From an uncultured delta proteobacterium (GTDB lineage Bacteria > Desulfobacterota > Desulfobaccia > Desulfobaccales > 0-14-0-80-60-11): a stretch of 64,000 bases of DNA. Location: contig CAWETI010000002.1 of the NCBI GenBank assembly GCA_963812015.1, positions 320,001-384,000 of the forward strand. The letters are read 5' to 3'. Position numbers and translations under genes: made by a program. The notes below the pieces were generated by a model. The model was given only the letters and a program-made list of their open reading frames with translations, had not been told where the DNA came from and made no database searches. Positions 1-64,000 of the stretch are shown in pieces. Each line of letters begins with the position of its first letter. Position 1 is the first letter of the stretch.

Positions 1-39
1 AGCCGGGTTGCCTGTGCTTCACTTGCAGGCAACCCGGCT
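1..39 (-). terminator. Intrinsic terminator hairpin, expression platform of the riboswitch
   Basis: 14-bp perfect inverted repeat AGCCGGGTTGCCTG (1-14) / CAGGCAACCCGGCT (26-39) overlapping the 3' strand of the aptamer; the U-tract would lie beyond the window edge. Confidence 0.7.
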
Positions 40-104
40 ATCTCCTGCTCAGAGATCCGTGGCTTTCCGTCCCCAGCTCACACTGGGTTTGGCTTTATCT
101 GTAG
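25..104 (-). ncRNA. c-di-GMP-I (GEMM-I) riboswitch aptamer
   Basis: Minus strand reads AGATAAAGCCAAACCCAG-TGTGAG-CTGGGGACGGAAAGCCACGGATCTC...GAGATAGCCGGGTTGCC, giving the GEMM motifs CAAACC, GNRA loop, GGGACGGAAAGCC and GCCGGGTTGCC. Confidence 0.85.
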
Positions 105-201
105 GATGTTGAGATCTTATCTGAGATTATCCGGGACCTGCCTCACAGAGGTTATTCCCGACAAGTTTCCTTTTTTGCCGTCGAGATGTCTAAGCTGAAC
201 G

Positions 202-232
202 ATAGTAGCATAAAATTCCATGAATTTGTCAA
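202..232 (-). promoter_or_regulatory. Putative sigma70 promoter for the riboswitch leader
   Basis: Minus strand TTGACA-N19-TACTAT with an extended TG; spacer contains the palindrome AAATTC-ATG-GAATTT; spacing is long. Confidence 0.4.
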
Positions 233-424
233 CCAACCAGCCAAAATATATTAATTTTTCAGCCTACCCTTAAGACCCCAGATACTTCACTGCTGTGAGC
301 GTGCAGACTTCGGGCTAGTAGCGCCCGGTAATGGTTGGCCAATGGGAAAAATCTTATGCGACATATGTTATTCCCTGAGAAGCCCCAGGAGGAGCAATTG
401 TGCGCCAGATGCTTGTGTCGCTCA

Positions 425-525
425 CTTGCCAGGACCAGCAATTATCAAATGCGTCGGGGAAAATTGCAGATATGATCCGGATATGGGAAGTTTTTGGAGC
501 TGTGATAAGTTTCGGACCATAGCAG
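425..525. repeat. Island repeat copy A (full length, ~100 bp)
   Basis: CTTGCCAG..GCAATTATCA..GATATGATCCGGATATGGGAAGTTTTTGG..GTGATAAGTTTCGGACCATAGCAG; aligns by eye with 5565-5664, 2704-2750, 8092-8150 and 8261-8306. Confidence 0.85.
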
Positions 526-609
526 CTATCGCGCGTTGTTTCTTCGCGCATTCGCAATTTGAAAGTATCTTGATGCTGCCTTATTCTTTGTCGCCTGACA
601 TTCCGTGAC

Positions 610-2049
610 TCAAGGGCCCTTGGCCCCGTCGGTCAGCCGTTGCAACCGCCTCTCCACGGTGGGGGGGACCGATGTGAAGTGGATCAGATAACGCCGGCTT
701 GACTCGTCAAGAGGATGGATCACCTTGGCGTACAACTCCGACTCTTCATCGCCAGCCTCGGCCTCCAACCGGAGCATTATGTTGGCATACGACTCAAGCG
801 GGCCGGTGACCTCGACTATTGCGCGCCGGGTGGATAGGGATAGCAAGGTTCCAGGATGCAATTTCTCGTCGAGATGCTTGTCGGTCAGACTCATGTAGGA
901 GAAGGGTATAGGTTCGGCCAGGGTTGTGAAGCTCGCCGCCTCTTCCTTGAGCAAAAGCCCCGGGTGGTCTTCGTGGCCCAACAACTCACGACAATTGAGG
1001 GCCTCCCGCATACCCTTGGCGTGGACTTTGATCTCGTCACCCAGGATGAGGCCCCGTCCAGCGGCGTTTATCAATGTTGGGGAGACGAGCACCTGCCCAC
1101 CGACGGTGAAGCTTTCGATACGCGCCGTCAGGTTGACCGCGCGCCCCACGACTCCGTACTTCGAGCGCTTTGTCGAGCCGATGTTGCCCACCACCACCTC
1201 TCCGGTATGCATGCCTATCCCCATTTCAATTTCGGGCCAACCCATTTGGAAGTTATGTTCGTTTACCCCGCGCATTGCCTTCTGCATCTCAAGGGCACAG
1301 AGGACGGCGCGCTGAGCCGCGTCCGGCATCACCATGGGGGCACCAAAAAGCACGAAGATGGCGTCCCCGATGATCTCATCAATAGTGCCGCTGGTTCGGT
1401 GAATAAGCTCGACCATGGTGGAGAGGTAATGGTTCAATAAGGCAACGACTGCAGTGGCCTCAAGCCGCTCAGCCAGGGCGGTGAACCCCCGCAGGTCGGA
1501 CATCAGTAAGGTAACCTCGCGCTTCTCTCCACCCAGCTTGAGCCCTTCGGGCATGTCGAGGAGCACCCCCACGATGTCGTCGCTCGTGTAACGGCCAAAG
1601 GTCTCCCGGATGAACTGATTGCGACGCTCGAGTTGCTGGTTCAGATTGACGAGTTGGGCGCGGGAGTCCTTCAGTTGCTGAGTCATGGTGTTGAAGGCAA
1701 TGGAGAAGTCCCCCATGAAGTCAACCCTTTGCTCCAGATCACCCCCGGCGATCTGTTGGGTCTTCCAGGTAAGGTGCTTGAGGTTCGATTGAAGGGCCTT
1801 GAAGGATTGGATAATGGCCATGCGGCCCGCCATGGGGCGAATGTCCAATTCTCCCTGGGCGACCTGCGCCATGGATTCGGTGAACAGGGCGAACTCCACC
1901 AGGAAGCGATTCACATAGGTAAGAAGCTGGCGGATCTCATTGTCCGGGAGGTCATCCGGTATAGGGATGGGTTGAGGGACTTTCCCGGTGCGAAGATGAT
2001 GGAACGTTGCGGTAATTTTATCAAGGAGATCCTCTTCAACCTCGATCAT
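610..2049 (-). CDS. HAMP-domain class III nucleotide cyclase, Cya2-like (predicted guanylyl cyclase), with possible PilZ-like C-terminus
   Basis: SDLRGFT, DEIIGDA, GMHTGEVVVGNIGS, KYGVVGRAVNLTARIES; HAMP-like HLTWKTQQIAGGDLEQRVDFMGDFSIAFN; no transmembrane segment. Confidence 0.85.
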   Translation of the reverse strand: MIEVEEDLLDKITATFHHLRTGKVPQPIPIPDDLPDNEIRQLLTYVNRFLVEFALFTESMAQVAQGELDIRPMAGRMAIIQSFKALQSNLKHLTWKTQQIAGGDLEQRVDFMGDFSIAFNTMTQQLKDSRAQLVNLNQQLERRNQFIRETFGRYTSDDIVGVLLDMPEGLKLGGEKREVTLLMSDLRGFTALAERLEATAVVALLNHYLSTMVELIHRTSGTIDEIIGDAIFVLFGAPMVMPDAAQRAVLCALEMQKAMRGVNEHNFQMGWPEIEMGIGMHTGEVVVGNIGSTKRSKYGVVGRAVNLTARIESFTVGGQVLVSPTLINAAGRGLILGDEIKVHAKGMREALNCRELLGHEDHPGLLLKEEAASFTTLAEPIPFSYMSLTDKHLDEKLHPGTLLSLSTRRAIVEVTGPLESYANIMLRLEAEAGDEESELYAKVIHPLDESSRRYLIHFTSVPPTVERRLQRLTDGAKGP

Positions 2050-2058
2050 CTTGGAACC

Positions 2059-2583
2059 TCATTTGGGGTCAACCGTGAAACGACAGACCCTCCCCCCGGT
2101 GCCCCAGCAGTCGACTTCCTTAACGTGGAAGTCCTTCCCCGAATAGGCGAGCAGGAGGCCCGCAATAAATCCTTCATCATAAGTGCAGATCTCCTCCGAG
2201 CACACTGGGATCCCCGAGCAATCAAGATCCTCTGCCACAGTTACTACGAAAGAGCCCTTTTCGTAATCGGCCGATTCGACGCGGAAGATCCCAATGCCGA
2301 GTTCCTTCATCGTGCGCTGGAGATCGGCAAACAGGCCATCCAAGTCCTTATGCTCGGTAAGGATGTTTTTGCAATACTCTTCACCGGCTTTCTTACCAGC
2401 CTCGAAAATAATCCGGTCGGTCTTCTCAACCCCAAATTCCCGGATGAGGAGGTCGCGCAGCGTGAACTGCATCAGGCGGTAAACAGCCACGTGCACCATG
2501 GGGCCGAGATTCGGCCGCCCTTTTTCGATATCGCCCAACATGCTCCATTCGAATTGGCTTTCTTCCCGTTCTTCTTTGAACAT
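2059..2583 (-). CDS. Stand-alone V4R (4-vinyl reductase) domain protein
   Basis: EDLDCSG..CTYDEGFIAG..EVDCWGTGGRVCRF V4R signature; RBS GGAGGAG; 9 bp upstream of the cyclase. Confidence 0.85.
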   Translation of the reverse strand: MFKEEREESQFEWSMLGDIEKGRPNLGPMVHVAVYRLMQFTLRDLLIREFGVEKTDRIIFEAGKKAGEEYCKNILTEHKDLDGLFADLQRTMKELGIGIFRVESADYEKGSFVVTVAEDLDCSGIPVCSEEICTYDEGFIAGLLLAYSGKDFHVKEVDCWGTGGRVCRFTVDPK

Positions 2584-2703
2584 GTGCTTACTCTCCTCCC
2601 TACGAGATCATAACTATTGATGCCTCGGCGTTTATGTTCTTCCTGGCCTGCCCATTACTATCCTCCCCAGGAATCCGAGACATTGCGGCTCCTCTAAATT
2701 TAA

Positions 2704-2750
2704 GGTTATGGGAGCTTTTTGGCTCTGTGATAAGTTTCGGATCATAGCAG
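2704..2750. repeat. Island repeat copy B (right half only)
   Basis: GGTTATGGGAGCTTTTTGGCTCTGTGATAAGTTTCGGATCATAGCAG, ending 11 bp from the CHAT gene stop. Confidence 0.8.
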
Positions 2751-2761
2751 AACTCTTCTAC

Positions 2762-5386
2762 TTACCCATCCCCGTGCAAGATTAGGCCCGACCAGAAATA
2801 TGGATGAGGTTCCTTGGCCCGCACTGCCTGGCGGGCGACCTTTAATGCCTCAATCTTGGGCTTCCCCTCCTTTAGGGCCTTATAAAAGGTCTCATAAAAC
2901 TTCATGGACTCATCCACCGGGATGTTCCACAGGGCCACCATGACGCTGCGGGCCCCGGCCTGTTGGAAGGCCCGGGCGAAATTCAGCACCCCTTCCCCCT
3001 GCATCACCTGGCCTACCCCGGTCATGCAGGCGGCCAGAGTCACCAGATCCGCATCCAGTTTCAACTGCAACACCTTGCTGAAAGTCAGGAACCCGTCATC
3101 CGGTGGTTTATTTTCTACTTGAGTCAGGACCAGCGTGGGCTCTCGCACCCCGGCAATCTTATCCGCTAAAAACCCGTGGGTGCCGAAGAAGAGATAGCGA
3201 TATTGGCCCAGGCTAGTCTGCCGCACTTTTGTTTCCGTGGCGAAGACATCCAGGAGCACCTGGGGAGGCTGGGGCTTTTCCTGGAAGAGGGCGGCCAGTT
3301 CCAGCACGGTCTGGCGAGTCTCCGGCAGCGGCGGAAACTCCAGCCGCCCCCACCCCTTGTCGGTGGCCGCCATAGTCATAGCCTTTTCCGGCCCCGCACC
3401 CCGGAGTTCCCCCGCCTTCTCCTTGCCTGCCTTATAGGCCAGATAGCGGCTGTTATCCTTGGTGTAGATGCAGTCCCCCAGGGCAAAGAGGGGCTGACCG
3501 GCTTTGGAAGAACCCAAAACCCGGTTCAAGACTAGAATAGCAGCGGACTGAAAATAGGTGACAGGCCAGCGGTCTCCCACCAGGGTGCTTTTGTCCCAGC
3601 CGGCGCCGGCCTGCACCACCAGAGCCTCAAAGGGGAAGGCTCCCAGGGCGCCATCGGGAACGATGATCAGTTTGGTGCCAGGATTCACCCCGACCAGTGC
3701 CGGGGCCAGGATCTCCTGATACAAGGAGGCCGCCTCGCTCACTGAAAAACGGGATAAATCCTCGCGCCGCAAGACGCTTTTCCGAAAAGGCGCCAGCATG
3801 GCCCCCAGGCGCTTTTCCAGGGCCTCCTGCCCCAAAGCCAGCCGGAACACCTGGGTCTTGCCCCCGGGTTCCACCCGGAAAAGATAACTGTCCTTATCAC
3901 CCAGGGCGTACTCCAGCAGCACCTCCCCCGGCTTCAGGGGCAGCTCCTGGGCCTTATACGGTTGGGGATAGGCTAGCGCCGCATACCGGGGTTCCCGGTG
4001 GCGCAGTTCCGTAACCAAGCTATCCATCTCCCGTTGCAAGGCTTCCCTATGGAGTTGGAAATCCTGGGCCGGCTGATCCTTCCGATCCCCTCTTCCCCCC
4101 TTTGACATTATCCGTTCTGCCCTTTGGGCTTCCAGGGTCTGCAAGCGCTCCTGGAGATTTTTCTCCTTAGCCGCCAACTCCGGGGGCAATTGGGGGGCCA
4201 CCCGCGCCGCCCCGGCGGCAAGGGCCTCCAGCAAAGAACGGGCCTTGATTGCTTCAGCAAAATAAAAGGCCGCAGCAGAGAGATCCGGTCCATAAGCTTG
4301 CAAGCCCGCAGGAGCAGGATCGCCTTTCTGGGCCATCTCCGCCAGTAAACCTGTCATACCCTGATAGGCGCGAAAATAGCCACCCAGAACCCCCGACTCG
4401 AAGAAGCTGGTGCGTTCCCCTGAGGTGAGGGCCCGCAACCCTTCGATATTCTTGATGGCCTGCATGAAAGCGGCAGACGCCTCTCCCCGGCTCCCCAACC
4501 CCTGGAGCGCCAACCCTTTTTGCGTATAATAAAGCGCCTGGACTTGGGGGGGGGTCCATGCCAAGGGGACGAGATGAGAGGTTAAGAGGTTCAGGGCTGA
4601 TGCATACTGCCTGGTGGCCAGATAAAGTTCCACCATACCGCGGTGTCCCTCTGGGGGTTGAGCCCGGAGGAAAGTGGATTCGGCCTGGTTATAATCTTTC
4701 TTGACCAGATAGATAAATCCCAGAGTCGTGAGACTGCGTGCGGTCTGTCGGTTTTCTAGTCCTAATGCCTTTTCATTGATCTGCGCGGCGCGTCGGGCCA
4801 AGGGCAGAGCCTGGTCATAGGAACCCTCCTGGCAATAAAGGATCGCTAGATTGTACAAGGCGGACGCAGTCTGCCGGTCTTCCGGCCCCAACGCCTTTTC
4901 GCTGATCCGTAAACCTTGCTGGATCATGAGCAACGCCTTTTCCCGGGCTCCCATCTGTCCATAAAGGTACCCCAGGATTATCTGGCTCTGGGCGGTTTGG
5001 GAGTGTTCGGGCCCCAGGACCTTCTCATTGAGCTGGAAGGCTTTATGGGCCAGGGGCAGAGCCTGATCGAAGAAACCGAGAATAGAGTATAATCTTGCCA
5101 AATGTGCCATACACTTGGCGGTGAGCGGATCTTCTGGTCCCAAGGCCCTCTCGCTGAGACTCAGGGCCTGCTTGTAAGTATTCAGGGCGGTAATGCCAAG
5201 ACCAGCATCCACATCAGCCCAGGCCTTTTTCAGTAATTCCTTGACTTCGGCCGCCTCCGGCTTTTGGCCGGCTACTGGCATCTCCATACCTAAAGTTGAC
5301 TGGGGACTCTTCTTGGCGGCATAGCCGTATGTTCCAAATAAGCCAAAGAGCAAGAGGCAGAAGCAAACAGAGATGAGTCTGACCAT
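2762..5386 (-). CDS. TPR-repeat CHAT (caspase-like) protease with signal peptide
   Basis: Hydrophobic N-terminus; TPRs of the EKALGPEH/D type; CHAT motifs IIVPDGAL, FFGTHG, VTLAACMTG, ALWNIP, HPYFWSG. Confidence 0.9.
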   Translation of the reverse strand: MVRLISVCFCLLLFGLFGTYGYAAKKSPQSTLGMEMPVAGQKPEAAEVKELLKKAWADVDAGLGITALNTYKQALSLSERALGPEDPLTAKCMAHLARLYSILGFFDQALPLAHKAFQLNEKVLGPEHSQTAQSQIILGYLYGQMGAREKALLMIQQGLRISEKALGPEDRQTASALYNLAILYCQEGSYDQALPLARRAAQINEKALGLENRQTARSLTTLGFIYLVKKDYNQAESTFLRAQPPEGHRGMVELYLATRQYASALNLLTSHLVPLAWTPPQVQALYYTQKGLALQGLGSRGEASAAFMQAIKNIEGLRALTSGERTSFFESGVLGGYFRAYQGMTGLLAEMAQKGDPAPAGLQAYGPDLSAAAFYFAEAIKARSLLEALAAGAARVAPQLPPELAAKEKNLQERLQTLEAQRAERIMSKGGRGDRKDQPAQDFQLHREALQREMDSLVTELRHREPRYAALAYPQPYKAQELPLKPGEVLLEYALGDKDSYLFRVEPGGKTQVFRLALGQEALEKRLGAMLAPFRKSVLRREDLSRFSVSEAASLYQEILAPALVGVNPGTKLIIVPDGALGAFPFEALVVQAGAGWDKSTLVGDRWPVTYFQSAAILVLNRVLGSSKAGQPLFALGDCIYTKDNSRYLAYKAGKEKAGELRGAGPEKAMTMAATDKGWGRLEFPPLPETRQTVLELAALFQEKPQPPQVLLDVFATETKVRQTSLGQYRYLFFGTHGFLADKIAGVREPTLVLTQVENKPPDDGFLTFSKVLQLKLDADLVTLAACMTGVGQVMQGEGVLNFARAFQQAGARSVMVALWNIPVDESMKFYETFYKALKEGKPKIEALKVARQAVRAKEPHPYFWSGLILHGDG

Positions 5387-5564
5387 ATTATCCTCCCCTG
5401 ACCCTGCTAAGGGAAAATCCGAGGCTTAGCTAATGGCGTGCCGTGGCTTGGAGGCGGAAGCAAAGATATATAGGTCCATTCACCAACTTCTGAAATTCAC
5501 ATTGCCACGAGGAGGTAGGATTGTCAAGAAATGGACCTTTGGTCAAGGTTCCTTGGCTCACCAT

Positions 5565-5664
5565 CTTGCCAGCCCCTGCAGTTATCATCGGGCCGGTAGA
5601 AATTATACATATGGTCTGGATATGGAAGGTTTTTGGCTTCGTGATAATTTTTGGATCATAGCAG
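5565..5664. repeat. Island repeat copy C (full length)
   Basis: CTTGCCAG..GCAGTTATCA..CATATGGTCTGGATATGGAAGGTTTTTGG..GTGATAATTTTTGGATCATAGCAG. Confidence 0.85.
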
Positions 5665-5754
5665 TAACCGCCACTATTCACTCCGCTTAGCCGATCGAGC
5701 ACTTGATCAAAAATGCACTCAGGTTTTCAACGAACGGATTTGGTATGTATCTAG

Positions 5755-6912
5755 TTATAGAAAAAGTTCCTGTATCACTTGGAGGCCACCAATCAAGGCC
5801 AGCAGACCGATAAGATTTGGAGGAGACATCCCACCCAGAGCGCCAAGCACCAACACCGCGGCAGCACCTCCGAAGCGGAAGACCAGGCGAGTTTTCTGAA
5901 TCTTTCTCCGGCTGACGTCAATAATGAGTTGGATACAGCCGATGGATAGTAAAACCAAGGCTGCTGCTCCGCAACTGAGCCAGCGCTCTCCCGCCGGCAA
6001 GGCCAGGTCCTGAGGGCTGGCTACCGCATACTGTACGCCCACGGCGCCGGCCGCCAGACCGATGACCAGGGGGAGATGGGCGTAAAGCCAGCCCTGGTAA
6101 AGCCAGATGCGCCCCTTGGCCCGGGCGACGCGTATGGCGGCGCCGTCAATATTGTCAAAATAGGCCCACCAGAAGGTGAAGGCGAGGCTCAACCCCAACG
6201 CCGCGGTAAGTCCGGACTGGATACTCCAGGCGTGTTTCGTTAAACCCATCACAACCCCCGCGATTGCCTCTCCCAGCACGAAGAGGATAAAGGAGGCGAA
6301 GCGTTCAGGCAGGTGGGCGGCGTGAGGTGCCAATCGAGAGTGGAGTTTTTCCCCGGCCGTCAGAGGGGTGGCGAAATCAATCAGGAGACCGAATCCCCAC
6401 AGGTAAAAACGGAATGGCGTCGGGACCCAGGCCGACACCAACCAGATGGTCGCAGCCGCGCCGAAGCCCAGACCATAGCGTTTCGTCAAGGAGCGGGCGA
6501 CAGGCACCCAGACATGGGCGCCCAGGTATTCTCCCACCAGGATGAAGCGCACCGCGGCATACGAGAGGGCGAAGCCGGCTGAAGCGTGGCCCAAACCGGC
6601 ATGAACATTCACCGCCATGGCTGCGACCGCAAACATCTGGGCGATGATGAACAGGCGTTGTCCCAGATCGTCGGTGTCAAACCGGTCGGCATAAAAGGAC
6701 TGGCCTACCCAGGCCCACCAGACCGGGACGCACAAAAAGGCGAAACCGAGGACTCCGGGGACGGAAAGGCCCTGACTGAGCCCAAAAGTCAATTGGGCCA
6801 CCACCGAGGCAAAGAGCAGGTCATAAAAAAGCTCTAGCCAGGTGGCGTGCCGTTCTTCTTCCGCCCCCTCACCGATGCGCAGCCGCGGCGGTTTCCACAC
6901 TATTTTTTTCAT
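5755..6912 (-). CDS. Low temperature requirement protein A (LtrA) family membrane protein
   Basis: RHATWLELFYDL, HLPERF..F..FVLGE, WWAYFD, WLYAHLPL; multiple TM helices. Confidence 0.9.
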   Translation of the reverse strand: MKKIVWKPPRLRIGEGAEEERHATWLELFYDLLFASVVAQLTFGLSQGLSVPGVLGFAFLCVPVWWAWVGQSFYADRFDTDDLGQRLFIIAQMFAVAAMAVNVHAGLGHASAGFALSYAAVRFILVGEYLGAHVWVPVARSLTKRYGLGFGAAATIWLVSAWVPTPFRFYLWGFGLLIDFATPLTAGEKLHSRLAPHAAHLPERFASFILFVLGEAIAGVVMGLTKHAWSIQSGLTAALGLSLAFTFWWAYFDNIDGAAIRVARAKGRIWLYQGWLYAHLPLVIGLAAGAVGVQYAVASPQDLALPAGERWLSCGAAALVLLSIGCIQLIIDVSRRKIQKTRLVFRFGGAAAVLVLGALGGMSPPNLIGLLALIGGLQVIQELFL

Positions 6913-6947
6913 ATCGGATCAGATCGTTGGCCCAAGCCGCTCTTGGC

Positions 6948-7862
6948 TCATCTCTTGGCGTGTTTGATGAAAATGCCCTCCTGATATTCCTTGAACGCCT
7001 GTTGCAATTCTTCCTGTGTATTCATAACGATAGGACCATACCACGCTACGGGTTCGCCAATGGGCTGGCCCGAGATCAGGAGAAACCGCACCGGGCTGGC
7101 AGGAGCAAAGACTGCCACCTCATCGCCCTCCCCGTAATGGATAATGGTCCGATTGCCGCAGACACACCGGCGGTCAAAATCAAAATAGTTAGACCCTATG
7201 ACTTCATGCGCATAGGCATCCCGCTCGGGGTCGAAATAGCCTTCCCCCTCTATGACGTAGGCAAAGGCCGTATGGCCCCGCCGGATTGGATGATGGAACT
7301 CGGCTCCAGCCGGCACCAAGACATCGAGGTATTCCGGGTCCGTGACAATATCCTTGACCGGTCCCCGAGTTCCGTTAACTTGCCCGCAAATGATCTTCAC
7401 CTTGACGCCCTGAGTTAAAGAGACCTCGGGAATCTGGGCGGCCTTCACGTCCCGGTAGCGGGGTTCCATCATCTTGCGGGAGGCCGGAAGATTGGCCCAG
7501 AGCTGGAAGCCGTACATGCGACCTCGGGTATCCCCCTTGGGCATCTCCTGGTGGATGATTCCGCTGCCTGCCGTCATCCACTGCACGTCTCCCGGGGTGA
7601 TTACCCCCTTGTTGCCCATGCTGTCGCCATGTTCCACTTCTCCAGCCAGGATGTAGGTAATCGTTTCAATCCCCCGGTGTGGATGCCAAGGAAAACCCTT
7701 TAGATAGTCGGTGGGATCATCCCCGCGAAAATCGTCCAGGAGGAGAAAAGGGTCGAATTGGGGCACTTGGTCGTACCCGAAGGCCCGCCGGAGGCGGACC
7801 CCAGCGCCTTCCATTGTGGCCCTGCTTTGCCACACCTTGTTAATTTTTCTTATCTTGGCCAT
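6948..7862 (-). CDS. Pirin family protein
   Basis: DPFLLLD, GFPWHPHRGIETITY, QWMTAGSGIIHQE, GPIVMNT. Confidence 0.95.
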   Translation of the reverse strand: MAKIRKINKVWQSRATMEGAGVRLRRAFGYDQVPQFDPFLLLDDFRGDDPTDYLKGFPWHPHRGIETITYILAGEVEHGDSMGNKGVITPGDVQWMTAGSGIIHQEMPKGDTRGRMYGFQLWANLPASRKMMEPRYRDVKAAQIPEVSLTQGVKVKIICGQVNGTRGPVKDIVTDPEYLDVLVPAGAEFHHPIRRGHTAFAYVIEGEGYFDPERDAYAHEVIGSNYFDFDRRCVCGNRTIIHYGEGDEVAVFAPASPVRFLLISGQPIGEPVAWYGPIVMNTQEELQQAFKEYQEGIFIKHAKR

Positions 7863-8091
7863 GGATATCCCTCTGGTTGATACCGCTTGACATGCTTGCG
7901 GAGAAAGTTGTGCATCAGGTCGGTTATCTAACCGCCATCATTCTGCTCGAGCGGTCGTAGGTGATTAGTCTGCGAGATTACCCACCTCAATTGACACCCG
8001 GTTCCTCCAAACAATCGATCTGTCTTTAAGTTAAGATGGCCAAGGACATGGGTCAACTCACCCATTATTTAGGCGAAGACACGGTCGATAT

Positions 8092-8150
8092 CTTGCCAGA
8101 TCATGCAGTTATCATCGGACGGGCAGAATTTATAGATATGATCCGCATAT
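8092..8150. repeat. Island repeat copy D1 (left half)
   Basis: CTTGCCAGATCATGCAGTTATCATCGG..GATATGATCCGCATAT; similarity stops at the centre of the repeat. Confidence 0.8.
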
Positions 8151-8260
8151 CATATGGGGGCAACAGTGGGGAGGAAGATTTCAGATGTCGGTGATGGGGA
8201 AACGCCAGTTTACCGGCGGGAATGGCAGGAATCCTTCAGGCCAAAAAGGCTTGATATCCT

Positions 8261-8306
8261 CTGGATATGTAAAGTTTTTAGAGCCGTGATAAGTGTCGGA
8301 TCATAG
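8261..8306. repeat. Island repeat copy D2 (right half)
   Basis: CTGGATATGTAAAGTTTTTAGAGCCGTGATAAGTGTCGGATCATAG. Confidence 0.8.
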
Positions 8307-8517
8307 ATGCTATGAAAGGTTTCTTGCGCTGGCCTCCTGATATAAAAGGTGAAGTTTCGCCAGAAAAGACAAAGAGAGGAGGCTGACCATGGACCACAAG
8401 CAGGGAAAGCAGGTCAGAGAACAGAGCGCCCAGGGGCCAGTTTTGTACGTGGCCTTCGAACTGGCAAAGCATGGAAGATGGCAAGGGCACAGAGGCGGGG
8501 GAAAGTTTTCTCGGTGA
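8307..8517 (+). pseudogene. IS110-family element remnant (left end plus frameshifted, truncated transposase 5' end)
   Basis: RBS AGGAGG then ATG 8389: MDHKQGKQVREQSAQGPVLYVAFEL, continuing in another frame as KAWKMA (IS110 LYVAFELS..WK-type start); GCCTCCT/AGGAGGC hairpin covers the RBS. Confidence 0.6.
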
Positions 8518-8533
8518 TGCAGAGGCGGTCCAC

Positions 8534-8806
8534 CTATTCCATTTCAAATGTACGAGTTTCCCCCATATCTTGGTCATAGACTTCGACATCAACAGATGAG
8601 CCATTCCTCTGGATTGAATCCACATCTCCATATCGATATTCGCCCTTATCATAATCATAAAATTCAATTTCTTGCCCGGGTCGGACCAGGTTCCCTTTCT
8701 CAATCTCAACGGAAGTGCCATTTTCATAGTCGTATCCATCCCATGCGAGGACTGGGACAGAACACACAAGCCAGAGAAGAGCGACAGAAATAGCAATTCT
8801 TATCAT
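8534..8806 (-). CDS. Small exported protein, DUF5334-like
   Basis: Signal peptide then WDGYDYENGTSVEIEKGNLVRPG..FYDY; RBS AGGAGG. Confidence 0.75.
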   Translation of the reverse strand: MIRIAISVALLWLVCSVPVLAWDGYDYENGTSVEIEKGNLVRPGQEIEFYDYDKGEYRYGDVDSIQRNGSSVDVEVYDQDMGETRTFEME

Positions 8807-8887
8807 CGTTTGACCCTCCTTTCTTTTTTCCTTGGATTGATCGAGGTAGCCGTTGCAAGAGGTTTGGCCGGGTTGCCCTAAGCCTCC

Positions 8888-9694
8888 CTAATAATAAACG
8901 GGTGACCTTTTTCCAAACAACTTGGCTATCTCTTTGATAATTTTTCTCCACCCAAGACTTCTCATTTCAGCAAAGGATAATTCACTAATAAGATGGCCCT
9001 CATACGTGAACACTTCTTCTGGTGTAACTTCTCTATCATGAAATAGATTTAAATACTCTCGCCTAACAAATATTGCATTACAATGTACATTTGCTAATAA
9101 GATGTACTGTTTACTAACTGCAAGCTCTGTCATGGATGAGATGCTTGTTCCTGTATAACCAGTAATACCCCACATGGATGAGATGCTTGTTCCGCTATTA
9201 TCAAAAACAATTGATGAACCTGGCTTATTCATACGTTTTATTCCAGGTTTATCACGTATGTTAATCTCGATTATGACAACTTTTGGCTGATAATTATCTA
9301 AAGATTTCCATATATGATAATCATCACCGTCAACATCAATTGACAACAAATCGAATTGTTTTGGAATAGGCGTTAAACCTAATATTTTATCGAGTCTATT
9401 TTCCCCTTCGGGTCTTACAAAAGCATTGACACAAAAAGTGTCGTAGCCTTTCATGTTTTCACGCAAAAGATTATATTTCAACGGATCTGCTTCAATCATA
9501 ACACCATGGTAACCTAAGTGTGAAATAAAGTAATATGTATTACTTTCAGATTTGCCATCCCATGCTCCAAATTCTACGCACCAACCCGTCTTATCAGGTA
9601 TTTTTGATAGAACAAAAGCCAGTAGTCCATCTTCACCTTGTTTAGAAAAAAATGATTTGCGGTGGCTGAGTAATTTTTCAACTGTATCTTTCAT
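8888..9694 (-). CDS. FkbM-like SAM-dependent methyltransferase-fold protein (AT-rich)
   Basis: SKQGEDG, VEFGAWDG..SNT, IEAD, DLLSIDVDGDDYHIW, PKVVIIE, NAIFV. Confidence 0.75.
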   Translation of the reverse strand: MKDTVEKLLSHRKSFFSKQGEDGLLAFVLSKIPDKTGWCVEFGAWDGKSESNTYYFISHLGYHGVMIEADPLKYNLLRENMKGYDTFCVNAFVRPEGENRLDKILGLTPIPKQFDLLSIDVDGDDYHIWKSLDNYQPKVVIIEINIRDKPGIKRMNKPGSSIVFDNSGTSISSMWGITGYTGTSISSMTELAVSKQYILLANVHCNAIFVRREYLNLFHDREVTPEEVFTYEGHLISELSFAEMRSLGWRKIIKEIAKLFGKRSPVYY

Positions 9695-9755
9695 GAGGCG
9701 TCACGTTACGCATGGAAACCGCAGGCAGGCGGGGTTGAGCTGATCCTTGGCAGTT

Positions 9756-9792
9756 AAAACACAAAAGGCCCCATCTTGCGGACAAGGGCCTT
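9756..9792 (-). terminator. Putative terminator after hxsA
   Basis: AAGGCCC...GGGCCTT stem followed by a T-rich tract on the minus strand. Confidence 0.5.
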
Positions 9793-9835
9793 CGGCTGTT
9801 AATACATACACCAAGCGAGCGTTCTGGTCTTTTTT

Positions 9836-10069
9836 CTAATATCCCGAGCGGTGAGAATAATGGCTCGAATGGCTCTCATGGCTCGAATGGCTTTCGTGTT
9901 GGCCGATTACGGTGTCTATGCTGCTACCAATGGACTTCCCGTGCTCCAGATAAAGGGGTGATTTGGCGCTAATGTCCGGTACCGCTGCCGATACAGTCGC
10001 TGCCGATATGCCGAAAAGAGCCACAAGACCTGCAAGAACGCCCATCACCTTGCTGGATAGGCCTTTCAT
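9836..10069 (-). CDS. hxsA: His-Xaa-Ser repeat precursor peptide (77 aa)
   Basis: ATG 10069 after GGAGGGGG; C-terminus HES-HSS-HES-HSS-HYS-HRS-GY; hydrophobic N-terminus; adjacent to two radical SAM genes. Confidence 0.9.
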   Translation of the reverse strand: MKGLSSKVMGVLAGLVALFGISAATVSAAVPDISAKSPLYLEHGKSIGSSIDTVIGQHESHSSHESHSSHYSHRSGY

Positions 10070-10262
10070 AAAACCCCCTCCTTCGCCTCTAAATAGCCAA
10101 TTTAGCAATAATTTTGGTCTGACATTACACTCATAAGATATATGCTACTCTTAAAAATTCAATATGCAAGCAATTTATTTCTTTATTAAATGGCAATCAA
10201 GGTAAGTCCGCAGTGCTGAAGCAAATCGGTTGACAGACTCGCCTCCACTCCCTCCTTCAATG

Positions 10263-11387
10263 CTATTGCGGGCAAATATGGGGGCTTTGATGCGATCCGG
10301 AGGTTGTGAAAATCCCACAGCACTTCGATTTAACTGAGCATCCTTCACATACTGGAAGGTAATCATTTTTCCATCCTGAAATTGACTGCCTTGCAAAACC
10401 CCATGCCTTCGATTCAATCAGGCATAGCGGGAGGTTATAAATTGAGACGCTCATGTCCGCACGGCTCAACACCCTAATTGCCCGTGAAAGCTCATGACGG
10501 TAGTCATGCGGGTCAATCCAAACAGTCTCGTAATGATCGCAAGCAAGTCCGGTTATCTCCATTCCCATGAAGGCGCAGTGTTTGATGAAGGGAAAGTTCC
10601 TTTGAATGAAGGTTGCAATGGACTCAAGGCGGTGAGCGTTGATACGGCTCACAACTACCCGGATTTCAATCTTCTCCCGAAAGCGAGCGAGGTTCTGGAG
10701 GCCCATTGCTGTCTTATAGAAGCTGCCTTTAACACCTACAATCCGGTCATGAACCTCATCCACATCACTATGCATAGAAACACAGGTAAGAAAATCTTTG
10801 GGTCTTAATGATACAAAACGCTTTGTGAACTCGAATTTGGCGAATGACTTGCCGTTTGTGAGCAGCATAACGGTTGAGTCCGGATGTCTTTTGTTGATTA
10901 TCCCCAGGATATCGAAAAAATCTTCCTTCAATAGGGTAGGTTCTCCGCCAGTCAGGCAGATAGCCTGAGTATTCTCAATTTTGACAAGATTAAGGATTTG
11001 TTTACTTGTCTCCGTTAAAGTTCTATCGTGTGCTTTCGGCGGTTGTGGACACATAAGGCAATGGCAATCACACATCTCCGTCAGAAGGAGCGAATTCGTT
11101 GGGGACTTTTTCTCACAAACAACCGATATGACGCCGTCCTTGCCGATACGAACGCAATCTCCCTCTTGCAGTTTTTCTAAAACTTCGCCAGAAACTTTAG
11201 TTTGTGGTAACAAGCTCTTATTTTTACTAGAGTCTTTCACTATCAGTCCCGCAAAGCCCCTTGACAGTAACGAAGTCTCTTCAGTTACAAGAACGCTGTT
11301 ACCTCGCGATAGAGCCAGCGGGTTGCGCGTCACCAAGCCAAGAATCGGGGTCTCTATGTTCTCTGCTATCCCTTTAAATTGTCTCAT
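10263..11387 (-). CDS. hxsC: His-Xaa-Ser system radical SAM maturase HxsC
   Basis: LLLTEMCDCHCLMCPQPP (CxxxCxxC), TGGEPTL, SIYNLPLC, RQSISGWKN, C-terminal CxxC..CCG. Confidence 0.9.
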   Translation of the reverse strand: MRQFKGIAENIETPILGLVTRNPLALSRGNSVLVTEETSLLSRGFAGLIVKDSSKNKSLLPQTKVSGEVLEKLQEGDCVRIGKDGVISVVCEKKSPTNSLLLTEMCDCHCLMCPQPPKAHDRTLTETSKQILNLVKIENTQAICLTGGEPTLLKEDFFDILGIINKRHPDSTVMLLTNGKSFAKFEFTKRFVSLRPKDFLTCVSMHSDVDEVHDRIVGVKGSFYKTAMGLQNLARFREKIEIRVVVSRINAHRLESIATFIQRNFPFIKHCAFMGMEITGLACDHYETVWIDPHDYRHELSRAIRVLSRADMSVSIYNLPLCLIESKAWGFARQSISGWKNDYLPVCEGCSVKSKCCGIFTTSGSHQSPHICPQ

Positions 11388-12847
11388 GCTTCTTTACCGC
11401 GCACTTCTTTTAAACTCCGACCAGAAATCCACGACCAGAATACATCCATTTCATCAGGGTCGTTGCGCTTGAGTTTTTTGAATAGCATATCGAAGATTAG
11501 CTTGTTCTTCTTGCAGAAATCGTTACCCGGACGTTTCCCCATAAGGTCGCCTGTCTCAAGATAATTGCGTACAGGGTAGGAACCGCAGTAGGTGCGATAA
11601 ACGCAAGAGCTGCAATAAGGCATGATCTCGACACATGACTTGCTGACAATCTCCCGGAGCAGTTCCCCTCCAAAAATGCTTTCATAGGAATCTTTGAAAA
11701 CATTTCCAAGGCAGAAACGGCGGTCGCCCATCCTGGCGAGCATGCGCGCCTCATCTGCGGGGAAAACATCTCCGTTGTAGTCATAAATCGCGCCTGAAAT
11801 GCCTGCACCTGATGGAGATTGGAGATCGACGAAACCAGTGGAAAAAGGTGTAAGGATACGAGTAAGCAGAAGGTTCGTGTAGAACTCTACAAACCTTGGG
11901 CCGTTAAGATTGAGTTGGACGATAAGATTAAGGGCTTTTTCGAAATTCTCGACAAAATGCTCTACGGGATACCCCAGATGCTCCGCGTTCTTGGCGGCTA
12001 AACCATAGGGATTAAGCGACCGGATAAATATCCCATTGAAGCCAAGCTGGACATACTCTGCAACAACCTCTTCCAAGTGGTCGATGTTATCTATAGTGGT
12101 TGTCATGAGGGCATTCACCTGACCACGAAGGAGGATGTCGAAGGCTTTGTAGAGGTTTTTGATAAACGCATCGTAGGTACCGCCGCCACTTCTCAGTATC
12201 CGGTTCTTGTCGTGAAGGTTCCGGGGGCCGTCAAGAGAGGTAGATATGTGTATGCCATGTTCTTTAAAGAACATTAGCTGTTGCGTGTCAACCATGACGA
12301 GATTGGTGCAAACGACGAAAACAAGATGCTTATGGTATTTCTGGTTAACCTTCTTCGCATAAAGGACAGTCTCTTTTAGCGTCTCCCAGTTAAGGGTAGG
12401 CTCACCGCCTTGGAACTCTATCTTTATCGAGGGGGAAGGGGATTTGAAAATATAGTCAACAACACGGCGAGCCACCTCAGGTGACATGTCAAAGCCCTTT
12501 GCGTCGTCCACTTCAGCGGTCACCTGGCAGTATGAACAAGCGTTGCAGCACTTCAGGGTGATGACCATCATGTGGAGAGAGGTGAAATTTGAGAGAAATC
12601 TTTTCCGAGTCCGGTACTTCGCTGAAACCATCTCCAGCGTTTCCGGCAAGTGTTCCGTATTGAGGAAATGCCTGCTCTTTAAGTCGTAGCAGGAGAGGGA
12701 ATCGGGGGTCAGGTCGCTCTGTATGAACTTATGGAAATCGTCCTTATTGAGGAAGATGTATTCGCCACTTTCGTTGACGAGCAAGTAGTCATTGCTGTTA
12801 AACCGAGAGAACTGGAATGGCAGTATGTTCTGCCGTTGGTCGTTCAC
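11384..12847 (-). CDS. hxsB: His-Xaa-Ser system radical SAM maturase HxsB
   Basis: LPFQF N-terminus, TSLHMMVITLKCCNACSYCQV, KIEFQGGEP, VDLQSPSG, DEARML, SPASM-like CSSC..YCG..FC. Confidence 0.9.
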   Translation of the reverse strand: MNDQRQNILPFQFSRFNSNDYLLVNESGEYIFLNKDDFHKFIQSDLTPDSLSCYDLKSRHFLNTEHLPETLEMVSAKYRTRKRFLSNFTSLHMMVITLKCCNACSYCQVTAEVDDAKGFDMSPEVARRVVDYIFKSPSPSIKIEFQGGEPTLNWETLKETVLYAKKVNQKYHKHLVFVVCTNLVMVDTQQLMFFKEHGIHISTSLDGPRNLHDKNRILRSGGGTYDAFIKNLYKAFDILLRGQVNALMTTTIDNIDHLEEVVAEYVQLGFNGIFIRSLNPYGLAAKNAEHLGYPVEHFVENFEKALNLIVQLNLNGPRFVEFYTNLLLTRILTPFSTGFVDLQSPSGAGISGAIYDYNGDVFPADEARMLARMGDRRFCLGNVFKDSYESIFGGELLREIVSKSCVEIMPYCSSCVYRTYCGSYPVRNYLETGDLMGKRPGNDFCKKNKLIFDMLFKKLKRNDPDEMDVFWSWISGRSLKEVRGKEA

Positions 12848-13188
12848 AGAGATTTTACTTCCTTGTGGAGGTCAAGAGGTGAAAAGGCATGGGCGACAAT
12901 CAGATCGCGTATCCTACCATTTATCTTGTCAAGCTGATGTCTGACCTGGTGGTCTATGAGAGCGTTGGCAAAATCTTTTAGATCTTCACTGACATCCCTG
13001 GCTTTGTCTTTCGCTTCGAAGATAACCGTCACCGAGTTGTCAACATTAGGGGTTATTAGGATATGGTAGCTGTCTGTAAATTGATAAGTAGCCGCGTGAA
13101 TGGCTTCGAGGTTGTAAATGCTGGTGTTAACGGTTATGTTGCCCCGTCCAGAACCGGAATCACAGATTAAATCTGATATTACTTGCAT
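12844..13188 (-). CDS. hxsD: His-Xaa-Ser system protein HxsD
   Basis: IYNLEAIHAATYQFTD...FANALIDHQVR...IRDLIVAHAF; overlaps the hxsB start; start chosen at ATG 13188 after a purine-rich RBS. Confidence 0.85.
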   Translation of the reverse strand: MQVISDLICDSGSGRGNITVNTSIYNLEAIHAATYQFTDSYHILITPNVDNSVTVIFEAKDKARDVSEDLKDFANALIDHQVRHQLDKINGRIRDLIVAHAFSPLDLHKEVKSL

Positions 13189-13265
13189 GCGTTGCCCCCC
13201 TTCCGTGAATAGCATCCACCCTTCCATCCCTGTTGCGCAGCGGGTTTAGCTTTGTCTGAGATTCC

Positions 13266-13295
13266 AGCATAAGCCCACTTTTTCACAAATGTCAA
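13266..13295 (-). promoter_or_regulatory. sigma70 promoter for hxsDBC
   Basis: Minus strand TTGACA-N18-TATGCT. Confidence 0.6.
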
Positions 13296-13433
13296 AATTA
13301 TAATTTACATTTTTCATTAACTTTCATCTGGAAGTCCCCCTGCCCCCTTTGCTCCACTTCCTTGCAGGGACAGGCGGTTACGGTTAGAGAATAAGGTTAA
13401 CAAGGGTGAAGTAATTTTCCTCAGGATATTTCC

Positions 13434-13462
13434 TTGACAAGTATGACCAATGGTCATATATT
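13434..13462 (+). promoter_or_regulatory. sigma70 promoter with palindromic operator, upstream of the HTH-integrase pair
   Basis: TTGACA(13434)-N17-TATATT(13457); palindrome TATGACCA-A-TGGTCATA at 13442-13458. Confidence 0.75.
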
Positions 13463-13468
13463 AAGATT

Positions 13469-13669
13469 ATGACAGGGCAGGATTTAAAAAACTGGAGAAA
13501 AAAGTGGAGAATCACTCAGATCGAATTAGCCCGGTTGCTTGGAACCTATCAGGAAACCATCAGCCGATGGGAGGGGGGTAAGAGGGGAATTCCATCCCAT
13601 TTATTCCTAGCATTAGAGGCCCTGGAACACCGGATAATGAAAGGAGGCAAAGATGGCCTTACTGGTTGA
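13469..13669 (+). CDS. XRE-family helix-turn-helix protein
   Basis: LKNWRKKWRITQIELARLLGTYQETISRWEGG; overlaps the integrase start. Confidence 0.85.
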   Translation: MTGQDLKNWRKKWRITQIELARLLGTYQETISRWEGGKRGIPSHLFLALEALEHRIMKGGKDGLTG

Positions 13670-14741
13670 ATGTCCAGAGTGCAAGAAGCGGAATAGCCAG
13701 AGAGCGAAAAACTGCAAATGCGGTTTTGCTTTGGCGAAATTTTCAGGCCGGGTCTGGTGGATTGAGTATTATGACCATGATAAGCGGCTGAGACGGGAAC
13801 GGATCGGCCCCAACAAGGCGGCGGCAGAGCAACGGCTCAGGGAAATTTTGAGCGCCAGAACAGAGGGGCGGTACATCAAGAAAAGCCCTGATAGCCTCAC
13901 CCTCTTTAAGGAATTGGCCCATTGGTATCTTGACCTTCCCGAAGTGAAGGCGAAGCGGAGCCATGTGAGGGACCGTTACAGCGTGGAAAAGCTGTTACCC
14001 TTTTTTGGGGACCGGCTCTTAAAGGACATCACCCCAGCCATGGTGGAGGCTTACCGGCAAAAGCGTTTAGTGGAACCATCTTACCGAAAGCACTTGACCT
14101 TGCCTGCCACGGTTAACCGGGAAGTTACCTGCCTAAAGGTGATTTTCAATAAAGCAGTCAAGAATGGCAAGGCGGAAAAAAATCCGGTTCAGGGGTTGAA
14201 GCTGCTCAAAGAAAACAATGAACGGGACCGGATATTAAGCCCCGAAGAATATACTCTGCTGATAGTTCATTGCCCGGAGCATCTTAAGCCCATTGTGAAG
14301 ATGGCGTATTATACCGGCATGAGACAGGGAGAAATCCTCAATCTCACTTGGGACCAGGTGGATTTAAGAGAGGGTTTTGTCCGGCTGAATCCGGAGCACA
14401 CCAAGACCAACGATGGGCGACTTGTGCCTCTTACCGGGGAACTGGTGGATATGTTCAAGGCCATGCCAAGAGGCTTGCCGGGAGTGAAGGTGTTTACCTA
14501 CCAGGGAAAGTCTGTGTCCTGCATTAAGAAGAGCTTTGTTACGGCTTGCAAACGGGCAGGGATTGAGAGCTTTTGCTTCCATGATCTGAGGCACACGGCC
14601 ATTAATAACTGGCGACAAGCCGGGCACGACTATTTTAGAATCATGGCGGCCACTGGCCACAAGACTATGGAAGTGTTCAAGCGGTATAACACGGTCAGCC
14701 GCGATGAACTGAAAGCCCTGGTGAATGGAAAAACGGAATGA
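13653..14741 (+). CDS. Tyrosine recombinase/integrase with N-terminal zinc ribbon
   Basis: CPEC..CKC N-terminus; catalytic TGMRQGE, HTKT, FHDLRH, TGHKT, KRYN; convergent on the tRNA 3' end. Confidence 0.92.
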   Translation: MALLVECPECKKRNSQRAKNCKCGFALAKFSGRVWWIEYYDHDKRLRRERIGPNKAAAEQRLREILSARTEGRYIKKSPDSLTLFKELAHWYLDLPEVKAKRSHVRDRYSVEKLLPFFGDRLLKDITPAMVEAYRQKRLVEPSYRKHLTLPATVNREVTCLKVIFNKAVKNGKAEKNPVQGLKLLKENNERDRILSPEEYTLLIVHCPEHLKPIVKMAYYTGMRQGEILNLTWDQVDLREGFVRLNPEHTKTNDGRLVPLTGELVDMFKAMPRGLPGVKVFTYQGKSVSCIKKSFVTACKRAGIESFCFHDLRHTAINNWRQAGHDYFRIMAATGHKTMEVFKRYNTVSRDELKALVNGKTE

Positions 14742-14801
14742 ATATTCACCTATATATTCACCAAGACAAAAAATGGGTTAACCAATAATGGCTAACCCAT
14801 T
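14742..14801. repeat. att-proximal repeats (candidate integrase arm sites and hairpin)
   Basis: Direct repeat ATATTCACC at 14742 and 14754; inverted repeat AATGGGTTA (14772) / TAACCCATT (14793). Confidence 0.55.
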
Positions 14802-14809
14802 GAAATCTT

Positions 14810-14886
14810 TGGTGGGCGATGGGCGACTCGAACGCCCGGCCTTTGGTTCCGGAGACCAACGCTCTATCCACCTGAGCTAATCGCCC
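14810..14886 (-). tRNA. tRNA-Arg(CCG)
   Basis: GGGCGATTAGCTCAGGTGGATAGAGCG-TTGGT-CTCCGGA-ACCAA-AGGCCGGGCGTTCGAGTCGCCCATCGCCCACCA; CCA encoded. Confidence 0.96.
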
Positions 14887-14895
14887 ACGTAAAAA

Positions 14896-14923
14896 ATCAT
14901 ATCAGATTCAGGCGCGCTGTCAA
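14896..14923 (-). promoter_or_regulatory. tRNA promoter
   Basis: Minus strand TTGACA-N16-TATGAT just upstream of the tRNA. Confidence 0.65.
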
Positions 14924-14974
14924 GGTGGATCAGCCCCGCACCGGGTTGGCCGGCATCACCTTCCCGTGGCCTGG

Positions 14975-16042
14975 TCAATTCCACAGCTTGATGGCGACAA
15001 AGGGTCCCTGGTTCACCGGGGGGGTCTCGCCCTGGGCCACCCACAAGACCCGGTCGCCGGGGGAAAAAACGGTGCAGACCGCGGTGCCGGCATTGGCGAT
15101 CTCAGGGTCGGCGAGAATTTTTTGTAAGTCCATGGGACCCAGTCGGCGGTCTGAGGCCAACTCCTGGAGCCGCCGGTCCCGGTCCTGGCTATAGGCCTCG
15201 GTGAAATGGTAAGAGGAGAGCACGGAATAGGGCGGGGGCGGCGGAAAACGCCCCTTCAGTCCCTGCATGGCCGGGCTTTGATAGTGATTGGTGACGGTGA
15301 GCAATCCCTGGTGCGGCTGGCGCCGGGCCCCGTGTCGGGCCGAGAGCTCCACCACCAGTGCCTCCCGGGGCCCGCACAGCAGGAGATTATTGCCGATGGT
15401 GCCGGCGTCCGAAAGGACGCGGTCGGCCACCGCGGTCACCGTGTTACCTTCCTCCAGGCCCCGGCGGAAGCGCAGGGCCGCCGGAGTCCCCTTGAGGGTG
15501 CGGTCCCGGCTCACGGTGGAGAGCTGAGCCAGGGCCACGCCGGCGGAGTTGATGCCGGTGCATACCCCCACGTATCCCGGCCAGGCCAGGGAGGCCAGGG
15601 GCTGACCCCGGTGAGGCGAAAGGAGAAACAGGGTTTGGCAGCGGGACAGGTAATCGGTGAATACCGGATAATCCAGGTTGCGCCCCATCAAATAAGCCCC
15701 CTGGTCGGTGTGTCGGTCTCCCACCGCCAGGGCCGAGCACCGGGGGCTGTTATTGGCCAGGTCATCCATGACATTAAGGAGCAGGATGCTTCCCAGGCTG
15801 ACTTCGGCCCCGGCGGCGATGGCGGCCATCTCCTGCTGGAGGTGGGGAGGGATGTAAGGCCAGAACCCCCGGGCCAACCACTTCAGGAGGCCATATAGGG
15901 GCAGAGCCCCGGCATACAGGCTGATCCGGGCCAGGTAGGCCAGAAGCACCCGGCGCAGCAGGCGGATGTCGGCGGCCAGGGTTTGCCCGTGGCGGCGCCC
16001 CAATTCTTGCGGCGAGCCCCAGATTTCCAGCGTGCGTAACAC
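14975..16042 (-). CDS. C45 family autoproteolytic acyltransferase/peptidase (Ntn hydrolase)
   Basis: CSALAV nucleophile, GRNLDY, GINSAG, TNHY. Confidence 0.85.
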   Translation of the reverse strand: MLRTLEIWGSPQELGRRHGQTLAADIRLLRRVLLAYLARISLYAGALPLYGLLKWLARGFWPYIPPHLQQEMAAIAAGAEVSLGSILLLNVMDDLANNSPRCSALAVGDRHTDQGAYLMGRNLDYPVFTDYLSRCQTLFLLSPHRGQPLASLAWPGYVGVCTGINSAGVALAQLSTVSRDRTLKGTPAALRFRRGLEEGNTVTAVADRVLSDAGTIGNNLLLCGPREALVVELSARHGARRQPHQGLLTVTNHYQSPAMQGLKGRFPPPPPYSVLSSYHFTEAYSQDRDRRLQELASDRRLGPMDLQKILADPEIANAGTAVCTVFSPGDRVLWVAQGETPPVNQGPFVAIKLWN

Positions 16043-16206
16043 GTTTGTCTTCCCATGGGAGCCTGGCCCGGTAGAGCCCTGCCGGCTCCCCTGGTTAGCC
16101 TGGCGGATTCAGGGTTTCGGGCTTGGCGCCGCCACATCAGGCAGGCGGCGCGGTGATGCGGCCCGGCCGGGAGATCGGCTTGCGCCCTTTCGCCTCCCGG
16201 GAAACC

Positions 16207-16755
16207 TCACTTGGCCAGGGTGGCCAATTTCTTCAAATCCATCTGTTTGGCCGCCTCTTTTAACACCTCGAGATTGTCGATACCCTCACCGTCGATTTTT
16301 ACCCAGAACCGGTTCGCCACACTGATGCTCAACTCACCCTGCTTATCTTTGGTGCGATAGTTTTCCAGGGCCTTGAAACCCTGCACCTCGGTGGTGCGCA
16401 CGATTTCTTCGCTGCTCTCCATTTCCATTTGCTGTCCCGTCAGGAAGGGAAAAGGCTTCCCCAGGAAATCCATGATGATGACCTCCAGGGTCTTGTCCCC
16501 GGCCTTAAACGACACCCGGGCTTCACTCATCACCATTGGCCCCTGTTTCACGGTAGTGCCGCAGGGCTTGCCTTCCATGGCCCAGCCGGGGATTTTAATA
16601 TCCACGAAGGGCACCAGTTCTCTGAAATGGACCACCTCCGCCGAGGCCGGCAGAGCCAGACCGACAATCATGTATGACAGACCGAGGAGGGCCGCCACCC
16701 CGAATTTAGCCGTTTTGGCACGAAGATAGGACATGCTTGTTCCCTTTCTGTTCAT
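16207..16755 (-). CDS. Exported hypothetical protein
   Basis: Signal peptide ending PASA; VANRFWVKIDG C-terminal motif. Confidence 0.65.
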   Translation of the reverse strand: MNRKGTSMSYLRAKTAKFGVAALLGLSYMIVGLALPASAEVVHFRELVPFVDIKIPGWAMEGKPCGTTVKQGPMVMSEARVSFKAGDKTLEVIIMDFLGKPFPFLTGQQMEMESSEEIVRTTEVQGFKALENYRTKDKQGELSISVANRFWVKIDGEGIDNLEVLKEAAKQMDLKKLATLAK

Positions 16756-16786
16756 AAGGATACTATGTTGGGAAAGCCCTGGTGTC

Positions 16787-17194
16787 TTAGGAGCCCTGCC
16801 GGGAAGACTTTAACCAGAACGCCGTGGCCAGGCCCCAAATCACCCCGAAAAAGGTGACCAGGAGCGGCGCCATATATCCCAGTTCCAGGCCCAAGAGGCC
16901 TTTCCCCATTTTCGGGAAAATGATCACCAGTTGGATCAGCGTCTGCCCCAGGCTATAAAAGGCGCCCCGCAGGTAACAGGACCCGGCCAGGGGCAGGAGA
17001 AACAGGAGAGCCCAGAGGCCGCCCCACACCAGGTGCTGATAGACCCACATGGGGGTCAACGTCGGCGTCATCTTGAATCCCAGCACGGCGTTAATGCCGG
17101 CGGCGCCGAAGCTCCAGGCCACGATGGATTTTACCAGGCCGCCAAAGGCGCCGGCGGCAAAGATCAGGCTGAGATTCCGACAAAAATTGTTCAT
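16787..17194 (-). CDS. Small integral membrane protein (paralog of 17388-17795)
   Basis: ATG 17194 after GGAGGG; RNLSLIFAAG..LVWGGLWALLFLLPL..GLLGLELGY. Confidence 0.75.
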   Translation of the reverse strand: MNNFCRNLSLIFAAGAFGGLVKSIVAWSFGAAGINAVLGFKMTPTLTPMWVYQHLVWGGLWALLFLLPLAGSCYLRGAFYSLGQTLIQLVIIFPKMGKGLLGLELGYMAPLLVTFFGVIWGLATAFWLKSSRQGS

Positions 17195-17387
17195 CTGAGT
17201 AGTGATCCCTCCGGCATGGGGAGTCGGCCGGTCACCGGGGTCCCGGTGCATGTGCATCACCTGGGGCGGATTGACGAAAATTTTAGACTATTTTTGGCCA
17301 AGCTCCAAAAGGTTTTAAGATCGGGGGGAAGATGGACCGGTTATATAAAGACCGGCCAGCCGCCCCCAACCCGCCCCGGCGCCTTTA

Positions 17388-17795
17388 CTATGGGCGCGCC
17401 CATTTCAACCACAGGCCCGCGGCATATCCCCAGATGGCATTGTAAAACACTACCAAGAGGGGGGTCAGATAGCCCAACTGCAACCCCAAAACGCCTTTTT
17501 CGGCCATGAAGGGAAACACCAGGAAGAGTTGCACCAGGGTGGGGCCCAGGCTGAAGATAAGCCCCTTGTCCGGCCAGGACCGCCGGCCCAGGGGCAGTAG
17601 AAACAACAGCCCCCAGAGCCCGCCCCACACCAGTTTAGGATAGAGCAAGGCCGCAGTCAACGGCGGGGCGATCTTGACCCCGAGGGCCGGGGCGATCCCG
17701 AGTAATCCAAAGAGCCACACCGCCAGGCCGTTCCACCAGCCCCCCCAACACCCGGCCACAAACACCAGGGAGAGGTTTCTCGTCGTGAGGTTCAT
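17388..17795 (-). CDS. Small integral membrane protein
   Basis: RNLSLVFVAG..LVWGGLWGLLFLLPL..GVLGLQLGY; RBS GGAGG. Confidence 0.75.
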   Translation of the reverse strand: MNLTTRNLSLVFVAGCWGGWWNGLAVWLFGLLGIAPALGVKIAPPLTAALLYPKLVWGGLWGLLFLLPLGRRSWPDKGLIFSLGPTLVQLFLVFPFMAEKGVLGLQLGYLTPLLVVFYNAIWGYAAGLWLKWARP

Positions 17796-17886
17796 GCCAT
17801 CCTCCGTAAAGCAATGAGCTGCGTCTGATAGAGGCTCCCCGGAAGGCGAATAACCCTCATGGGCTTCACCCTCCCGCCGGGTCGGG

Positions 17887-19545
17887 TCATTTCAGACTCC
17901 TGATGAACTTTTTCCGGCCCCGGCCCCGTCTGCCATAGGCATAGATCAAATGCTGCACCCGGGGCCGCCCATCATCGACATGAAAAGAAAAGGCCAGTTC
18001 TTCAATGGCGCGGTCGGCCACCGTCATCCGTTCGTGTTGCCGCCGGTGCTCCATCCAGGTCTCCACGATAAAGGTTTCCAGGTAGCGGTCCGGGTCGGCG
18101 GTATCCTGGAACAAACCCCAGCGGATGGCGCCGTCGCGTCGCCGGATAACACTTAAGGCCCGCATGGCCTGGGTAAACTTCTCCGACTGCTGGGGGTCGA
18201 TGTGGTACTCCATCGTCACCAAGACCGGCCCCTGCTCCGGCCGGGGCTCGAGGATCAGGTGGGGTTCGGGCCAGTGGAGCGAGGGGGTCAGGTCCGATTC
18301 TTCGTCGATCTTGATGGGATAACGGATGGCGGCCAGGAGCCCCAGGGCCAAACCCCCGGCGGAATAAAGCAGGGCCGCTTTAAGGCCTTGATGAGTGGCG
18401 ACCGCCCCCCAGACGATGCTGCCGCCGCTAAAACCACCGGCAAAAACCAGCATATACACGGCCAGGACCCGGGCCCGGACCCAGGCCGGGACCGCAATCT
18501 GGATGGCCACATTGAAGAGGGAGACCGTCACCAGCCAGGCGGCTCCACTGAGGACCATGGCCGCCACCAGAGCCGGCATTTGGGGCCAGAGGGCCGTTAC
18601 CGCGATCATGGCCACGGCGAGCAGGTTCATGCCGGCCAACAAGGCCTCCACCGGCAGATGGCGTTGCAGGCGCGGCATGAGGGTGGCCCCGGCCACCGCG
18701 CCGGCGCCGAAACACCCCAACAAGATGCCGTAGTCGGTGGAGCTGCCGCCCATTTCGTAGCGGACCACCAGGGGCAGAAGGGCCCAGAGAGAGCTAGTAA
18801 ACAAGATGAAAATACCGGTCCGCCAGAGTACGGCTTGCAACCCCCTGGAATGACGCACATAACGCAGGCCGGTGTGGATGGCGGCGACCATGCGCTCCGC
18901 CGGCAAGGCGGCGTTGGTGGCGGGCCGCGGCCACCGGTACAGGACGATCATCACCCCCAGGAAAGAAACCGCATTCAGGATAAAGGTGGCCCCGGCCCCG
19001 ACCCCGGCCACGATGGCGCCGCCCAGGGCCGGACCCACAGCCCGGGACAGGTTAAACCCGGCGCTGTTCAGGGAAATGGCCCGGGTCAGCTCAGGGCGCG
19101 GCACCAGGTCGGGGATGATGGCCTGCCAGGCGGGAGCGTTCATGGCGGCGCCCAGACCCAGCAAAAAGGTGAAACCCAAGAGCACCCAGGGCGAGGCGAA
19201 TCCCAGCAGGGTCACGGCAGCCAGCATCGCCGCGGCGACCATCATCCAGGCCTGGGTAGCCAGCAACAGCCGGCGGCGGTCGATGATGTCGGCCAGGGCC
19301 CCGGCCGGTAGCGACAAGAGAAACATGGGGAAAATACTGGCAGCCTGCACCAGGGCCACCATCGCCGGGGAGGTGGAGAGCGACGTCATGAGCCAGGCGG
19401 CGCCCACGCTCTGCATAAAGGTGCCGATATTGGAGACCAGGGTAGCCAGCCACAAGGCCCGGAAGACCGGGTAGGTAAAAGGAGTCCAGGGAGCCGTGGC
19501 GGCGGGTGGCGGTTTCATGACAAGGTCGGCGCGGGTTTTATCCAC
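17887..19545 (-). CDS. MFS transporter with soluble C-terminal domain
   Basis: FRALWLATLVSNIGT, GALADIIDRRRLL, about 12 TMs; C-terminal GPVLVTMEY..RRRDGAIRWG. Confidence 0.9.
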   Translation of the reverse strand: MDKTRADLVMKPPPAATAPWTPFTYPVFRALWLATLVSNIGTFMQSVGAAWLMTSLSTSPAMVALVQAASIFPMFLLSLPAGALADIIDRRRLLLATQAWMMVAAAMLAAVTLLGFASPWVLLGFTFLLGLGAAMNAPAWQAIIPDLVPRPELTRAISLNSAGFNLSRAVGPALGGAIVAGVGAGATFILNAVSFLGVMIVLYRWPRPATNAALPAERMVAAIHTGLRYVRHSRGLQAVLWRTGIFILFTSSLWALLPLVVRYEMGGSSTDYGILLGCFGAGAVAGATLMPRLQRHLPVEALLAGMNLLAVAMIAVTALWPQMPALVAAMVLSGAAWLVTVSLFNVAIQIAVPAWVRARVLAVYMLVFAGGFSGGSIVWGAVATHQGLKAALLYSAGGLALGLLAAIRYPIKIDEESDLTPSLHWPEPHLILEPRPEQGPVLVTMEYHIDPQQSEKFTQAMRALSVIRRRDGAIRWGLFQDTADPDRYLETFIVETWMEHRRQHERMTVADRAIEELAFSFHVDDGRPRVQHLIYAYGRRGRGRKKFIRSLK

Positions 19546-19834
19546 TTATGAAAAATATGAAAAGACCGGGGTTTCTGGTCAGGGTCAACTGCCGAACGGT
19601 ATTGATTTAAATATAAGCATCGATTGAGGCTTGTCATGCCGGCAAGCTTTTTGGCGGACCCCGGAGGTGAAAAAATCGGAGAACCACCGCCGGCCCGGCC
19701 CCGGCCCGGTCCCACCGTCCCTCACCGGAACAGGGACTCAGGGGTTAGGATCGAAAAGGTGGTTGGAGAAACCGTTGCGGTGGGGCAGGGGGCCCGGAGA
19801 AGAGCAGACCCCCTGCGGTTGGCGTGGTATCTGG

Positions 19835-21463
19835 TTAGCCCAGGATGGCCTGCAGGTCCGCATCAGGGGTGGTGATGGGTTTGATGTCGAAGTTTTTCAC
19901 CAGCACGTCCAGGACGTTGGGGGTGACGAAGGCCGGCAGGCTCGGCCCCAGGCGGATGTTCTTGATGCCCAGATAGAGCAGGCTCAAGAGGATGGCCACG
20001 GCCTTCTGTTCGTACCAGGACAGGACCAGGGACAGGGGCAGGTCGTTGACCCCCACGCCAAAGGCGTTGGCCAAGGCCACGGCGATTTGCACCGCGGAGT
20101 AGGCATCGTTGCACTGGCCCACATCCAGGAGCCGGGGGATGCCGCCGATATCGCCCATTTCCTTGTCAAAGAAGCGGAACTTGCCGCAGGCCAGGGTCAG
20201 GACCACGCAATCCTTGGGGACCTTTTCCACGAACTCGGTGTAGTAGTTGCGGGTGGGTTTGGCCCCGTCGCAGCCGCCCACCAGGAAAAAGTGGCGGATC
20301 TGCTTGTTCTTGACGGCCTCAATGACCGCTCCCGCCACGCCCAGGACGGCGTTCCTGGCAAAACCGACCATGACGGACTTGCCGTTGCTGTCTTCGCTAA
20401 AGCCCGGCATGGCCAGGGCTTTGTCGATCACCGGCTTGAAGTTGAGGTCCGGGATGTGGGTGATGCCCGGCCAGCCCACCAGGCCCCGGGTAAACAGGTT
20501 GGGGGCATAAGATTCCTGGGGCCGCTGGATGCAGTTGGTGGTCATGACGATGGCCCCGGGGAACTGGGCGAACTCCTTGGCCTGGTTCTGCCAGGCGGTG
20601 CCGAAGTGGCCGTAGAAATGGGGATACTTCTTGAGGCCGGGGTAGCCGTGACAGGGGAGCATCTCGCCGTGGGTGTAGACGGAGATGCCTTTGCCTTGGC
20701 TCTGCTTCAGGATTTCTTCCAGGTCAAGGAGATCGTGGCCGGACACCAGGATGGCCTTGCCTTTTTTATGGCCCAGAGGCACCGGGGTGGGAACCGGGTG
20801 GCCGTACCGGCCGGTGTTGGCCGCGTCCAGCAGTTCCATGGCCCTGAGGTTGATCTCGCCGCATTTCAGCACCAGGCCTAAAAGGTCGTTCAAACCCAGG
20901 TCCTGGCTAATGGTAGCAGCCAGGCCCTGGTGGATGAAGGCATAGACCTTGTCGTCTTCCTGCCCCAAAATTCGGGCGTGGTCGGCATAGGCCGCGACCC
21001 CTTTGATGCCGAAGAGCAGGGTGTGCTTGAGGGCCAGGATATCGGCGTCGGCGGCGGGATAGTTCTTGATGGCCGCAGCTTCCGCCTGCTTCAGCAGCCC
21101 CGCCAGGGTGGCTTCGGGCTTGAAAGTGGCCTGGGCGGCGGCGAAATCCACCTTGCCCCCGGCCTTCCGAACCTTCTCCTTGAGTTGCTCCCGGAGTTCG
21201 ACGCTCCGTCGGATCAACTTCACCAGCCGGGCGGGGTCGAAATCCACGTTGGTCAAGGTGGAAAAAGTCGCTTCACAGGTAAAGACGTTAACGTCCCGGT
21301 CGCTGACTCCGACTTTACGGCCTTCTATGGCCACCAGGGACAGGCCCTGGAGACTGTAGATCAACAAATCCTGGAGGGCCGCCACCTCGGCATTCTTGCC
21401 GCACACCCCGAGAACCGTGCACCCTTCACCTTTGGCCGCCTGTTCGCACTGATAACAAAACAT
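19835..21463 (-). CDS. hcp: Hybrid cluster protein (hydroxylamine/NO reductase)
   Basis: MFCYQCEQ..GC..GVCGK, SGHDL, THGEMLP, TTNC, GGCDG, GQCND, SWYEQKA; RBS AGGAGG. Confidence 0.97.
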   Translation of the reverse strand: MFCYQCEQAAKGEGCTVLGVCGKNAEVAALQDLLIYSLQGLSLVAIEGRKVGVSDRDVNVFTCEATFSTLTNVDFDPARLVKLIRRSVELREQLKEKVRKAGGKVDFAAAQATFKPEATLAGLLKQAEAAAIKNYPAADADILALKHTLLFGIKGVAAYADHARILGQEDDKVYAFIHQGLAATISQDLGLNDLLGLVLKCGEINLRAMELLDAANTGRYGHPVPTPVPLGHKKGKAILVSGHDLLDLEEILKQSQGKGISVYTHGEMLPCHGYPGLKKYPHFYGHFGTAWQNQAKEFAQFPGAIVMTTNCIQRPQESYAPNLFTRGLVGWPGITHIPDLNFKPVIDKALAMPGFSEDSNGKSVMVGFARNAVLGVAGAVIEAVKNKQIRHFFLVGGCDGAKPTRNYYTEFVEKVPKDCVVLTLACGKFRFFDKEMGDIGGIPRLLDVGQCNDAYSAVQIAVALANAFGVGVNDLPLSLVLSWYEQKAVAILLSLLYLGIKNIRLGPSLPAFVTPNVLDVLVKNFDIKPITTPDADLQAILG

Positions 21464-21560
21464 ATCCAACCTCCTGAATTTTGAGTTTCTCAAATTCTGT
21501 AGTATCGTTGGCTGTCAACCATTGTTGCCCTCAATCTAATCCCCGCTTCGCCCCGACGCC

Positions 21561-21574
21561 TTGACTTAAGGCAA
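21561..21574. promoter_or_regulatory. HcpR/FNR-type binding site upstream of hcp
   Basis: TTGAC-TTAA-GGCAA, one mismatch to TTGAC-N4-GTCAA; a minus-strand TAGATT -10 at 21533-21538 puts it near -41.5. Confidence 0.7.
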
Positions 21575-21620
21575 AGAAAGGGAAAATATTCTCTCAGCCA
21601 GGTCAAAACCGGCTTTTTTT

Positions 21621-21690
21621 GTCATCTTGAGCGTAACGAAGGATCTCATCTACCTGAAAACACGAGCTTCTTCGCTCAGCTCAGAATGAC
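21621..21690. repeat. GTCAT-type REP-like hairpin
   Basis: GTCATCTTGAGCGTAACGAAGGATCTC ... GAGCTTCTTCGCTCAGCTCAGAATGAC. Confidence 0.7.
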
Positions 21691-21845
21691 CATGCTCTAT
21701 CAATCCAGGTTTTGATATCGCTTGTAGGTCGGCCCCTACAAAAAATGGGAAATCCCCGTTGGCAAGCACCCGCATAGGGGGTCAGGGTTTGCGGGTTTCG
21801 GGGCAGATGGGGGCCGCACTCCAGGGCGGGTGCAGCCTGGCAACG

Positions 21846-22208
21846 TTACTCCAGGAACTCTTTCAGGGCCAGGAGTTCGTCCCGGATGGTCTTAAGCAGG
21901 GTCAATACCCGGTTTTCCAGGGGGGCGGGGGGCAGGGGCCGGGGCGGCAAACGATGGTGCTCGGGCTTATGGTGCATCTGGCGGCGCATGGCCGTCAAGC
22001 TCAGATTTTCTTCTTCCCGCAGGCGCTTGATTTCAAAGATGAGCTGAATATCGGCAGGGCGGTAGAGGCGGTGCCGGGAGCGGCGGCGGCTGGGCTTCAA
22101 CAGTTTGCCCTGGGTCTCCCAGTACCGCAGCACGTGGGCTTTCACCCCGGTGATGCGGGATGCTTCACCGATGGTATAAAAGGCTTTGCGGGGGAATTCC
22201 TCTTCCAC
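21846..22208 (-). CDS. MerR family HTH protein
   Basis: FYTIGEAS..GVKAHVLRYWE..HRLYRPADI; directly downstream of pheT. Confidence 0.85.
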   Translation of the reverse strand: MEEEFPRKAFYTIGEASRITGVKAHVLRYWETQGKLLKPSRRRSRHRLYRPADIQLIFEIKRLREEENLSLTAMRRQMHHKPEHHRLPPRPLPPAPLENRVLTLLKTIRDELLALKEFLE

Positions 22209-22215
22209 GCTCTCC

Positions 22216-24606
22216 TTAACGCAGTTCCGCCCCCAGATCCTTCTCCAGGGCCGTAACCAGGGCCTGATGATGGGAATTCACCAGATCATCCGTCAGGGTC
22301 CGCTCCGGGTCGCGATACGACAGGCGGAAGGCCAGGCTCCGCTTGCCGGCCGGCACCGGGTCGCCGGTGTAGACGTCAAACAGGCGGGCTTCCACCAGCC
22401 AGGGCCGGCCCTGGGAGTACAGGGCCTCGGCCACCCGGGCGGCGGGCACACTTTCCGGCAATACCAGGGCGATGTCCCGGTAGACCGCCGGATAACGGGG
22501 TAAGGGCGTGAACCGGGGGGGCACCGCGGCCTGGCACAGGGCGGCGAAATTGAGGTTGAAGGCAAAGATTTCGCCTTCCAGATCCAGCCGCTCGCCGATA
22601 TCCGGCTGGAGTTCGCCCAGGACGCCCAACTCCCGGTCACCCGACATCACCCGGGCCCCATAGCGTAGGTATCCGGGCAGGTTTTCCGGGGAAAAGGTCA
22701 CCTCGGGGATCAGGAGGCCGTCCAACAGGGTCTCCACCGCGCCTTTGAGATCGAAGAAATCAACTTTCTCCTGGGCGTTATTCCAGGCCATGCCCTCCCG
22801 GGCGCCGTACATCAGCCCGGTGAGCCAGTGCTCCTCGTGAGGCAGGTCCTCCCCGGCCCGGGGCTCAAAGACCTTGGAAATCTCGAACAGGCGCACATCC
22901 AGACTCTGCTGCAAGGTATTGCGGCGCAGGGTTTCCAGCAGACCGGGCAAGAGCGAGGTCCGCATCATAGCCTGCTCTTCGCTCAAGGGGTTGGCCAGGC
23001 GCAGCGGCGGGGTCGCCGCATCGTCTCCCGCCACCAGGCTCCCCAGGCGGTCCGGCTGGAAGGCATAGGTAATCACCTCAAAGAACCCCAGACCCAGGAG
23101 CACATCCTTGGCCGCCGCCTTCAGGCGGACCTCGGGGCCGGGCCGGCGGGTGGCCACCTCCCCGTGGGCCAGGGTCACCGGGATGGCGTCATAGCCGGCC
23201 AGGCGGGCGATCTCCTCGATGAGGTCCACCTCCCGTTCCAGGTCGCCCCGGAAGGGGGGCACCTGGAGCACCAGGTTCTCGGCATCCACCGCCAGGGCCG
23301 GAAGATGGAGACGCCGGAGCAGGTGCAGCATCTGCTCCCCGGAAAAATCGGTGCCCAACACCTGGTTGGTTCGGGAAACCCTGAGGTTCAGCCGGGGGTG
23401 TTGGATGGGCGCGGGATACTCATCCAACCGCTCAGCCGCCACCGCGCCGCCGCCCACCTCGCACATGAGCTGGGTGGCCCGCTCCAGGGCGTGAATCACC
23501 CCGTCCGGGTCCACGCCCCGTTCGAACCGGTAGGACGCCTCGGTGCTGAGCCCCAGGCGTTTGGAGGTCCGGCGGATGGTGCGGGGATTGAAATAGGCGC
23601 TCTCGATCAGCACCCGGGTGGTGGCCCCGGTGACCTCGGAATCCAGGCCGCCCATAACCCCGGCCAGGGCTACGGGCCCCTGGCCGTCGCAAATGAGCAG
23701 GGTCTCGGGATCAAGCTCCCGTTCGGCCCCGTCCAGGGTGGTGAAACGGCCCTCGCCGCTCTTGGGCAGGCGCACCACGATTTCGCCGCCCCGGAGGCGC
23801 TCAAAATCGAAGGCGTGTAAGGGCTGGCCGAACTCCAGCAACACGTAATTGGTGACGTCCACCAAATTATTGATGGCCCTGAGGCCCGCCAACTGAAGGC
23901 GGCGGCGCAGCCAGAAGGGCGACGGTTTCACGCTTAGGCCGGTGAGGAGGCGAGCGGCATAGCGGGGGCAATGCACCGGGTCCAGAATGGTCACCCGGGC
24001 CTGAAGCCCCGACTCAGCCGCGGGGGTCACCGTGACCTCCGGATGGCGCAGGGGCTGGTCCAAAAGGGCCGCCACTTCCCGGGCCAGTCCCAAGACGCTG
24101 AGACAGTCGGAGCGGTTGGCGGTGATGGCGACTTCCAGGACCACGTCCGCCAGACCCAGGGCCGCGGCCAGGTCCTGCCCTAACGGCAGGGTCTGGGGAA
24201 TCTCCATCAGGCCCACATGATCCGGGGACAGGCCCAGCTCATCTTCCGCCAGGAGCATGCCTTCGGAGGGGATGCCCCGGAGCTTGGCGGCCTTGATTTT
24301 GTGGCCGCCCGCCAAGATGGCCCCGGGAGGCGCAAACGGATAGATACATCCCGCCTGCACGTTGGGGGCGCCGCACACTACCTGGTAGGTTTGACTGCCG
24401 GTGGTGACCTCCGCCACCTGCAATCGGTCCGCCTGGGGATGGCGGTCCACGCTCAAGACCTTGCCCACGACCACCCCGGAGAAATCCGGGGCCACGGTTT
24501 CCAGACCCTCGACTTCCAGGCCGGCCATGGTCAGCCGATCTGCCAGGGCCTGAGCCTCCAGGGTGAGGTCCACAAAATCAGCCAGCCAGTTAAGACTTAA
24601 TCGCAT
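22216..24606 (-). CDS. pheT: Phenylalanyl-tRNA synthetase beta subunit
   Basis: MRLSLNWL, HPQADRL, VCGAPN, ASYRFERG, DLIEEIAR, NPLSEE..MRTSL, C-terminal anticodon-binding domain. Confidence 0.97.
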   Translation of the reverse strand: MRLSLNWLADFVDLTLEAQALADRLTMAGLEVEGLETVAPDFSGVVVGKVLSVDRHPQADRLQVAEVTTGSQTYQVVCGAPNVQAGCIYPFAPPGAILAGGHKIKAAKLRGIPSEGMLLAEDELGLSPDHVGLMEIPQTLPLGQDLAAALGLADVVLEVAITANRSDCLSVLGLAREVAALLDQPLRHPEVTVTPAAESGLQARVTILDPVHCPRYAARLLTGLSVKPSPFWLRRRLQLAGLRAINNLVDVTNYVLLEFGQPLHAFDFERLRGGEIVVRLPKSGEGRFTTLDGAERELDPETLLICDGQGPVALAGVMGGLDSEVTGATTRVLIESAYFNPRTIRRTSKRLGLSTEASYRFERGVDPDGVIHALERATQLMCEVGGGAVAAERLDEYPAPIQHPRLNLRVSRTNQVLGTDFSGEQMLHLLRRLHLPALAVDAENLVLQVPPFRGDLEREVDLIEEIARLAGYDAIPVTLAHGEVATRRPGPEVRLKAAAKDVLLGLGFFEVITYAFQPDRLGSLVAGDDAATPPLRLANPLSEEQAMMRTSLLPGLLETLRRNTLQQSLDVRLFEISKVFEPRAGEDLPHEEHWLTGLMYGAREGMAWNNAQEKVDFFDLKGAVETLLDGLLIPEVTFSPENLPGYLRYGARVMSGDRELGVLGELQPDIGERLDLEGEIFAFNLNFAALCQAAVPPRFTPLPRYPAVYRDIALVLPESVPAARVAEALYSQGRPWLVEARLFDVYTGDPVPAGKRSLAFRLSYRDPERTLTDDLVNSHHQALVTALEKDLGAELR

Positions 24607-24806
24607 AATAGATTAATTTAACCCCCCGGGCCGCAAAACTCAAGAACCTTGATTCCTCAAAAACTGGGGGCTTAAGGGAGGAAGCTCCTAAGGATGGAGG
24701 ATATTTCGCGGGGGAGGGGGTCACAGAGCGAGCTTCTTTTAATAAATTCAATTTCACCATGCAGGGGCCGACTTGCGTGTCGGCCCTCCATGAGGACGTG
24801 GACAAC

Positions 24807-25526
24807 TCAAGATTTAGTTCCCTCGGCCATCTTCTGTAAAGCGACGGGATCCATGATGGTTATTTTTCCCTTATCAACTTCTATGAGACCCAAACCTTTA
24901 AATCGCGATAAAGTCCGGGATAATGTTTCGCTGATGGTACCCAAATAAGCGGCCAACTGCGTTTTGGTGGTGGGTAATTCACACTGCAATCCCGTGGCGA
25001 TCTCGCCATGCGTAGCCTGACATCTTTCCAAGATATATCGGGCCAGGCGATTTGATACTTCTTTCAGGGAGAGATCCTCCAGTTGCTTGGTCAGGTGGAA
25101 CATCAAGCGACTCAAGGTGGCCAGCATGTTGCGGGCCAGGGCCGGCGACGCGGCCAGATGGTGCAGAAACGGCCCTTTGGGGAAGAAGAGGGTTTGGCAC
25201 TCCTCTAAAGCGATGGCCGTAGCCGGGTAGGGAATTTCCCCGAAAACCGCCGCCTCGGCAAAGGTCTCGCCGGGCCCCACCAGGCGGAGGATGTACTCCT
25301 TGCCATCCAAAGAGGTCTTTACCAGTTTGACCTGGCCGGTAACGAGAATGGTTAACCCCTGGGCCTCTTTCCCTTCCGCAAAGATGGTGGCATGCCGGGG
25401 GAAGGTCTTCCTCACCGACATGCGGGCCAGGGTCTCCAGGTCCGCCTCGGCAATCCCGGAGAACAAGTAAATACGCCGTAAAATTTGCTGCTTGACCCCG
25501 GTGTCTTCCCTGGCGGTGCGATCCAT
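24807..25526 (-). CDS. Crp/Fnr family regulator (HcpR/Dnr-like)
   Basis: cNMP-fold GPGETFAEAAVF; HTH LAAYLGTISETLSR; no FNR-type Cys cluster. Confidence 0.88.
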   Translation of the reverse strand: MDRTAREDTGVKQQILRRIYLFSGIAEADLETLARMSVRKTFPRHATIFAEGKEAQGLTILVTGQVKLVKTSLDGKEYILRLVGPGETFAEAAVFGEIPYPATAIALEECQTLFFPKGPFLHHLAASPALARNMLATLSRLMFHLTKQLEDLSLKEVSNRLARYILERCQATHGEIATGLQCELPTTKTQLAAYLGTISETLSRTLSRFKGLGLIEVDKGKITIMDPVALQKMAEGTKS

Positions 25527-25812
25527 TCCGGCCCCCCATTCAGGCGGTAGTGATGATCCTTGAGGGAGGGCGGTGCGGGCCGCAGCCCCCCTCTTAAAAA
25601 AATAAAAAAATTTCTTAACTGCGCCATTTTAGGCCGAAACCGACTTTCTGACAACGAGATTCCGCACCTTGGGGGAGGCCGCCGGGGTCTTGAGCCCCGG
25701 CCCCGGTTCTTTGCGGTTGACGGAACGAGGCTGCCTTTGGTAGATTGCTAACCGACCATCACCCAGGGAAACCTGCCCAACCTGGCCTCATGTCATCCGG
25801 GAGGAGCGACCC

Positions 25813-26958
25813 ATGATCCAACCTAAATGGACCGGCGCGATCTTGTTGATGTGCTTCAGCCTCATCTGGGGCTGCGGCTCCCAGGAGTCCAAAGACATTC
25901 GCGTCGGCGTCAACGCCGAACTGACCGGCAGCAAACCCACGGTGGGGGATTCGTGTCGAAAGGCCGCGGAACTCCTGGCGCTCCAGGTGAATCTGGCCGG
26001 CGGCCTCAAGGTGGGCGATAAACAGTTCCCCATCACGCTGTTCATCGAGGATAACGAAGACAAGGCTGAATCCGCGGCCGCCGCGGCTCAGAAACTTATC
26101 AGTCAGAACAACGTCCTGGCCATCCTCGGCCCCAACGCCTCGGGCAATGCCATCCCCGCCGCCCGGATCTGCGAAGATGCCAAAGTGATCATGATCAGCC
26201 CCTGGTCCACCAATCCCAAGACCACGGAAGGCAAGAAATATATCTTTCGGGCCTGCTTCATCGACGATTTCCAGGGCCAGGTGATGGCCAAGTTCGCCCG
26301 GGAAAACCTGAAGGCCCAGACCGCGGCGGTGCTCTATGACGTGGCCTCGGAGTATAATAAAGGCATAGCCGAGTTTTTCAAGAAATTCTTCGAAGCCGCC
26401 GGCGGCAAGGTGGTGGCCTTCGAATCCTATACCAAGGACGACAAGGATTTCTCCTCCCAGCTCACCACCATCAAGGCGGCCAATCCCGGGGTGCTCTTTC
26501 TCCCCAATTATTACAACGAAGTCCCCCTCCAGGTGCAGCAGGCCCGGCGGCTGGGGATAACCTGTCCCATTATCGGCTCCGACTCCTGGGGCAGCGCCGA
26601 GATCCTGCGCCTGGGCGGGGCCGACCTGGAGGGCTGTTATTTCAGCACCCATTACGCCCCCGACATCGCCACTCCCACCGCCCAGAAATTCATCAAGGAC
26701 TATGAAGCCAAATACGGTAAAAAGCCTGATGACGTCGCCGCCCTCACCTATGACGCCGGGAGCCTCTTGTGCGCCGCCATTACCCAGGCCGGCTCCCTGG
26801 ACCGGCAAAAAGTCCGGGACTCCCTGGCCAAGATTCAAGAATTTCGAGGCGTGACCGGCCAGATGAAGTTCCAGGGGAGCGGTGACCCCGTCAAAAGCGC
26901 GGTCATCATCCAGATTAAGGATGGCAAATTTAATTACTTTGCCGCGGTGCAGCCTTAG
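25813..26958 (+). CDS. Branched-chain amino acid ABC transporter substrate-binding lipoprotein
   Basis: Lipobox-like IWGC; FRACFIDDFQG, DFSSQLT, ALTYDA. Confidence 0.9.
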   Translation: MIQPKWTGAILLMCFSLIWGCGSQESKDIRVGVNAELTGSKPTVGDSCRKAAELLALQVNLAGGLKVGDKQFPITLFIEDNEDKAESAAAAAQKLISQNNVLAILGPNASGNAIPAARICEDAKVIMISPWSTNPKTTEGKKYIFRACFIDDFQGQVMAKFARENLKAQTAAVLYDVASEYNKGIAEFFKKFFEAAGGKVVAFESYTKDDKDFSSQLTTIKAANPGVLFLPNYYNEVPLQVQQARRLGITCPIIGSDSWGSAEILRLGGADLEGCYFSTHYAPDIATPTAQKFIKDYEAKYGKKPDDVAALTYDAGSLLCAAITQAGSLDRQKVRDSLAKIQEFRGVTGQMKFQGSGDPVKSAVIIQIKDGKFNYFAAVQP

Positions 26959-27048
26959 AAGCGGGGCGGCCAGAGACGGCCGCCCCCCCAACTGATTTTA
27001 TCGGTGGGGCGGGCCTCCGTGCCCGCCATCCACCTTTGGTGCAAAATC

Positions 27049-27960
27049 ATGTTTCAGCTCCTGGCCCAAAACGCCCTGAACGCCCTGCAATTGGGGAGCG
27101 TCTACGCCCTCATCGCCCTGGGCTACACCATGGTGTACGGCATCCTCAGCATGATCAATTTCGCCCATGGGGACATCTTTATGGTGGGGACCTACCTTAG
27201 CCTGGCCGGGGCCATGCTCCTCTTGGGCCTGCCCTTCCACCTGCCCCTGGTGCTGGTCTTCCTGGGGGCCCTGACCTTCAGCATGGTCCTGACGGCGCTT
27301 TTGGGGGTGACCATCGAACGCCTGGCCTACCGCCCACTGCGCCAGGCCCCCCGGGTCTCCGCGGTTATCACCGCCCTGGGGGTGGGGCTCTTCCTGGAAA
27401 ACTTTACCCTGGGCATCCTGGGGCCGGAGCCCCTTCACTTCCCGACCCTCATCACCTTGAGGTCCTGGGAGGTGGCGGGCCTCACCATTTCCCCCCTTCA
27501 AGTGCTCATTATTGTGATGGCCGCGGTGCTCATGGTCCTCTTGGACCTGCTGGTGCGGCGGACGCTTTTGGGCATGGCCATGCGGGCCATTTCCTATAAT
27601 CGCCCCATCGTCCCCCTCATGGGGGTGCCGGTGGACCGGGTCATCTCCCTGACCTTTGCCATCGGCTCCGCCATCGCCGCCGCCGGGGGCCTCCTCTACG
27701 GCCTGGCCTATCCGGTGCTGGACCCCCTGATGGGGGTGCGCATCGGCTGGTGGGCCTTCATCGCCGCGGTGGTGGGGGGCATCGGCAATATCCGGGGGGC
27801 CATGCTGGGCGGCTTTATCCTGGGCGCGGTGGAGATCTTCACCCCGGTGCTGCTGCCTTCCTCCACCTACCGGGACTTCGTGGCCTTCTCCCTGCTCCTG
27901 GTGCTGCTGATCTTTAAACCCACCGGCATCCTGGGCCGGCCGGTATTCGAGCGGGTGTGA
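27049..27960 (+). CDS. livH: Branched-chain amino acid ABC permease
   Basis: GSVYALIALGYTMVYG..INFAHG, AAVVGGIG. Confidence 0.9.
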   Translation: MFQLLAQNALNALQLGSVYALIALGYTMVYGILSMINFAHGDIFMVGTYLSLAGAMLLLGLPFHLPLVLVFLGALTFSMVLTALLGVTIERLAYRPLRQAPRVSAVITALGVGLFLENFTLGILGPEPLHFPTLITLRSWEVAGLTISPLQVLIIVMAAVLMVLLDLLVRRTLLGMAMRAISYNRPIVPLMGVPVDRVISLTFAIGSAIAAAGGLLYGLAYPVLDPLMGVRIGWWAFIAAVVGGIGNIRGAMLGGFILGAVEIFTPVLLPSSTYRDFVAFSLLLVLLIFKPTGILGRPVFERV

Positions 27961-28124
27961 GATTTTTTGGGAGAGGGGGCCAGGGACAAAAGCCCCTGCC
28001 CCCTCTTCCAAACCCTCTCCCCCAACCCCATATATGTTTTTTACATAAGCATTAGGAGTAATGTAGGGCGGGCATTGCCCGCCATTATCCTGCTGCTGAC
28101 TGCTCACTATTAAAACAGGTAGAC

Positions 28125-29123
28125 TTGATGCCAAGACGTAACTGGCTAATCTGGCTGGGGGCCGCCCTACTACTCGCCCTGGCCTGGGGTTTGCCCGCTT
28201 CCGGCCTCCTCAACCCCTACGTGGTCCAGATCCTCATGTACGTGGGGATCAACATGATCCTCACCTTGAGCCTCAACCTGGTGAACGGCTACATGGGCGA
28301 ATTCTCCGTGGGCCACGCCGGGTTCATGGGCATCGGCGCCTATGCCGCCTCGGTGCTCACCGTGGCGGTGCTGCCCCCGTCCTGGGCGGTCCCTGCCTTC
28401 CCCCTCGTCCTGGTATGCGGCGGCGCCGCCGCGGCCGTGGCCGGGTTGATCGTGGCCTACCCTTCCTTCCGCACCCGGGGGGATTACCTGGCCATCGTCA
28501 CCCTGGCCTTCAACATGATCGTCAAGAGCGTGCTGGAGAATATCTCCTGGCTGGGGGGGCCCCGGGGTTACCTCGGAATGCCCCGGCTCACCAGCCTCTT
28601 CTGGGTGGCCGCCTGGGTGATGTTGACCCTGTGGATTTTGCGCAATCTGGTCTATTCCAACTTCGGCCGGGGGATCACCGCCATCCGGGAAGACGAAGTG
28701 GCCGCGAATCTCACCTCCGTAGACACCCGGCGTCTCAAGCTTTACGCCTTCCTGATTTCCGCCTTCTTCGCCGGGGTGGCCGGGGGCCTGTACGCCCACC
28801 TGCTCCAGTTCATCAATCCCCGGAGCTTCTCCATCCTGAAATCCACCGACATGCTGGTCATGGTCTACCTGGGAGGAGTGGGCAGCCTCACCGGGTCGCT
28901 CCTGGGGGCCGCCATCTTCACGGTGCTCCTGGAACTGCTCCGGCCCCTGGGCCTCTGGCGCTGGGTGGTGGGGCCGCTCTTGCTGGTCTTGCTCATGATC
29001 TTCCGGCCCCAGGGGCTCATGGGCTTTAAAGAGGCGCGCCTGTTCAAGCCCGCCTTGCCCCAGCCCGGCGGCGGCAGCCCCGGGCCCCCGGCTGCGCCCC
29101 ACCGCCTGGCCCCGGGCAGTTGA
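28125..29123 (+). CDS. livM: Branched-chain amino acid ABC permease
   Basis: SLNLVNGYMGEFSVGHAGF, RGDYLAIVTL, AIREDE. Confidence 0.9.
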   Translation: MMPRRNWLIWLGAALLLALAWGLPASGLLNPYVVQILMYVGINMILTLSLNLVNGYMGEFSVGHAGFMGIGAYAASVLTVAVLPPSWAVPAFPLVLVCGGAAAAVAGLIVAYPSFRTRGDYLAIVTLAFNMIVKSVLENISWLGGPRGYLGMPRLTSLFWVAAWVMLTLWILRNLVYSNFGRGITAIREDEVAANLTSVDTRRLKLYAFLISAFFAGVAGGLYAHLLQFINPRSFSILKSTDMLVMVYLGGVGSLTGSLLGAAIFTVLLELLRPLGLWRWVVGPLLLVLLMIFRPQGLMGFKEARLFKPALPQPGGGSPGPPAAPHRLAPGS

Positions 29124-29130
29124 CCCCATC

Positions 29131-29936
<806 letters not shown>

Positions 29937-29940
<4 letters not shown>

Positions 29941-30677
29941 AGGAGGCTCCGGCCCGTTCCCCCCTGCCCCCGCTCCTCGCGGTGGAAGATGTCTGGGTGT
30001 CCTATGATCGCATCGACGCGGTCCGGGGGGTTTCCTTTGACGTGGGGGTAGGGGAGATCGTCACCCTCATCGGGGCCAACGGCGCAGGCAAATCCTCGAT
30101 TTTGCAGGCCATCTCAGGGATGTTGCGGGTGGCCCGGGGCAGGGTGACCCTGGCCGGGGAGGAGCTCCTGACGGTGCCGGCCCACCTGAGGGTTGAGCGG
30201 GGCATCGCCCACGTCCCGGAGGGCCGGGGCATTTTTGGCAACCTGACGGTGCTGGAGAACCTGCGTCTGGCCGCCTACCGGCGCCGGGACCCCGACATCC
30301 GGCGGGACCTGGAGGAGGTTTTCAGCCATTTTCCCCGGTTGGCGGAACGCCGGCGGCAGTGGGGCAATACCCTTTCCGGGGGGGAGCAGCAGATGCTGGC
30401 GATGGGCCGGGCCTTGATGAGCCGGGCCCGGCTCCTGCTCCTGGACGAACCCTCCATGGGACTGGCGCCCCTGCTGGTCCGGGAGATCTTCCGGGTGATC
30501 CAGCGCATCAACCGGCAGGGCACCGCCATCCTCCTGGTGGAGCAAAACGCCCACCTGGCGTTGGAGGTGGCGCGCCGCGCCTATATCCTGGAAACGGGAG
30601 AGATCGTCCTGAGCGGCCCGGCGAGGGAACTGCGCCACCATCCCCAGGTCCTGGCGGCCTATCTGGGCGGGGCGTGA
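29937..30677 (+). CDS. livF: Branched-chain amino acid ABC ATPase
   Basis: GANGAGKS, VPEGR, LSGGEQQM, LLDEPS; ATG 29937 overlaps the livG stop. Confidence 0.92.
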
Positions 30678-30732
30678 AGGAGGGCCGGGGGAAGCCCTTA
30701 CGAAGAATTTCCCCGCCCCTCCCCTCAATATC

Positions 30733-31584
30733 CTAAATTTTGCCTGTCTTCCGCTCCGTGATGTCCTGAATAAAACCTTCGTAGTAGCTGATGACGCCCT
30801 GTTCGTCCCGCACGGCTCGGGCGGTCGCGGCTACCCAGATGATGCTGCCGTCTTTGCGGTATATTTGGTACTCCCGGTCCCGGACGACTCCCGCCTCGGC
30901 CATTTCTTGCCGGAATTCATCCCGTTGCTGCGGGTCGACAAAGGTCTGGTGGCCGAGGTCCATGATGCCGGCGATCATCTCCTCGGGGGAATCATAGCCG
31001 TGCATCCGGGCCAGGGCCGGGTTGACGCTGAGCAGACGGCCATCGGGCGTGCTCTGGAAGATGCCGATCACGGCGTTGTCGAAGATCCCCCGGTATTTGG
31101 CTTCGGCCTCTTTTAAAGCCTTTTCCGTCTGTTTGTGGGCGGTGACATCCTGAATCATGGCCATCTTGGACATGCTGCCGTCGGGATGCCGGATGGGGGT
31201 GTTGACCACATAATACCAGCGGAGGTCTCTGGGGCTGAGCACCTCCCAGCGCACCGTCTCTCCCCCGAAGACCCGCTCGTTGACGCACCAGGGGCAAACA
31301 TCATCCCGGTCATGAAGCACCTGGTAGCATTTTTGCCCCAAGGGATAGCTCCCGGTGTGCTCAATGAAGCGCTGGTTCATGAATTCCACTTCATAGTTTT
31401 GGGAGCAGATGTAGATGAAGCCATCGAAGGCTTCAATGATCGCTTCATATTGGGCCCATAAATCCCGCCAGGCCTCGGATGACCGTTGGTACCGGGACTC
31501 TTCCTGCTCCACGGCCGCCACTTTTTGCCGCAGCACCGTTAATTCGGCGATGAGGTCGGCTTTATCCCGGTCTTCGTCTTTCAT
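30733..31584 (-). CDS. Coiled-coil plus two PAS domains, no output domain
   Basis: PAS/PAC motifs ending IQDVT and IQDITERK; KCY..H..CPWC in the first PAS. Confidence 0.8.
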   Translation of the reverse strand: MKDEDRDKADLIAELTVLRQKVAAVEQEESRYQRSSEAWRDLWAQYEAIIEAFDGFIYICSQNYEVEFMNQRFIEHTGSYPLGQKCYQVLHDRDDVCPWCVNERVFGGETVRWEVLSPRDLRWYYVVNTPIRHPDGSMSKMAMIQDVTAHKQTEKALKEAEAKYRGIFDNAVIGIFQSTPDGRLLSVNPALARMHGYDSPEEMIAGIMDLGHQTFVDPQQRDEFRQEMAEAGVVRDREYQIYRKDGSIIWVAATARAVRDEQGVISYYEGFIQDITERKTGKI

Positions 31585-31697
31585 CTGCTTCCTTACCTGT
31601 GGTAAGAATACCTCAGCTTTCCGGACCTTGGTGAATGCTAATTCAATTATAGCAAAATAACCCGATCTTACGAGATGGCTAACCCGGGGCCGACCCC

Positions 31698-32216
31698 TCA
31701 GTCTTCGACAATTTTCTCGATATGAAAGACCTGGAGATACAAACCCGGATTCAGCCGGCTGAGTTCGCCATAGAGATAAACCTGGTCCAGCCGCTTCAGC
31801 TTATACTCCTCGGCCTGCTGGGGCGTTATGGCCGCCAGGTCGTAGTAGCCGGTCAGGTCATTCGTGGCGTAGGTGGAGAACCATTGGAGCTGATACCACC
31901 TGACGGGATACCGCGGCAGGGTGAGATAATTCCGGACTATGGCCGGGTCATAAACCAGATATTGCCAGAAATACGCCTTCACCCGAATTTTCTGACCTTC
32001 GTGGAGGCCGGCCTGGCCAGGCGCCAGGAGATCCTGGTAGGCTATGGGAGTGTAGATCTGAGGGTCAAAGGTGGCGGGCCGCGGCCGGAGTTCACCGCAG
32101 GCGCACCAACTCAACAGGCCGCATAGGAGGAGGACCCCCAGCCGGCGGGATGGGCGGGGGCGCCGGACCCCTCCGGGGGCCAAGGGCAGACGGAGACGGA
32201 AGAATGATTTTTTCAT
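31698..32216 (-). CDS. Hypothetical protein, possible lipoprotein
   Basis: Hydrophobic stretch ending CACG; start uncertain. Confidence 0.55.
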   Translation of the reverse strand: MKKSFFRLRLPLAPGGVRRPRPSRRLGVLLLCGLLSWCACGELRPRPATFDPQIYTPIAYQDLLAPGQAGLHEGQKIRVKAYFWQYLVYDPAIVRNYLTLPRYPVRWYQLQWFSTYATNDLTGYYDLAAITPQQAEEYKLKRLDQVYLYGELSRLNPGLYLQVFHIEKIVED

Positions 32217-32282
32217 GGGAGTCGCCTTATCCGCAGTCTGGCCTATAATATATGAAAAGGCTTGAAATGAGGAGATGTTGTT

Positions 32283-32558
32283 ATGGCCTGTCCCATAATT
32301 ATCCGCCGTCACGAGGGCTGCCAGTCCTACCTGGTGCTGGACGATAACCCCCGGGAGTTACTGCGTCATGTAGGCTTTGCCGAACAGTTTTCCGTGCGTC
32401 CCTGGACGGGGTCCCTGGACCCCCTGGATGCCCTGGAAGAATGGGCGGAAATGCTGGGGGAGGACCAGGACGACTACGTGATTACCGATGCGGAGCATCG
32501 GGATTACTGCCAGGAATGCTCTTGTTGGGATGACGTCCAAATGTGGCCTCAGCGCTAA
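32283..32558 (+). CDS. Hypothetical acidic protein
   Basis: RBS GAGGAG; plausible composition; C-terminal YCQECSCW. Confidence 0.6.
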   Translation: MACPIIIRRHEGCQSYLVLDDNPRELLRHVGFAEQFSVRPWTGSLDPLDALEEWAEMLGEDQDDYVITDAEHRDYCQECSCWDDVQMWPQR

Positions 32559-32706
32559 CCCCTGGTCCCGGAATTAACGAGATCGAGAGTTCCACACCGG
32601 TGTTTTTAGGGGAGCGCCAGGGGAAATAGTATCATTGATTCCCCTGGCTTTCCTTGGCCCCCTTTCCCAAAGATCTTTTCCCAGACTTCTCAAAGGCGGG
32701 TTAGCC

Positions 32707-33945
32707 TCACTCCGCCATCAGGCACACGTGGGCCAGCACCTTGGCGTCCCCCAGGAGATGGCTCAGGAAACAAAATTCGTTGGGCTGGTGGGCGCAGTCG
32801 TTGGCGCTCATCCACACCGCGGCGGGCAGCCCTGCCTTGCGAAAGAAGGCGGCCACGGTGCCGCCGCCGATCCCCTGGGGTGTGGCTTGCCGGCCGTAAA
32901 CCTCTCGAATGGCCTGTTGCAGGGCTTGCACCACTGGAGCCTCCGGCGGGGTGGGCGGCGCGCTGGCCAGGGTTTGCACCGCTTCCACTTCCACGCTGAC
33001 CCCGAATTTTGCGGCCGCTTCCGTGGCGATGGCCCGGACGCGCTCCTGGACCTGGGCCAAGTCGTAGTCCGGCAAGACCCGGCAATCCAAATAAAAGACG
33101 TTCCGCCCCGGAATGGTGTTGATGTTGGGCACGTTGGCCTCTTTTTTGGTGGGCTCGAAGGTGCTCATCGGGGGCCGGAACAGCGGGTTGTGCAAGGGGA
33201 ATTCCCGTTGCAAGTCATCGAGGGCCACGATGGCGTAGGCCGCGGCCCGCAGGGTATTTTTGGCCTTGTGCGGCCGGGAGGCGTGGGCCTGTTCCCCCAG
33301 CAGCGTCAACTTGAGCCACAGGATGCTCTTTTCCGCCACCTCGATCATGGTGCCGTCATTGCTGCCGGCATCGGGAACGATGATCAGATCCTTCTCGGAA
33401 AAAAGGTGAGGCTGCTCCCGGAGTAAGTAGGCCAGGCCGCGCTCGTTGCCGGTCTCTTCGTCCGCCACCAGGGCCAGGGCCAGGGTGCGCTGAGGGGTGA
33501 TCTTGAGATCTAGGAAAGCCTTTACGGCCATGAGCGACATGACGATGCCGTGATGGTCGTCTTCCGTGCCCCGGCCGTAGAGGCGGTCGCCGTCCACCCT
33601 GAGGGTGAAGGGGTCGGACTTCCAGAGGCTGAGATCCCCCGGGGGCACCACGTCGGTATGACTCAGGACCCAGACCTTCTCCGGCCTTTTTCCGGGCAGG
33701 CAGGCCACCAGGTTGGGGCGCGTCCCACCCGGCACCCGGTGATCCGGGGCCGGATAGTTGTCGACTGCAAGGCCCCAACTTTCCAGCAGTTCCGTCAGAA
33801 AGAGCGCTTTGTCGGCCTCGCCCACCCCCCCCACTTCCGGCCCCAACGCCACCCGGCTAACCAGGTCCCGTTGGAGTTCGATCACTGATTCTTGATACGT
33901 ATCCAGGCGCTCGCCCAGGAGCCGGAACATCTCATCTTTCGTCAT
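32707..33945 (-). CDS. M20 family metallo-hydrolase (ArgE/DapE-like)
   Basis: SHTDVVP, YGRGTED, DEETG, HAS, NTIPG, AHQPNE. Confidence 0.9.
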   Translation of the reverse strand: MTKDEMFRLLGERLDTYQESVIELQRDLVSRVALGPEVGGVGEADKALFLTELLESWGLAVDNYPAPDHRVPGGTRPNLVACLPGKRPEKVWVLSHTDVVPPGDLSLWKSDPFTLRVDGDRLYGRGTEDDHHGIVMSLMAVKAFLDLKITPQRTLALALVADEETGNERGLAYLLREQPHLFSEKDLIIVPDAGSNDGTMIEVAEKSILWLKLTLLGEQAHASRPHKAKNTLRAAAYAIVALDDLQREFPLHNPLFRPPMSTFEPTKKEANVPNINTIPGRNVFYLDCRVLPDYDLAQVQERVRAIATEAAAKFGVSVEVEAVQTLASAPPTPPEAPVVQALQQAIREVYGRQATPQGIGGGTVAAFFRKAGLPAAVWMSANDCAHQPNEFCFLSHLLGDAKVLAHVCLMAE

Positions 33946-34199
33946 TATCCATCCTGCCTCTACCGGAGTCGGTGGTGCGGTGGTATCGTGCCAATTAGCC
34001 CAGCGCCCTTGAGAAAAATGACCATCTGGCGCCACCGGGCTTTTCCTTGTTGGCGCCATCATATATAATTCGAGTGCCGGATGACAAGAAGAGTTTGGGT
34101 GGACCCCCGGGCGACGCCTCTGGCCCCGAGTCCATGGTGATGCCAACCGATTCCGGCATCTCTCAGCAAAATACTATCCGTCCTTTGGGAGGAAGCTTT

Positions 34200-34607
34200 A
34201 TGAAGATCAAACGCATCGCCCATCTGGGCATCGCGGTGAAGGACCTGGACCCCCCGAAAAAACTCTATGCCGAAAATCTTGGCCTGAAATTGGTGGGTGA
34301 TGCAGTGGTGGAAGCCCAGAAAGTCAAGGTGAGTTTCATCAAAGTCGGGGAAAGCAACCTGGAATTGCTCCTGCCCACCTCGGCCGACAGCGCCGTGGCC
34401 AAGTTCCTGGAAACCAAGGGCGAAGGCTTCCACCACCTGGCCCTGGAGGTGGAGGATATCCACGCCGCAGTGGCGGAATTGAAAGCTGCGGGCGTACGGC
34501 TCATCGATGAAAAACCCCGGGAGGGGGCCCACGGGGCTCTGGTGGCCTTTATCCACCCCAAGGCCACCTTTGGTCTCCTCGTGGAATTGTGCCAGTATCC
34601 CCACTGA
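34200..34607 (+). CDS. mce: Methylmalonyl-CoA epimerase
   Basis: HLGIAV, NLELL, KGEGFHHLA, FIHPKAT.G.LVEL. Confidence 0.92.
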   Translation: MKIKRIAHLGIAVKDLDPPKKLYAENLGLKLVGDAVVEAQKVKVSFIKVGESNLELLLPTSADSAVAKFLETKGEGFHHLALEVEDIHAAVAELKAAGVRLIDEKPREGAHGALVAFIHPKATFGLLVELCQYPH

Positions 34608-34619
34608 GACTAAACCGCC

Positions 34620-35420
34620 ATGGGGATAAGCATCACGGCCCTGGTGGCCCAGGTCCAGGTCAATATCCCCTTTCCGTTTTTGCAGGCCGGGTATCTGGAG
34701 AAGTTTTTACAGCGGGGTCTCAATCCGGAGATTGGCCTAGATGCCTATAGCCTGGGCCACTACCCCCCCGGGGTCTTTCGCCGGGCGGGGTCCACTTTTC
34801 AGAGGGCCGGACGGCGGATAACCCTCCACGGCCCCTTTCAAGACCTGGCCCCGGGGGCGCTGGACGATGGCGTTCTGGCGGCAGCGCGCCGCCGTTTGCG
34901 CCAGGCCTTCCGCTATCTCCCGGTGTTTCGGCCGGTGGCGGTGGTCTGCCACCTGGGCTATGAAGCCCGCCATTACCGCTGGGATCAAGAGCGCTGGCTG
35001 GCCCGCAGCGCCGCCACCTGGAAGGAGTTGGCCGCCCTGGCGGCCCCTTACGGCGTGACGGTGATGCTGGAAAATGTCTATGAGACCGACCCGGAACTTT
35101 TTCTGGAGGTCCTGGGCCGGGTAGGGGCGCCTAATCTTAAAGTCTGCTTTGACGTGGGGCACCTGCTGGCCTTTAGCACCGGCGACTTCCCCCACTGGCT
35201 CAAGACCCTGACTCCGGTCATCGGCCACCTCCACCTCCACGACAACCACGGGGACGCCGATGCCCACCTGGCCCTGGGCGCCGGCCAGGTCCCCGTCCGC
35301 GACACCCTCGACTACCTGGCGAGCCGGGGGCGCCGGCCCTTTATTACCCTGGAGCCTCACCAGGAAGGCAGCCTGGACCCGTCCCTGGAATACCTGGCCG
35401 CCATCTGGCCCTGGGATTAG
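34620..35420 (+). CDS. Sugar phosphate isomerase/epimerase family TIM barrel
   Basis: TLHGPF, LENV, CFDVGH, HLHDNHG..DAHL, TLE. Confidence 0.85.
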   Translation: MGISITALVAQVQVNIPFPFLQAGYLEKFLQRGLNPEIGLDAYSLGHYPPGVFRRAGSTFQRAGRRITLHGPFQDLAPGALDDGVLAAARRRLRQAFRYLPVFRPVAVVCHLGYEARHYRWDQERWLARSAATWKELAALAAPYGVTVMLENVYETDPELFLEVLGRVGAPNLKVCFDVGHLLAFSTGDFPHWLKTLTPVIGHLHLHDNHGDADAHLALGAGQVPVRDTLDYLASRGRRPFITLEPHQEGSLDPSLEYLAAIWPWD

Positions 35421-35606
35421 CCGCGCCGCCGCACTTCTCGCTGCGCCCCCGCTTTTGCCTTAATTGCTTTACAGCCGGGGGGCGAAGGGATAGAATAAAT
35501 CAGCTTCGATAACTTGGTCTATATATTGGCAAACTCCCCCCGGGCCGGTGATGGTGAAGCCTGCCGGTCCCGGGGTGGCAACAGATACGAGGACACGGTC
35601 GGCGCA

Positions 35607-36767
35607 ATGAAGTCCCTGGCTATTCTCGGTTCCACCGGCTCCATCGGCCAAAGCACTTTGGCGGTGGTGGCCGAACACCCGGATGAGTTTACAGTGGCGG
35701 GGTTGGCCGCCGGCCAGAACGTCAAGGTCCTGGCCGACCAGATCCGGCAATTTCGCCCGGCCCGGGTGTCGGTGCAGAGTGAGGCGGTAGCCGCTCATTT
35801 GCGGGAGCTGGTGCCTGCCGATGCAGCCCCTGAAATCCTCTGGGGCCGGGCCGGGGTACGGGAAGTGGCGGTGGCCTCCGGGGCTGAGCTGGTGGTTTCA
35901 GCCATGGTGGGGGCGGTGGGGTTGGAACCCACCCTGGCCGCCATTGACGCCGGCCTGACGGTGGCCCTGGCCAACAAAGAGACCCTGGTGGCCGCCGGTT
36001 CCCTGGTGATGGCCGCGGCGGCCAAACGGGGCGTGCCCATCATCCCGGTGGACAGTGAACACAGCGCCATCTTTCAGGCGCTCCACGGCCAGCGCCGGGA
36101 GGATATCCGGCGGCTCTGGCTCACCGCGTCCGGGGGGCCGTTTCGCACCTGGGACCTGGACCAGTTGCGCCGGGCTACGGCCGCCCAAGCTTTGAAACAT
36201 CCCAACTGGAGCATGGGGCCCAAGATCACCATCGACTCGGCCACCATGATGAACAAGGCCCTGGAGGTTATCGAGGCTGCGGTGCTCTTCGGCCTCCCCG
36301 TGGATCAGGTGGGGGTTTACATCCATCCCCAGAGTATCGTCCATTCCCTGGTGGATTTTGTGGACGGCTCGGTATTGGCCCAGCTGGGGGTGCCGGACAT
36401 GCGTCTGCCCATCGCCTATGCCCTGACCTACCCTCGGCGCCTGCCCCTGAACTCGCCGCCCCTGGACCTGTGCCAGGTGGGCCAACTCACCTTTGAGGCT
36501 CCCGACACGACCCGTTTTCCGGGGTTGGCCCTGGGATACGCCGCGGCCCGGGCCGGAGGCACCATGCCCGCGGTGCTCAACGCCGCCAACGAAATGGCCG
36601 TGGCCGCTTTCCTCCAAGGCCAGATCACGTTTATGGACATCCCCCGTACGGTTTCGGCCACCATGGACGCCCACCAGCATCAGCCCCTGGAAAACCTGGA
36701 GCAGGTCCTGGCCGTCAATCGCTGGGCCCGGGATTTTGCCCACGGTTTGATCCACCGGGGAATTTAG
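35607..36767 (+). CDS. dxr: 1-deoxy-D-xylulose 5-phosphate reductoisomerase
   Basis: ILGSTGSIG, LANKE, PVDSEHSA, TASGGPF, HPNWSMG, NAANE. Confidence 0.97.
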   Translation: MKSLAILGSTGSIGQSTLAVVAEHPDEFTVAGLAAGQNVKVLADQIRQFRPARVSVQSEAVAAHLRELVPADAAPEILWGRAGVREVAVASGAELVVSAMVGAVGLEPTLAAIDAGLTVALANKETLVAAGSLVMAAAAKRGVPIIPVDSEHSAIFQALHGQRREDIRRLWLTASGGPFRTWDLDQLRRATAAQALKHPNWSMGPKITIDSATMMNKALEVIEAAVLFGLPVDQVGVYIHPQSIVHSLVDFVDGSVLAQLGVPDMRLPIAYALTYPRRLPLNSPPLDLCQVGQLTFEAPDTTRFPGLALGYAAARAGGTMPAVLNAANEMAVAAFLQGQITFMDIPRTVSATMDAHQHQPLENLEQVLAVNRWARDFAHGLIHRGI

Positions 36768-36836
36768 CGCCTTCCGGCGAGCCGTGGTCACGCATTGTAT
36801 GATTAACTTCTCTCCCACAGGAGCATACCGACCTTT

Positions 36837-37904
36837 ATGATGACCGTTTTGGCGACCATCATCGTCTTGGGGGTCCTGGTCTTCGTCCACGAATTAGGCC
36901 ATTTCCTCATGGCCAAACTCTTCGGAGTGCGGGTGGACGCCTTTTCCCTCGGGTTCCCGCCTAAATTGCTGCACAAAAAAATCGGGGATACGGATTACCG
37001 CTTGTCCGTGGTGCCCCTGGGCGGCTATGTTAAGTTATTCGGGGAAAATCCCAAGGATGAAGTGCCTCCCGCATTGGAACCGGTATCATTTTCCCATCAC
37101 CCGCTCTGGCACCGGTTTATCATCGTGATGGCCGGGCCCGCCTTTAATTTGCTTTTTGCCGTTCTGGCCCTCTATCTGGTCTTTGCCTTGTCCGGCGTTC
37201 CCTATCTCGGCACCACGATCGGCGGAGTGAAAGAGGGGTCCCCCGCCGCACAGGCGGGCCTGGAAAAGGGCGACAAGATCCTGATATTGGCGGGTCAGAA
37301 GGTGAGCCGCTGGGAAGAACTCTCCCGGGAAATCCGCCGGATCGGGGAACATCCCGTGACCCTGTCGGTCCAACGGGGCGACCGGGTTTTCGAGATCCGG
37401 GTGACTCCCCAACCCATGGAAACCACCGACATCTTCGGGTCCAAAGTATCGGCCATGATCATCGGCATCACTTCCGGGGATCAAGTAGGGGTGGAGCACG
37501 TCGGCCCCTTCCGGGCCCTGGGGCTGGGCGTCGATTACACCGGTCGCCTTGTCTGGCTGACCGTGGAGAGCTTTTATAAACTGGCGGCCCGGGAAGTGCC
37601 CCTGAAGAGCCTCGGCGGCCCCATCCTCATCGCCCAGGTAGCGGGCAAGCAGGCGGAGATAGGTTGGGCTGCCCTGGTGCAGTTTATGGCGGCCCTGAGC
37701 GTCAATCTCTTCCTGCTCAACCTCCTGCCCATCCCGGTGCTGGATGGCGGCCACCTGTTTTTCTTTACCCTGGAGGCGATCCGGGGCAAGCCGCTGCCGC
37801 TGCAACATCGGGAGATGGCCCAGGGCTTGGGCCTGATGTTGATCCTGGCTTTGATGATCCTGGTCTTTTATCAGGATATTCTGCGCCTGGTAAATACCCA
37901 GTAA
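36837..37904 (+). CDS. rseP: RIP metalloprotease RseP
   Basis: HELGH, PLGGYV, PDZ domain, NLLPIPVLDGG. Confidence 0.95.
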   Translation: MMTVLATIIVLGVLVFVHELGHFLMAKLFGVRVDAFSLGFPPKLLHKKIGDTDYRLSVVPLGGYVKLFGENPKDEVPPALEPVSFSHHPLWHRFIIVMAGPAFNLLFAVLALYLVFALSGVPYLGTTIGGVKEGSPAAQAGLEKGDKILILAGQKVSRWEELSREIRRIGEHPVTLSVQRGDRVFEIRVTPQPMETTDIFGSKVSAMIIGITSGDQVGVEHVGPFRALGLGVDYTGRLVWLTVESFYKLAAREVPLKSLGGPILIAQVAGKQAEIGWAALVQFMAALSVNLFLLNLLPIPVLDGGHLFFFTLEAIRGKPLPLQHREMAQGLGLMLILALMILVFYQDILRLVNTQ

Positions 37905-38042
37905 TGATACCGTTTGCGGTTTTCCGTTAATCAAAGCGTAGCGCGGGTGCCCTCGCCTGCGATGAGATGAGTTACGGACAGACGAGGGCGGCTGTCCCAC
38001 ATGTGCTTTTCCGAAGCAGTCTCATGGAATAAGAATAAGCCC

Positions 38043-38705
38043 ATGCTCATTCTGGCCCTGGATACCGCCACCGAACAGGGCAGCCTGGCCCTCATGGCGG
38101 ATGACCGGGTGCTGAGGGAATCCTCCCTGGAAAGCCACGGCACCTACCTGAGCCGGGTGATGCCCGGGGTGGAAGCGATCCTGACCGAGGCCGGCCGGAC
38201 CCCGGCGGACCTGGATGCCGTGGCGGTGAGCGTCGGCCCCGGCAACTTTACCGGGCTCCGCATCGGCCTGGCCACCGCCAAGACCCTGGCCTGGTCCCTC
38301 AGATGCCCCTTAGTGCCGGTGCCCACCCTGGAAGTGCTGGCGGCCCGGTTTGCCGGTGCCCCTCACCCCATCGGGGTGATCATTGACGCCAAGCGCGGCG
38401 AAGTCTTCTGGGGGTTGTTCCGGTGCCCGGAGGATCAGCCCCAGCTCCTGGAAGGCCCGCTGCGTCTGCCGGCCTCGGACCTGCCGGCCCGGCTGCCTCG
38501 GCCCCTGCTGCTCACCGGCCCCGGTCTTACGGTTTACCAGGAAATGCTGGCTCCCCTGCTCCCCCCGGAGATTATCCTGGCCCCGCCGGAGGCCCGCTGG
38601 CCCCGGGCTGCGATCCTGGCCCGGCTGGCCAGGCGCCGCCTCAAGCTGGGCCTGACCGCAGCCCCCGCCCAACTGGTCCCCACCTACCTACGCCCGGCGT
38701 TGTGA
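38043..38705 (+). CDS. tsaB: t6A biosynthesis protein TsaB
   Basis: ILALDTAT, GPGNFTGLRIG, DAKRGEV, PTYLR. Confidence 0.93.
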   Translation: MLILALDTATEQGSLALMADDRVLRESSLESHGTYLSRVMPGVEAILTEAGRTPADLDAVAVSVGPGNFTGLRIGLATAKTLAWSLRCPLVPVPTLEVLAARFAGAPHPIGVIIDAKRGEVFWGLFRCPEDQPQLLEGPLRLPASDLPARLPRPLLLTGPGLTVYQEMLAPLLPPEIILAPPEARWPRAAILARLARRRLKLGLTAAPAQLVPTYLRPAL

Positions 38706-38726
38706 TCAAGTTATATTTACTGCTAA

Positions 38727-38905
38727 TAGCGTTTGCCAAAAATTCCTTCTCAGCGATGGTTTTTAAATCCCCCTAAATCCCCCTTTTTCAAAGGGGGACT
38801 TTAAAAGAAATTCCGCTAAGTTCCCCCCTTTGGAAAAGGGGGGGTAGGGGGGATTTAGGTTTTTGGAGCATGTGCCATAACGGGAAAAACTTTTGGCAAT
38901 TGCTA
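38727..38905. mobile_element. MITE-like element carrying CCCCC-N-GGGGG hairpins
   Basis: Terminal inverted repeats TAGCGTTTGCCAAAA / TTTTGGCAATTGCTA. Confidence 0.65.
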
Positions 38906-38918
38906 TAACTATGACAAT

Positions 38919-39064
38919 TTGAGGGGAGGACCGGGAAAATTTTTTGTAAGTAATTCCCCCACCCTCCCCTTAAACTTCCCTCCCAACGCCCTGTATGGGG
39001 GTTGGGGGAGAGGGTTTGGGAGAGGGGGCAGGGGCCGTCGGCCCCTGGCCCCCTCTCCCAAAAA
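38919..39064. repeat. ~145-bp G/C-tract intergenic repeat
   Basis: Reverse complement aligns with 60911-61056; partial copies near 27965-28032, 30680-30727, 42652-42712 and 43890-43975. Confidence 0.7.
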
Positions 39065-39080
39065 CAGATTTACGCCCCTC

Positions 39081-41732
39081 TCAAGGGGCTCCGAAAGCGC
39101 GCCGGATAAAGTCCTTTTCCTCGCTCCGGCTCTTGACCTTCTCGTTGAGGCGGGCCTCCAACAGGCGGTCCAGCATCTCCTTGATGAGGGGCCCGGGTTT
39201 ATAGCCCAGGGCCACCAGATCCCGCCCCTTGAGTTCCGGTTTGAAATGTTTGAGATGGGTGAAATAGAGGGAGATCCCCTTCCGGGAGCTCTCATGGCGG
39301 GATTTGGCCATCATAAAGAGGATGAATTCCGTGCCCAGGGGGGCCAGGAGATGGTAGATCTGGGTCCGGCTCGGTTCCCCATACCGGAAAAGCCTGACCA
39401 GGGCCGCATCGCTGGCCTCCTTGCCTTTGGCAATGGCTATGGCCTGCTTGGGAGACAGATTGACCCGGCCCAGCATCTCCTCCAGTTCCGACAGGGTCAG
39501 GTGGTCCACCAAGCCCAGGAAATAGACCAGCCAGCCGCGATACTTTTCTCCCAGGTAGAGCAGGTCGAACCACGACAGGACCGCCTGGACCTGCCCCAGC
39601 ATGAGGCGGGGGCCCTCATCCCAGTTCAACCGGGGATGGACCGCGGTGAGCAGGTTGAATTCCGCCAGGCGGGCGATGGCGGGAATGGGGTTGTCCTCCT
39701 GGAGGATGAGGCGCAGTTCCCCGAACAAGCGGGCGCTGGAGAGGCGGTCGAAAAAGTTGTTCCGCACCGCATTGTTGATGAGATTGGCAGCCAACTTGGT
39801 GATGCGGAACTTGAAGCGCTGCTCGAAGCGGATGGCCCGGAAGACCCGGGTGGGATCCTCCACGAAACTGAGGTTATGGAGGAGGCTGATGCGGCCTTCC
39901 TTCAAATCCCGCTGGGCCCCGAAGAAATCCAGCAGGGTGCCGAACTCCCCGGGATTGAGTTTCAGCGCCAGGGTGTTGATGGTAAAGTCCCGGCGGTAGA
40001 GGTCCATCTTGATGGAGCTGTACTCCACGATGGGCAGCGCCCCCGGGGCCTCGTAGTATTCGGTGCGGGCGGTGGCCACGTCGATCTTGAAGCCGTCGGG
40101 GAAAATGATCACCGCGGTTTTGAATTTTTGGAACTCCCGGGACCGGGCGCCGAATCGCGCCGCGAAGCTCCGGGCAAATTCGATGGCGTCCCCTTCAATG
40201 ACGATGTCGATATCCAGGTTCTCGTGTTTGAGCAGCAGGTCCCGGACAAACCCGCCCACCACATAGGCGCTGAATTTTAATTCCGCCGCCACCAAACCCA
40301 CCTGCTTCAAGATTTCCAGGATATCCTTGGACAGGCGCTCCCGCATCAGGGACAGGATGTTCTTGGTACGGATCGGCTGAGACCACTGGGCCTCGTCATT
40401 CTCAGAGATGAGCAGGTGGAGGAGGTCGGTGCGGCTGACCAGGCCGATGACCTTGCCGTCCTCCACCACCGGCAGGATGCGCTGCTTGTTGATGACCAGG
40501 CGGTCCCGGATCTCCGCAATGGCGGCGTCCGGGTCCACCGTGGTCACTTCGGTGCTCATGTAGTCCTTCACCGGATGGCCCTTCAACCCGTGAAAAATCC
40601 CCTTTTCCACGGTCTGCCGGTTAATCAGGCCCAGGAGCTTGGCGTCGGCCAGGACCGGCAGGGCATTGATATTGTAGCGGTTGAGGATGACTTCCGCCTC
40701 CGCCAGGGTCACCTCCGGGCTGACGGATTTGACCGGGAAGGACATGATCTCCCGGGCCAGGCGCCGGGGGTGAATCCGGGCCTGAAGGACCTGGCGCAAT
40801 TTTTCCTCCACCTGGGCCAGGGGCTGGTCCTTGATGGCGGCGGAGGCGGCATAACTGTGCCCCCCGCCCCCCAACTCCGACAGGATCTCGGACACATCCA
40901 CTTCGGGCAAGCGGCTGCGGCCCACGACGAAGACCCGGTCCTCCATCTGGGCCAGGGCAAAGAGGACCTGGATATTCTCCACATCCATCAGGCGGTGGGC
41001 CACCACCGCAAAATCCGGCACGTATTCCGGCGCGGTGGTGCGGGCCAGGACCACCTCGATGCCCCCCACGTGGAAGCTGGTGGCGTGTTCCAGGAGGTCG
41101 TTGAGGAGAGCCACCTGCTCGGCGTTCAGCTCCCGGGTGACGATCTCCGAGACCACGTTGAGATCGGCGCCCTGGCGGAGGAGAAAGGCCCCGGCTTCAA
41201 AATCCGCCGGGGTGGTGGAGGCAAAAGTGAAGGACCCCGTATCCTCAAAAATCCCCAAGGCCATGACCGTGGCCTCCGGCGGGGACAGCGTCAGCCCCCG
41301 CTCCCGGATAATCCGGGTGAGGATAGCGGTGGTGGACCCCGCCTCTTCCACGATCTCCAGACTGCCGTGCACATCTTCGTCGGTATCCGGATGGTGATCG
41401 TAAATGTGGATATCCACCTCGCCGCTGGCGGCCACTTCGGCAAATTTGCCGATCCGGGACGACTGGCGGGTATCCACCAGGATGAGGCGTTTGATTTCCT
41501 CCAGGGGCACCTGCTTCATCCGGGTAAAATCCATGAAATAAAAGCTCGAGCGGATGAAGAAGTCCCGCAGGTTGCGCTCCTGGGAGCCCGGAAAGACCAG
41601 CAAGGCCTCGGGATAGAGCTTTCTGGCCGCCACCATGGAGGCCATGGCGTCGAAGTCGGCGTTGAGATGTGTGGTGATCACCTCCAGGGTGCGGGGCGGC
41701 GCCGTCTGGTTGCCGTGGTTGCGATTGTTCAT
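39081..41732 (-). CDS. DHH-CBS-CBS-nucleotidyltransferase (probable A-adding tRNA nucleotidyltransferase)
   Basis: THLNADFD, YDHH, GGGH, CBS pair, VGGFVRD..DIDIV, ARTEYY, DLYRRDFTIN, EDPTR; ATG 41732 overlaps the xerD stop. Confidence 0.88.
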   Translation of the reverse strand: MNNRNHGNQTAPPRTLEVITTHLNADFDAMASMVAARKLYPEALLVFPGSQERNLRDFFIRSSFYFMDFTRMKQVPLEEIKRLILVDTRQSSRIGKFAEVAASGEVDIHIYDHHPDTDEDVHGSLEIVEEAGSTTAILTRIIRERGLTLSPPEATVMALGIFEDTGSFTFASTTPADFEAGAFLLRQGADLNVVSEIVTRELNAEQVALLNDLLEHATSFHVGGIEVVLARTTAPEYVPDFAVVAHRLMDVENIQVLFALAQMEDRVFVVGRSRLPEVDVSEILSELGGGGHSYAASAAIKDQPLAQVEEKLRQVLQARIHPRRLAREIMSFPVKSVSPEVTLAEAEVILNRYNINALPVLADAKLLGLINRQTVEKGIFHGLKGHPVKDYMSTEVTTVDPDAAIAEIRDRLVINKQRILPVVEDGKVIGLVSRTDLLHLLISENDEAQWSQPIRTKNILSLMRERLSKDILEILKQVGLVAAELKFSAYVVGGFVRDLLLKHENLDIDIVIEGDAIEFARSFAARFGARSREFQKFKTAVIIFPDGFKIDVATARTEYYEAPGALPIVEYSSIKMDLYRRDFTINTLALKLNPGEFGTLLDFFGAQRDLKEGRISLLHNLSFVEDPTRVFRAIRFEQRFKFRITKLAANLINNAVRNNFFDRLSSARLFGELRLILQEDNPIPAIARLAEFNLLTAVHPRLNWDEGPRLMLGQVQAVLSWFDLLYLGEKYRGWLVYFLGLVDHLTLSELEEMLGRVNLSPKQAIAIAKGKEASDAALVRLFRYGEPSRTQIYHLLAPLGTEFILFMMAKSRHESSRKGISLYFTHLKHFKPELKGRDLVALGYKPGPLIKEMLDRLLEARLNEKVKSRSEEKDFIRRAFGAP

Positions 41733-42613
41733 GGCCGGGGGTGGGCTTTCTGGTGCACCAGCCTGAGGCGGGCGGCGTCCAGGTGGGTGTATATCTGGGT
41801 GGTGGCCAGGTCGGCATGGCCCAGCAGCATTTGCAGGACCCTCAGGTTGGCCCCCCGGGATAACAGATGGGTGGCGAAGGAATGCCTGAGGGTGTGGGGG
41901 CTCAGGGTCGGCACGCCGGCCTTGAGGGCGTACTGTTTCAAAAGCTTCCAAAAACCCTGGCGGGAGAGTCTGCCGCCCCGCCGGTTGATGAACACGTAGG
42001 GGCTCTCCCGGCCCTGGAGCAGACGGGGCCGGGCCTGTTCCAGATAAATCTGCAACTTCTCCACCGCCCCGGGAACCATGGGCACCACCCGCTCTTTGGA
42101 GCCTTTGCCCAGGGGGCGCACCACCCCCCGGCGCAGGTCCAGTTGCTTGAAGGTCAGGCCCACCAGCTCCGAAACCCTGAGACCCGTGGCATAGAGCACC
42201 TCCAGGAGCGCCAGGTCCCGCAGCCCCCCGGGGGTGCCGGGGTCAGGGGCGGCCAGCAGCGCCGCCACATCCTGCTCCCCCAGCACCCGGGGCAGCCGTT
42301 GGGGCAGGCGGGGCGAATCCAGCAGCTCCACGGGGTTGGTTTCCACCTCTCCTTCCCGCTGCAGGAAGCGGAAAAATTGCCGCAAGGCCGACAGCCCCCG
42401 GGCCCGGCTCCGGGCCGACAACCCTCGGGCTTCCTGGGCGGCGAAATAGGCTTGCAGGTCGGCGAGGTCCACCGCAACCCAGTCCGTCCGTCCCCGCTCT
42501 TCGAGAAAAACCCAAAAATCCCGGAGGTCCCGGGCATAGGCGGTCACGGTCAAGGGGGCCAGGCCCCGCTCCACCTCCAGATGCTGATAAAATCGGTTGA
42601 GCGCCGCGTCCAT
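41729..42613 (-). CDS. xerD: Tyrosine recombinase XerD
   Basis: LYATGLRVSEL, GKGSKER, LSRQGFW, HTLRHSFATHLL, LLGH, TQIYTH, HPR. Confidence 0.92.
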   Translation of the reverse strand: MDAALNRFYQHLEVERGLAPLTVTAYARDLRDFWVFLEERGRTDWVAVDLADLQAYFAAQEARGLSARSRARGLSALRQFFRFLQREGEVETNPVELLDSPRLPQRLPRVLGEQDVAALLAAPDPGTPGGLRDLALLEVLYATGLRVSELVGLTFKQLDLRRGVVRPLGKGSKERVVPMVPGAVEKLQIYLEQARPRLLQGRESPYVFINRRGGRLSRQGFWKLLKQYALKAGVPTLSPHTLRHSFATHLLSRGANLRVLQMLLGHADLATTQIYTHLDAARLRLVHQKAHPRP

Positions 42614-42764
42614 GGGATCAAATTAAAGGGAATGGATTTTTGAGAAAAGGACCGGGGGAGTTTTTTATAATTTTTGTAAGAGACTCTCCCGTCCTCCCCT
42701 CAAACTCCCATCCCGGCCTCCTGTAGGGGCGGACCGACGTGTCCGCCCTAGCCGGGCGCACATA

Positions 42765-42958
42765 TAGTGGTGTGTTTCATAAAGGTGACACGGGGAAACC
42801 AGGTTTTTTACCCCCCCTTTACTAAAGGGAGGCAGGGGGGATTTTAATAAGAGCTTGAAATCCCCCTAAATCCCCCTTTTTCAAAGGGGGACTTAACCTG
42901 CCAAGTCCGGTGCTCCCAGCCTGCATTTATGTCCAGCTAATTATGAAACGTTCCACTA
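42765..42958. mobile_element. MITE-like element inserted at TA within a GTAG-type REP pair
   Basis: TIRs TAGTGGTGTGTTTCATAA / TTATGAAACGTTCCACTA; flanks rejoin as GGGCGCACATA-TA-GGCGCTCCCCTA; partner REP GTAGGGGCGGACCGACGTGTCCGCCC at 42723. Confidence 0.7.
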
Positions 42959-43142
42959 GGCGCTCCCCTATAAGAAAACGGGATTTATTTGCTATAATTC
43001 GCTTAAGATTATACCCTGAGTTTCATAAAAGTATAGCTGAAGGGGACAGAAAGAATGGGGCGCGGTGCGCACCCTCCATGCGGCCTGCCTCAGCCGGTCC
43101 TTTGTCTTGGCTGATGGTTGACTGCTGGCTGCTGATAGCTCT

Positions 43143-43904
43143 ATGACCCAGATCATCTACGGACGCCACCCGGTCCTAGCCGCTCTTCGCCAGCCCGACA
43201 CCCCCCTGGAGGAGATCATCGTGGCCGAAGGGGCCGGGGGCAAATGGCTGCACGAAGTGCGCCGGGATGCCCGGGCCGCGGGGGTGCGTCTGAGGCTGGC
43301 CGAGCGGGCCGTCCTGGATCGTCTCTGCGGCACCCCGAACCATCAGGGGATCCTGGCCCGCCGGGGCAGTTATGCCTACCGGAGCGAGGCCGAGCTTCTG
43401 GACGATTTGGCCGCCCGGCATGAGCCGGCCTTGCTGGTGGCCGCGGACAGCCTCACCGATCCCATGAATTTAGGAAACCTCTGCCGCAGCGCCCTGGCCG
43501 CGGGGGCCCAGGGCCTCGTCATCCCCAAGGACCGGGCCGCGGGGGTGAGCCCCACCGTGGCCAAGGCCGCGGCCGGCGCCCTGGAATACCTCACGGTCTA
43601 CCGGGTGACCAACCTGGCCGACTGCCTGGGCCGGCTCAAAGACGCCGGCCTCGCCATCATCGGCACCGCGGCCGATGCTCCCCAGAGTCTTTATGCCACC
43701 GACCTGACCCAGCCCCTGGTCCTGGTCATCGGCAGCGAAGACAAGGGGATGCGCCCCCGGGTGGCAAAACAGTGCGACCTGGTGGTGTCCATTCCCATGG
43801 CCGCCCCGGAGATCGGCTCGCTGAACGCCGCCGCCTCCGGCGCCGTGGCCCTCTTCGAGGCGCGGCGCCAGCGATTGCGCAAGGAGGGTGGGGGAGGGGG
43901 CTAA
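43143..43904 (+). CDS. rlmB: 23S rRNA (Gm2251) 2'-O-methyltransferase
   Basis: IYGRHPV, NHQG, TDPMNLG, GSEDKG, SLNAA. Confidence 0.92.
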   Translation: MTQIIYGRHPVLAALRQPDTPLEEIIVAEGAGGKWLHEVRRDARAAGVRLRLAERAVLDRLCGTPNHQGILARRGSYAYRSEAELLDDLAARHEPALLVAADSLTDPMNLGNLCRSALAAGAQGLVIPKDRAAGVSPTVAKAAAGALEYLTVYRVTNLADCLGRLKDAGLAIIGTAADAPQSLYATDLTQPLVLVIGSEDKGMRPRVAKQCDLVVSIPMAAPEIGSLNAAASGAVALFEARRQRLRKEGGGGG

Positions 43905-44153
43905 GGGCAAAAGCCCTTACGCTTACAAAAATTACCAAAAAACTCTCCCGCGCCCCCTCCCCCAATCCCGTCAATAGGTTGAGATAGGGTTTGAGATGCC
44001 CCCCATTTCCGTCTCCATTCCGGATAAACTTCTCTCCGTTCACCTGAGGGCTCACCCAAATCAATGATCCACATCGCCCGTTGCAGCCGGGAAATTGCCA
44101 AACTGCGCCAAACTGAGACTCAAGCCTTGCCAGACGCACAGACTGGGGGTATC

Positions 44154-44828
44154 ATGCGGCCTATGGGGCGCATCTGGACATGGCGGGAAGAGGCCGCCGG
44201 GCAGTTCTGGGAAGAGGCCCGGGCGGTCCTGGCCGGCAACGGCATCGTCGCGGTGCCCACGGAAACTTTTTTCGGGCTGGCCGTCAACCCTTTTCAGGAG
44301 GAGGCTTTAGACCGGCTCTTTGCCCTCAAGGCGCGGTCCCCGGAAAAACCGGTGCTGGTCCTGGTGGCCGGACCAGAGATGCTGACCCGGGTGGTCCGGG
44401 AGGTGCCTGAGGCCGCCATCCGGCTCATGGCCCGGTTCTGGCCCGGCCCTCTGACCATTATCTTCCCCTGCCAGCCCCATCTCCCCCGGCTGCTCACCGG
44501 GGGCACCGGGACCGTGGGCGTGCGTCACCCCCGCCAGCCCCTCACCTGCCGCCTGGTCACCGCGTTGGGGCACCCCGTTACCGGCACCAGCGCCAATCGC
44601 GCCGGGGCCCCGCCTCTCACCCGGGCCGCGGAAGTCGCCCAGGAGTTCGGCGCCGGCGTGGACCTGATCCTGGACGCGGGCCCCTGTCCCGGGGGATTGC
44701 CGTCCACCATCGTGGATGTGACGAGTTCCCTACCCCGCCTGGTGCGAGCCGGGGTGATTTCCCCGGCGGAACTGGTTAAAATTATGCCTGAGATGGAAGG
44801 AAATTTTGCCTTGGAGGGCTCACAGTGA
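44154..44828 (+). CDS. tsaC: L-threonylcarbamoyladenylate synthase (Sua5/TsaC)
   Basis: PTETFFGL, K.R...KP, WPGPLT, TSAN, STIVD. Confidence 0.92.
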   Translation: MRPMGRIWTWREEAAGQFWEEARAVLAGNGIVAVPTETFFGLAVNPFQEEALDRLFALKARSPEKPVLVLVAGPEMLTRVVREVPEAAIRLMARFWPGPLTIIFPCQPHLPRLLTGGTGTVGVRHPRQPLTCRLVTALGHPVTGTSANRAGAPPLTRAAEVAQEFGAGVDLILDAGPCPGGLPSTIVDVTSSLPRLVRAGVISPAELVKIMPEMEGNFALEGSQ

Positions 44829-45799
44829 AAGACCCGGCGGTGGCGGCCCTTGACCTGGGGGGGGCCAATGTCCGACTGGCCCTGGTGAACCCCCAGGGCC
44901 GGATCCTCTCCCGGTGGGAGCGGGCCACGGCCTCTATGCCCGATCAGGAAACTTTGGTGTCCACCCTGGCGGCTGACCTCAACCGTGCCGGCGAAGCCGC
45001 CCGGGACCGGGGTTGGGAGATCAAAGGGGTGGGCCTCGGGGTGCCGGGGCGGATTCTGCCCCGGGAAGGCCGGGTGGTCTTTTCCCCCAACGTGCCGGCT
45101 TTGAATGAGTGCCCCCTCATTGACCGGCTTGCCCCCCTGGTCGGCTTGCCCCTGTTCCTGGAGAACGATGCCAACCTCTTCGCCCTGGGGGAGCACTGGC
45201 TGGGGGCCGGAGTGGGCCATGAGCATATGCTGGGGATTACCCTGGGAACCGGGGTGGGAGGCGGGCTGATCCTCAACGGCCGGCTGTGGGCCGGCACTGA
45301 GGGCACGGCCGGGGAAATCGGCCATTTGACCGTGGACCCGGAGGGCCGCAAATGCCACTGCGGCAACCGGGGCTGTCTGGAAACCATGGCCTCGGCCTTC
45401 TGGACGGTGGTTTGGGTCAAGGAACAACTGGCCCAGGGGGCTGTTTCCTGGCTGCGGGAACTCTATGACGCCGACCCCGACGCCATCCAGGGTGAGACCC
45501 TGGTGGTGGCGGCTTTGCAGCGTGACCCCTTGGCCCAACGGGCCTTTGACCGGGTAGGGCGCAGTCTGGGACAGGCCATTGCCGGGGTGGTGCACCTCCT
45601 GGGAATTTCCCGGGTGGTCATCGGCGGCCGGTTTGCCCGAGCCTGGGCAGTGTTCCAGTCCCCCTTGGAGGAGGAACTGCACCATCGCCTCACCCTGTTT
45701 CCCCCGGAAGCGGTGAGCGTCTGCCCGGCTCAACTGGAAGACGACGCCGGCTTGGTGGGGGCCGCCCGCCTGGCCTGGCAGGCTTTAGAAGAACCGTAA
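44825..45799 (+). CDS. ROK family sugar kinase (glucokinase-like)
   Basis: DLGG, ENDAN, TLGTGVGGG, GEIGH, CHCGNRGCLE. Confidence 0.9.
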   Translation: MKDPAVAALDLGGANVRLALVNPQGRILSRWERATASMPDQETLVSTLAADLNRAGEAARDRGWEIKGVGLGVPGRILPREGRVVFSPNVPALNECPLIDRLAPLVGLPLFLENDANLFALGEHWLGAGVGHEHMLGITLGTGVGGGLILNGRLWAGTEGTAGEIGHLTVDPEGRKCHCGNRGCLETMASAFWTVVWVKEQLAQGAVSWLRELYDADPDAIQGETLVVAALQRDPLAQRAFDRVGRSLGQAIAGVVHLLGISRVVIGGRFARAWAVFQSPLEEELHHRLTLFPPEAVSVCPAQLEDDAGLVGAARLAWQALEEP

Positions 45800-46495
45800 G
45801 TTACGGGGCGGGCCGGGGGAATTTTTGGCAATCGCGTCCTCGGGCTCTCCTTGATCAGAATTTCCCCGAGGCCCTGCAGCCGCAAGCTGAGCCTGCGGCC
45901 CCCAATCAGCGCATCTGGATCGCAACCCAGTAACACATTGCCCTAAAGGGCGCGGTGGCGGGTGGCGGACCAGGGTCCCGGGGTTTCCCGGGGGCTGCCG
46001 GCTCCGAGCAGACGCCAACCAGGACCGCCGTTTTTCCCGTTCTCCAGCCTGCCGCCCGGGCCCGGCAAGTCTAGTAAAACCCCCTCCCCACCTCGAGTAG
46101 CGCCGCCCAGCACCCTGCCCTGAGGCTGCGGCTTCAGCCTTGGCCGCCGATGAGTTAACCTTCCCTTTAGGCGGCGGCTCGTGGACTCTGGCCCCTTCCC
46201 CCATAACGCATCCTGAGGAAAAACGCACGCCACCGCCACCGGGGGCGCCGATCACCGGGTGCGGCTCGAGGGCGTTAACTGGGCCCTGAGAGGGGGACAT
46301 GGTGTTCTCCAGCGTCCTTGGTTAACAATATTGGGAACAAGTTAATAAACATAATTGTTACTAACTGAAAAGAATCTTGCCAATTCACCAGAAATTGTTT
46401 TCAATATTGTGCTTATAAATCAGCCATTAATACAAAGATGTATATAAATCTCAGCCATCTATTGTGTAACTAATTGAATTTGATGGAAAAATAAA

Positions 46496-46511
46496 TGGCA
46501 CAGGATTTGCT
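46496..46511 (+). promoter_or_regulatory. sigma54 -24/-12 promoter
   Basis: TGGCACAGGATTTGCT (GG-N10-GC) upstream of the first amtB. Confidence 0.85.
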
Positions 46512-46553
46512 TGGGATATTAACAAAAATTCATCTTCGAGGAGAAAGGGTATT

Positions 46554-47777
46554 ATGAATTCCGGAGATACTGCCTTTATGTTAGTCTCCGCGGCTCTGGT
46601 CATGCTTATGACCCCGGGGCTGGCTTTGTTTTATGGGGGTATGGTGCGGTCCAAAAACGTCCTGGCGACAATCATGGAGAACTTTATCCTCCTGGGGGTC
46701 ATCAGCGTGCTCTGGGCTATTTACGGCTACAGTCTGGCCTTCGGCCCGGACGTCCGGCATTTCATCGGCAATCTGGATTGGGTCGGTTTAGCCGGGGTGG
46801 GCTTCGAACCCTTTAAGGCCTATTCCGAAACCATTCCCCATCAGACCTTCATGATCTATCAGGCGATGTTCGCCATCATCACCCCGGCCCTGATCACCGG
46901 GGCCTTTGCCGAGCGCCTGAAATTCAGCACTTTTCTGGTATTCATGGTCCTCTGGTTCACCATCGTTTACTGCCCGGTGTGCCACTGGGTCTGGGGTGAC
47001 GGCGGCTGGTTGAAAAACCTGGGAGCCCTGGATTTTGCCGGGGGCACCGTCGTCCATATCAACGCCGGGATCGCCGCCCTGGCCGCCGCCCTGGTGGTGG
47101 GCAAGCGCCAGGGTTATGGCAACCATGCCACCTTCATTCCCCATAACCTGCCCATGACCATCCTGGGGGCCGGGCTTTTGTGGTTCGGCTGGTTCGGGTT
47201 CAATGCCGGCAGCGCCCTGGCCGCCGGGGCCTTGGCCAGCTCCGCCTTCACGGCCACGCACCTGGCCACCGCTAGCGCCACCCTGTCCTGGGTGGGAGTG
47301 GAATGGATCTTCCGGGGCAAACCCACCACCCTGGGCGCGGCTTCCGGAGCCGTGGCCGGACTGGTGGCCATCACTCCCGCGTCGGGTTATGTGGGTCCCA
47401 TGTCCGCCATCATCATCGGCCTGGCGGCTGGGGTTATTTGCTATGCGGCGGTGTTGGCCAAACCGAAACTGGGCTATGATGACTCCCTGGACGTAGTGGG
47501 GGTGCACTGTGTCGGTGGGATTGTCGGCGCCTTATGCACCGGGCTGTTTGCCTCCAAGTTGGTAAACCCGGCTGGGGGTGACGGTTTATTCTTTGGCAAT
47601 CCTGGTCAATTCGCCACTCAGTTACTTGCCGTGGGAGTGACCCTGGCCTATTCCTTTGTCATCAGCTACATCCTTTTTAAAATCCTTGACGCTACCATGG
47701 GCCTCAGGGTATCACCAGAAGACGAAATCGCCGGTTTGGATATCACGGAACACCAAGAAACCGGGTACAGTCTGTAA
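46554..47777 (+). CDS. amtB: Ammonium transporter
   Basis: LMTPGLALFYGG, DFAGGTVVH, WFGWFGFNAGS, DDSLDVVGVH. Confidence 0.96.
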   Translation: MNSGDTAFMLVSAALVMLMTPGLALFYGGMVRSKNVLATIMENFILLGVISVLWAIYGYSLAFGPDVRHFIGNLDWVGLAGVGFEPFKAYSETIPHQTFMIYQAMFAIITPALITGAFAERLKFSTFLVFMVLWFTIVYCPVCHWVWGDGGWLKNLGALDFAGGTVVHINAGIAALAAALVVGKRQGYGNHATFIPHNLPMTILGAGLLWFGWFGFNAGSALAAGALASSAFTATHLATASATLSWVGVEWIFRGKPTTLGAASGAVAGLVAITPASGYVGPMSAIIIGLAAGVICYAAVLAKPKLGYDDSLDVVGVHCVGGIVGALCTGLFASKLVNPAGGDGLFFGNPGQFATQLLAVGVTLAYSFVISYILFKILDATMGLRVSPEDEIAGLDITEHQETGYSL

Positions 47778-48131
<354 letters not shown>

Positions 48132-48407
48132 CCAGAATTAAGCAGGTCGAGGGGAGCCTCAAGCGCTCCCCTCGATTCCCCTCCCCCAGACGCTCACCTC
48201 CGCCTTTCTTGAAAGCTATTTTGTCAAAACCCTTGCGGCGTTTTGACAAATATTCGTTTTCTATCAATATGTTAATCATTAGATAGCAGTCTGCGACCCC
48301 ATTGATAATATTACAAAAATGAATAATAAAATGAGGGCAACAGACATTATCGTAATATTAATGGAAGGCCTTAAAAGGCAAGACATTGATATAATTACTA
48401 AAAAAAA

Positions 48408-48423
48408 TGGCATAACATTTGCT
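48408..48423 (+). promoter_or_regulatory. sigma54 -24/-12 promoter
   Basis: TGGCATAACATTTGCT upstream of the second Amt gene. Confidence 0.8.
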
Positions 48424-48476
48424 TAACATTCACCATGAGCGCTCTCACAAAAAAAAATTAAGAGGGGAATATCACG

Positions 48477-50090
48477 GTGAATCATAAACGAGCAATGATC
48501 TTTATGGTGGTATGTTTGGTTGTTATGCTGGTAGTGCCGCCGTTGCTGGTATGGGCGGCGGATGAGGTGGCTCCGGCGGCGCCCGCGGCGGCTGCCGCAC
48601 CCGCCGTTACCGACGCCCCCGACCCCGGCGGCACGGTCGCCGGCAATGTTAAGGACGTGACCGCCAAAGAGGCGGGCAAGCCCACCCTGGTGGAACTTAT
48701 GGACGCGGTGGGCCATAACAAAATCTCCATCAATATTACCTGGACCTTGATCACCGGCTACCTGGTCATGTTCATGCAGCTCGGTTTTGCCCTGGTGGAG
48801 ACCGGCTTTACCCGGGCCAAGAACGCGGTGCATACCATGGGCATGAACATCATGATTTACGGTATCGGCATGCTGGGCTTCTGGCTCTGCGGTTTTGCCT
48901 TCATGTTCGGCGGGGTGGGCCAGGTGGCTTCCCTGGGCATGGGCGCCAATTTAGGCAATGAAGTGACTTTTAATTTGTTCGGCAAAGCCTTCGGCATCCT
49001 GGGCTACAAGGGTTTCTTCCTTTCCGGGAGTGCCTATGATGTCTCGGTGATGACCCTGTTCCTCTTCCAGATGGTCTTCATGGACACTGCGGCCACCATC
49101 CCCACCGGCGCCATGGCCGAGCGCTGGAAATTCCTATCCTTCGCGGTTTACGGCTTATTTATCTCCATGATTATCTATCCCGTTTATGGCAACTGGGTCT
49201 GGGGCGGCGGCTGGATCTCCCAGTTGGGCACCAACTTCGGCCTGGGCCATGGCGGCGTAGACTTTGCCGGCTCCGGGGTGGTCCACATGGTGGGCGGCGT
49301 GTGCTCCGTAGCCGGGGTCATGGTCTTGGGGCCCAGGCTCGGTAAGTATAAAAAGGACGGCACTTCCCGGGCCATCCCGGGCCATCATATCCCCATGGGG
49401 GTGGCGGGCGCCCTGATCCTGGCCTTCGGTTGGTTCGGGTTTAACCCCGGCTCCACCCTGGCGGGCACCGACCTCAGGATCGGGGTCATCGCCGCCAACA
49501 CTATGCTAGCCTCCGCGTCCGGGGCAGTGGTAGCCATGACCGTCATGTGGCTGAAGTTCGGGAAGCCCGACCTCACCATGTCCGCTAACGGCCTGCTGGC
49601 TGGCTTGGTGGCCATCACCGCGCCCTGCGCCTTTGTGCATCCCGTGGCTGCGGTTGCCATCGGCGCCATTGCCGGTGTCTTGGTGGTTTACAGTGTCTTA
49701 ACGGTGGACCAGGTCTTTAAGCTGGATGACCCGGTGGGCGCCATCTCGGTGCACGGCGTCTGCGGCGCCTGGGGGGTCCTCGCTTTGGGGCTGCTGGCCG
49801 ACGGCACTTACGGTGATAAATGGAACAGCGTCGAAGGCACGGTGAAGGGCCTCTTCTATGGTGATGGCGGGCAATTTGTGGCCCAGGTGATCAGTGTCTG
49901 CACCAACATCATCTGGGTCTTCTGCGCCTCCTGGGTGATATTCAAGCTGATCGATCTGGTCATCGGCATGCGCGTTTCTCCGGAGACGGAACTGGGCGGT
50001 CTGGATGTCCCCGAAATGGGTTCCCATGCTTACCCCGACTTTGCCATGGCTAAGACCGGCAGGACAGAAACGTCCAATGGCGAGATGTAA
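48477..50090 (+). CDS. amtB: Ammonium transporter (second, divergent, with signal peptide)
   Basis: FMQLGFALVETG, DFAGSGVVH, GWFGFNPGS, DDPVGAISVHG. Confidence 0.93.
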   Translation: MNHKRAMIFMVVCLVVMLVVPPLLVWAADEVAPAAPAAAAAPAVTDAPDPGGTVAGNVKDVTAKEAGKPTLVELMDAVGHNKISINITWTLITGYLVMFMQLGFALVETGFTRAKNAVHTMGMNIMIYGIGMLGFWLCGFAFMFGGVGQVASLGMGANLGNEVTFNLFGKAFGILGYKGFFLSGSAYDVSVMTLFLFQMVFMDTAATIPTGAMAERWKFLSFAVYGLFISMIIYPVYGNWVWGGGWISQLGTNFGLGHGGVDFAGSGVVHMVGGVCSVAGVMVLGPRLGKYKKDGTSRAIPGHHIPMGVAGALILAFGWFGFNPGSTLAGTDLRIGVIAANTMLASASGAVVAMTVMWLKFGKPDLTMSANGLLAGLVAITAPCAFVHPVAAVAIGAIAGVLVVYSVLTVDQVFKLDDPVGAISVHGVCGAWGVLALGLLADGTYGDKWNSVEGTVKGLFYGDGGQFVAQVISVCTNIIWVFCASWVIFKLIDLVIGMRVSPETELGGLDVPEMGSHAYPDFAMAKTGRTETSNGEM

Positions 50091-50507
<417 letters not shown>

Positions 50508-50608
50508 GAACGGCGGGGAGGGAGGGGGCGACCTCTCTCCCCGTCGCCACTGCGGATACGTTCGCGCCCCGCGAACACACTATAACCGAATAACCGAACA
50601 AAGGAGAA

Positions 50609-51493
50609 ATGGGTATGGAGAGCATAGGGGTAAAAGGCAAGTGGTTCACCGTCGTGGGTTTGATTCTCAGCCTCATGATCTGGTGGGCGCCGGCCGCCTT
50701 GGCGGATGATGTTAAGCCGGAGGCCAAAGCGGAAGAGGCCAAGGGGCCGGAGCTGCCGACCTGGAATGTGGGGGCCGACCTTCTCAGCCAATACGTCTGG
50801 CGCGGCCAAGCCTTGAGCAAGAACAGCGTGGTGCTGCAGCCGTCTATTACCGGGACTTACAAGGGGTTTTCGTTCAACTCCTGGAGCAACGTCGACACCA
50901 ATGAACAAAATCCTTATGGCCATAATACCCATCGTGGATTTGTCGGCAATGAGATGGACCTGACCGCGTCCTACACCCGGGAAGTTTACACGAACTTTAC
51001 TCTGACGGGCGGCTTAATCTATTACCTCCTGGATGGGAATAATAACCAATTCAATTCCGTAGAAATCTACGGCGGGGCCGACTACAAATTGCCCTGGTTC
51101 AATTTTGGCGTTAATGTCTACCGGGAGGTGAATCACCTGCCTGGCACCTTTCTCCAGTGGTATATCCATCGTGCCATTGATATCCCCTACCTGGTTGAGG
51201 GGATGAACCTGGATTTGCTGGCCAGTTGGAGCGCTGAATTTTCCAATGACAAGGCCGCCTATCCCGTGTTTAGCTCGTCCGGTCAACTAGAAAATAAATT
51301 TTACGATTCCCTCAATGCCGGTTTCATCGGCGCGTCCCTTAACATCCCGGTGGGCAAATATATAGTCGTTGCCCCCAAGGTCCAATACTGGTATGGCCTG
51401 GGGGGTCAGTCCACCGGCACCCTCAATGCCCTGTCGTGGGATGGGCAACATAACCATATCCTGGGCGGCGTCAATCTCACCGTCAATTTTTAA
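50609..51493 (+). CDS. Outer-membrane beta-barrel protein, TorF/Gcw_chp-like
   Basis: Signal peptide; SQYVWRG..QPS, EMDL..Y; C-terminal Phe. Confidence 0.75.
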   Translation: MGMESIGVKGKWFTVVGLILSLMIWWAPAALADDVKPEAKAEEAKGPELPTWNVGADLLSQYVWRGQALSKNSVVLQPSITGTYKGFSFNSWSNVDTNEQNPYGHNTHRGFVGNEMDLTASYTREVYTNFTLTGGLIYYLLDGNNNQFNSVEIYGGADYKLPWFNFGVNVYREVNHLPGTFLQWYIHRAIDIPYLVEGMNLDLLASWSAEFSNDKAAYPVFSSSGQLENKFYDSLNAGFIGASLNIPVGKYIVVAPKVQYWYGLGGQSTGTLNALSWDGQHNHILGGVNLTVNF

Positions 51494-51520
51494 GTGCGTC
51501 AGCCCGGGGAAAGGGTAAAA

Positions 51521-51630
51521 CCAAGTTGCCGTCAAACGACTAATAATCTGCATTGTAGGGGCGGTTCGCGAACTGCCCCTACAGGGGTTGCTATCATAAA
51601 GCCAGAATTACCTTTATGACGGCAACTTGG
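51521..51630. mobile_element. MITE-like element wrapping a GTAG REP
   Basis: Perfect 14-bp TIR CCAAGTTGCCGTCA / TGACGGCAACTTGG; internal TGTAGGGGCGGTTCGCGAACTGCCCCTACA. Confidence 0.7.
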
Positions 51631-51757
51631 CATCAGCCCCATTCCTGGCCTGATTCCTATCAGCCCTTGACCCAGCCGCGATTTCAGGTTATTGACCGAA
51701 ATACCGATGGGTGCCAATAAGCCGGAGGCATCCAGGGGTGCCGGGGTTGGATGTTCC

Positions 51758-51786
51758 TTGACGCCGTTCCTTTGGGAGCCTATAGT
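51758..51786 (+). promoter_or_regulatory. sigma70 promoter of the hydrogenase operon
   Basis: TTGACG-N17-TATAGT. Confidence 0.65.
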
Positions 51787-52003
51787 GTATCAAGGCACAG
51801 ATTTCCCATGTGGGGATTGCGGCGGTTTTTCAGGCGGTTGAAAAGCTGCCAAACTCTTCCCCCGGCCGGTCTGAGCCCGGCGAAGCATCTAGTCATTATC
51901 ATACGTTCTTGATCCCGCGCTTCATTCGGGATGACCACCAACCCGCTTGTCAATAGCCTGTCAGGGGCATGGTTCGCCTCGGGATAGGGAGACCCAAAAA
52001 TCT

Positions 52004-53155
52004 ATGGCAACATCATCTTTAGAGGTCGGCGCACAGGTTCGGTTGGCAGCCGGAGATTTTCAGCATCTGCTGGACGTCCTGGCGGACCGGGGTTATCAGG
52101 TGATGGGCCCAACCCTGGAAGACGGCCATTTGATTTATGGGGAGATCGGCAAAGTTACGGATTTGCCCATCGGCTGGACCGCTTTCCAGGAGGGGGGGGC
52201 CTTTCGCCTGGGAAAACGGCCGGATCAGGCCTGGTTCGGCTTCGCCCCGGGACAGCAATCGTGGAAACAGTTCCTCTTTCCGCCGCACCATACCCTCTGG
52301 CAGGCCCAAGAGGAGGGCAGCGGTTGGCGCATCATCCCCCGGGCCGAGGCGGTCCCCAAATTCGCCTTTCTGGGGGTCCGATCCTGCGAACTCCATGCCA
52401 TGGCCGTCCAGGACCGGGTGTTTCTCCAGGGCCCCCATGTCGATCCCACCTATCGGGCCCGTCGGGAGCAGGCCTTCATCGTGGCCCTGAACTGCGCCCA
52501 CCAGGACCCAGGGACGTGTTTCTGCGTCTCCATGGGAACCGGGCCCCGGGCCACTACGGGGTTCGACCTGGCCCTGACCGAGGTACTCCAGGAAGACGAG
52601 CATTACTTCCTCATGGAGGTCGGCAGCCTGCGGGGGGCCGAGATCATCCAGGCGCTGCCCGGGAGAACCGCGACGCCGGAGGAGATTGACGCGGCGAGCC
52701 GGGTGGTGGCGGCCATCGCCGCCAATATGGGCCGGGTGCTGGATACCACCGGGATTAAAGAATTATTCTACGCCAATTATGAGCATCCCCGCTGGGATGA
52801 GGTGGCGGTCCGCTGCCTCAATTGCGGCAACTGCGCCATGGTCTGCCCCACCTGTTTCTGCCATACTCTGGAGGATTCCCTGGATTTGTCGGGGACGGTG
52901 GGGGAACGCCGGCGGCGTCTCGATCCCTGCTTCACCGTGGATTTCTCCTATCTGCATGGCGGCAGCATCCGCACCTCGCCGCGCTCCCGTTACCGCCAAT
53001 GGTTGACCCACAAGCTGGCCACCTGGATCGACCAGTTTGGTACCTCGGGGTGCGTGGGCTGCGGGCGCTGCATCACCTGGTGCCCCGTGGGCATCGATAT
53101 CACCGCAGAAGCTCAGGCCATCCGGGAGACGGCCCCAGGAGCCCTAAAGGAGTAG
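52004..53155 (+). CDS. Group 3b [NiFe] hydrogenase beta subunit (4Fe-4S)
   Basis: [48 protein letters not shown]. Confidence 0.9.
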
Positions 53156-53159
53156 CACC

Positions 53160-53615
53160 ATGGAAACGATGGAACCCATTCTGGCGGCGCACCCCTTTTT
53201 TAAGGGCCTGGATTCCCGCTATCTCAAGCTCATCCTGGCATGCGCCTCCCGGGAGACCTTCACCCTGGGCCGATTTCTGTGCCGGGATAATGAAGAGGCC
53301 CGAAAGTTTTATGTGATCCATCACGGCCGGGTGGCGGTGGAAATCTACCGGGCCCGCCGGGGACCGGTCACCATCCAAACCCTCGGAGAGGGCGAAGTGT
53401 TAGGATGGCTGTGGTTTGATAAGCCTTATCATTGGCACCTGGATGCCCGGGCCCTGGACCTGACCCGGGTCATCAGCCTGGATGTTACCTGCCTCCTCGA
53501 CCGATGCAACCAGGACCATGATTTCGGTTATGAGCTCATGCGGCGCTACGCCCATCACCTGGCGGTGCAGTTCCGGGTGACCAATCTCCAGCATGCCGAT
53601 TTTTATGGCGATTGA
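53160..53615 (+). CDS. Stand-alone cNMP-binding-fold protein
   Basis: HPFFKGL, FYVIHHGRV, GEGEVLGW; no HTH. Confidence 0.85.
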   Translation: METMEPILAAHPFFKGLDSRYLKLILACASRETFTLGRFLCRDNEEARKFYVIHHGRVAVEIYRARRGPVTIQTLGEGEVLGWLWFDKPYHWHLDARALDLTRVISLDVTCLLDRCNQDHDFGYELMRRYAHHLAVQFRVTNLQHADFYGD

Positions 53616-53737
53616 CGGCACTGCCATGATATCGAGGAGCTCATTGTTCTCTCATAACCGACCATAAACGGATGACCTGGGGCTAGAGGTAATTCCCCCT
53701 GCCCCCTTATCATCAGGATTTACTACCGGGAAGCCCT

Positions 53738-54577
53738 ATGACAGCAAACCTGCCGGATCCAATGATACCGACCCCGTTCGTGGTCCAAAAAGTGAAGCGG
53801 GAGACCTCCGACACTTATACCCTGGAGCTGACTCGCCCCGACGCGGCGGCCGACTTTACCTTCGCCCCGGGGCAGTTCAATATGCTCTATGCCTTCGGCG
53901 CCGGCGAAGTGCCCATCTCCATCAGCGGCGACCCGGCCCATCCCGAAACCCTGGTGCATACCGTGCGGGACGTGGGGAATGTCACCCGGGCCATCTGCCG
54001 CCTGAAGCGGGGGGAAGTGTTGGGAGTGCGGGGTCCCTTCGGGGTCCCCTGGCCGGTGGACCGGATCGCGGGCGAGGACGTTCTGGTTATTGCCGGCGGC
54101 CTCGGGTTGGCGCCCTTGCGGCCGGCCTTATATTACCTGCTCCAGCATCGGGGCGAATTCGGCAACGTCGAGGTGATTTACGGCGCCCGGACCCCCAAGG
54201 ACCTGCTCTATCCCCGGGAACTGGAGCGCTGGCGGGGCCGCTTCGACCTCCGGGTGCACGTCACGGTGGACGCAGGCGAAGCCGATTGGCGCAGTAATGT
54301 GGGCGTGGTGACCAAAATCATCGACCGGGCCCGGTTTGATCCCCCCAGTAGCGCGGCCCTGGTCTGCGGCCCCGGGGTGATGATGCGCTTCACCGTTCTG
54401 GAACTCCTGAACCACGGGCTTGAGCCCGAGCAAATCTACGTGTCCATGGAGCGCAACATGAAATGCGGCATCGGCTTGTGCGGCCACTGCCAGTGGGGGC
54501 CGGTCTTCGTCTGCAAAGACGGCCCGGTGTTCCGCTATGACCGCATCAAAGACTGGTTCGACCGGCGGGAGGTGTAA
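53738..54577 (+). CDS. Group 3b hydrogenase gamma subunit (FAD/NAD(P), 2Fe-2S)
   Basis: [45 protein letters not shown]. Confidence 0.92.
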
Positions 54578-54578
54578 C

Positions 54579-55358
54579 ATGGCCCCGAAGCGCAAGCCGA
54601 AGCTGTCCGTGTGGAAATTCGCCTCGTGCGACGGCTGTCAGCTCTCCCTCCTGGATTGTGAAGACGAACTGCTCACCATCGCCGGGGCGGTGGAGATCGC
54701 CTATTTTGTGGAGGCCTCCCGGGCCATGGTGAAAGGCCCTTATGATTTGACCCTGGTGGACGGCTCCATCACCACGGCCCATGACGCCGAGACGATCAAG
54801 CAGGTGCGCCGGGCCTCCAAGTATCTGGTGGCCCTGGGCACCTGCGCCAACTCCGGGGGCATCCAGGCCCTGCGCAATTTCAAGGACGTCAATGACTTCA
54901 TCGGCGCGGTATACTCCCATCCGGAGTATATCCAGACCTTGAAGGAATCCACCCCCATCTCGGCCCACGTCAAGGTGGATTATGGTCTGAACGGCTGCCC
55001 CATCAACAAGCACCAGCTCCTGTCGGTAATCAGCGCCTTCCTCCAGGGGCGACCCCCCATGGTCAGATCGCATAGTGTCTGCATTGACTGCAAAGTGCGG
55101 GGGAATGTTTGCGTGATGGTCACGGGCACTCCCTGCCTGGGACCGGTGACCCATGCCGGGTGCGGGGCGCTTTGCCCCACCTATCAGCGCGGCTGTTATG
55201 GCTGTTACGGCCCTAAAGAAACTCCCAACACCGCAGCCTTGAGCGCCTGGTTCAGCCAAAAAATGGGGATGAGCGAGGCCAATTTGGTGCGGGCCTTCCG
55301 GACCTTTTACGCCAACGCCCCCGCCTTTCGCCAGGAGAGCGAAGCCCATGACCACTAA
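54579..55358 (+). CDS. Group 3b hydrogenase small (delta) subunit
   Basis: [37 protein letters not shown]. Confidence 0.92.
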
Positions 55359-56637
55359 AACCATCAACGTCAAATACCTGGCCCGGGTGGAAGGCGAAGG
55401 TGGCCTGAACATCCGGATCAAAGATGACGTCGTCACCGGGGTGCAGTTGAAGATCTTTGAGCCACCCCGCTTCTTCGAGGCTTTCCTGAAGGGGCGCAAC
55501 TTCACCGAAGCGCCGGACCTTACCTGCCGCATCTGCGGCATCTGCCCCGTGGCCTATCAGATGAGCGCGGTGCACGCCATGGAGAACGCTCTGGGGGTGA
55601 CGGTGGCCGGCCCCATCCGGGCCCTGCGCCGGCTGCTCTACTGCGGCGAGTGGATCGAATCCCACGGCCTCCACGTCTTCATGCTCCACGCCCCGGACTT
55701 TTTGGGCTACCAGGACGCCATCCAGATGGCCCAGGACCACCCGGACACGGTGAAAATGGGCTTGCGGCTGAAAAAAGTGGGCAATGACATCGTCTCCACC
55801 CTGGGCGGCCGGGAGATCCACCCCATCAACGTCCGGGTGGGGGGCTTCTATAAGGCCCCGGCCAAGCGGGACCTGGCCCCCCTGGCCGAAAGCCTCAAGT
55901 GGGCGAAGGACGCGGCCGTCAACGCGGTGCGTTGGGTGGGCGGCTTCACCTTTCCGGAGTTCGAGCGGGACTATGAGTTCGTGGCCCTCCGCCACGGGCA
56001 GGAATACCCCTTCAACGAAGGGCGGGTGGTGTCCAACAAGGGGCTGGACATTTCCGTACAGGACTACGAGCAGCACTTCGTGGAAGAGCAGGTGCGGCAC
56101 TCCCACGCCCTCCACTCCTCTTTGAAGGAACGGGGCCGCTATTTTACCGGTCCCCTGGCCCGCTACAACCTGAACTTTGATCTGCTTACCCCCCTGGCCC
56201 AGGCCGCAGCCCGGGAAGCCGGCTTGGGGCCCGTCTGCCGCAACCCCTTTCAGAGCATTATCGTCCGGGCCGTGGAATTGCTTTTTGCCGTGGAGGAGGC
56301 CCTGGCCATCATCGAGGCCTACGAGAAACCGGATCAGCCGGCGGCGCCGGTGGCGCCCCGGGCGGTGACGGCCTGCGCCGCCACCGAAGCCCCCCGGGGG
56401 TTGCTCTACCACCGCTACCGGATCGATGCCAACGGCGTCATCCTCGAGGCCAAGATCGTGCCCCCCACCTCCCAGAACCAGGGGACCATTGAGGACGATC
56501 TCCGTCAATTTGTGGGCCAGCGCCTGGATTTGCCTGACGAAAAACTCATCTGGCAGTGCGAACAGATGGTACGAAATTATGACCCATGCATCTCCTGCGC
56601 CACGCATTTCTTGAAGGTCAACCTGGAGCGTCGGTAA
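55348..56637 (+). CDS. Group 3b [NiFe] hydrogenase large (alpha) subunit
   Basis: RVEGEG, L1 [16 protein letters not shown]2 [10 protein letters not shown] followed by a cleavable tail. Confidence 0.95.
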
Positions 56638-56804
56638 CCGGCAACGGAAAAAATGCCGTGAGGCGGCCTGAGTGCTGGGACGATTCGTAACACGCTCACC
56701 ACGAACAACGAAAATGTAGCACCGCCGCCCTCGGCGAGGCTCGGGAAAGGCCGGGTGTGTTTGGAAATCACCGGCGCACCTTAGCCTTAGCTGATGCTGT
56801 TTCC

Positions 56805-57329
56805 ATGGATACTCTCCTCAGAACCCAGATAAAGGTCATCGGCGTGGGCAATGAGTGGCGGGGTGACGATGCCGCTGGCATCCTGGTGGCCCGCCGCCTC
56901 AAGGAAGACCGGCTGCCCCGGGTGCGGTTTTCCGAATGCCTGGGCACGGTGAGCGATATCCAAGACGCCTGGAAAGACGCCGCCGGGGCGATTGTGGTGG
57001 ACGCCGTCTACTCCGGCGGTCCCCCGGGGACCATTTATCGGTTTGACGCCCATGGCGCCGGGATGCCGGTGGAGTTATCCCGGTCCCCATCTTCCCACGG
57101 CTGGGGGGTGGCCGAGGCCCTGGCCCTGGGCAAAGTCTTCCAGGAACTCCCCCCGTTTCTCATCATTTACGGCATTGCCGGAAAAGATTTCTCGCCGGGC
57201 CGGGGTTTGTCCCCGGAAGTGGCCGCGGCCGTTCCGGAAACGGTCCGGCGGCTCAAGCAGGAAATTTTAGCCTGGCTTGGGGGGGCGCCCCCCATGGGGC
57301 ATCCCCTGAAAAACGGAGGACAGTCTTGA
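56805..57329 (+). CDS. Hydrogenase maturation protease
   Basis: GVGNEWRGDDAAG, VDA, SSHG. Confidence 0.9.
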   Translation: MDTLLRTQIKVIGVGNEWRGDDAAGILVARRLKEDRLPRVRFSECLGTVSDIQDAWKDAAGAIVVDAVYSGGPPGTIYRFDAHGAGMPVELSRSPSSHGWGVAEALALGKVFQELPPFLIIYGIAGKDFSPGRGLSPEVAAAVPETVRRLKQEILAWLGGAPPMGHPLKNGGQS

Positions 57330-58954
57330 TGAACCTGACCGAGAGTCTGGCCGCAATCTTTCCGGCCGAGTCGGATATCCCCGAGTTTTACCGCCTGGAC
57401 CGCCCGGTTGACCAGCGCCAGTATCTGGTGAACGGGGAGTTGCGCCAGTGGTCCGGCCCCGTCCAGGAAGTCAAATCGCCGGTCTATGTGCAAACCGCCG
57501 GGGGGCTGGCCCCCAAGCGGGTGGGGTGCTATCCGCTCCTGGGTGAGGTGGAGGCCTTGGAAGCCCTGGCCGCGGCCGGCCGGGCCTATGATCACGGGCG
57601 CGGCTTGTGGCCGTCCCTGTCGGTGCGGGACCGCATCAGCCACCTGGAAGATTTCATCTTCCGCATCATCGCCACCCGGGAGGAAGTCGTCAAGATCCTG
57701 ATGTGGGAGATCGGCAAGCCTTACGAGGAGTCGGCCAAAGAGTTCGACCGCACCGTGGCCTACATCAAGGCCACCCTCGACGCCCTGAAGGACCTGGACC
57801 GCACCTCTTCCCGCTTCGTCATGGAGCAGGGCATCTTCGGCCAGATCCGGCGGGCGCCCCTGGGAGTGGTCCTGTGCATGGGGCCCTTCAATTACCCTCT
57901 CAACGAAACCTATACCTCGGTCATTCCCGCCCTGATCATGGGCAATACCGTCATCTTTAAGCCCCCGAAGCTGGGGGTGCTGCTCCATTATCCGTTTCTG
58001 GCGGCCTTTAAGGAGGCCTTCCCCCCCGGGGTGATCAATACGGTGTACGGCCGGGGTGCCCAGGTGGCGGGGCCCCTCATGGCGTCGGGTAAGATCGACG
58101 TCCTGGCCTTTATCGGCACCAGCAAGGTAGCGGATATTTTGAAAAAACAGCATCCCAAGCCGCATCGCCTCCGGGCCGCCCTGGGGCTGGAAGCCAAGAA
58201 CCCGGCCATTATTATGCCGGACGCCGACCTTGACCTCACCGTGGCCGAGTGCCTCTTGGGGGCGTTGTCGTTCAATGGCCAGCGCTGCACCGCCTTGAAG
58301 CTGCTGTTTGTGCATCGGCAGATCCTGCCCCAATTCCTGGAAAGATTCACCCGGGCCCTGGGTGAGCTGAAATTCGGCATGCCCTGGGAGCCGGGGGCGA
58401 CGGTGACGCCGCTCCCCGAGTCCAGCCGCCCGGCCTATTTGACCGAACTGGTGGAGGACGCCAGGGCCAAAGGAGCCCAAGTGGTGAACGAATCGGGCGG
58501 CGCGGTAAACCACAGCTTTTTTTATCCGGCCATCCTCTCTCCCGTGGATGAGCGCATGAAGATTTATCATGAGGAACAGTTCGGCCCGGTGATCCCGGTG
58601 GCCCCGTTTGATGACCTGGAAGCGGTGGTCAACAGCATCATAGCTTCGGAATATGGCCAGCAGGTAAGCATTTTCTCCCAAAACCCCGACACCATCGCCC
58701 GCCTGGTGGACCAACTGGTGACCCAGGTGGGGCGGGTGAACCTCAACAGCCAGTGCCAGCGGGGGCCAGACACCTTCCCCTTTACGGGGCGCAAGGATTC
58801 CGCCGAAGGGACCCTGTCGGTCCATGACGCCCTGCGGGTGTTTTCCCTGAGGACCCTGGTGGCTGCCAAAGAAACCGCAACGAACAAAAACCTCGTCACC
58901 GATATCGTCCGGGAGCATAAATCGAGTTTTCTCTCCACGGATTTTATCCTGTAA
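57326..58954 (+). CDS. gapN: NADP-dependent non-phosphorylating glyceraldehyde-3-phosphate dehydrogenase (ALDH family)
   Basis: WEIGK, GPFNYPLNE, FIGTS, LGLEAKN, FNGQRCTA, EEQFGP, QCQRGPD.FPFTGRKDS. Confidence 0.8.
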   Translation: MMNLTESLAAIFPAESDIPEFYRLDRPVDQRQYLVNGELRQWSGPVQEVKSPVYVQTAGGLAPKRVGCYPLLGEVEALEALAAAGRAYDHGRGLWPSLSVRDRISHLEDFIFRIIATREEVVKILMWEIGKPYEESAKEFDRTVAYIKATLDALKDLDRTSSRFVMEQGIFGQIRRAPLGVVLCMGPFNYPLNETYTSVIPALIMGNTVIFKPPKLGVLLHYPFLAAFKEAFPPGVINTVYGRGAQVAGPLMASGKIDVLAFIGTSKVADILKKQHPKPHRLRAALGLEAKNPAIIMPDADLDLTVAECLLGALSFNGQRCTALKLLFVHRQILPQFLERFTRALGELKFGMPWEPGATVTPLPESSRPAYLTELVEDARAKGAQVVNESGGAVNHSFFYPAILSPVDERMKIYHEEQFGPVIPVAPFDDLEAVVNSIIASEYGQQVSIFSQNPDTIARLVDQLVTQVGRVNLNSQCQRGPDTFPFTGRKDSAEGTLSVHDALRVFSLRTLVAAKETATNKNLVTDIVREHKSSFLSTDFIL

Positions 58955-59235
58955 GTGGCCGGGGCATCCCCTTGGGCCATCCCCCCAATCCCTCTTTACC
59001 CCAGGGGGACGGGTCTGCTTTCCCTGCAACAGATGCGTGAGGCAAATCAAACCGGCCAGGCCTTTATAACTTCCCAGTAAGAATTATTGGTAAATAGTTA
59101 TTCTTAACCTCTTGAAAAATCTTCATCTGTTCTAAACTTATAAAGAATTGGCGGCAAACCCGGCGCCGGGCCTGGATTGACCTGATGGTCGTCAGCCCCA
59201 CGCCAGGGACAAGCGCTGTCGGAGGGCGACAGATA

Positions 59236-60081
59236 ATGATCGAACTGGCAAAACTTTTTACCCCGGTCAGTTCCATGGATGCCGATGAGGCCAAAGACTA
59301 CATGGCTCGGCGCCGGGAAGGGGAGTACACTTTACTGGACGTGCGCCAGCCCTGGGAATACGAAGACTCCCACCTCCCCGGGGCTAAACTCATGCCCCTG
59401 CCCCAGCTGGCTGACACCTATCAAGCCCTGGACCCGGACAAGCCCACCCTGGTGCACTGCGCCGTGGGCGGCCGCAGCCGGGTGGCGGCCCAGATGCTGA
59501 GCGGCTGGGGGTTCAAGGAGGTCTATAACCTGGCCGGCGGCATCAAGGCCTTTCACGGGCCCAAGGCCACCGGCCCCCGAGAGCTCAACCTGGACCTGGT
59601 CCGGGGCGATGCAACCCCGGAGCAGATCCTCGCCCTGGCCTATGGCATGGAGAAGGCCCTGCAGCTTTTTTATGAAACCCTCAAGGAGCAATCCCGGGAT
59701 CAGGCAGTCAAGGACCTGTTCGAGAAACTGGCCCGGGTGGAAGTGGGCCATGAACAGCGGCTCTTTAAGGTGTACGGCCAGTTGACTGGCAGCCAGGACC
59801 TGAAGGCCTTTGAAGCCGGCGTCGTGCCCACTACCCTGGAAGGCGGCTTTAACGCCCAAGAGTTCCTGGAAACCAATCAATCCCACTTGCAAACGACCCC
59901 CGAGGTCCTCGACTTGGCCATGATGCTGGAAACCCAGGCCCTGGACCTCTACCTCCGGTTTGCGGACCGTAGCGAACAGGCCCAAACCAAAGAGATCCTG
60001 TTCACCCTGGCCGGGGAGGAGAAGGCGCACCTGGCCAGCCTGGGGAGCCTGCTGGAAGAGAAGCTGGGGAAGCGAGACTGA
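59236..60081 (+). CDS. Rhodanese plus ferritin-like (rubrerythrin) fusion
   Basis: LLDVRQPWEY, HCAVGGRS; ferritin-like E..FY, EVGH, ETQA..LY, EEKAH. Confidence 0.85.
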   Translation: MIELAKLFTPVSSMDADEAKDYMARRREGEYTLLDVRQPWEYEDSHLPGAKLMPLPQLADTYQALDPDKPTLVHCAVGGRSRVAAQMLSGWGFKEVYNLAGGIKAFHGPKATGPRELNLDLVRGDATPEQILALAYGMEKALQLFYETLKEQSRDQAVKDLFEKLARVEVGHEQRLFKVYGQLTGSQDLKAFEAGVVPTTLEGGFNAQEFLETNQSHLQTTPEVLDLAMMLETQALDLYLRFADRSEQAQTKEILFTLAGEEKAHLASLGSLLEEKLGKRD

Positions 60082-60086
60082 ACCCT

Positions 60087-60899
60087 ATGGCGATTACCGT
60101 TATGGAAGTGTTGAAAAATCTGCCCCGGACCAACTGCGGGGACTGCGGACAGGCGACCTGCCTGGCCTTTGCCACCCAGGTGATCAAGGAAGGGGAGGAC
60201 CTGGGAAAATGTCCCCACCTCACCGGGGCGGGGGCCGACCTGGGGGAGGCGGTCCGGGCCCAGCAGCAGACGGGCGTTGGCCGGCGCCGGGAGTCCCTGG
60301 CCATCTCCCTGGAGGTCCTCCAGGAAAAGGTGGCTCCCCTGGATTTTGCGGCCCTGGCCGAGGGGCTGGGCGCCACTTACGGCGAGGAGGCCCGCCGGCC
60401 GTATCTCAACCTGGCCTATTTCGGCCACTGCCTCCAGGTCTTTAAGGATGAGTTGCGCTATCCACCGGGAGCCCCGGCGGACCCCTGGGACGCCATCCTC
60501 CTGTATAATTACATCGCCTCCCAGGGGCACGAGCTCCCCACGGGCCGGTGGATCGCCTATAATAGCCTGCCCAACTCGGTGTCTAAGGCCAAGACCCTGG
60601 CTCGCCTGGAACAGAAGCTGGCGGACCATTTCGCTGGCCAAGCGGCGGAACTCAAGGAGCGGGCCGCGCAGCTCGGGGGTGAAATGGCGGCCGTGGGCGG
60701 CGAGGACGCCGATGTGCAGGCGGCCTTTCTGCCCCTGCCCCGGGTGCCGCTGCTCCTGTCGTTTTGGGACGCCGAAGCCGAGGAAGGCTTCGCCCCCCAG
60801 GCGCGCTTCCTCTTCGACGCCGGCGTCACCCACTACCTGGACCTGGAAGCCATGCTCTTCCTGGTGGAACACCTGATGGAACGGCTGATGTCGAGTTAG
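60087..60899 (+). CDS. Fe-S domain protein, DUF3786-like
   Basis: LPRTNCGDCGQATCLAFA..CP; LPRVPL..WD..EEGF..LFD. Confidence 0.8.
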   Translation: MAITVMEVLKNLPRTNCGDCGQATCLAFATQVIKEGEDLGKCPHLTGAGADLGEAVRAQQQTGVGRRRESLAISLEVLQEKVAPLDFAALAEGLGATYGEEARRPYLNLAYFGHCLQVFKDELRYPPGAPADPWDAILLYNYIASQGHELPTGRWIAYNSLPNSVSKAKTLARLEQKLADHFAGQAAELKERAAQLGGEMAAVGGEDADVQAAFLPLPRVPLLLSFWDAEAEEGFAPQARFLFDAGVTHYLDLEAMLFLVEHLMERLMSS

Positions 60900-60910
60900 A
60901 ACTATAAGGA

Positions 60911-61056
60911 TTTTGGGGGAAGGGGGCTAAGGGCTTTTTCGTAAGTGCCCCTACCCCTCCCCCCAAACCCCCCGCCCCCAATCCCCTACAGGGGGTTGGG
61001 AGGGGAGTTTGAGGGGAGGGCGGGGGACTTATTGTCCCCCGGCCTTACCCTCAACT
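60911..61056. repeat. ~145-bp G/C-tract intergenic repeat
   Basis: Homologous to the reverse complement of 38919-39064; lies between convergent genes. Confidence 0.7.
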
Positions 61057-61059
61057 TTT

Positions 61060-62553
61060 TCACACCCGCTCCGGGCCGGCGGTGATAGGTTTGCCGGTGG
61101 CGGCGGCAATGGATCGGAGCATGCCCTGGTAGACCATTTTGTGGAAAGGGTCCAGGCTATACCAGTAGAGGATGCCCAGGAGGCCCCGGGGGAGGAAGCG
61201 GGCAATCTGGGTGAGTTCGGTGCTGCCATCGGGCCGGGGGGTGAGGCGAAATTCCAGGGTGGCCTCCCCTGGCATCTTCATTTCCGCCACCAGCAGCAGG
61301 CGTTGATTCGGCTCGATTTCCAGGACGCGAAAAAAATCCAGGGCATCGCCGGTTCGGAGTTCGACAGGGTGACGCCGGCCACGCCGGAGCCCCGAACCCC
61401 CCAGGAGCCGGTCGGTCCAGCCCCGGATAGCCCACAGGGAGTCACCGTAGTACCAGCCCGTCCGGCCGCCGATCCGGGTGAGGGGCTGCCAGACCTCTGC
61501 CGGGGTGGCCTTGAGAAGAATCCGGTAGCCCAGGCTTAAGACGGTGCCGCCGGTGTAATCGGCGTCGCCGCAGGCGGCCCATTCCGGGGGTCTGAGCTCA
61601 CCGGCGTCGCTCCAGCAGGTTTCCACCCGCTGCTGTTCCACCCTTTGCAGGGCCAGCCGGATGGTCTGGCGACAGTCCAGCAACTCCTGGGGGATGAGGT
61701 CCCGGATACGGTTATCCAGGCAGACTACGGGGTTGGCCAGGCCTTCCGCCAGGGGCCGGGCCAGGGAGGCGGGGACCGGGGTCACCAGGTGGATCCAGTA
61801 GGAACTCAGCCGGGGAGTGAGCACCGGCGCCGGGATGACCAAACGCCGGGGGAGGTGCGCCTCTTCGGCATAGATATCCATCAGTTGCCGGTAGGTCACC
61901 ACTTCCGGGCCGCCGATGTCGAAGGTTTGCCCCCGGGTGTCGTCGCGGTCCAAGCAGCCCATCAGGTAGGTGAGGACGTTGCGGATGGCGATGGGTTGAA
62001 CCGGGGTGTGGACCCAGCGGGGGGTGATCATCACCGGCAGGCGATCCACCAGGTAACGCAGGATTTCGAAGGCGGCGCCGCCGGAGCCCAAAATCATGGC
62101 GGCCCGGAGGAACGTGGTGGGGACGGCCCCCGACTGGAGAATCCGGGCTACCTCAAAGCGGGAGCGCAGGTGCTCGCTCAGGTTGGGGTCGTCCTGCCCC
62201 CCTAACCCCCCCAGGTAAATGATGCGGTCCAGGCCGGCTGCAGCCGCGGCCTGGGCCATGTTCCGGGCGGCCTGGCGGTCGGCTGCGGCGAAATCCCGGG
62301 CGGCCGCGTTCATGGAGTGGACCAGGTAAAAGGCGGCCCAGCACCCCTGGGCCGCCCGGCCCAGGGATTCTGCGTCCATAACGTCGCCCGGGGCCAATTC
62401 GATGCGGGGATGGCTGCCCCAGGGACGGCTGCGCAACTTGCCCAGGGAACGCCCCAGGGCCCGGACCCGGTAGCCCGCGTCCAACAGGCGGGGCACCAGG
62501 CGTCCGCCCACATAGCCGGTGGCGCCGGTAACCAGAACCGGTTTTGGGTTCAT
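61060..62553 (-). CDS. SDR/NAD(P)-binding protein with DUF2867-like C-terminus (YbjT-like)
   Basis: VTGATGYVGG, YLVHSM, SEHL.SR, GGRTGWY, EMKMPG. Confidence 0.88.
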   Translation of the reverse strand: MNPKPVLVTGATGYVGGRLVPRLLDAGYRVRALGRSLGKLRSRPWGSHPRIELAPGDVMDAESLGRAAQGCWAAFYLVHSMNAAARDFAAADRQAARNMAQAAAAAGLDRIIYLGGLGGQDDPNLSEHLRSRFEVARILQSGAVPTTFLRAAMILGSGGAAFEILRYLVDRLPVMITPRWVHTPVQPIAIRNVLTYLMGCLDRDDTRGQTFDIGGPEVVTYRQLMDIYAEEAHLPRRLVIPAPVLTPRLSSYWIHLVTPVPASLARPLAEGLANPVVCLDNRIRDLIPQELLDCRQTIRLALQRVEQQRVETCWSDAGELRPPEWAACGDADYTGGTVLSLGYRILLKATPAEVWQPLTRIGGRTGWYYGDSLWAIRGWTDRLLGGSGLRRGRRHPVELRTGDALDFFRVLEIEPNQRLLLVAEMKMPGEATLEFRLTPRPDGSTELTQIARFLPRGLLGILYWYSLDPFHKMVYQGMLRSIAAATGKPITAGPERV

Positions 62554-62863
62554 GAGATATAACCTCCGAGCCAATTTCACTGTAAGGGAAAATCTGGTAA
62601 GCCGCCATAAAAAAGCCGGGTTGCGAACCTCCCGGGCGGGCTGAGCCGTCGTCTGTCCCAATCCCGTCAGAAATGCCCAACTCCCTTTCCGGGCCAGGTT
62701 TACTTCCGGCTCAGCGCCACAAAAAACGGTGAGTGAAAAACCGCGCCTTAACTTTTTCCCCGGCCATTGGTCAAATTCAATGAAGACCGAACCACCCCTG
62801 GGTGGTCACAGATCAAGGACAATTCAGGGCTGGATTTCCTAACAAGGCCCGGAGGTTAGAGCA

Positions 62864-63226
62864 ATGAAAATCTGGACCAAAGGCATGGTGTCCGGCCTGC
62901 TGGCCGGCGTGGTCATCCTGGGGAGCCTCCCGGCTTTGGCGGGCCCCCAAGCCCCATACTTCGACCAGCGGCAAATGGATCAGCAAAGCCGGATCAACCA
63001 GGGTGTGCAGTCGGGTCGGATTACTCCTGGGGAATATCGTCGCCTGCAAAACGAGCAGGAACGCATCCGCCAGACCGAGGCCATGATGCGGGCCAAAAAC
63101 GGCCGCCTGACTCCCGGAGAAAAGGCCCAGCTTGCCCAGATGCAGGACCGGGCCAACCGGGACATTTACCGCTACAAGCATAACAACAACTACCGGTCAG
63201 CCAACTGGAGACCGGGCTGGCGGTAA
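62864..63226 (+). CDS. Exported helical-repeat hypothetical protein
   Basis: Signal peptide; QQSRINQGVQSGRITPGE / NGRLTPGE repeats; RBS GGAGG. Confidence 0.75.
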   Translation: MKIWTKGMVSGLLAGVVILGSLPALAGPQAPYFDQRQMDQQSRINQGVQSGRITPGEYRRLQNEQERIRQTEAMMRAKNGRLTPGEKAQLAQMQDRANRDIYRYKHNNNYRSANWRPGWR

Positions 63227-63285
63227 TCCTCCGGAGAGGCAGAGCGGGAGGCAACCTGCCCATCGACCAGTTGCCGGCCGCACTG

Positions 63286-64000
63286 TTACACGTGATTCCG
63301 CAGCTGCAACTCCAGCGGATGGGGGTGGAGGTAAAACTGTTCTTTCAGATAAGGCTGGTGGTATTTCCGAACATAGTGATTGATCAGGGTGACGGGCACC
63401 ACCAGGGGCACGACGCCCTGGTGGTAATAAGCAATGATTTCCAGTAATTCCTGTTTTTCGTCAGGGGACAGATCCTTCTTGAAGTACCCCATCAGGTGGT
63501 ACAAGACATTGGTGTTTTTCTTGGGGGTGGTTTTAAGGCGCAGGGCTTCCATGAGCTGAGCCTGATAGTGTGCGTAGAGTTCCTGGATCGGCGCCCCTTT
63601 GGCCTGGGCCACCAGGCGGCCGAGTTCCCGGTAATGCCTGGGGCTGTGGGCCAGGATAAGCAGCTTGTGCCGGGTATGGAAGGCCACCAAGTCGCCGAGG
63701 TTATCCCCGGGCCGCCAAAAGTTCCCGCCAGCGCTGCAACACGAAGATGCACTCGATGAAGTTCTCCCGGAGGACGGGGTCATGGAGTCGCCCCTCTTCT
63801 TCCACCGGCAGGAGAGGAAAGTGCTCCATAAAGGCCCGGGCAAACATCCCCACTCCCCGGGTCACCGGGGAGCCCGGGGCGTGTTCAGGGTAGACTTTGA
63901 CCCGCTCCATGCCGCTACTGGGGGATTTGCTCTTGAAAATAAAGCCGCAGAGGTTCTCCTGCTCCAGTTCCTGCACCCGTTTTTTGGCCCAGGTGACCAT
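63286..64000 (-). pseudogene. DUF523/DUF1722 (YbgA-like) protein, frameshifted; 5' end outside window
   Basis: GFIFKSKSPSSG..EEEGRL..RENF in one frame and FHTRHK..HLMGYFK..ELQLRNHV in another; shift at the C4 run 63705-63708. Confidence 0.75.

Follow-up and report, generated by a model that had tools for sequence, protein, structure and literature searches.

The five repeat segments in the window, the whole 64,000-nucleotide stretch analysed here, are probably gene-less or half copies of a mobile element of about 1.05 kb that, in many relatives among the sulfate reducers, encodes a small Xer-like tyrosine recombinase. This enzyme likely cuts at the outer ends of the element and likely exchanges DNA at a central core. 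We put the probability of this reading, which is drawn from sequence comparison, at roughly 0.7.

Repeat copies in the window and the genome

Five segments reported by the first-pass annotation were recovered at their coordinates and on a single strand, with profile scores of E 1e-11 to 1e-18; the next-best match in the window scored E 0.16. The last two (D1 and D2), described as separate pieces around a 110-bp spacer, are parts of one conserved 217-bp unit, which has 12 copies in the genome with a mean column identity of 76%. The Pfam names given to the intervening cargo modules were correct. The features are:

425..525, plus strand: copy A, short form without gene (left arm, core, right arm), 101 bp
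610..2583, minus strand: cargo block 1, V4R protein and HAMP/adenylate-guanylate cyclase, outside the element ends
2704..2750, plus strand: copy B, right arm alone
2762..5386, minus strand: cargo block 2, TPR-CHAT protein
5565..5664, plus strand: copy C, short form without gene, 100 bp
5755..7862, minus strand: cargo block 3, pirin and LtrA
8092..8306, plus strand: copy D, single long gene-less form (left arm and core 1, 8092-8150; conserved middle, 8151-8252; core 2 and right arm, 8253-8306)
8307..8482, plus strand: IS110-family remnant, inserted in the right end of copy D after CATAG
13653..14741, plus strand: island integrase, as context, separate from the repeat-linked enzyme
14810..14886, minus strand: tRNA-Arg(ccg), where a ~23-kb island ends on the right; the island has its 45-bp left duplicate at C2:311495

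The right end of D2 is cut at 8306 by the IS110 remnant. Another right arm (C3:449833) has an IS110 at the equivalent point, and the remnant matches the start of that IS110 with 83% identity. Short gene-less units of the copy A type number 14 in the genome, with four more carrying a divergent right arm. The 12-1-12 dyad described earlier is located at 499-523 and is imperfect, 7 of its 12 positions matching; GATA/TATC boxes recur in the repeat at 9- and 19-base spacings. No Rfam family matched the repeat, and four strands of copies A and C folded no better than shuffled sequences (z -0.65 to +0.41).

A genome-wide profile search gave 72 left-arm and 39 right-arm matches, and none in the reversed genome used as a control. 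At E<0.05, with two overlapping spurious matches excluded, these represent 79 units, so the repeat is not local to the island in the window. The observation that the 49 kb of core genome in the window hold no copy stood, as did the island location: 78 units are intergenic and they sit in low-GC patches of island DNA. Orientation is common to 51 of 55 neighbouring units in the source genome and to 34 of 35 neighbours in 14 regions of relatives, which were chosen for holding the repeat. Sites lie just beyond gene 3′ ends, and for the short and long forms 16 of the 19 downstream genes within 600 bp were antisense. Left arms (~38) outnumber lone right arms (~11), an excess that simple excision and integration does not predict.

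The full-length element and its recombinase

The left arm (CTTGCCA...) and the right arm (...ATAGCAG) of the repeat are the two ends of the ~1.05-kb element, between which a single 278-aa Xer-like tyrosine recombinase is encoded; full units at 20 loci measured 1,032-1,081 bp. Alignment placed the arms at fixed distances on either side of the recombinase gene in many genomes. The left motif was found at a fixed distance upstream in 54 of the 103 recombinase loci with enough flank, compared with 0/103 on the other strand and 2/315 distal windows. An exact TAGCAG lay downstream at 40 of 106 loci (controls 2/106 and 3/317), and the exact right motif stood at its fixed distance in only 6 of 27 close relatives, among which variants and passengers occur. 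Distant members keep the termini only, and the inner core was characterised in the near clade.

The recombinase family comprises 4,046 protein clusters. It is patchy, being found in 22 of the 301 genomes of the phylum that were searched, with up to five matches per genome, and viral contigs contributed only six loci, at 42-54% identity. The R-K-HxxR-H-Y residues are invariant in 10 aligned proteins. Pfam detected SAM-like and catalytic domains only, with no arm-binding domain, and the 1-kb unit contains no excisionase or conjugation gene. The best profile match, archaeal XerA, reached 126 bits against a cut-off of 220, and the protein scored below all Xer cut-offs; identity with chromosomal XerA, XerC or XerD was rejected on these scores and on the patchy distribution. 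The integron integrase profile TIGR02249 gave 49-58 bits against a cut-off of 265, in a match ending at residue ~190 of 278. Public sources label the protein only 'integrase/recombinase XerD', and a search of published papers found no description of this element.

The first-pass annotation had interpreted the repeat as a recombination site comparable to a serine-resolvase res site and had named the island integrase as a possible enzyme. The recombination-site reading survives in part, in that the units are recombinase-linked, intergenic and co-oriented, but neither the res site nor the island integrase does: the arms enclose the gene of a different enzyme, a small tyrosine recombinase. Integrases beside clusters of units are unlike one another in length and sequence. 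Units lay within 30 kb of an integrase in 37 of 79 cases compared with 17.6 at random, a proximity that fits island location only. The two serine resolvase (PF00239) matches in the genome are each more than 5 kb from the nearest copy. An IS91/ISCR origin, which would call for a HUH (Y2) transposase linked to the CTTG end, was likewise rejected, the single PF04986 match lying within ~1.1 kb of 1 of 79 units and none occurring between the arms.

A slippery A-run splits the recombinase gene, with frame shifts in both directions. Where the start codon is in frame the A-run is short (18/20 loci); where it is shifted by +1 or -1 the run has at least seven A residues (54/59 and 21/22 respectively). 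At 22 loci, dN/dS was 0.075 in the main frame and 0.24 in the 17 codons before the A-run, compared with 0.75 and 2.8 in shifted frames. Purifying selection acts on the gene on either side of the A-run. Because the frame shifts both ways at the run, the pattern suggests that full protein is made by transcriptional slippage. The source genome has a single recombinase copy, which lies 17 kb from copy A and is interrupted by an in-frame stop; its repeat copies would therefore either need an enzyme supplied in trans or be relics.

Outer ends and central core

Copies that are almost identical, bounded by CTTGCCA and ATAGCAG, were found in unrelated flanks. One genome has two copies (L045 and L046) with the same left arm and a single mismatch over the displayed right end, and their flanks are unrelated; short forms at C2:786290 and C2:1103077 behave likewise. 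None of 36 arm pairs at least 90% alike has a common outer flank, and only 1 of 16 pairs with a common outer flank has an arm identity above the background 95th percentile. One such pair combines a 100% identical flank with an arm identity of 47%. As right arms are short, their 90% identity may reflect convergence on the consensus. Exact 4-bp target duplications were present at none of 37 elements (1.5 expected by shuffling). Immediately beyond each end lie four bases with a bias (NTAN), which in most cases move together with the flank. Near-identical copies in unrelated flanks, together with the lack of target duplication, point to the outer ends as the best-supported mobile boundaries, which would make the units transposon ends and miniature derivatives.

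The cut positions are our inference, as the analysis revealed no clean empty target. An apparent empty allele at C3:888172 was dropped, as its junction holds another repeated sequence. Crossover inside the arms, at a 10-7-10 site, was rejected because near-identical copies keep those spacers at both ends; the genome contains no empty site of 10-7-10 form. Excised circles had been proposed as a check, and an exact-pattern search for the right-arm/left-arm junction found none in 115 loci, 18 genomes of the genus and a metagenome collection, all of them assemblies or contigs, which drop rare forms. When contigs of four runs were compared with window positions 1-15000, joints between copies were seen with only 25-46 bases on the short side; these were set aside as evidence of excision, since their short side is small and their loose ends match other genomic copies.

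The core has the form GATAT-N7-ATAT, and a 7-base spacer fits 81 of 90 cores, a 6-base spacer none. In short units the two arms share a constant overlap of 14-15 bases. Halves from the left and from the right are found in mixed combinations at the core. The interiors that start and end there are of four kinds: none, a 103-bp middle, the recombinase gene or a DUF116 gene. Behind different left parts, the DUF116 gene, a block of 3.8 kb and a further right-hand sequence all start at the core; a 4.1-kb duplicated block ends at core position -1, and at two places a unit of 827 bp spans the distance between successive left ends. One candidate core exchange, at C3:741929, is actually a group II intron insertion, so that discordant interiors are left in two of nine near-identical left-arm pairs, one of them distantly related. 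A Mantel test of left against right arms showed no correlation (r -0.01, n 26), a weak test in that truncated arms were included. From these arrangements, the central core is likely a second exchange point.

Possible cargo movement and relation to known systems

In relatives, the position of copy B beside TPR-CHAT is occupied by a short, long or recombinase-bearing form, and in G008 a DUF116-carrying form occupies that of copy C beside ltrA. In G016, two of the modules of the window occur in swapped order, each led by a right arm, and the right end of a truncated, recombinase-bearing element stands at the head of cargo block 1. Variable flanking gene content and the swapped order support the earlier reading of the repeats as recombinase-linked sites. 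Against the gain of modules through them, most cargo homologues lack a nearby site (present at one clear and one weak of nine V4R/cyclase loci, 2/7 TPR-CHAT loci and 1/4 ltrA loci), a site stands at just one end of most duplicated or shared blocks, and the searches of assemblies and contigs gave no circle junction. Shuffling of cargo via the repeats is plausible.

In the mechanism that we propose, the recombinase would move units by cutting at the outer ends, with excision and integration at a predicted site TAGCA-G-NTAN-CT-TGCCA whose 7-bp overlap would tolerate mismatches, as with IntDOT or the Tn916 integrase. Core-by-core recombination would remove or replace the interior, giving the 100-bp form and lone arms. 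Slippage would yield the full protein and thus keep activity low. As co-oriented copies accumulate in an island, recombination between like junctions might excise and re-insert the intervening DNA, which would explain the shared orientation and the swapped gene blocks; this is the least certain step, with chances a little short of even. More tentatively still, a one-gene system could act as a transposon and as a cassette shuffler at once. Its Xer-like recombinase, throttled by slippage, would then spread its own 100-bp sites through islands by its outer ends and recombine like junctions and the inner core, so that blocks are excised, reordered and captured, giving integron-like arrays without attC hairpins in sulfate-reducing Desulfobacterota.

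Co-orientation, core exchange of interiors, the placement of sites past gene 3′ ends with antisense downstream genes, the swapped blocks of G016 and the 827-bp unit could also be accounted for by a dedicated non-integron cassette system, in which the 100-bp unit is a junction site, all crossover takes place at the core, and the recombinase gene is one cassette among the cargo. We consider this unlikely, because arms rarely stay with the cargo-side flank (1/16 pairs), whole elements move outer end to outer end, and sites are missing from most cargo homologues and from one end of most shared blocks. It is less probable again that the element and its miniatures are passive relics, inserted independently in AT-rich intergenic hot spots beside cargo that never moved through the sites, with mosaics produced when short shared motifs underwent slippage or conversion and when IS110 or introns inserted. 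The broken local recombinase, the different forms received by the same flank, the IS110 and group II intron insertions at the repeat and the lack of circles in the assemblies and contigs searched would all suit such relics. Co-orientation would be left unexplained, however, as would the passenger genes that start exactly at the core and the two right arms that differ greatly yet have a 100% identical flank.

Host XerC/D might act at the inner core, as at pdif modules, with the element enzyme at the outer ends; the TGATAA motif that recurs in the repeat is also present in the first arm of a dif-like site, at C3:1721301. This is very improbable: the 7-bp core spacer differs from the 6 bp described for pdif (PMC13141974), no XerD-type arm is present, and the dif-like site, which lies ~275 kb away from the skew maximum, was identified by pattern match alone.

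At 1 kb and with a single simple tyrosine recombinase, the element favoured here would rank among the smallest recombinase-driven transposons; within one major group of sediment bacteria it is common. It would also provide a way of building oriented gene arrays distinct from integrons and pdif modules. The mechanism can be put to a direct test with in-frame versions that occur naturally and with 100-bp substrates, and a compact integrase able to tolerate mismatched overlaps might prove useful as a tool.

Insertion sequences have MITE and cargo-carrying derivatives. The element resembles them in size, in having one enzyme between its ends and in its passengers and many gene-less copies, which, as in DDE IS/MITE pairs, keep both ends of the autonomous element in unrelated flanks. 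It differs in its Xer-like tyrosine recombinase, lack of target duplication and loosely inverted ends. Its A-run frameshift in both directions recalls frame-shifted transposase genes, in which such shifts have been linked to transcriptional slippage (PMC3711429). With its miniatures, passengers and slippage control, it joins insertion-sequence biology to site-specific recombination.

Integron sites, too, are co-oriented, separate unrelated genes and lie close to gene 3′ ends, and integrons likewise have a tyrosine recombinase; here, however, the repeat does not fold, the enzyme falls far below the integron integrase cut-off and its gene is nested inside the site. Tn916 is a tyrosine-recombinase transposon with mismatched overlap regions. 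CTnDOT, with IntDOT, is another (PMC2817482). Like both, the element has a tyrosine recombinase between its ends, catalytically intact as judged from the retained residues, with no target duplication, unlike junction bases and degenerate targets. Unlike them, it is ~1 kb long with one gene, miniature derivatives and a likely second, internal exchange core, and lacks an arm-binding domain (by Pfam), excisionase and conjugation genes. The pdif modules of Acinetobacter also consist of short sites between shuffled accessory modules, but there a XerC arm, 6 bp and a XerD arm serve host enzymes (PMC13141974), whereas the repeat forms 100-217-bp units in direct orientation with a 7-bp core spacer and a dedicated enzyme. 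Core-binding and catalytic domains alone also characterise the simple tyrosine recombinase subgroups of Smyshlyaev et al. 2021 (PMC8138268). The subgroup named there for Deltaproteobacteria, IntDes, is described as having an arm-binding domain, altered catalytic residues and a range limited to Desulfovibrio; by this description, the element enzyme, with no arm-binding domain found by Pfam, stands apart from it.

Repeat copies in the island and across the genome

The five related segments described in the first-pass annotation were recovered at the positions given there, all on the plus strand. Profiles of the left arm (CTTGCCA...) and right arm (...ATAGCAG) matched them at E values of 1e-11 to 1e-18, and the next-best match in the window had E 0.16. 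The segments lie in the right part of an island of about 23 kb, which ends at tRNA-Arg(ccg); a 45-bp duplicate of the end of this tRNA gene is found at C2:311495.

24-102, minus strand: c-di-GMP-I-GGC riboswitch, directly beyond copy A
425-525, plus strand: copy A, full length
2704-2750, plus strand: copy B, right half
5565-5664, plus strand: copy C, full length
8092-8150, plus strand: segment D1, left arm
8261-8306, plus strand: segment D2, right arm
8307-8482: IS110-family element inserted after ATAG (likewise at C3:449833 and C3:892186); two of the three IS110-family copies found in the genome cut the repeat's right end at the identical base
8888-9694: FkbM-like methyltransferase gene, low GC, after the His-Xaa-Ser system
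9836-13227, minus strand: His-Xaa-Ser radical SAM system (HxsD, HxsB, HxsC and a 90-aa HxsA-like precursor)
13440-13650: short putative HTH-like reading immediately before the island integrase; ORFs preceding other island integrases of the genome resemble it
14810-14886: tRNA-Arg(ccg)
27959-28034, 38764-39064, 42639-42890 and 60936-61039: separate dispersed family of G/C-run direct and inverted repeats in the core genome

Iterated profiles were run against the whole 3.96-Mb genome to which the window (C2:320001-384000) belongs. They gave 72 left-arm and 39 right-arm matches; the reversed genome gave no match. Once two spurious overlapping matches had been discarded, those at E<0.05 formed 79 units: 14 short (left arm, core and right arm, about 100 bp), 12 long (about 217 bp), 42 lone left arms, including four that are in fact short forms whose right arm has diverged, and 11 lone right arms. 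D1, the spacer and D2 had been taken for separate half copies; the segments are real, but together they make up one long unit, whose middle is kept in 12 of 12 copies. The long form is present in 20 of 40 relatives and in 15 of the 17 belonging to the genus. All but one of the 79 units lie outside ORFs of at least 100 aa (our own ORF caller), and the GC content of unit flanks was 53% against 59%. The units are clustered: 68% are less than 5 kb from the next one (at random, mean 18% and maximum 39%). Of 55 neighbours less than 15 kb apart, 51 share one orientation.

A recombinase gene between the arms

A left and a right arm enclose a tyrosine recombinase gene at C2:302473-303519, 17 kb to the left of copy A; the gene is interrupted by a single in-frame stop. 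The same layout was found within differing flanks in relatives: left arm about 100 bp upstream of the start codon, gene, hairpin, core and right arm. Linkage was assessed on 112 distinct full-length recombinase loci, with protein identity down to 47%. Of the 103 loci with room for it, 54 had the left motif at the expected distance (controls 0/103 and 2/315), and the exact right motif stood at the expected place in 40 of 106 (controls 2/106 and 3/317). Complete units measured 1,032-1,081 bp (20 loci); some recombinase-bearing units have additional DNA ahead of their right end.

The 278-aa recombinase has a SAM-like and a catalytic domain and no other. Its scores fall short of the XerA, XerC, XerD and IntI cut-offs, and among solved structures the XerC-like entry 4a8e is nearest to it (E 8e-15). 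The family comprises 4,046 clusters at E<=1e-30, from 4,478 candidates, and occurs in 22 of 301 genomes of the phylum and 20 of 200 genera, the closest relatives of this recombinase being from Desulfobaccales or Deltaproteobacteria. A candidate chromosomal dif site, found by pattern match at C3:1721301, has TGATAA in its first arm, as in the repeat's boxes.

In most copies of the gene the reading frame is lost at an A-run some 20 codons from the start. Where the start codon is in frame, the A-run is short in 18 of 20 loci; where it is shifted by +1 or -1, there are at least seven As in 54 of 59 and 21 of 22 loci, respectively. A further 11 of the 112 belong to none of these frame classes. In 22 close loci the main frame had a dN/dS of 0.075 and the N-terminal part before the A-run one of 0.24; read in the wrong frames, this part gave 0.75 and 2.8. 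For transposases, PMC3711429 argues that a shift direction not conserved at poly-A is a sign of transcriptional slippage. As both directions occur here, we infer by the same argument that transcriptional slippage may restore the frame of the recombinase gene.

Outer ends and inner core

Two loci of one genome, L045 and L046, have identical left arms and one mismatch over the right end shown, in unrelated flanks; the pairs L041/L047 and L059/L061 share their left breakpoint, and two near-identical short forms of the source genome also lie in unrelated flanks. The pooled set held 92 distinct left arms and 67 distinct right arms. Arms were at least 90% alike in 36 pairs, not one of which shared an outer flank, and among 16 pairs with a common outer flank the arms exceeded the 95th percentile of background likeness in one. 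The four bases beyond each end follow the pattern NTAN, and they were duplicated outside the ends in none of 37 elements. Joining of the ends would give TAGCA-G-NTAN-CT-TGCCA, that is, inverted 5-bp boxes flanking 7 bp. IntDOT can recombine overlaps in which only one or two bases match (PMC2817482), and by analogy the element ends may recombine in an IntDOT-like manner across a mismatched overlap. Exact patterns for the joined right-arm/left-arm sequence had no match in 115 loci, 18 genomes and a metagenome collection, and no clean empty target was found.

In the near clade, where the core was characterised, GATAT-N7-ATAT is present in 81 of 90 cores. What follows the core of the left arm varies (n=76): the right arm in 14, a 103-bp middle in 17, the recombinase leader in 15 and other DNA in 30. 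A DUF116 gene, 91% identical between two relatives (G008 and G015), lies between core and right arm behind different left parts. At L266:7743-8765 it takes the place of the recombinase gene between the arms; the homologue in a third relative, G007, does not have this left boundary. Two more sequences, one a 3.8-kb block and the other a different right-hand part, likewise begin at the core behind different left parts, and a 4.1-kb block duplicated in the source genome ends at core position -1. A 3.8-kb element present as a 94% duplicate pair (C3:996792-1000613 and C3:453858-457666) starts at a shortened left arm; it encodes a 206-aa integrase with a catalytic domain only and a 510-aa protein without Pfam match, which we take to be terminase-like from its motif.

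One apparent exchange at the core was rejected because it is a group II intron inside the core of a left arm, so that only two of nine near-identical left-arm pairs remain discordant in their interior. This intron, with a reverse-transcriptase ORF, lies at C3:740020-741870 (L285); past it the repeat interior continues to the ATAGCAG end, a form of about 135 bp.

Possible cargo movement and known systems

The gene blocks between copies lie outside the element ends, and therefore could move only if neighbouring copies recombined with each other. In favour of such movement, 34 of 35 neighbours had the same orientation in 14 regions of relatives, selected because they contain the repeat; TPR-CHAT and V4R/cyclase stand in reverse order in G016, each led by a right arm; and an 827-bp unit spans left end to next left end in two places. 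Duplicated-segment ends lay within 120 bp of a core in 28 of 1,396 cases against about nine expected, although several of these ends belong to IS elements. On the other hand, a site within 1.5 kb accompanied one V4R/cyclase locus clearly and one weakly out of nine (two cut by contig ends), two of seven TPR-CHAT loci and one of four ltrA loci. Most shared blocks bear a site at a single end, and contig joints were accounted for by paralogous copies. We put the chance that cargo moves in this way at about 45%. The first-pass annotation described the repeat correctly, and its proposal of a recombination site through which the island gains modules is borne out in part: the sites are linked to a recombinase, a res-site reading is not supported, and cargo movement is somewhat short of an even chance.

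The repeat also failed the defining tests of an integron, a pdif module, IS91 and a DDE element. IntDes, the subgroup named for Deltaproteobacteria in PMC8138268, is a different protein from the element recombinase. A full-text literature search, covering listings and abstract starts, returned no description of the element; the family may be listed in ISfinder, in subscription journals, in the datasets of PMC8138268 or in supplements to PMC3711429. The element probably works like a Tn916/CTnDOT-type transposon, shrunk to the size of an insertion sequence and with miniature derivatives.
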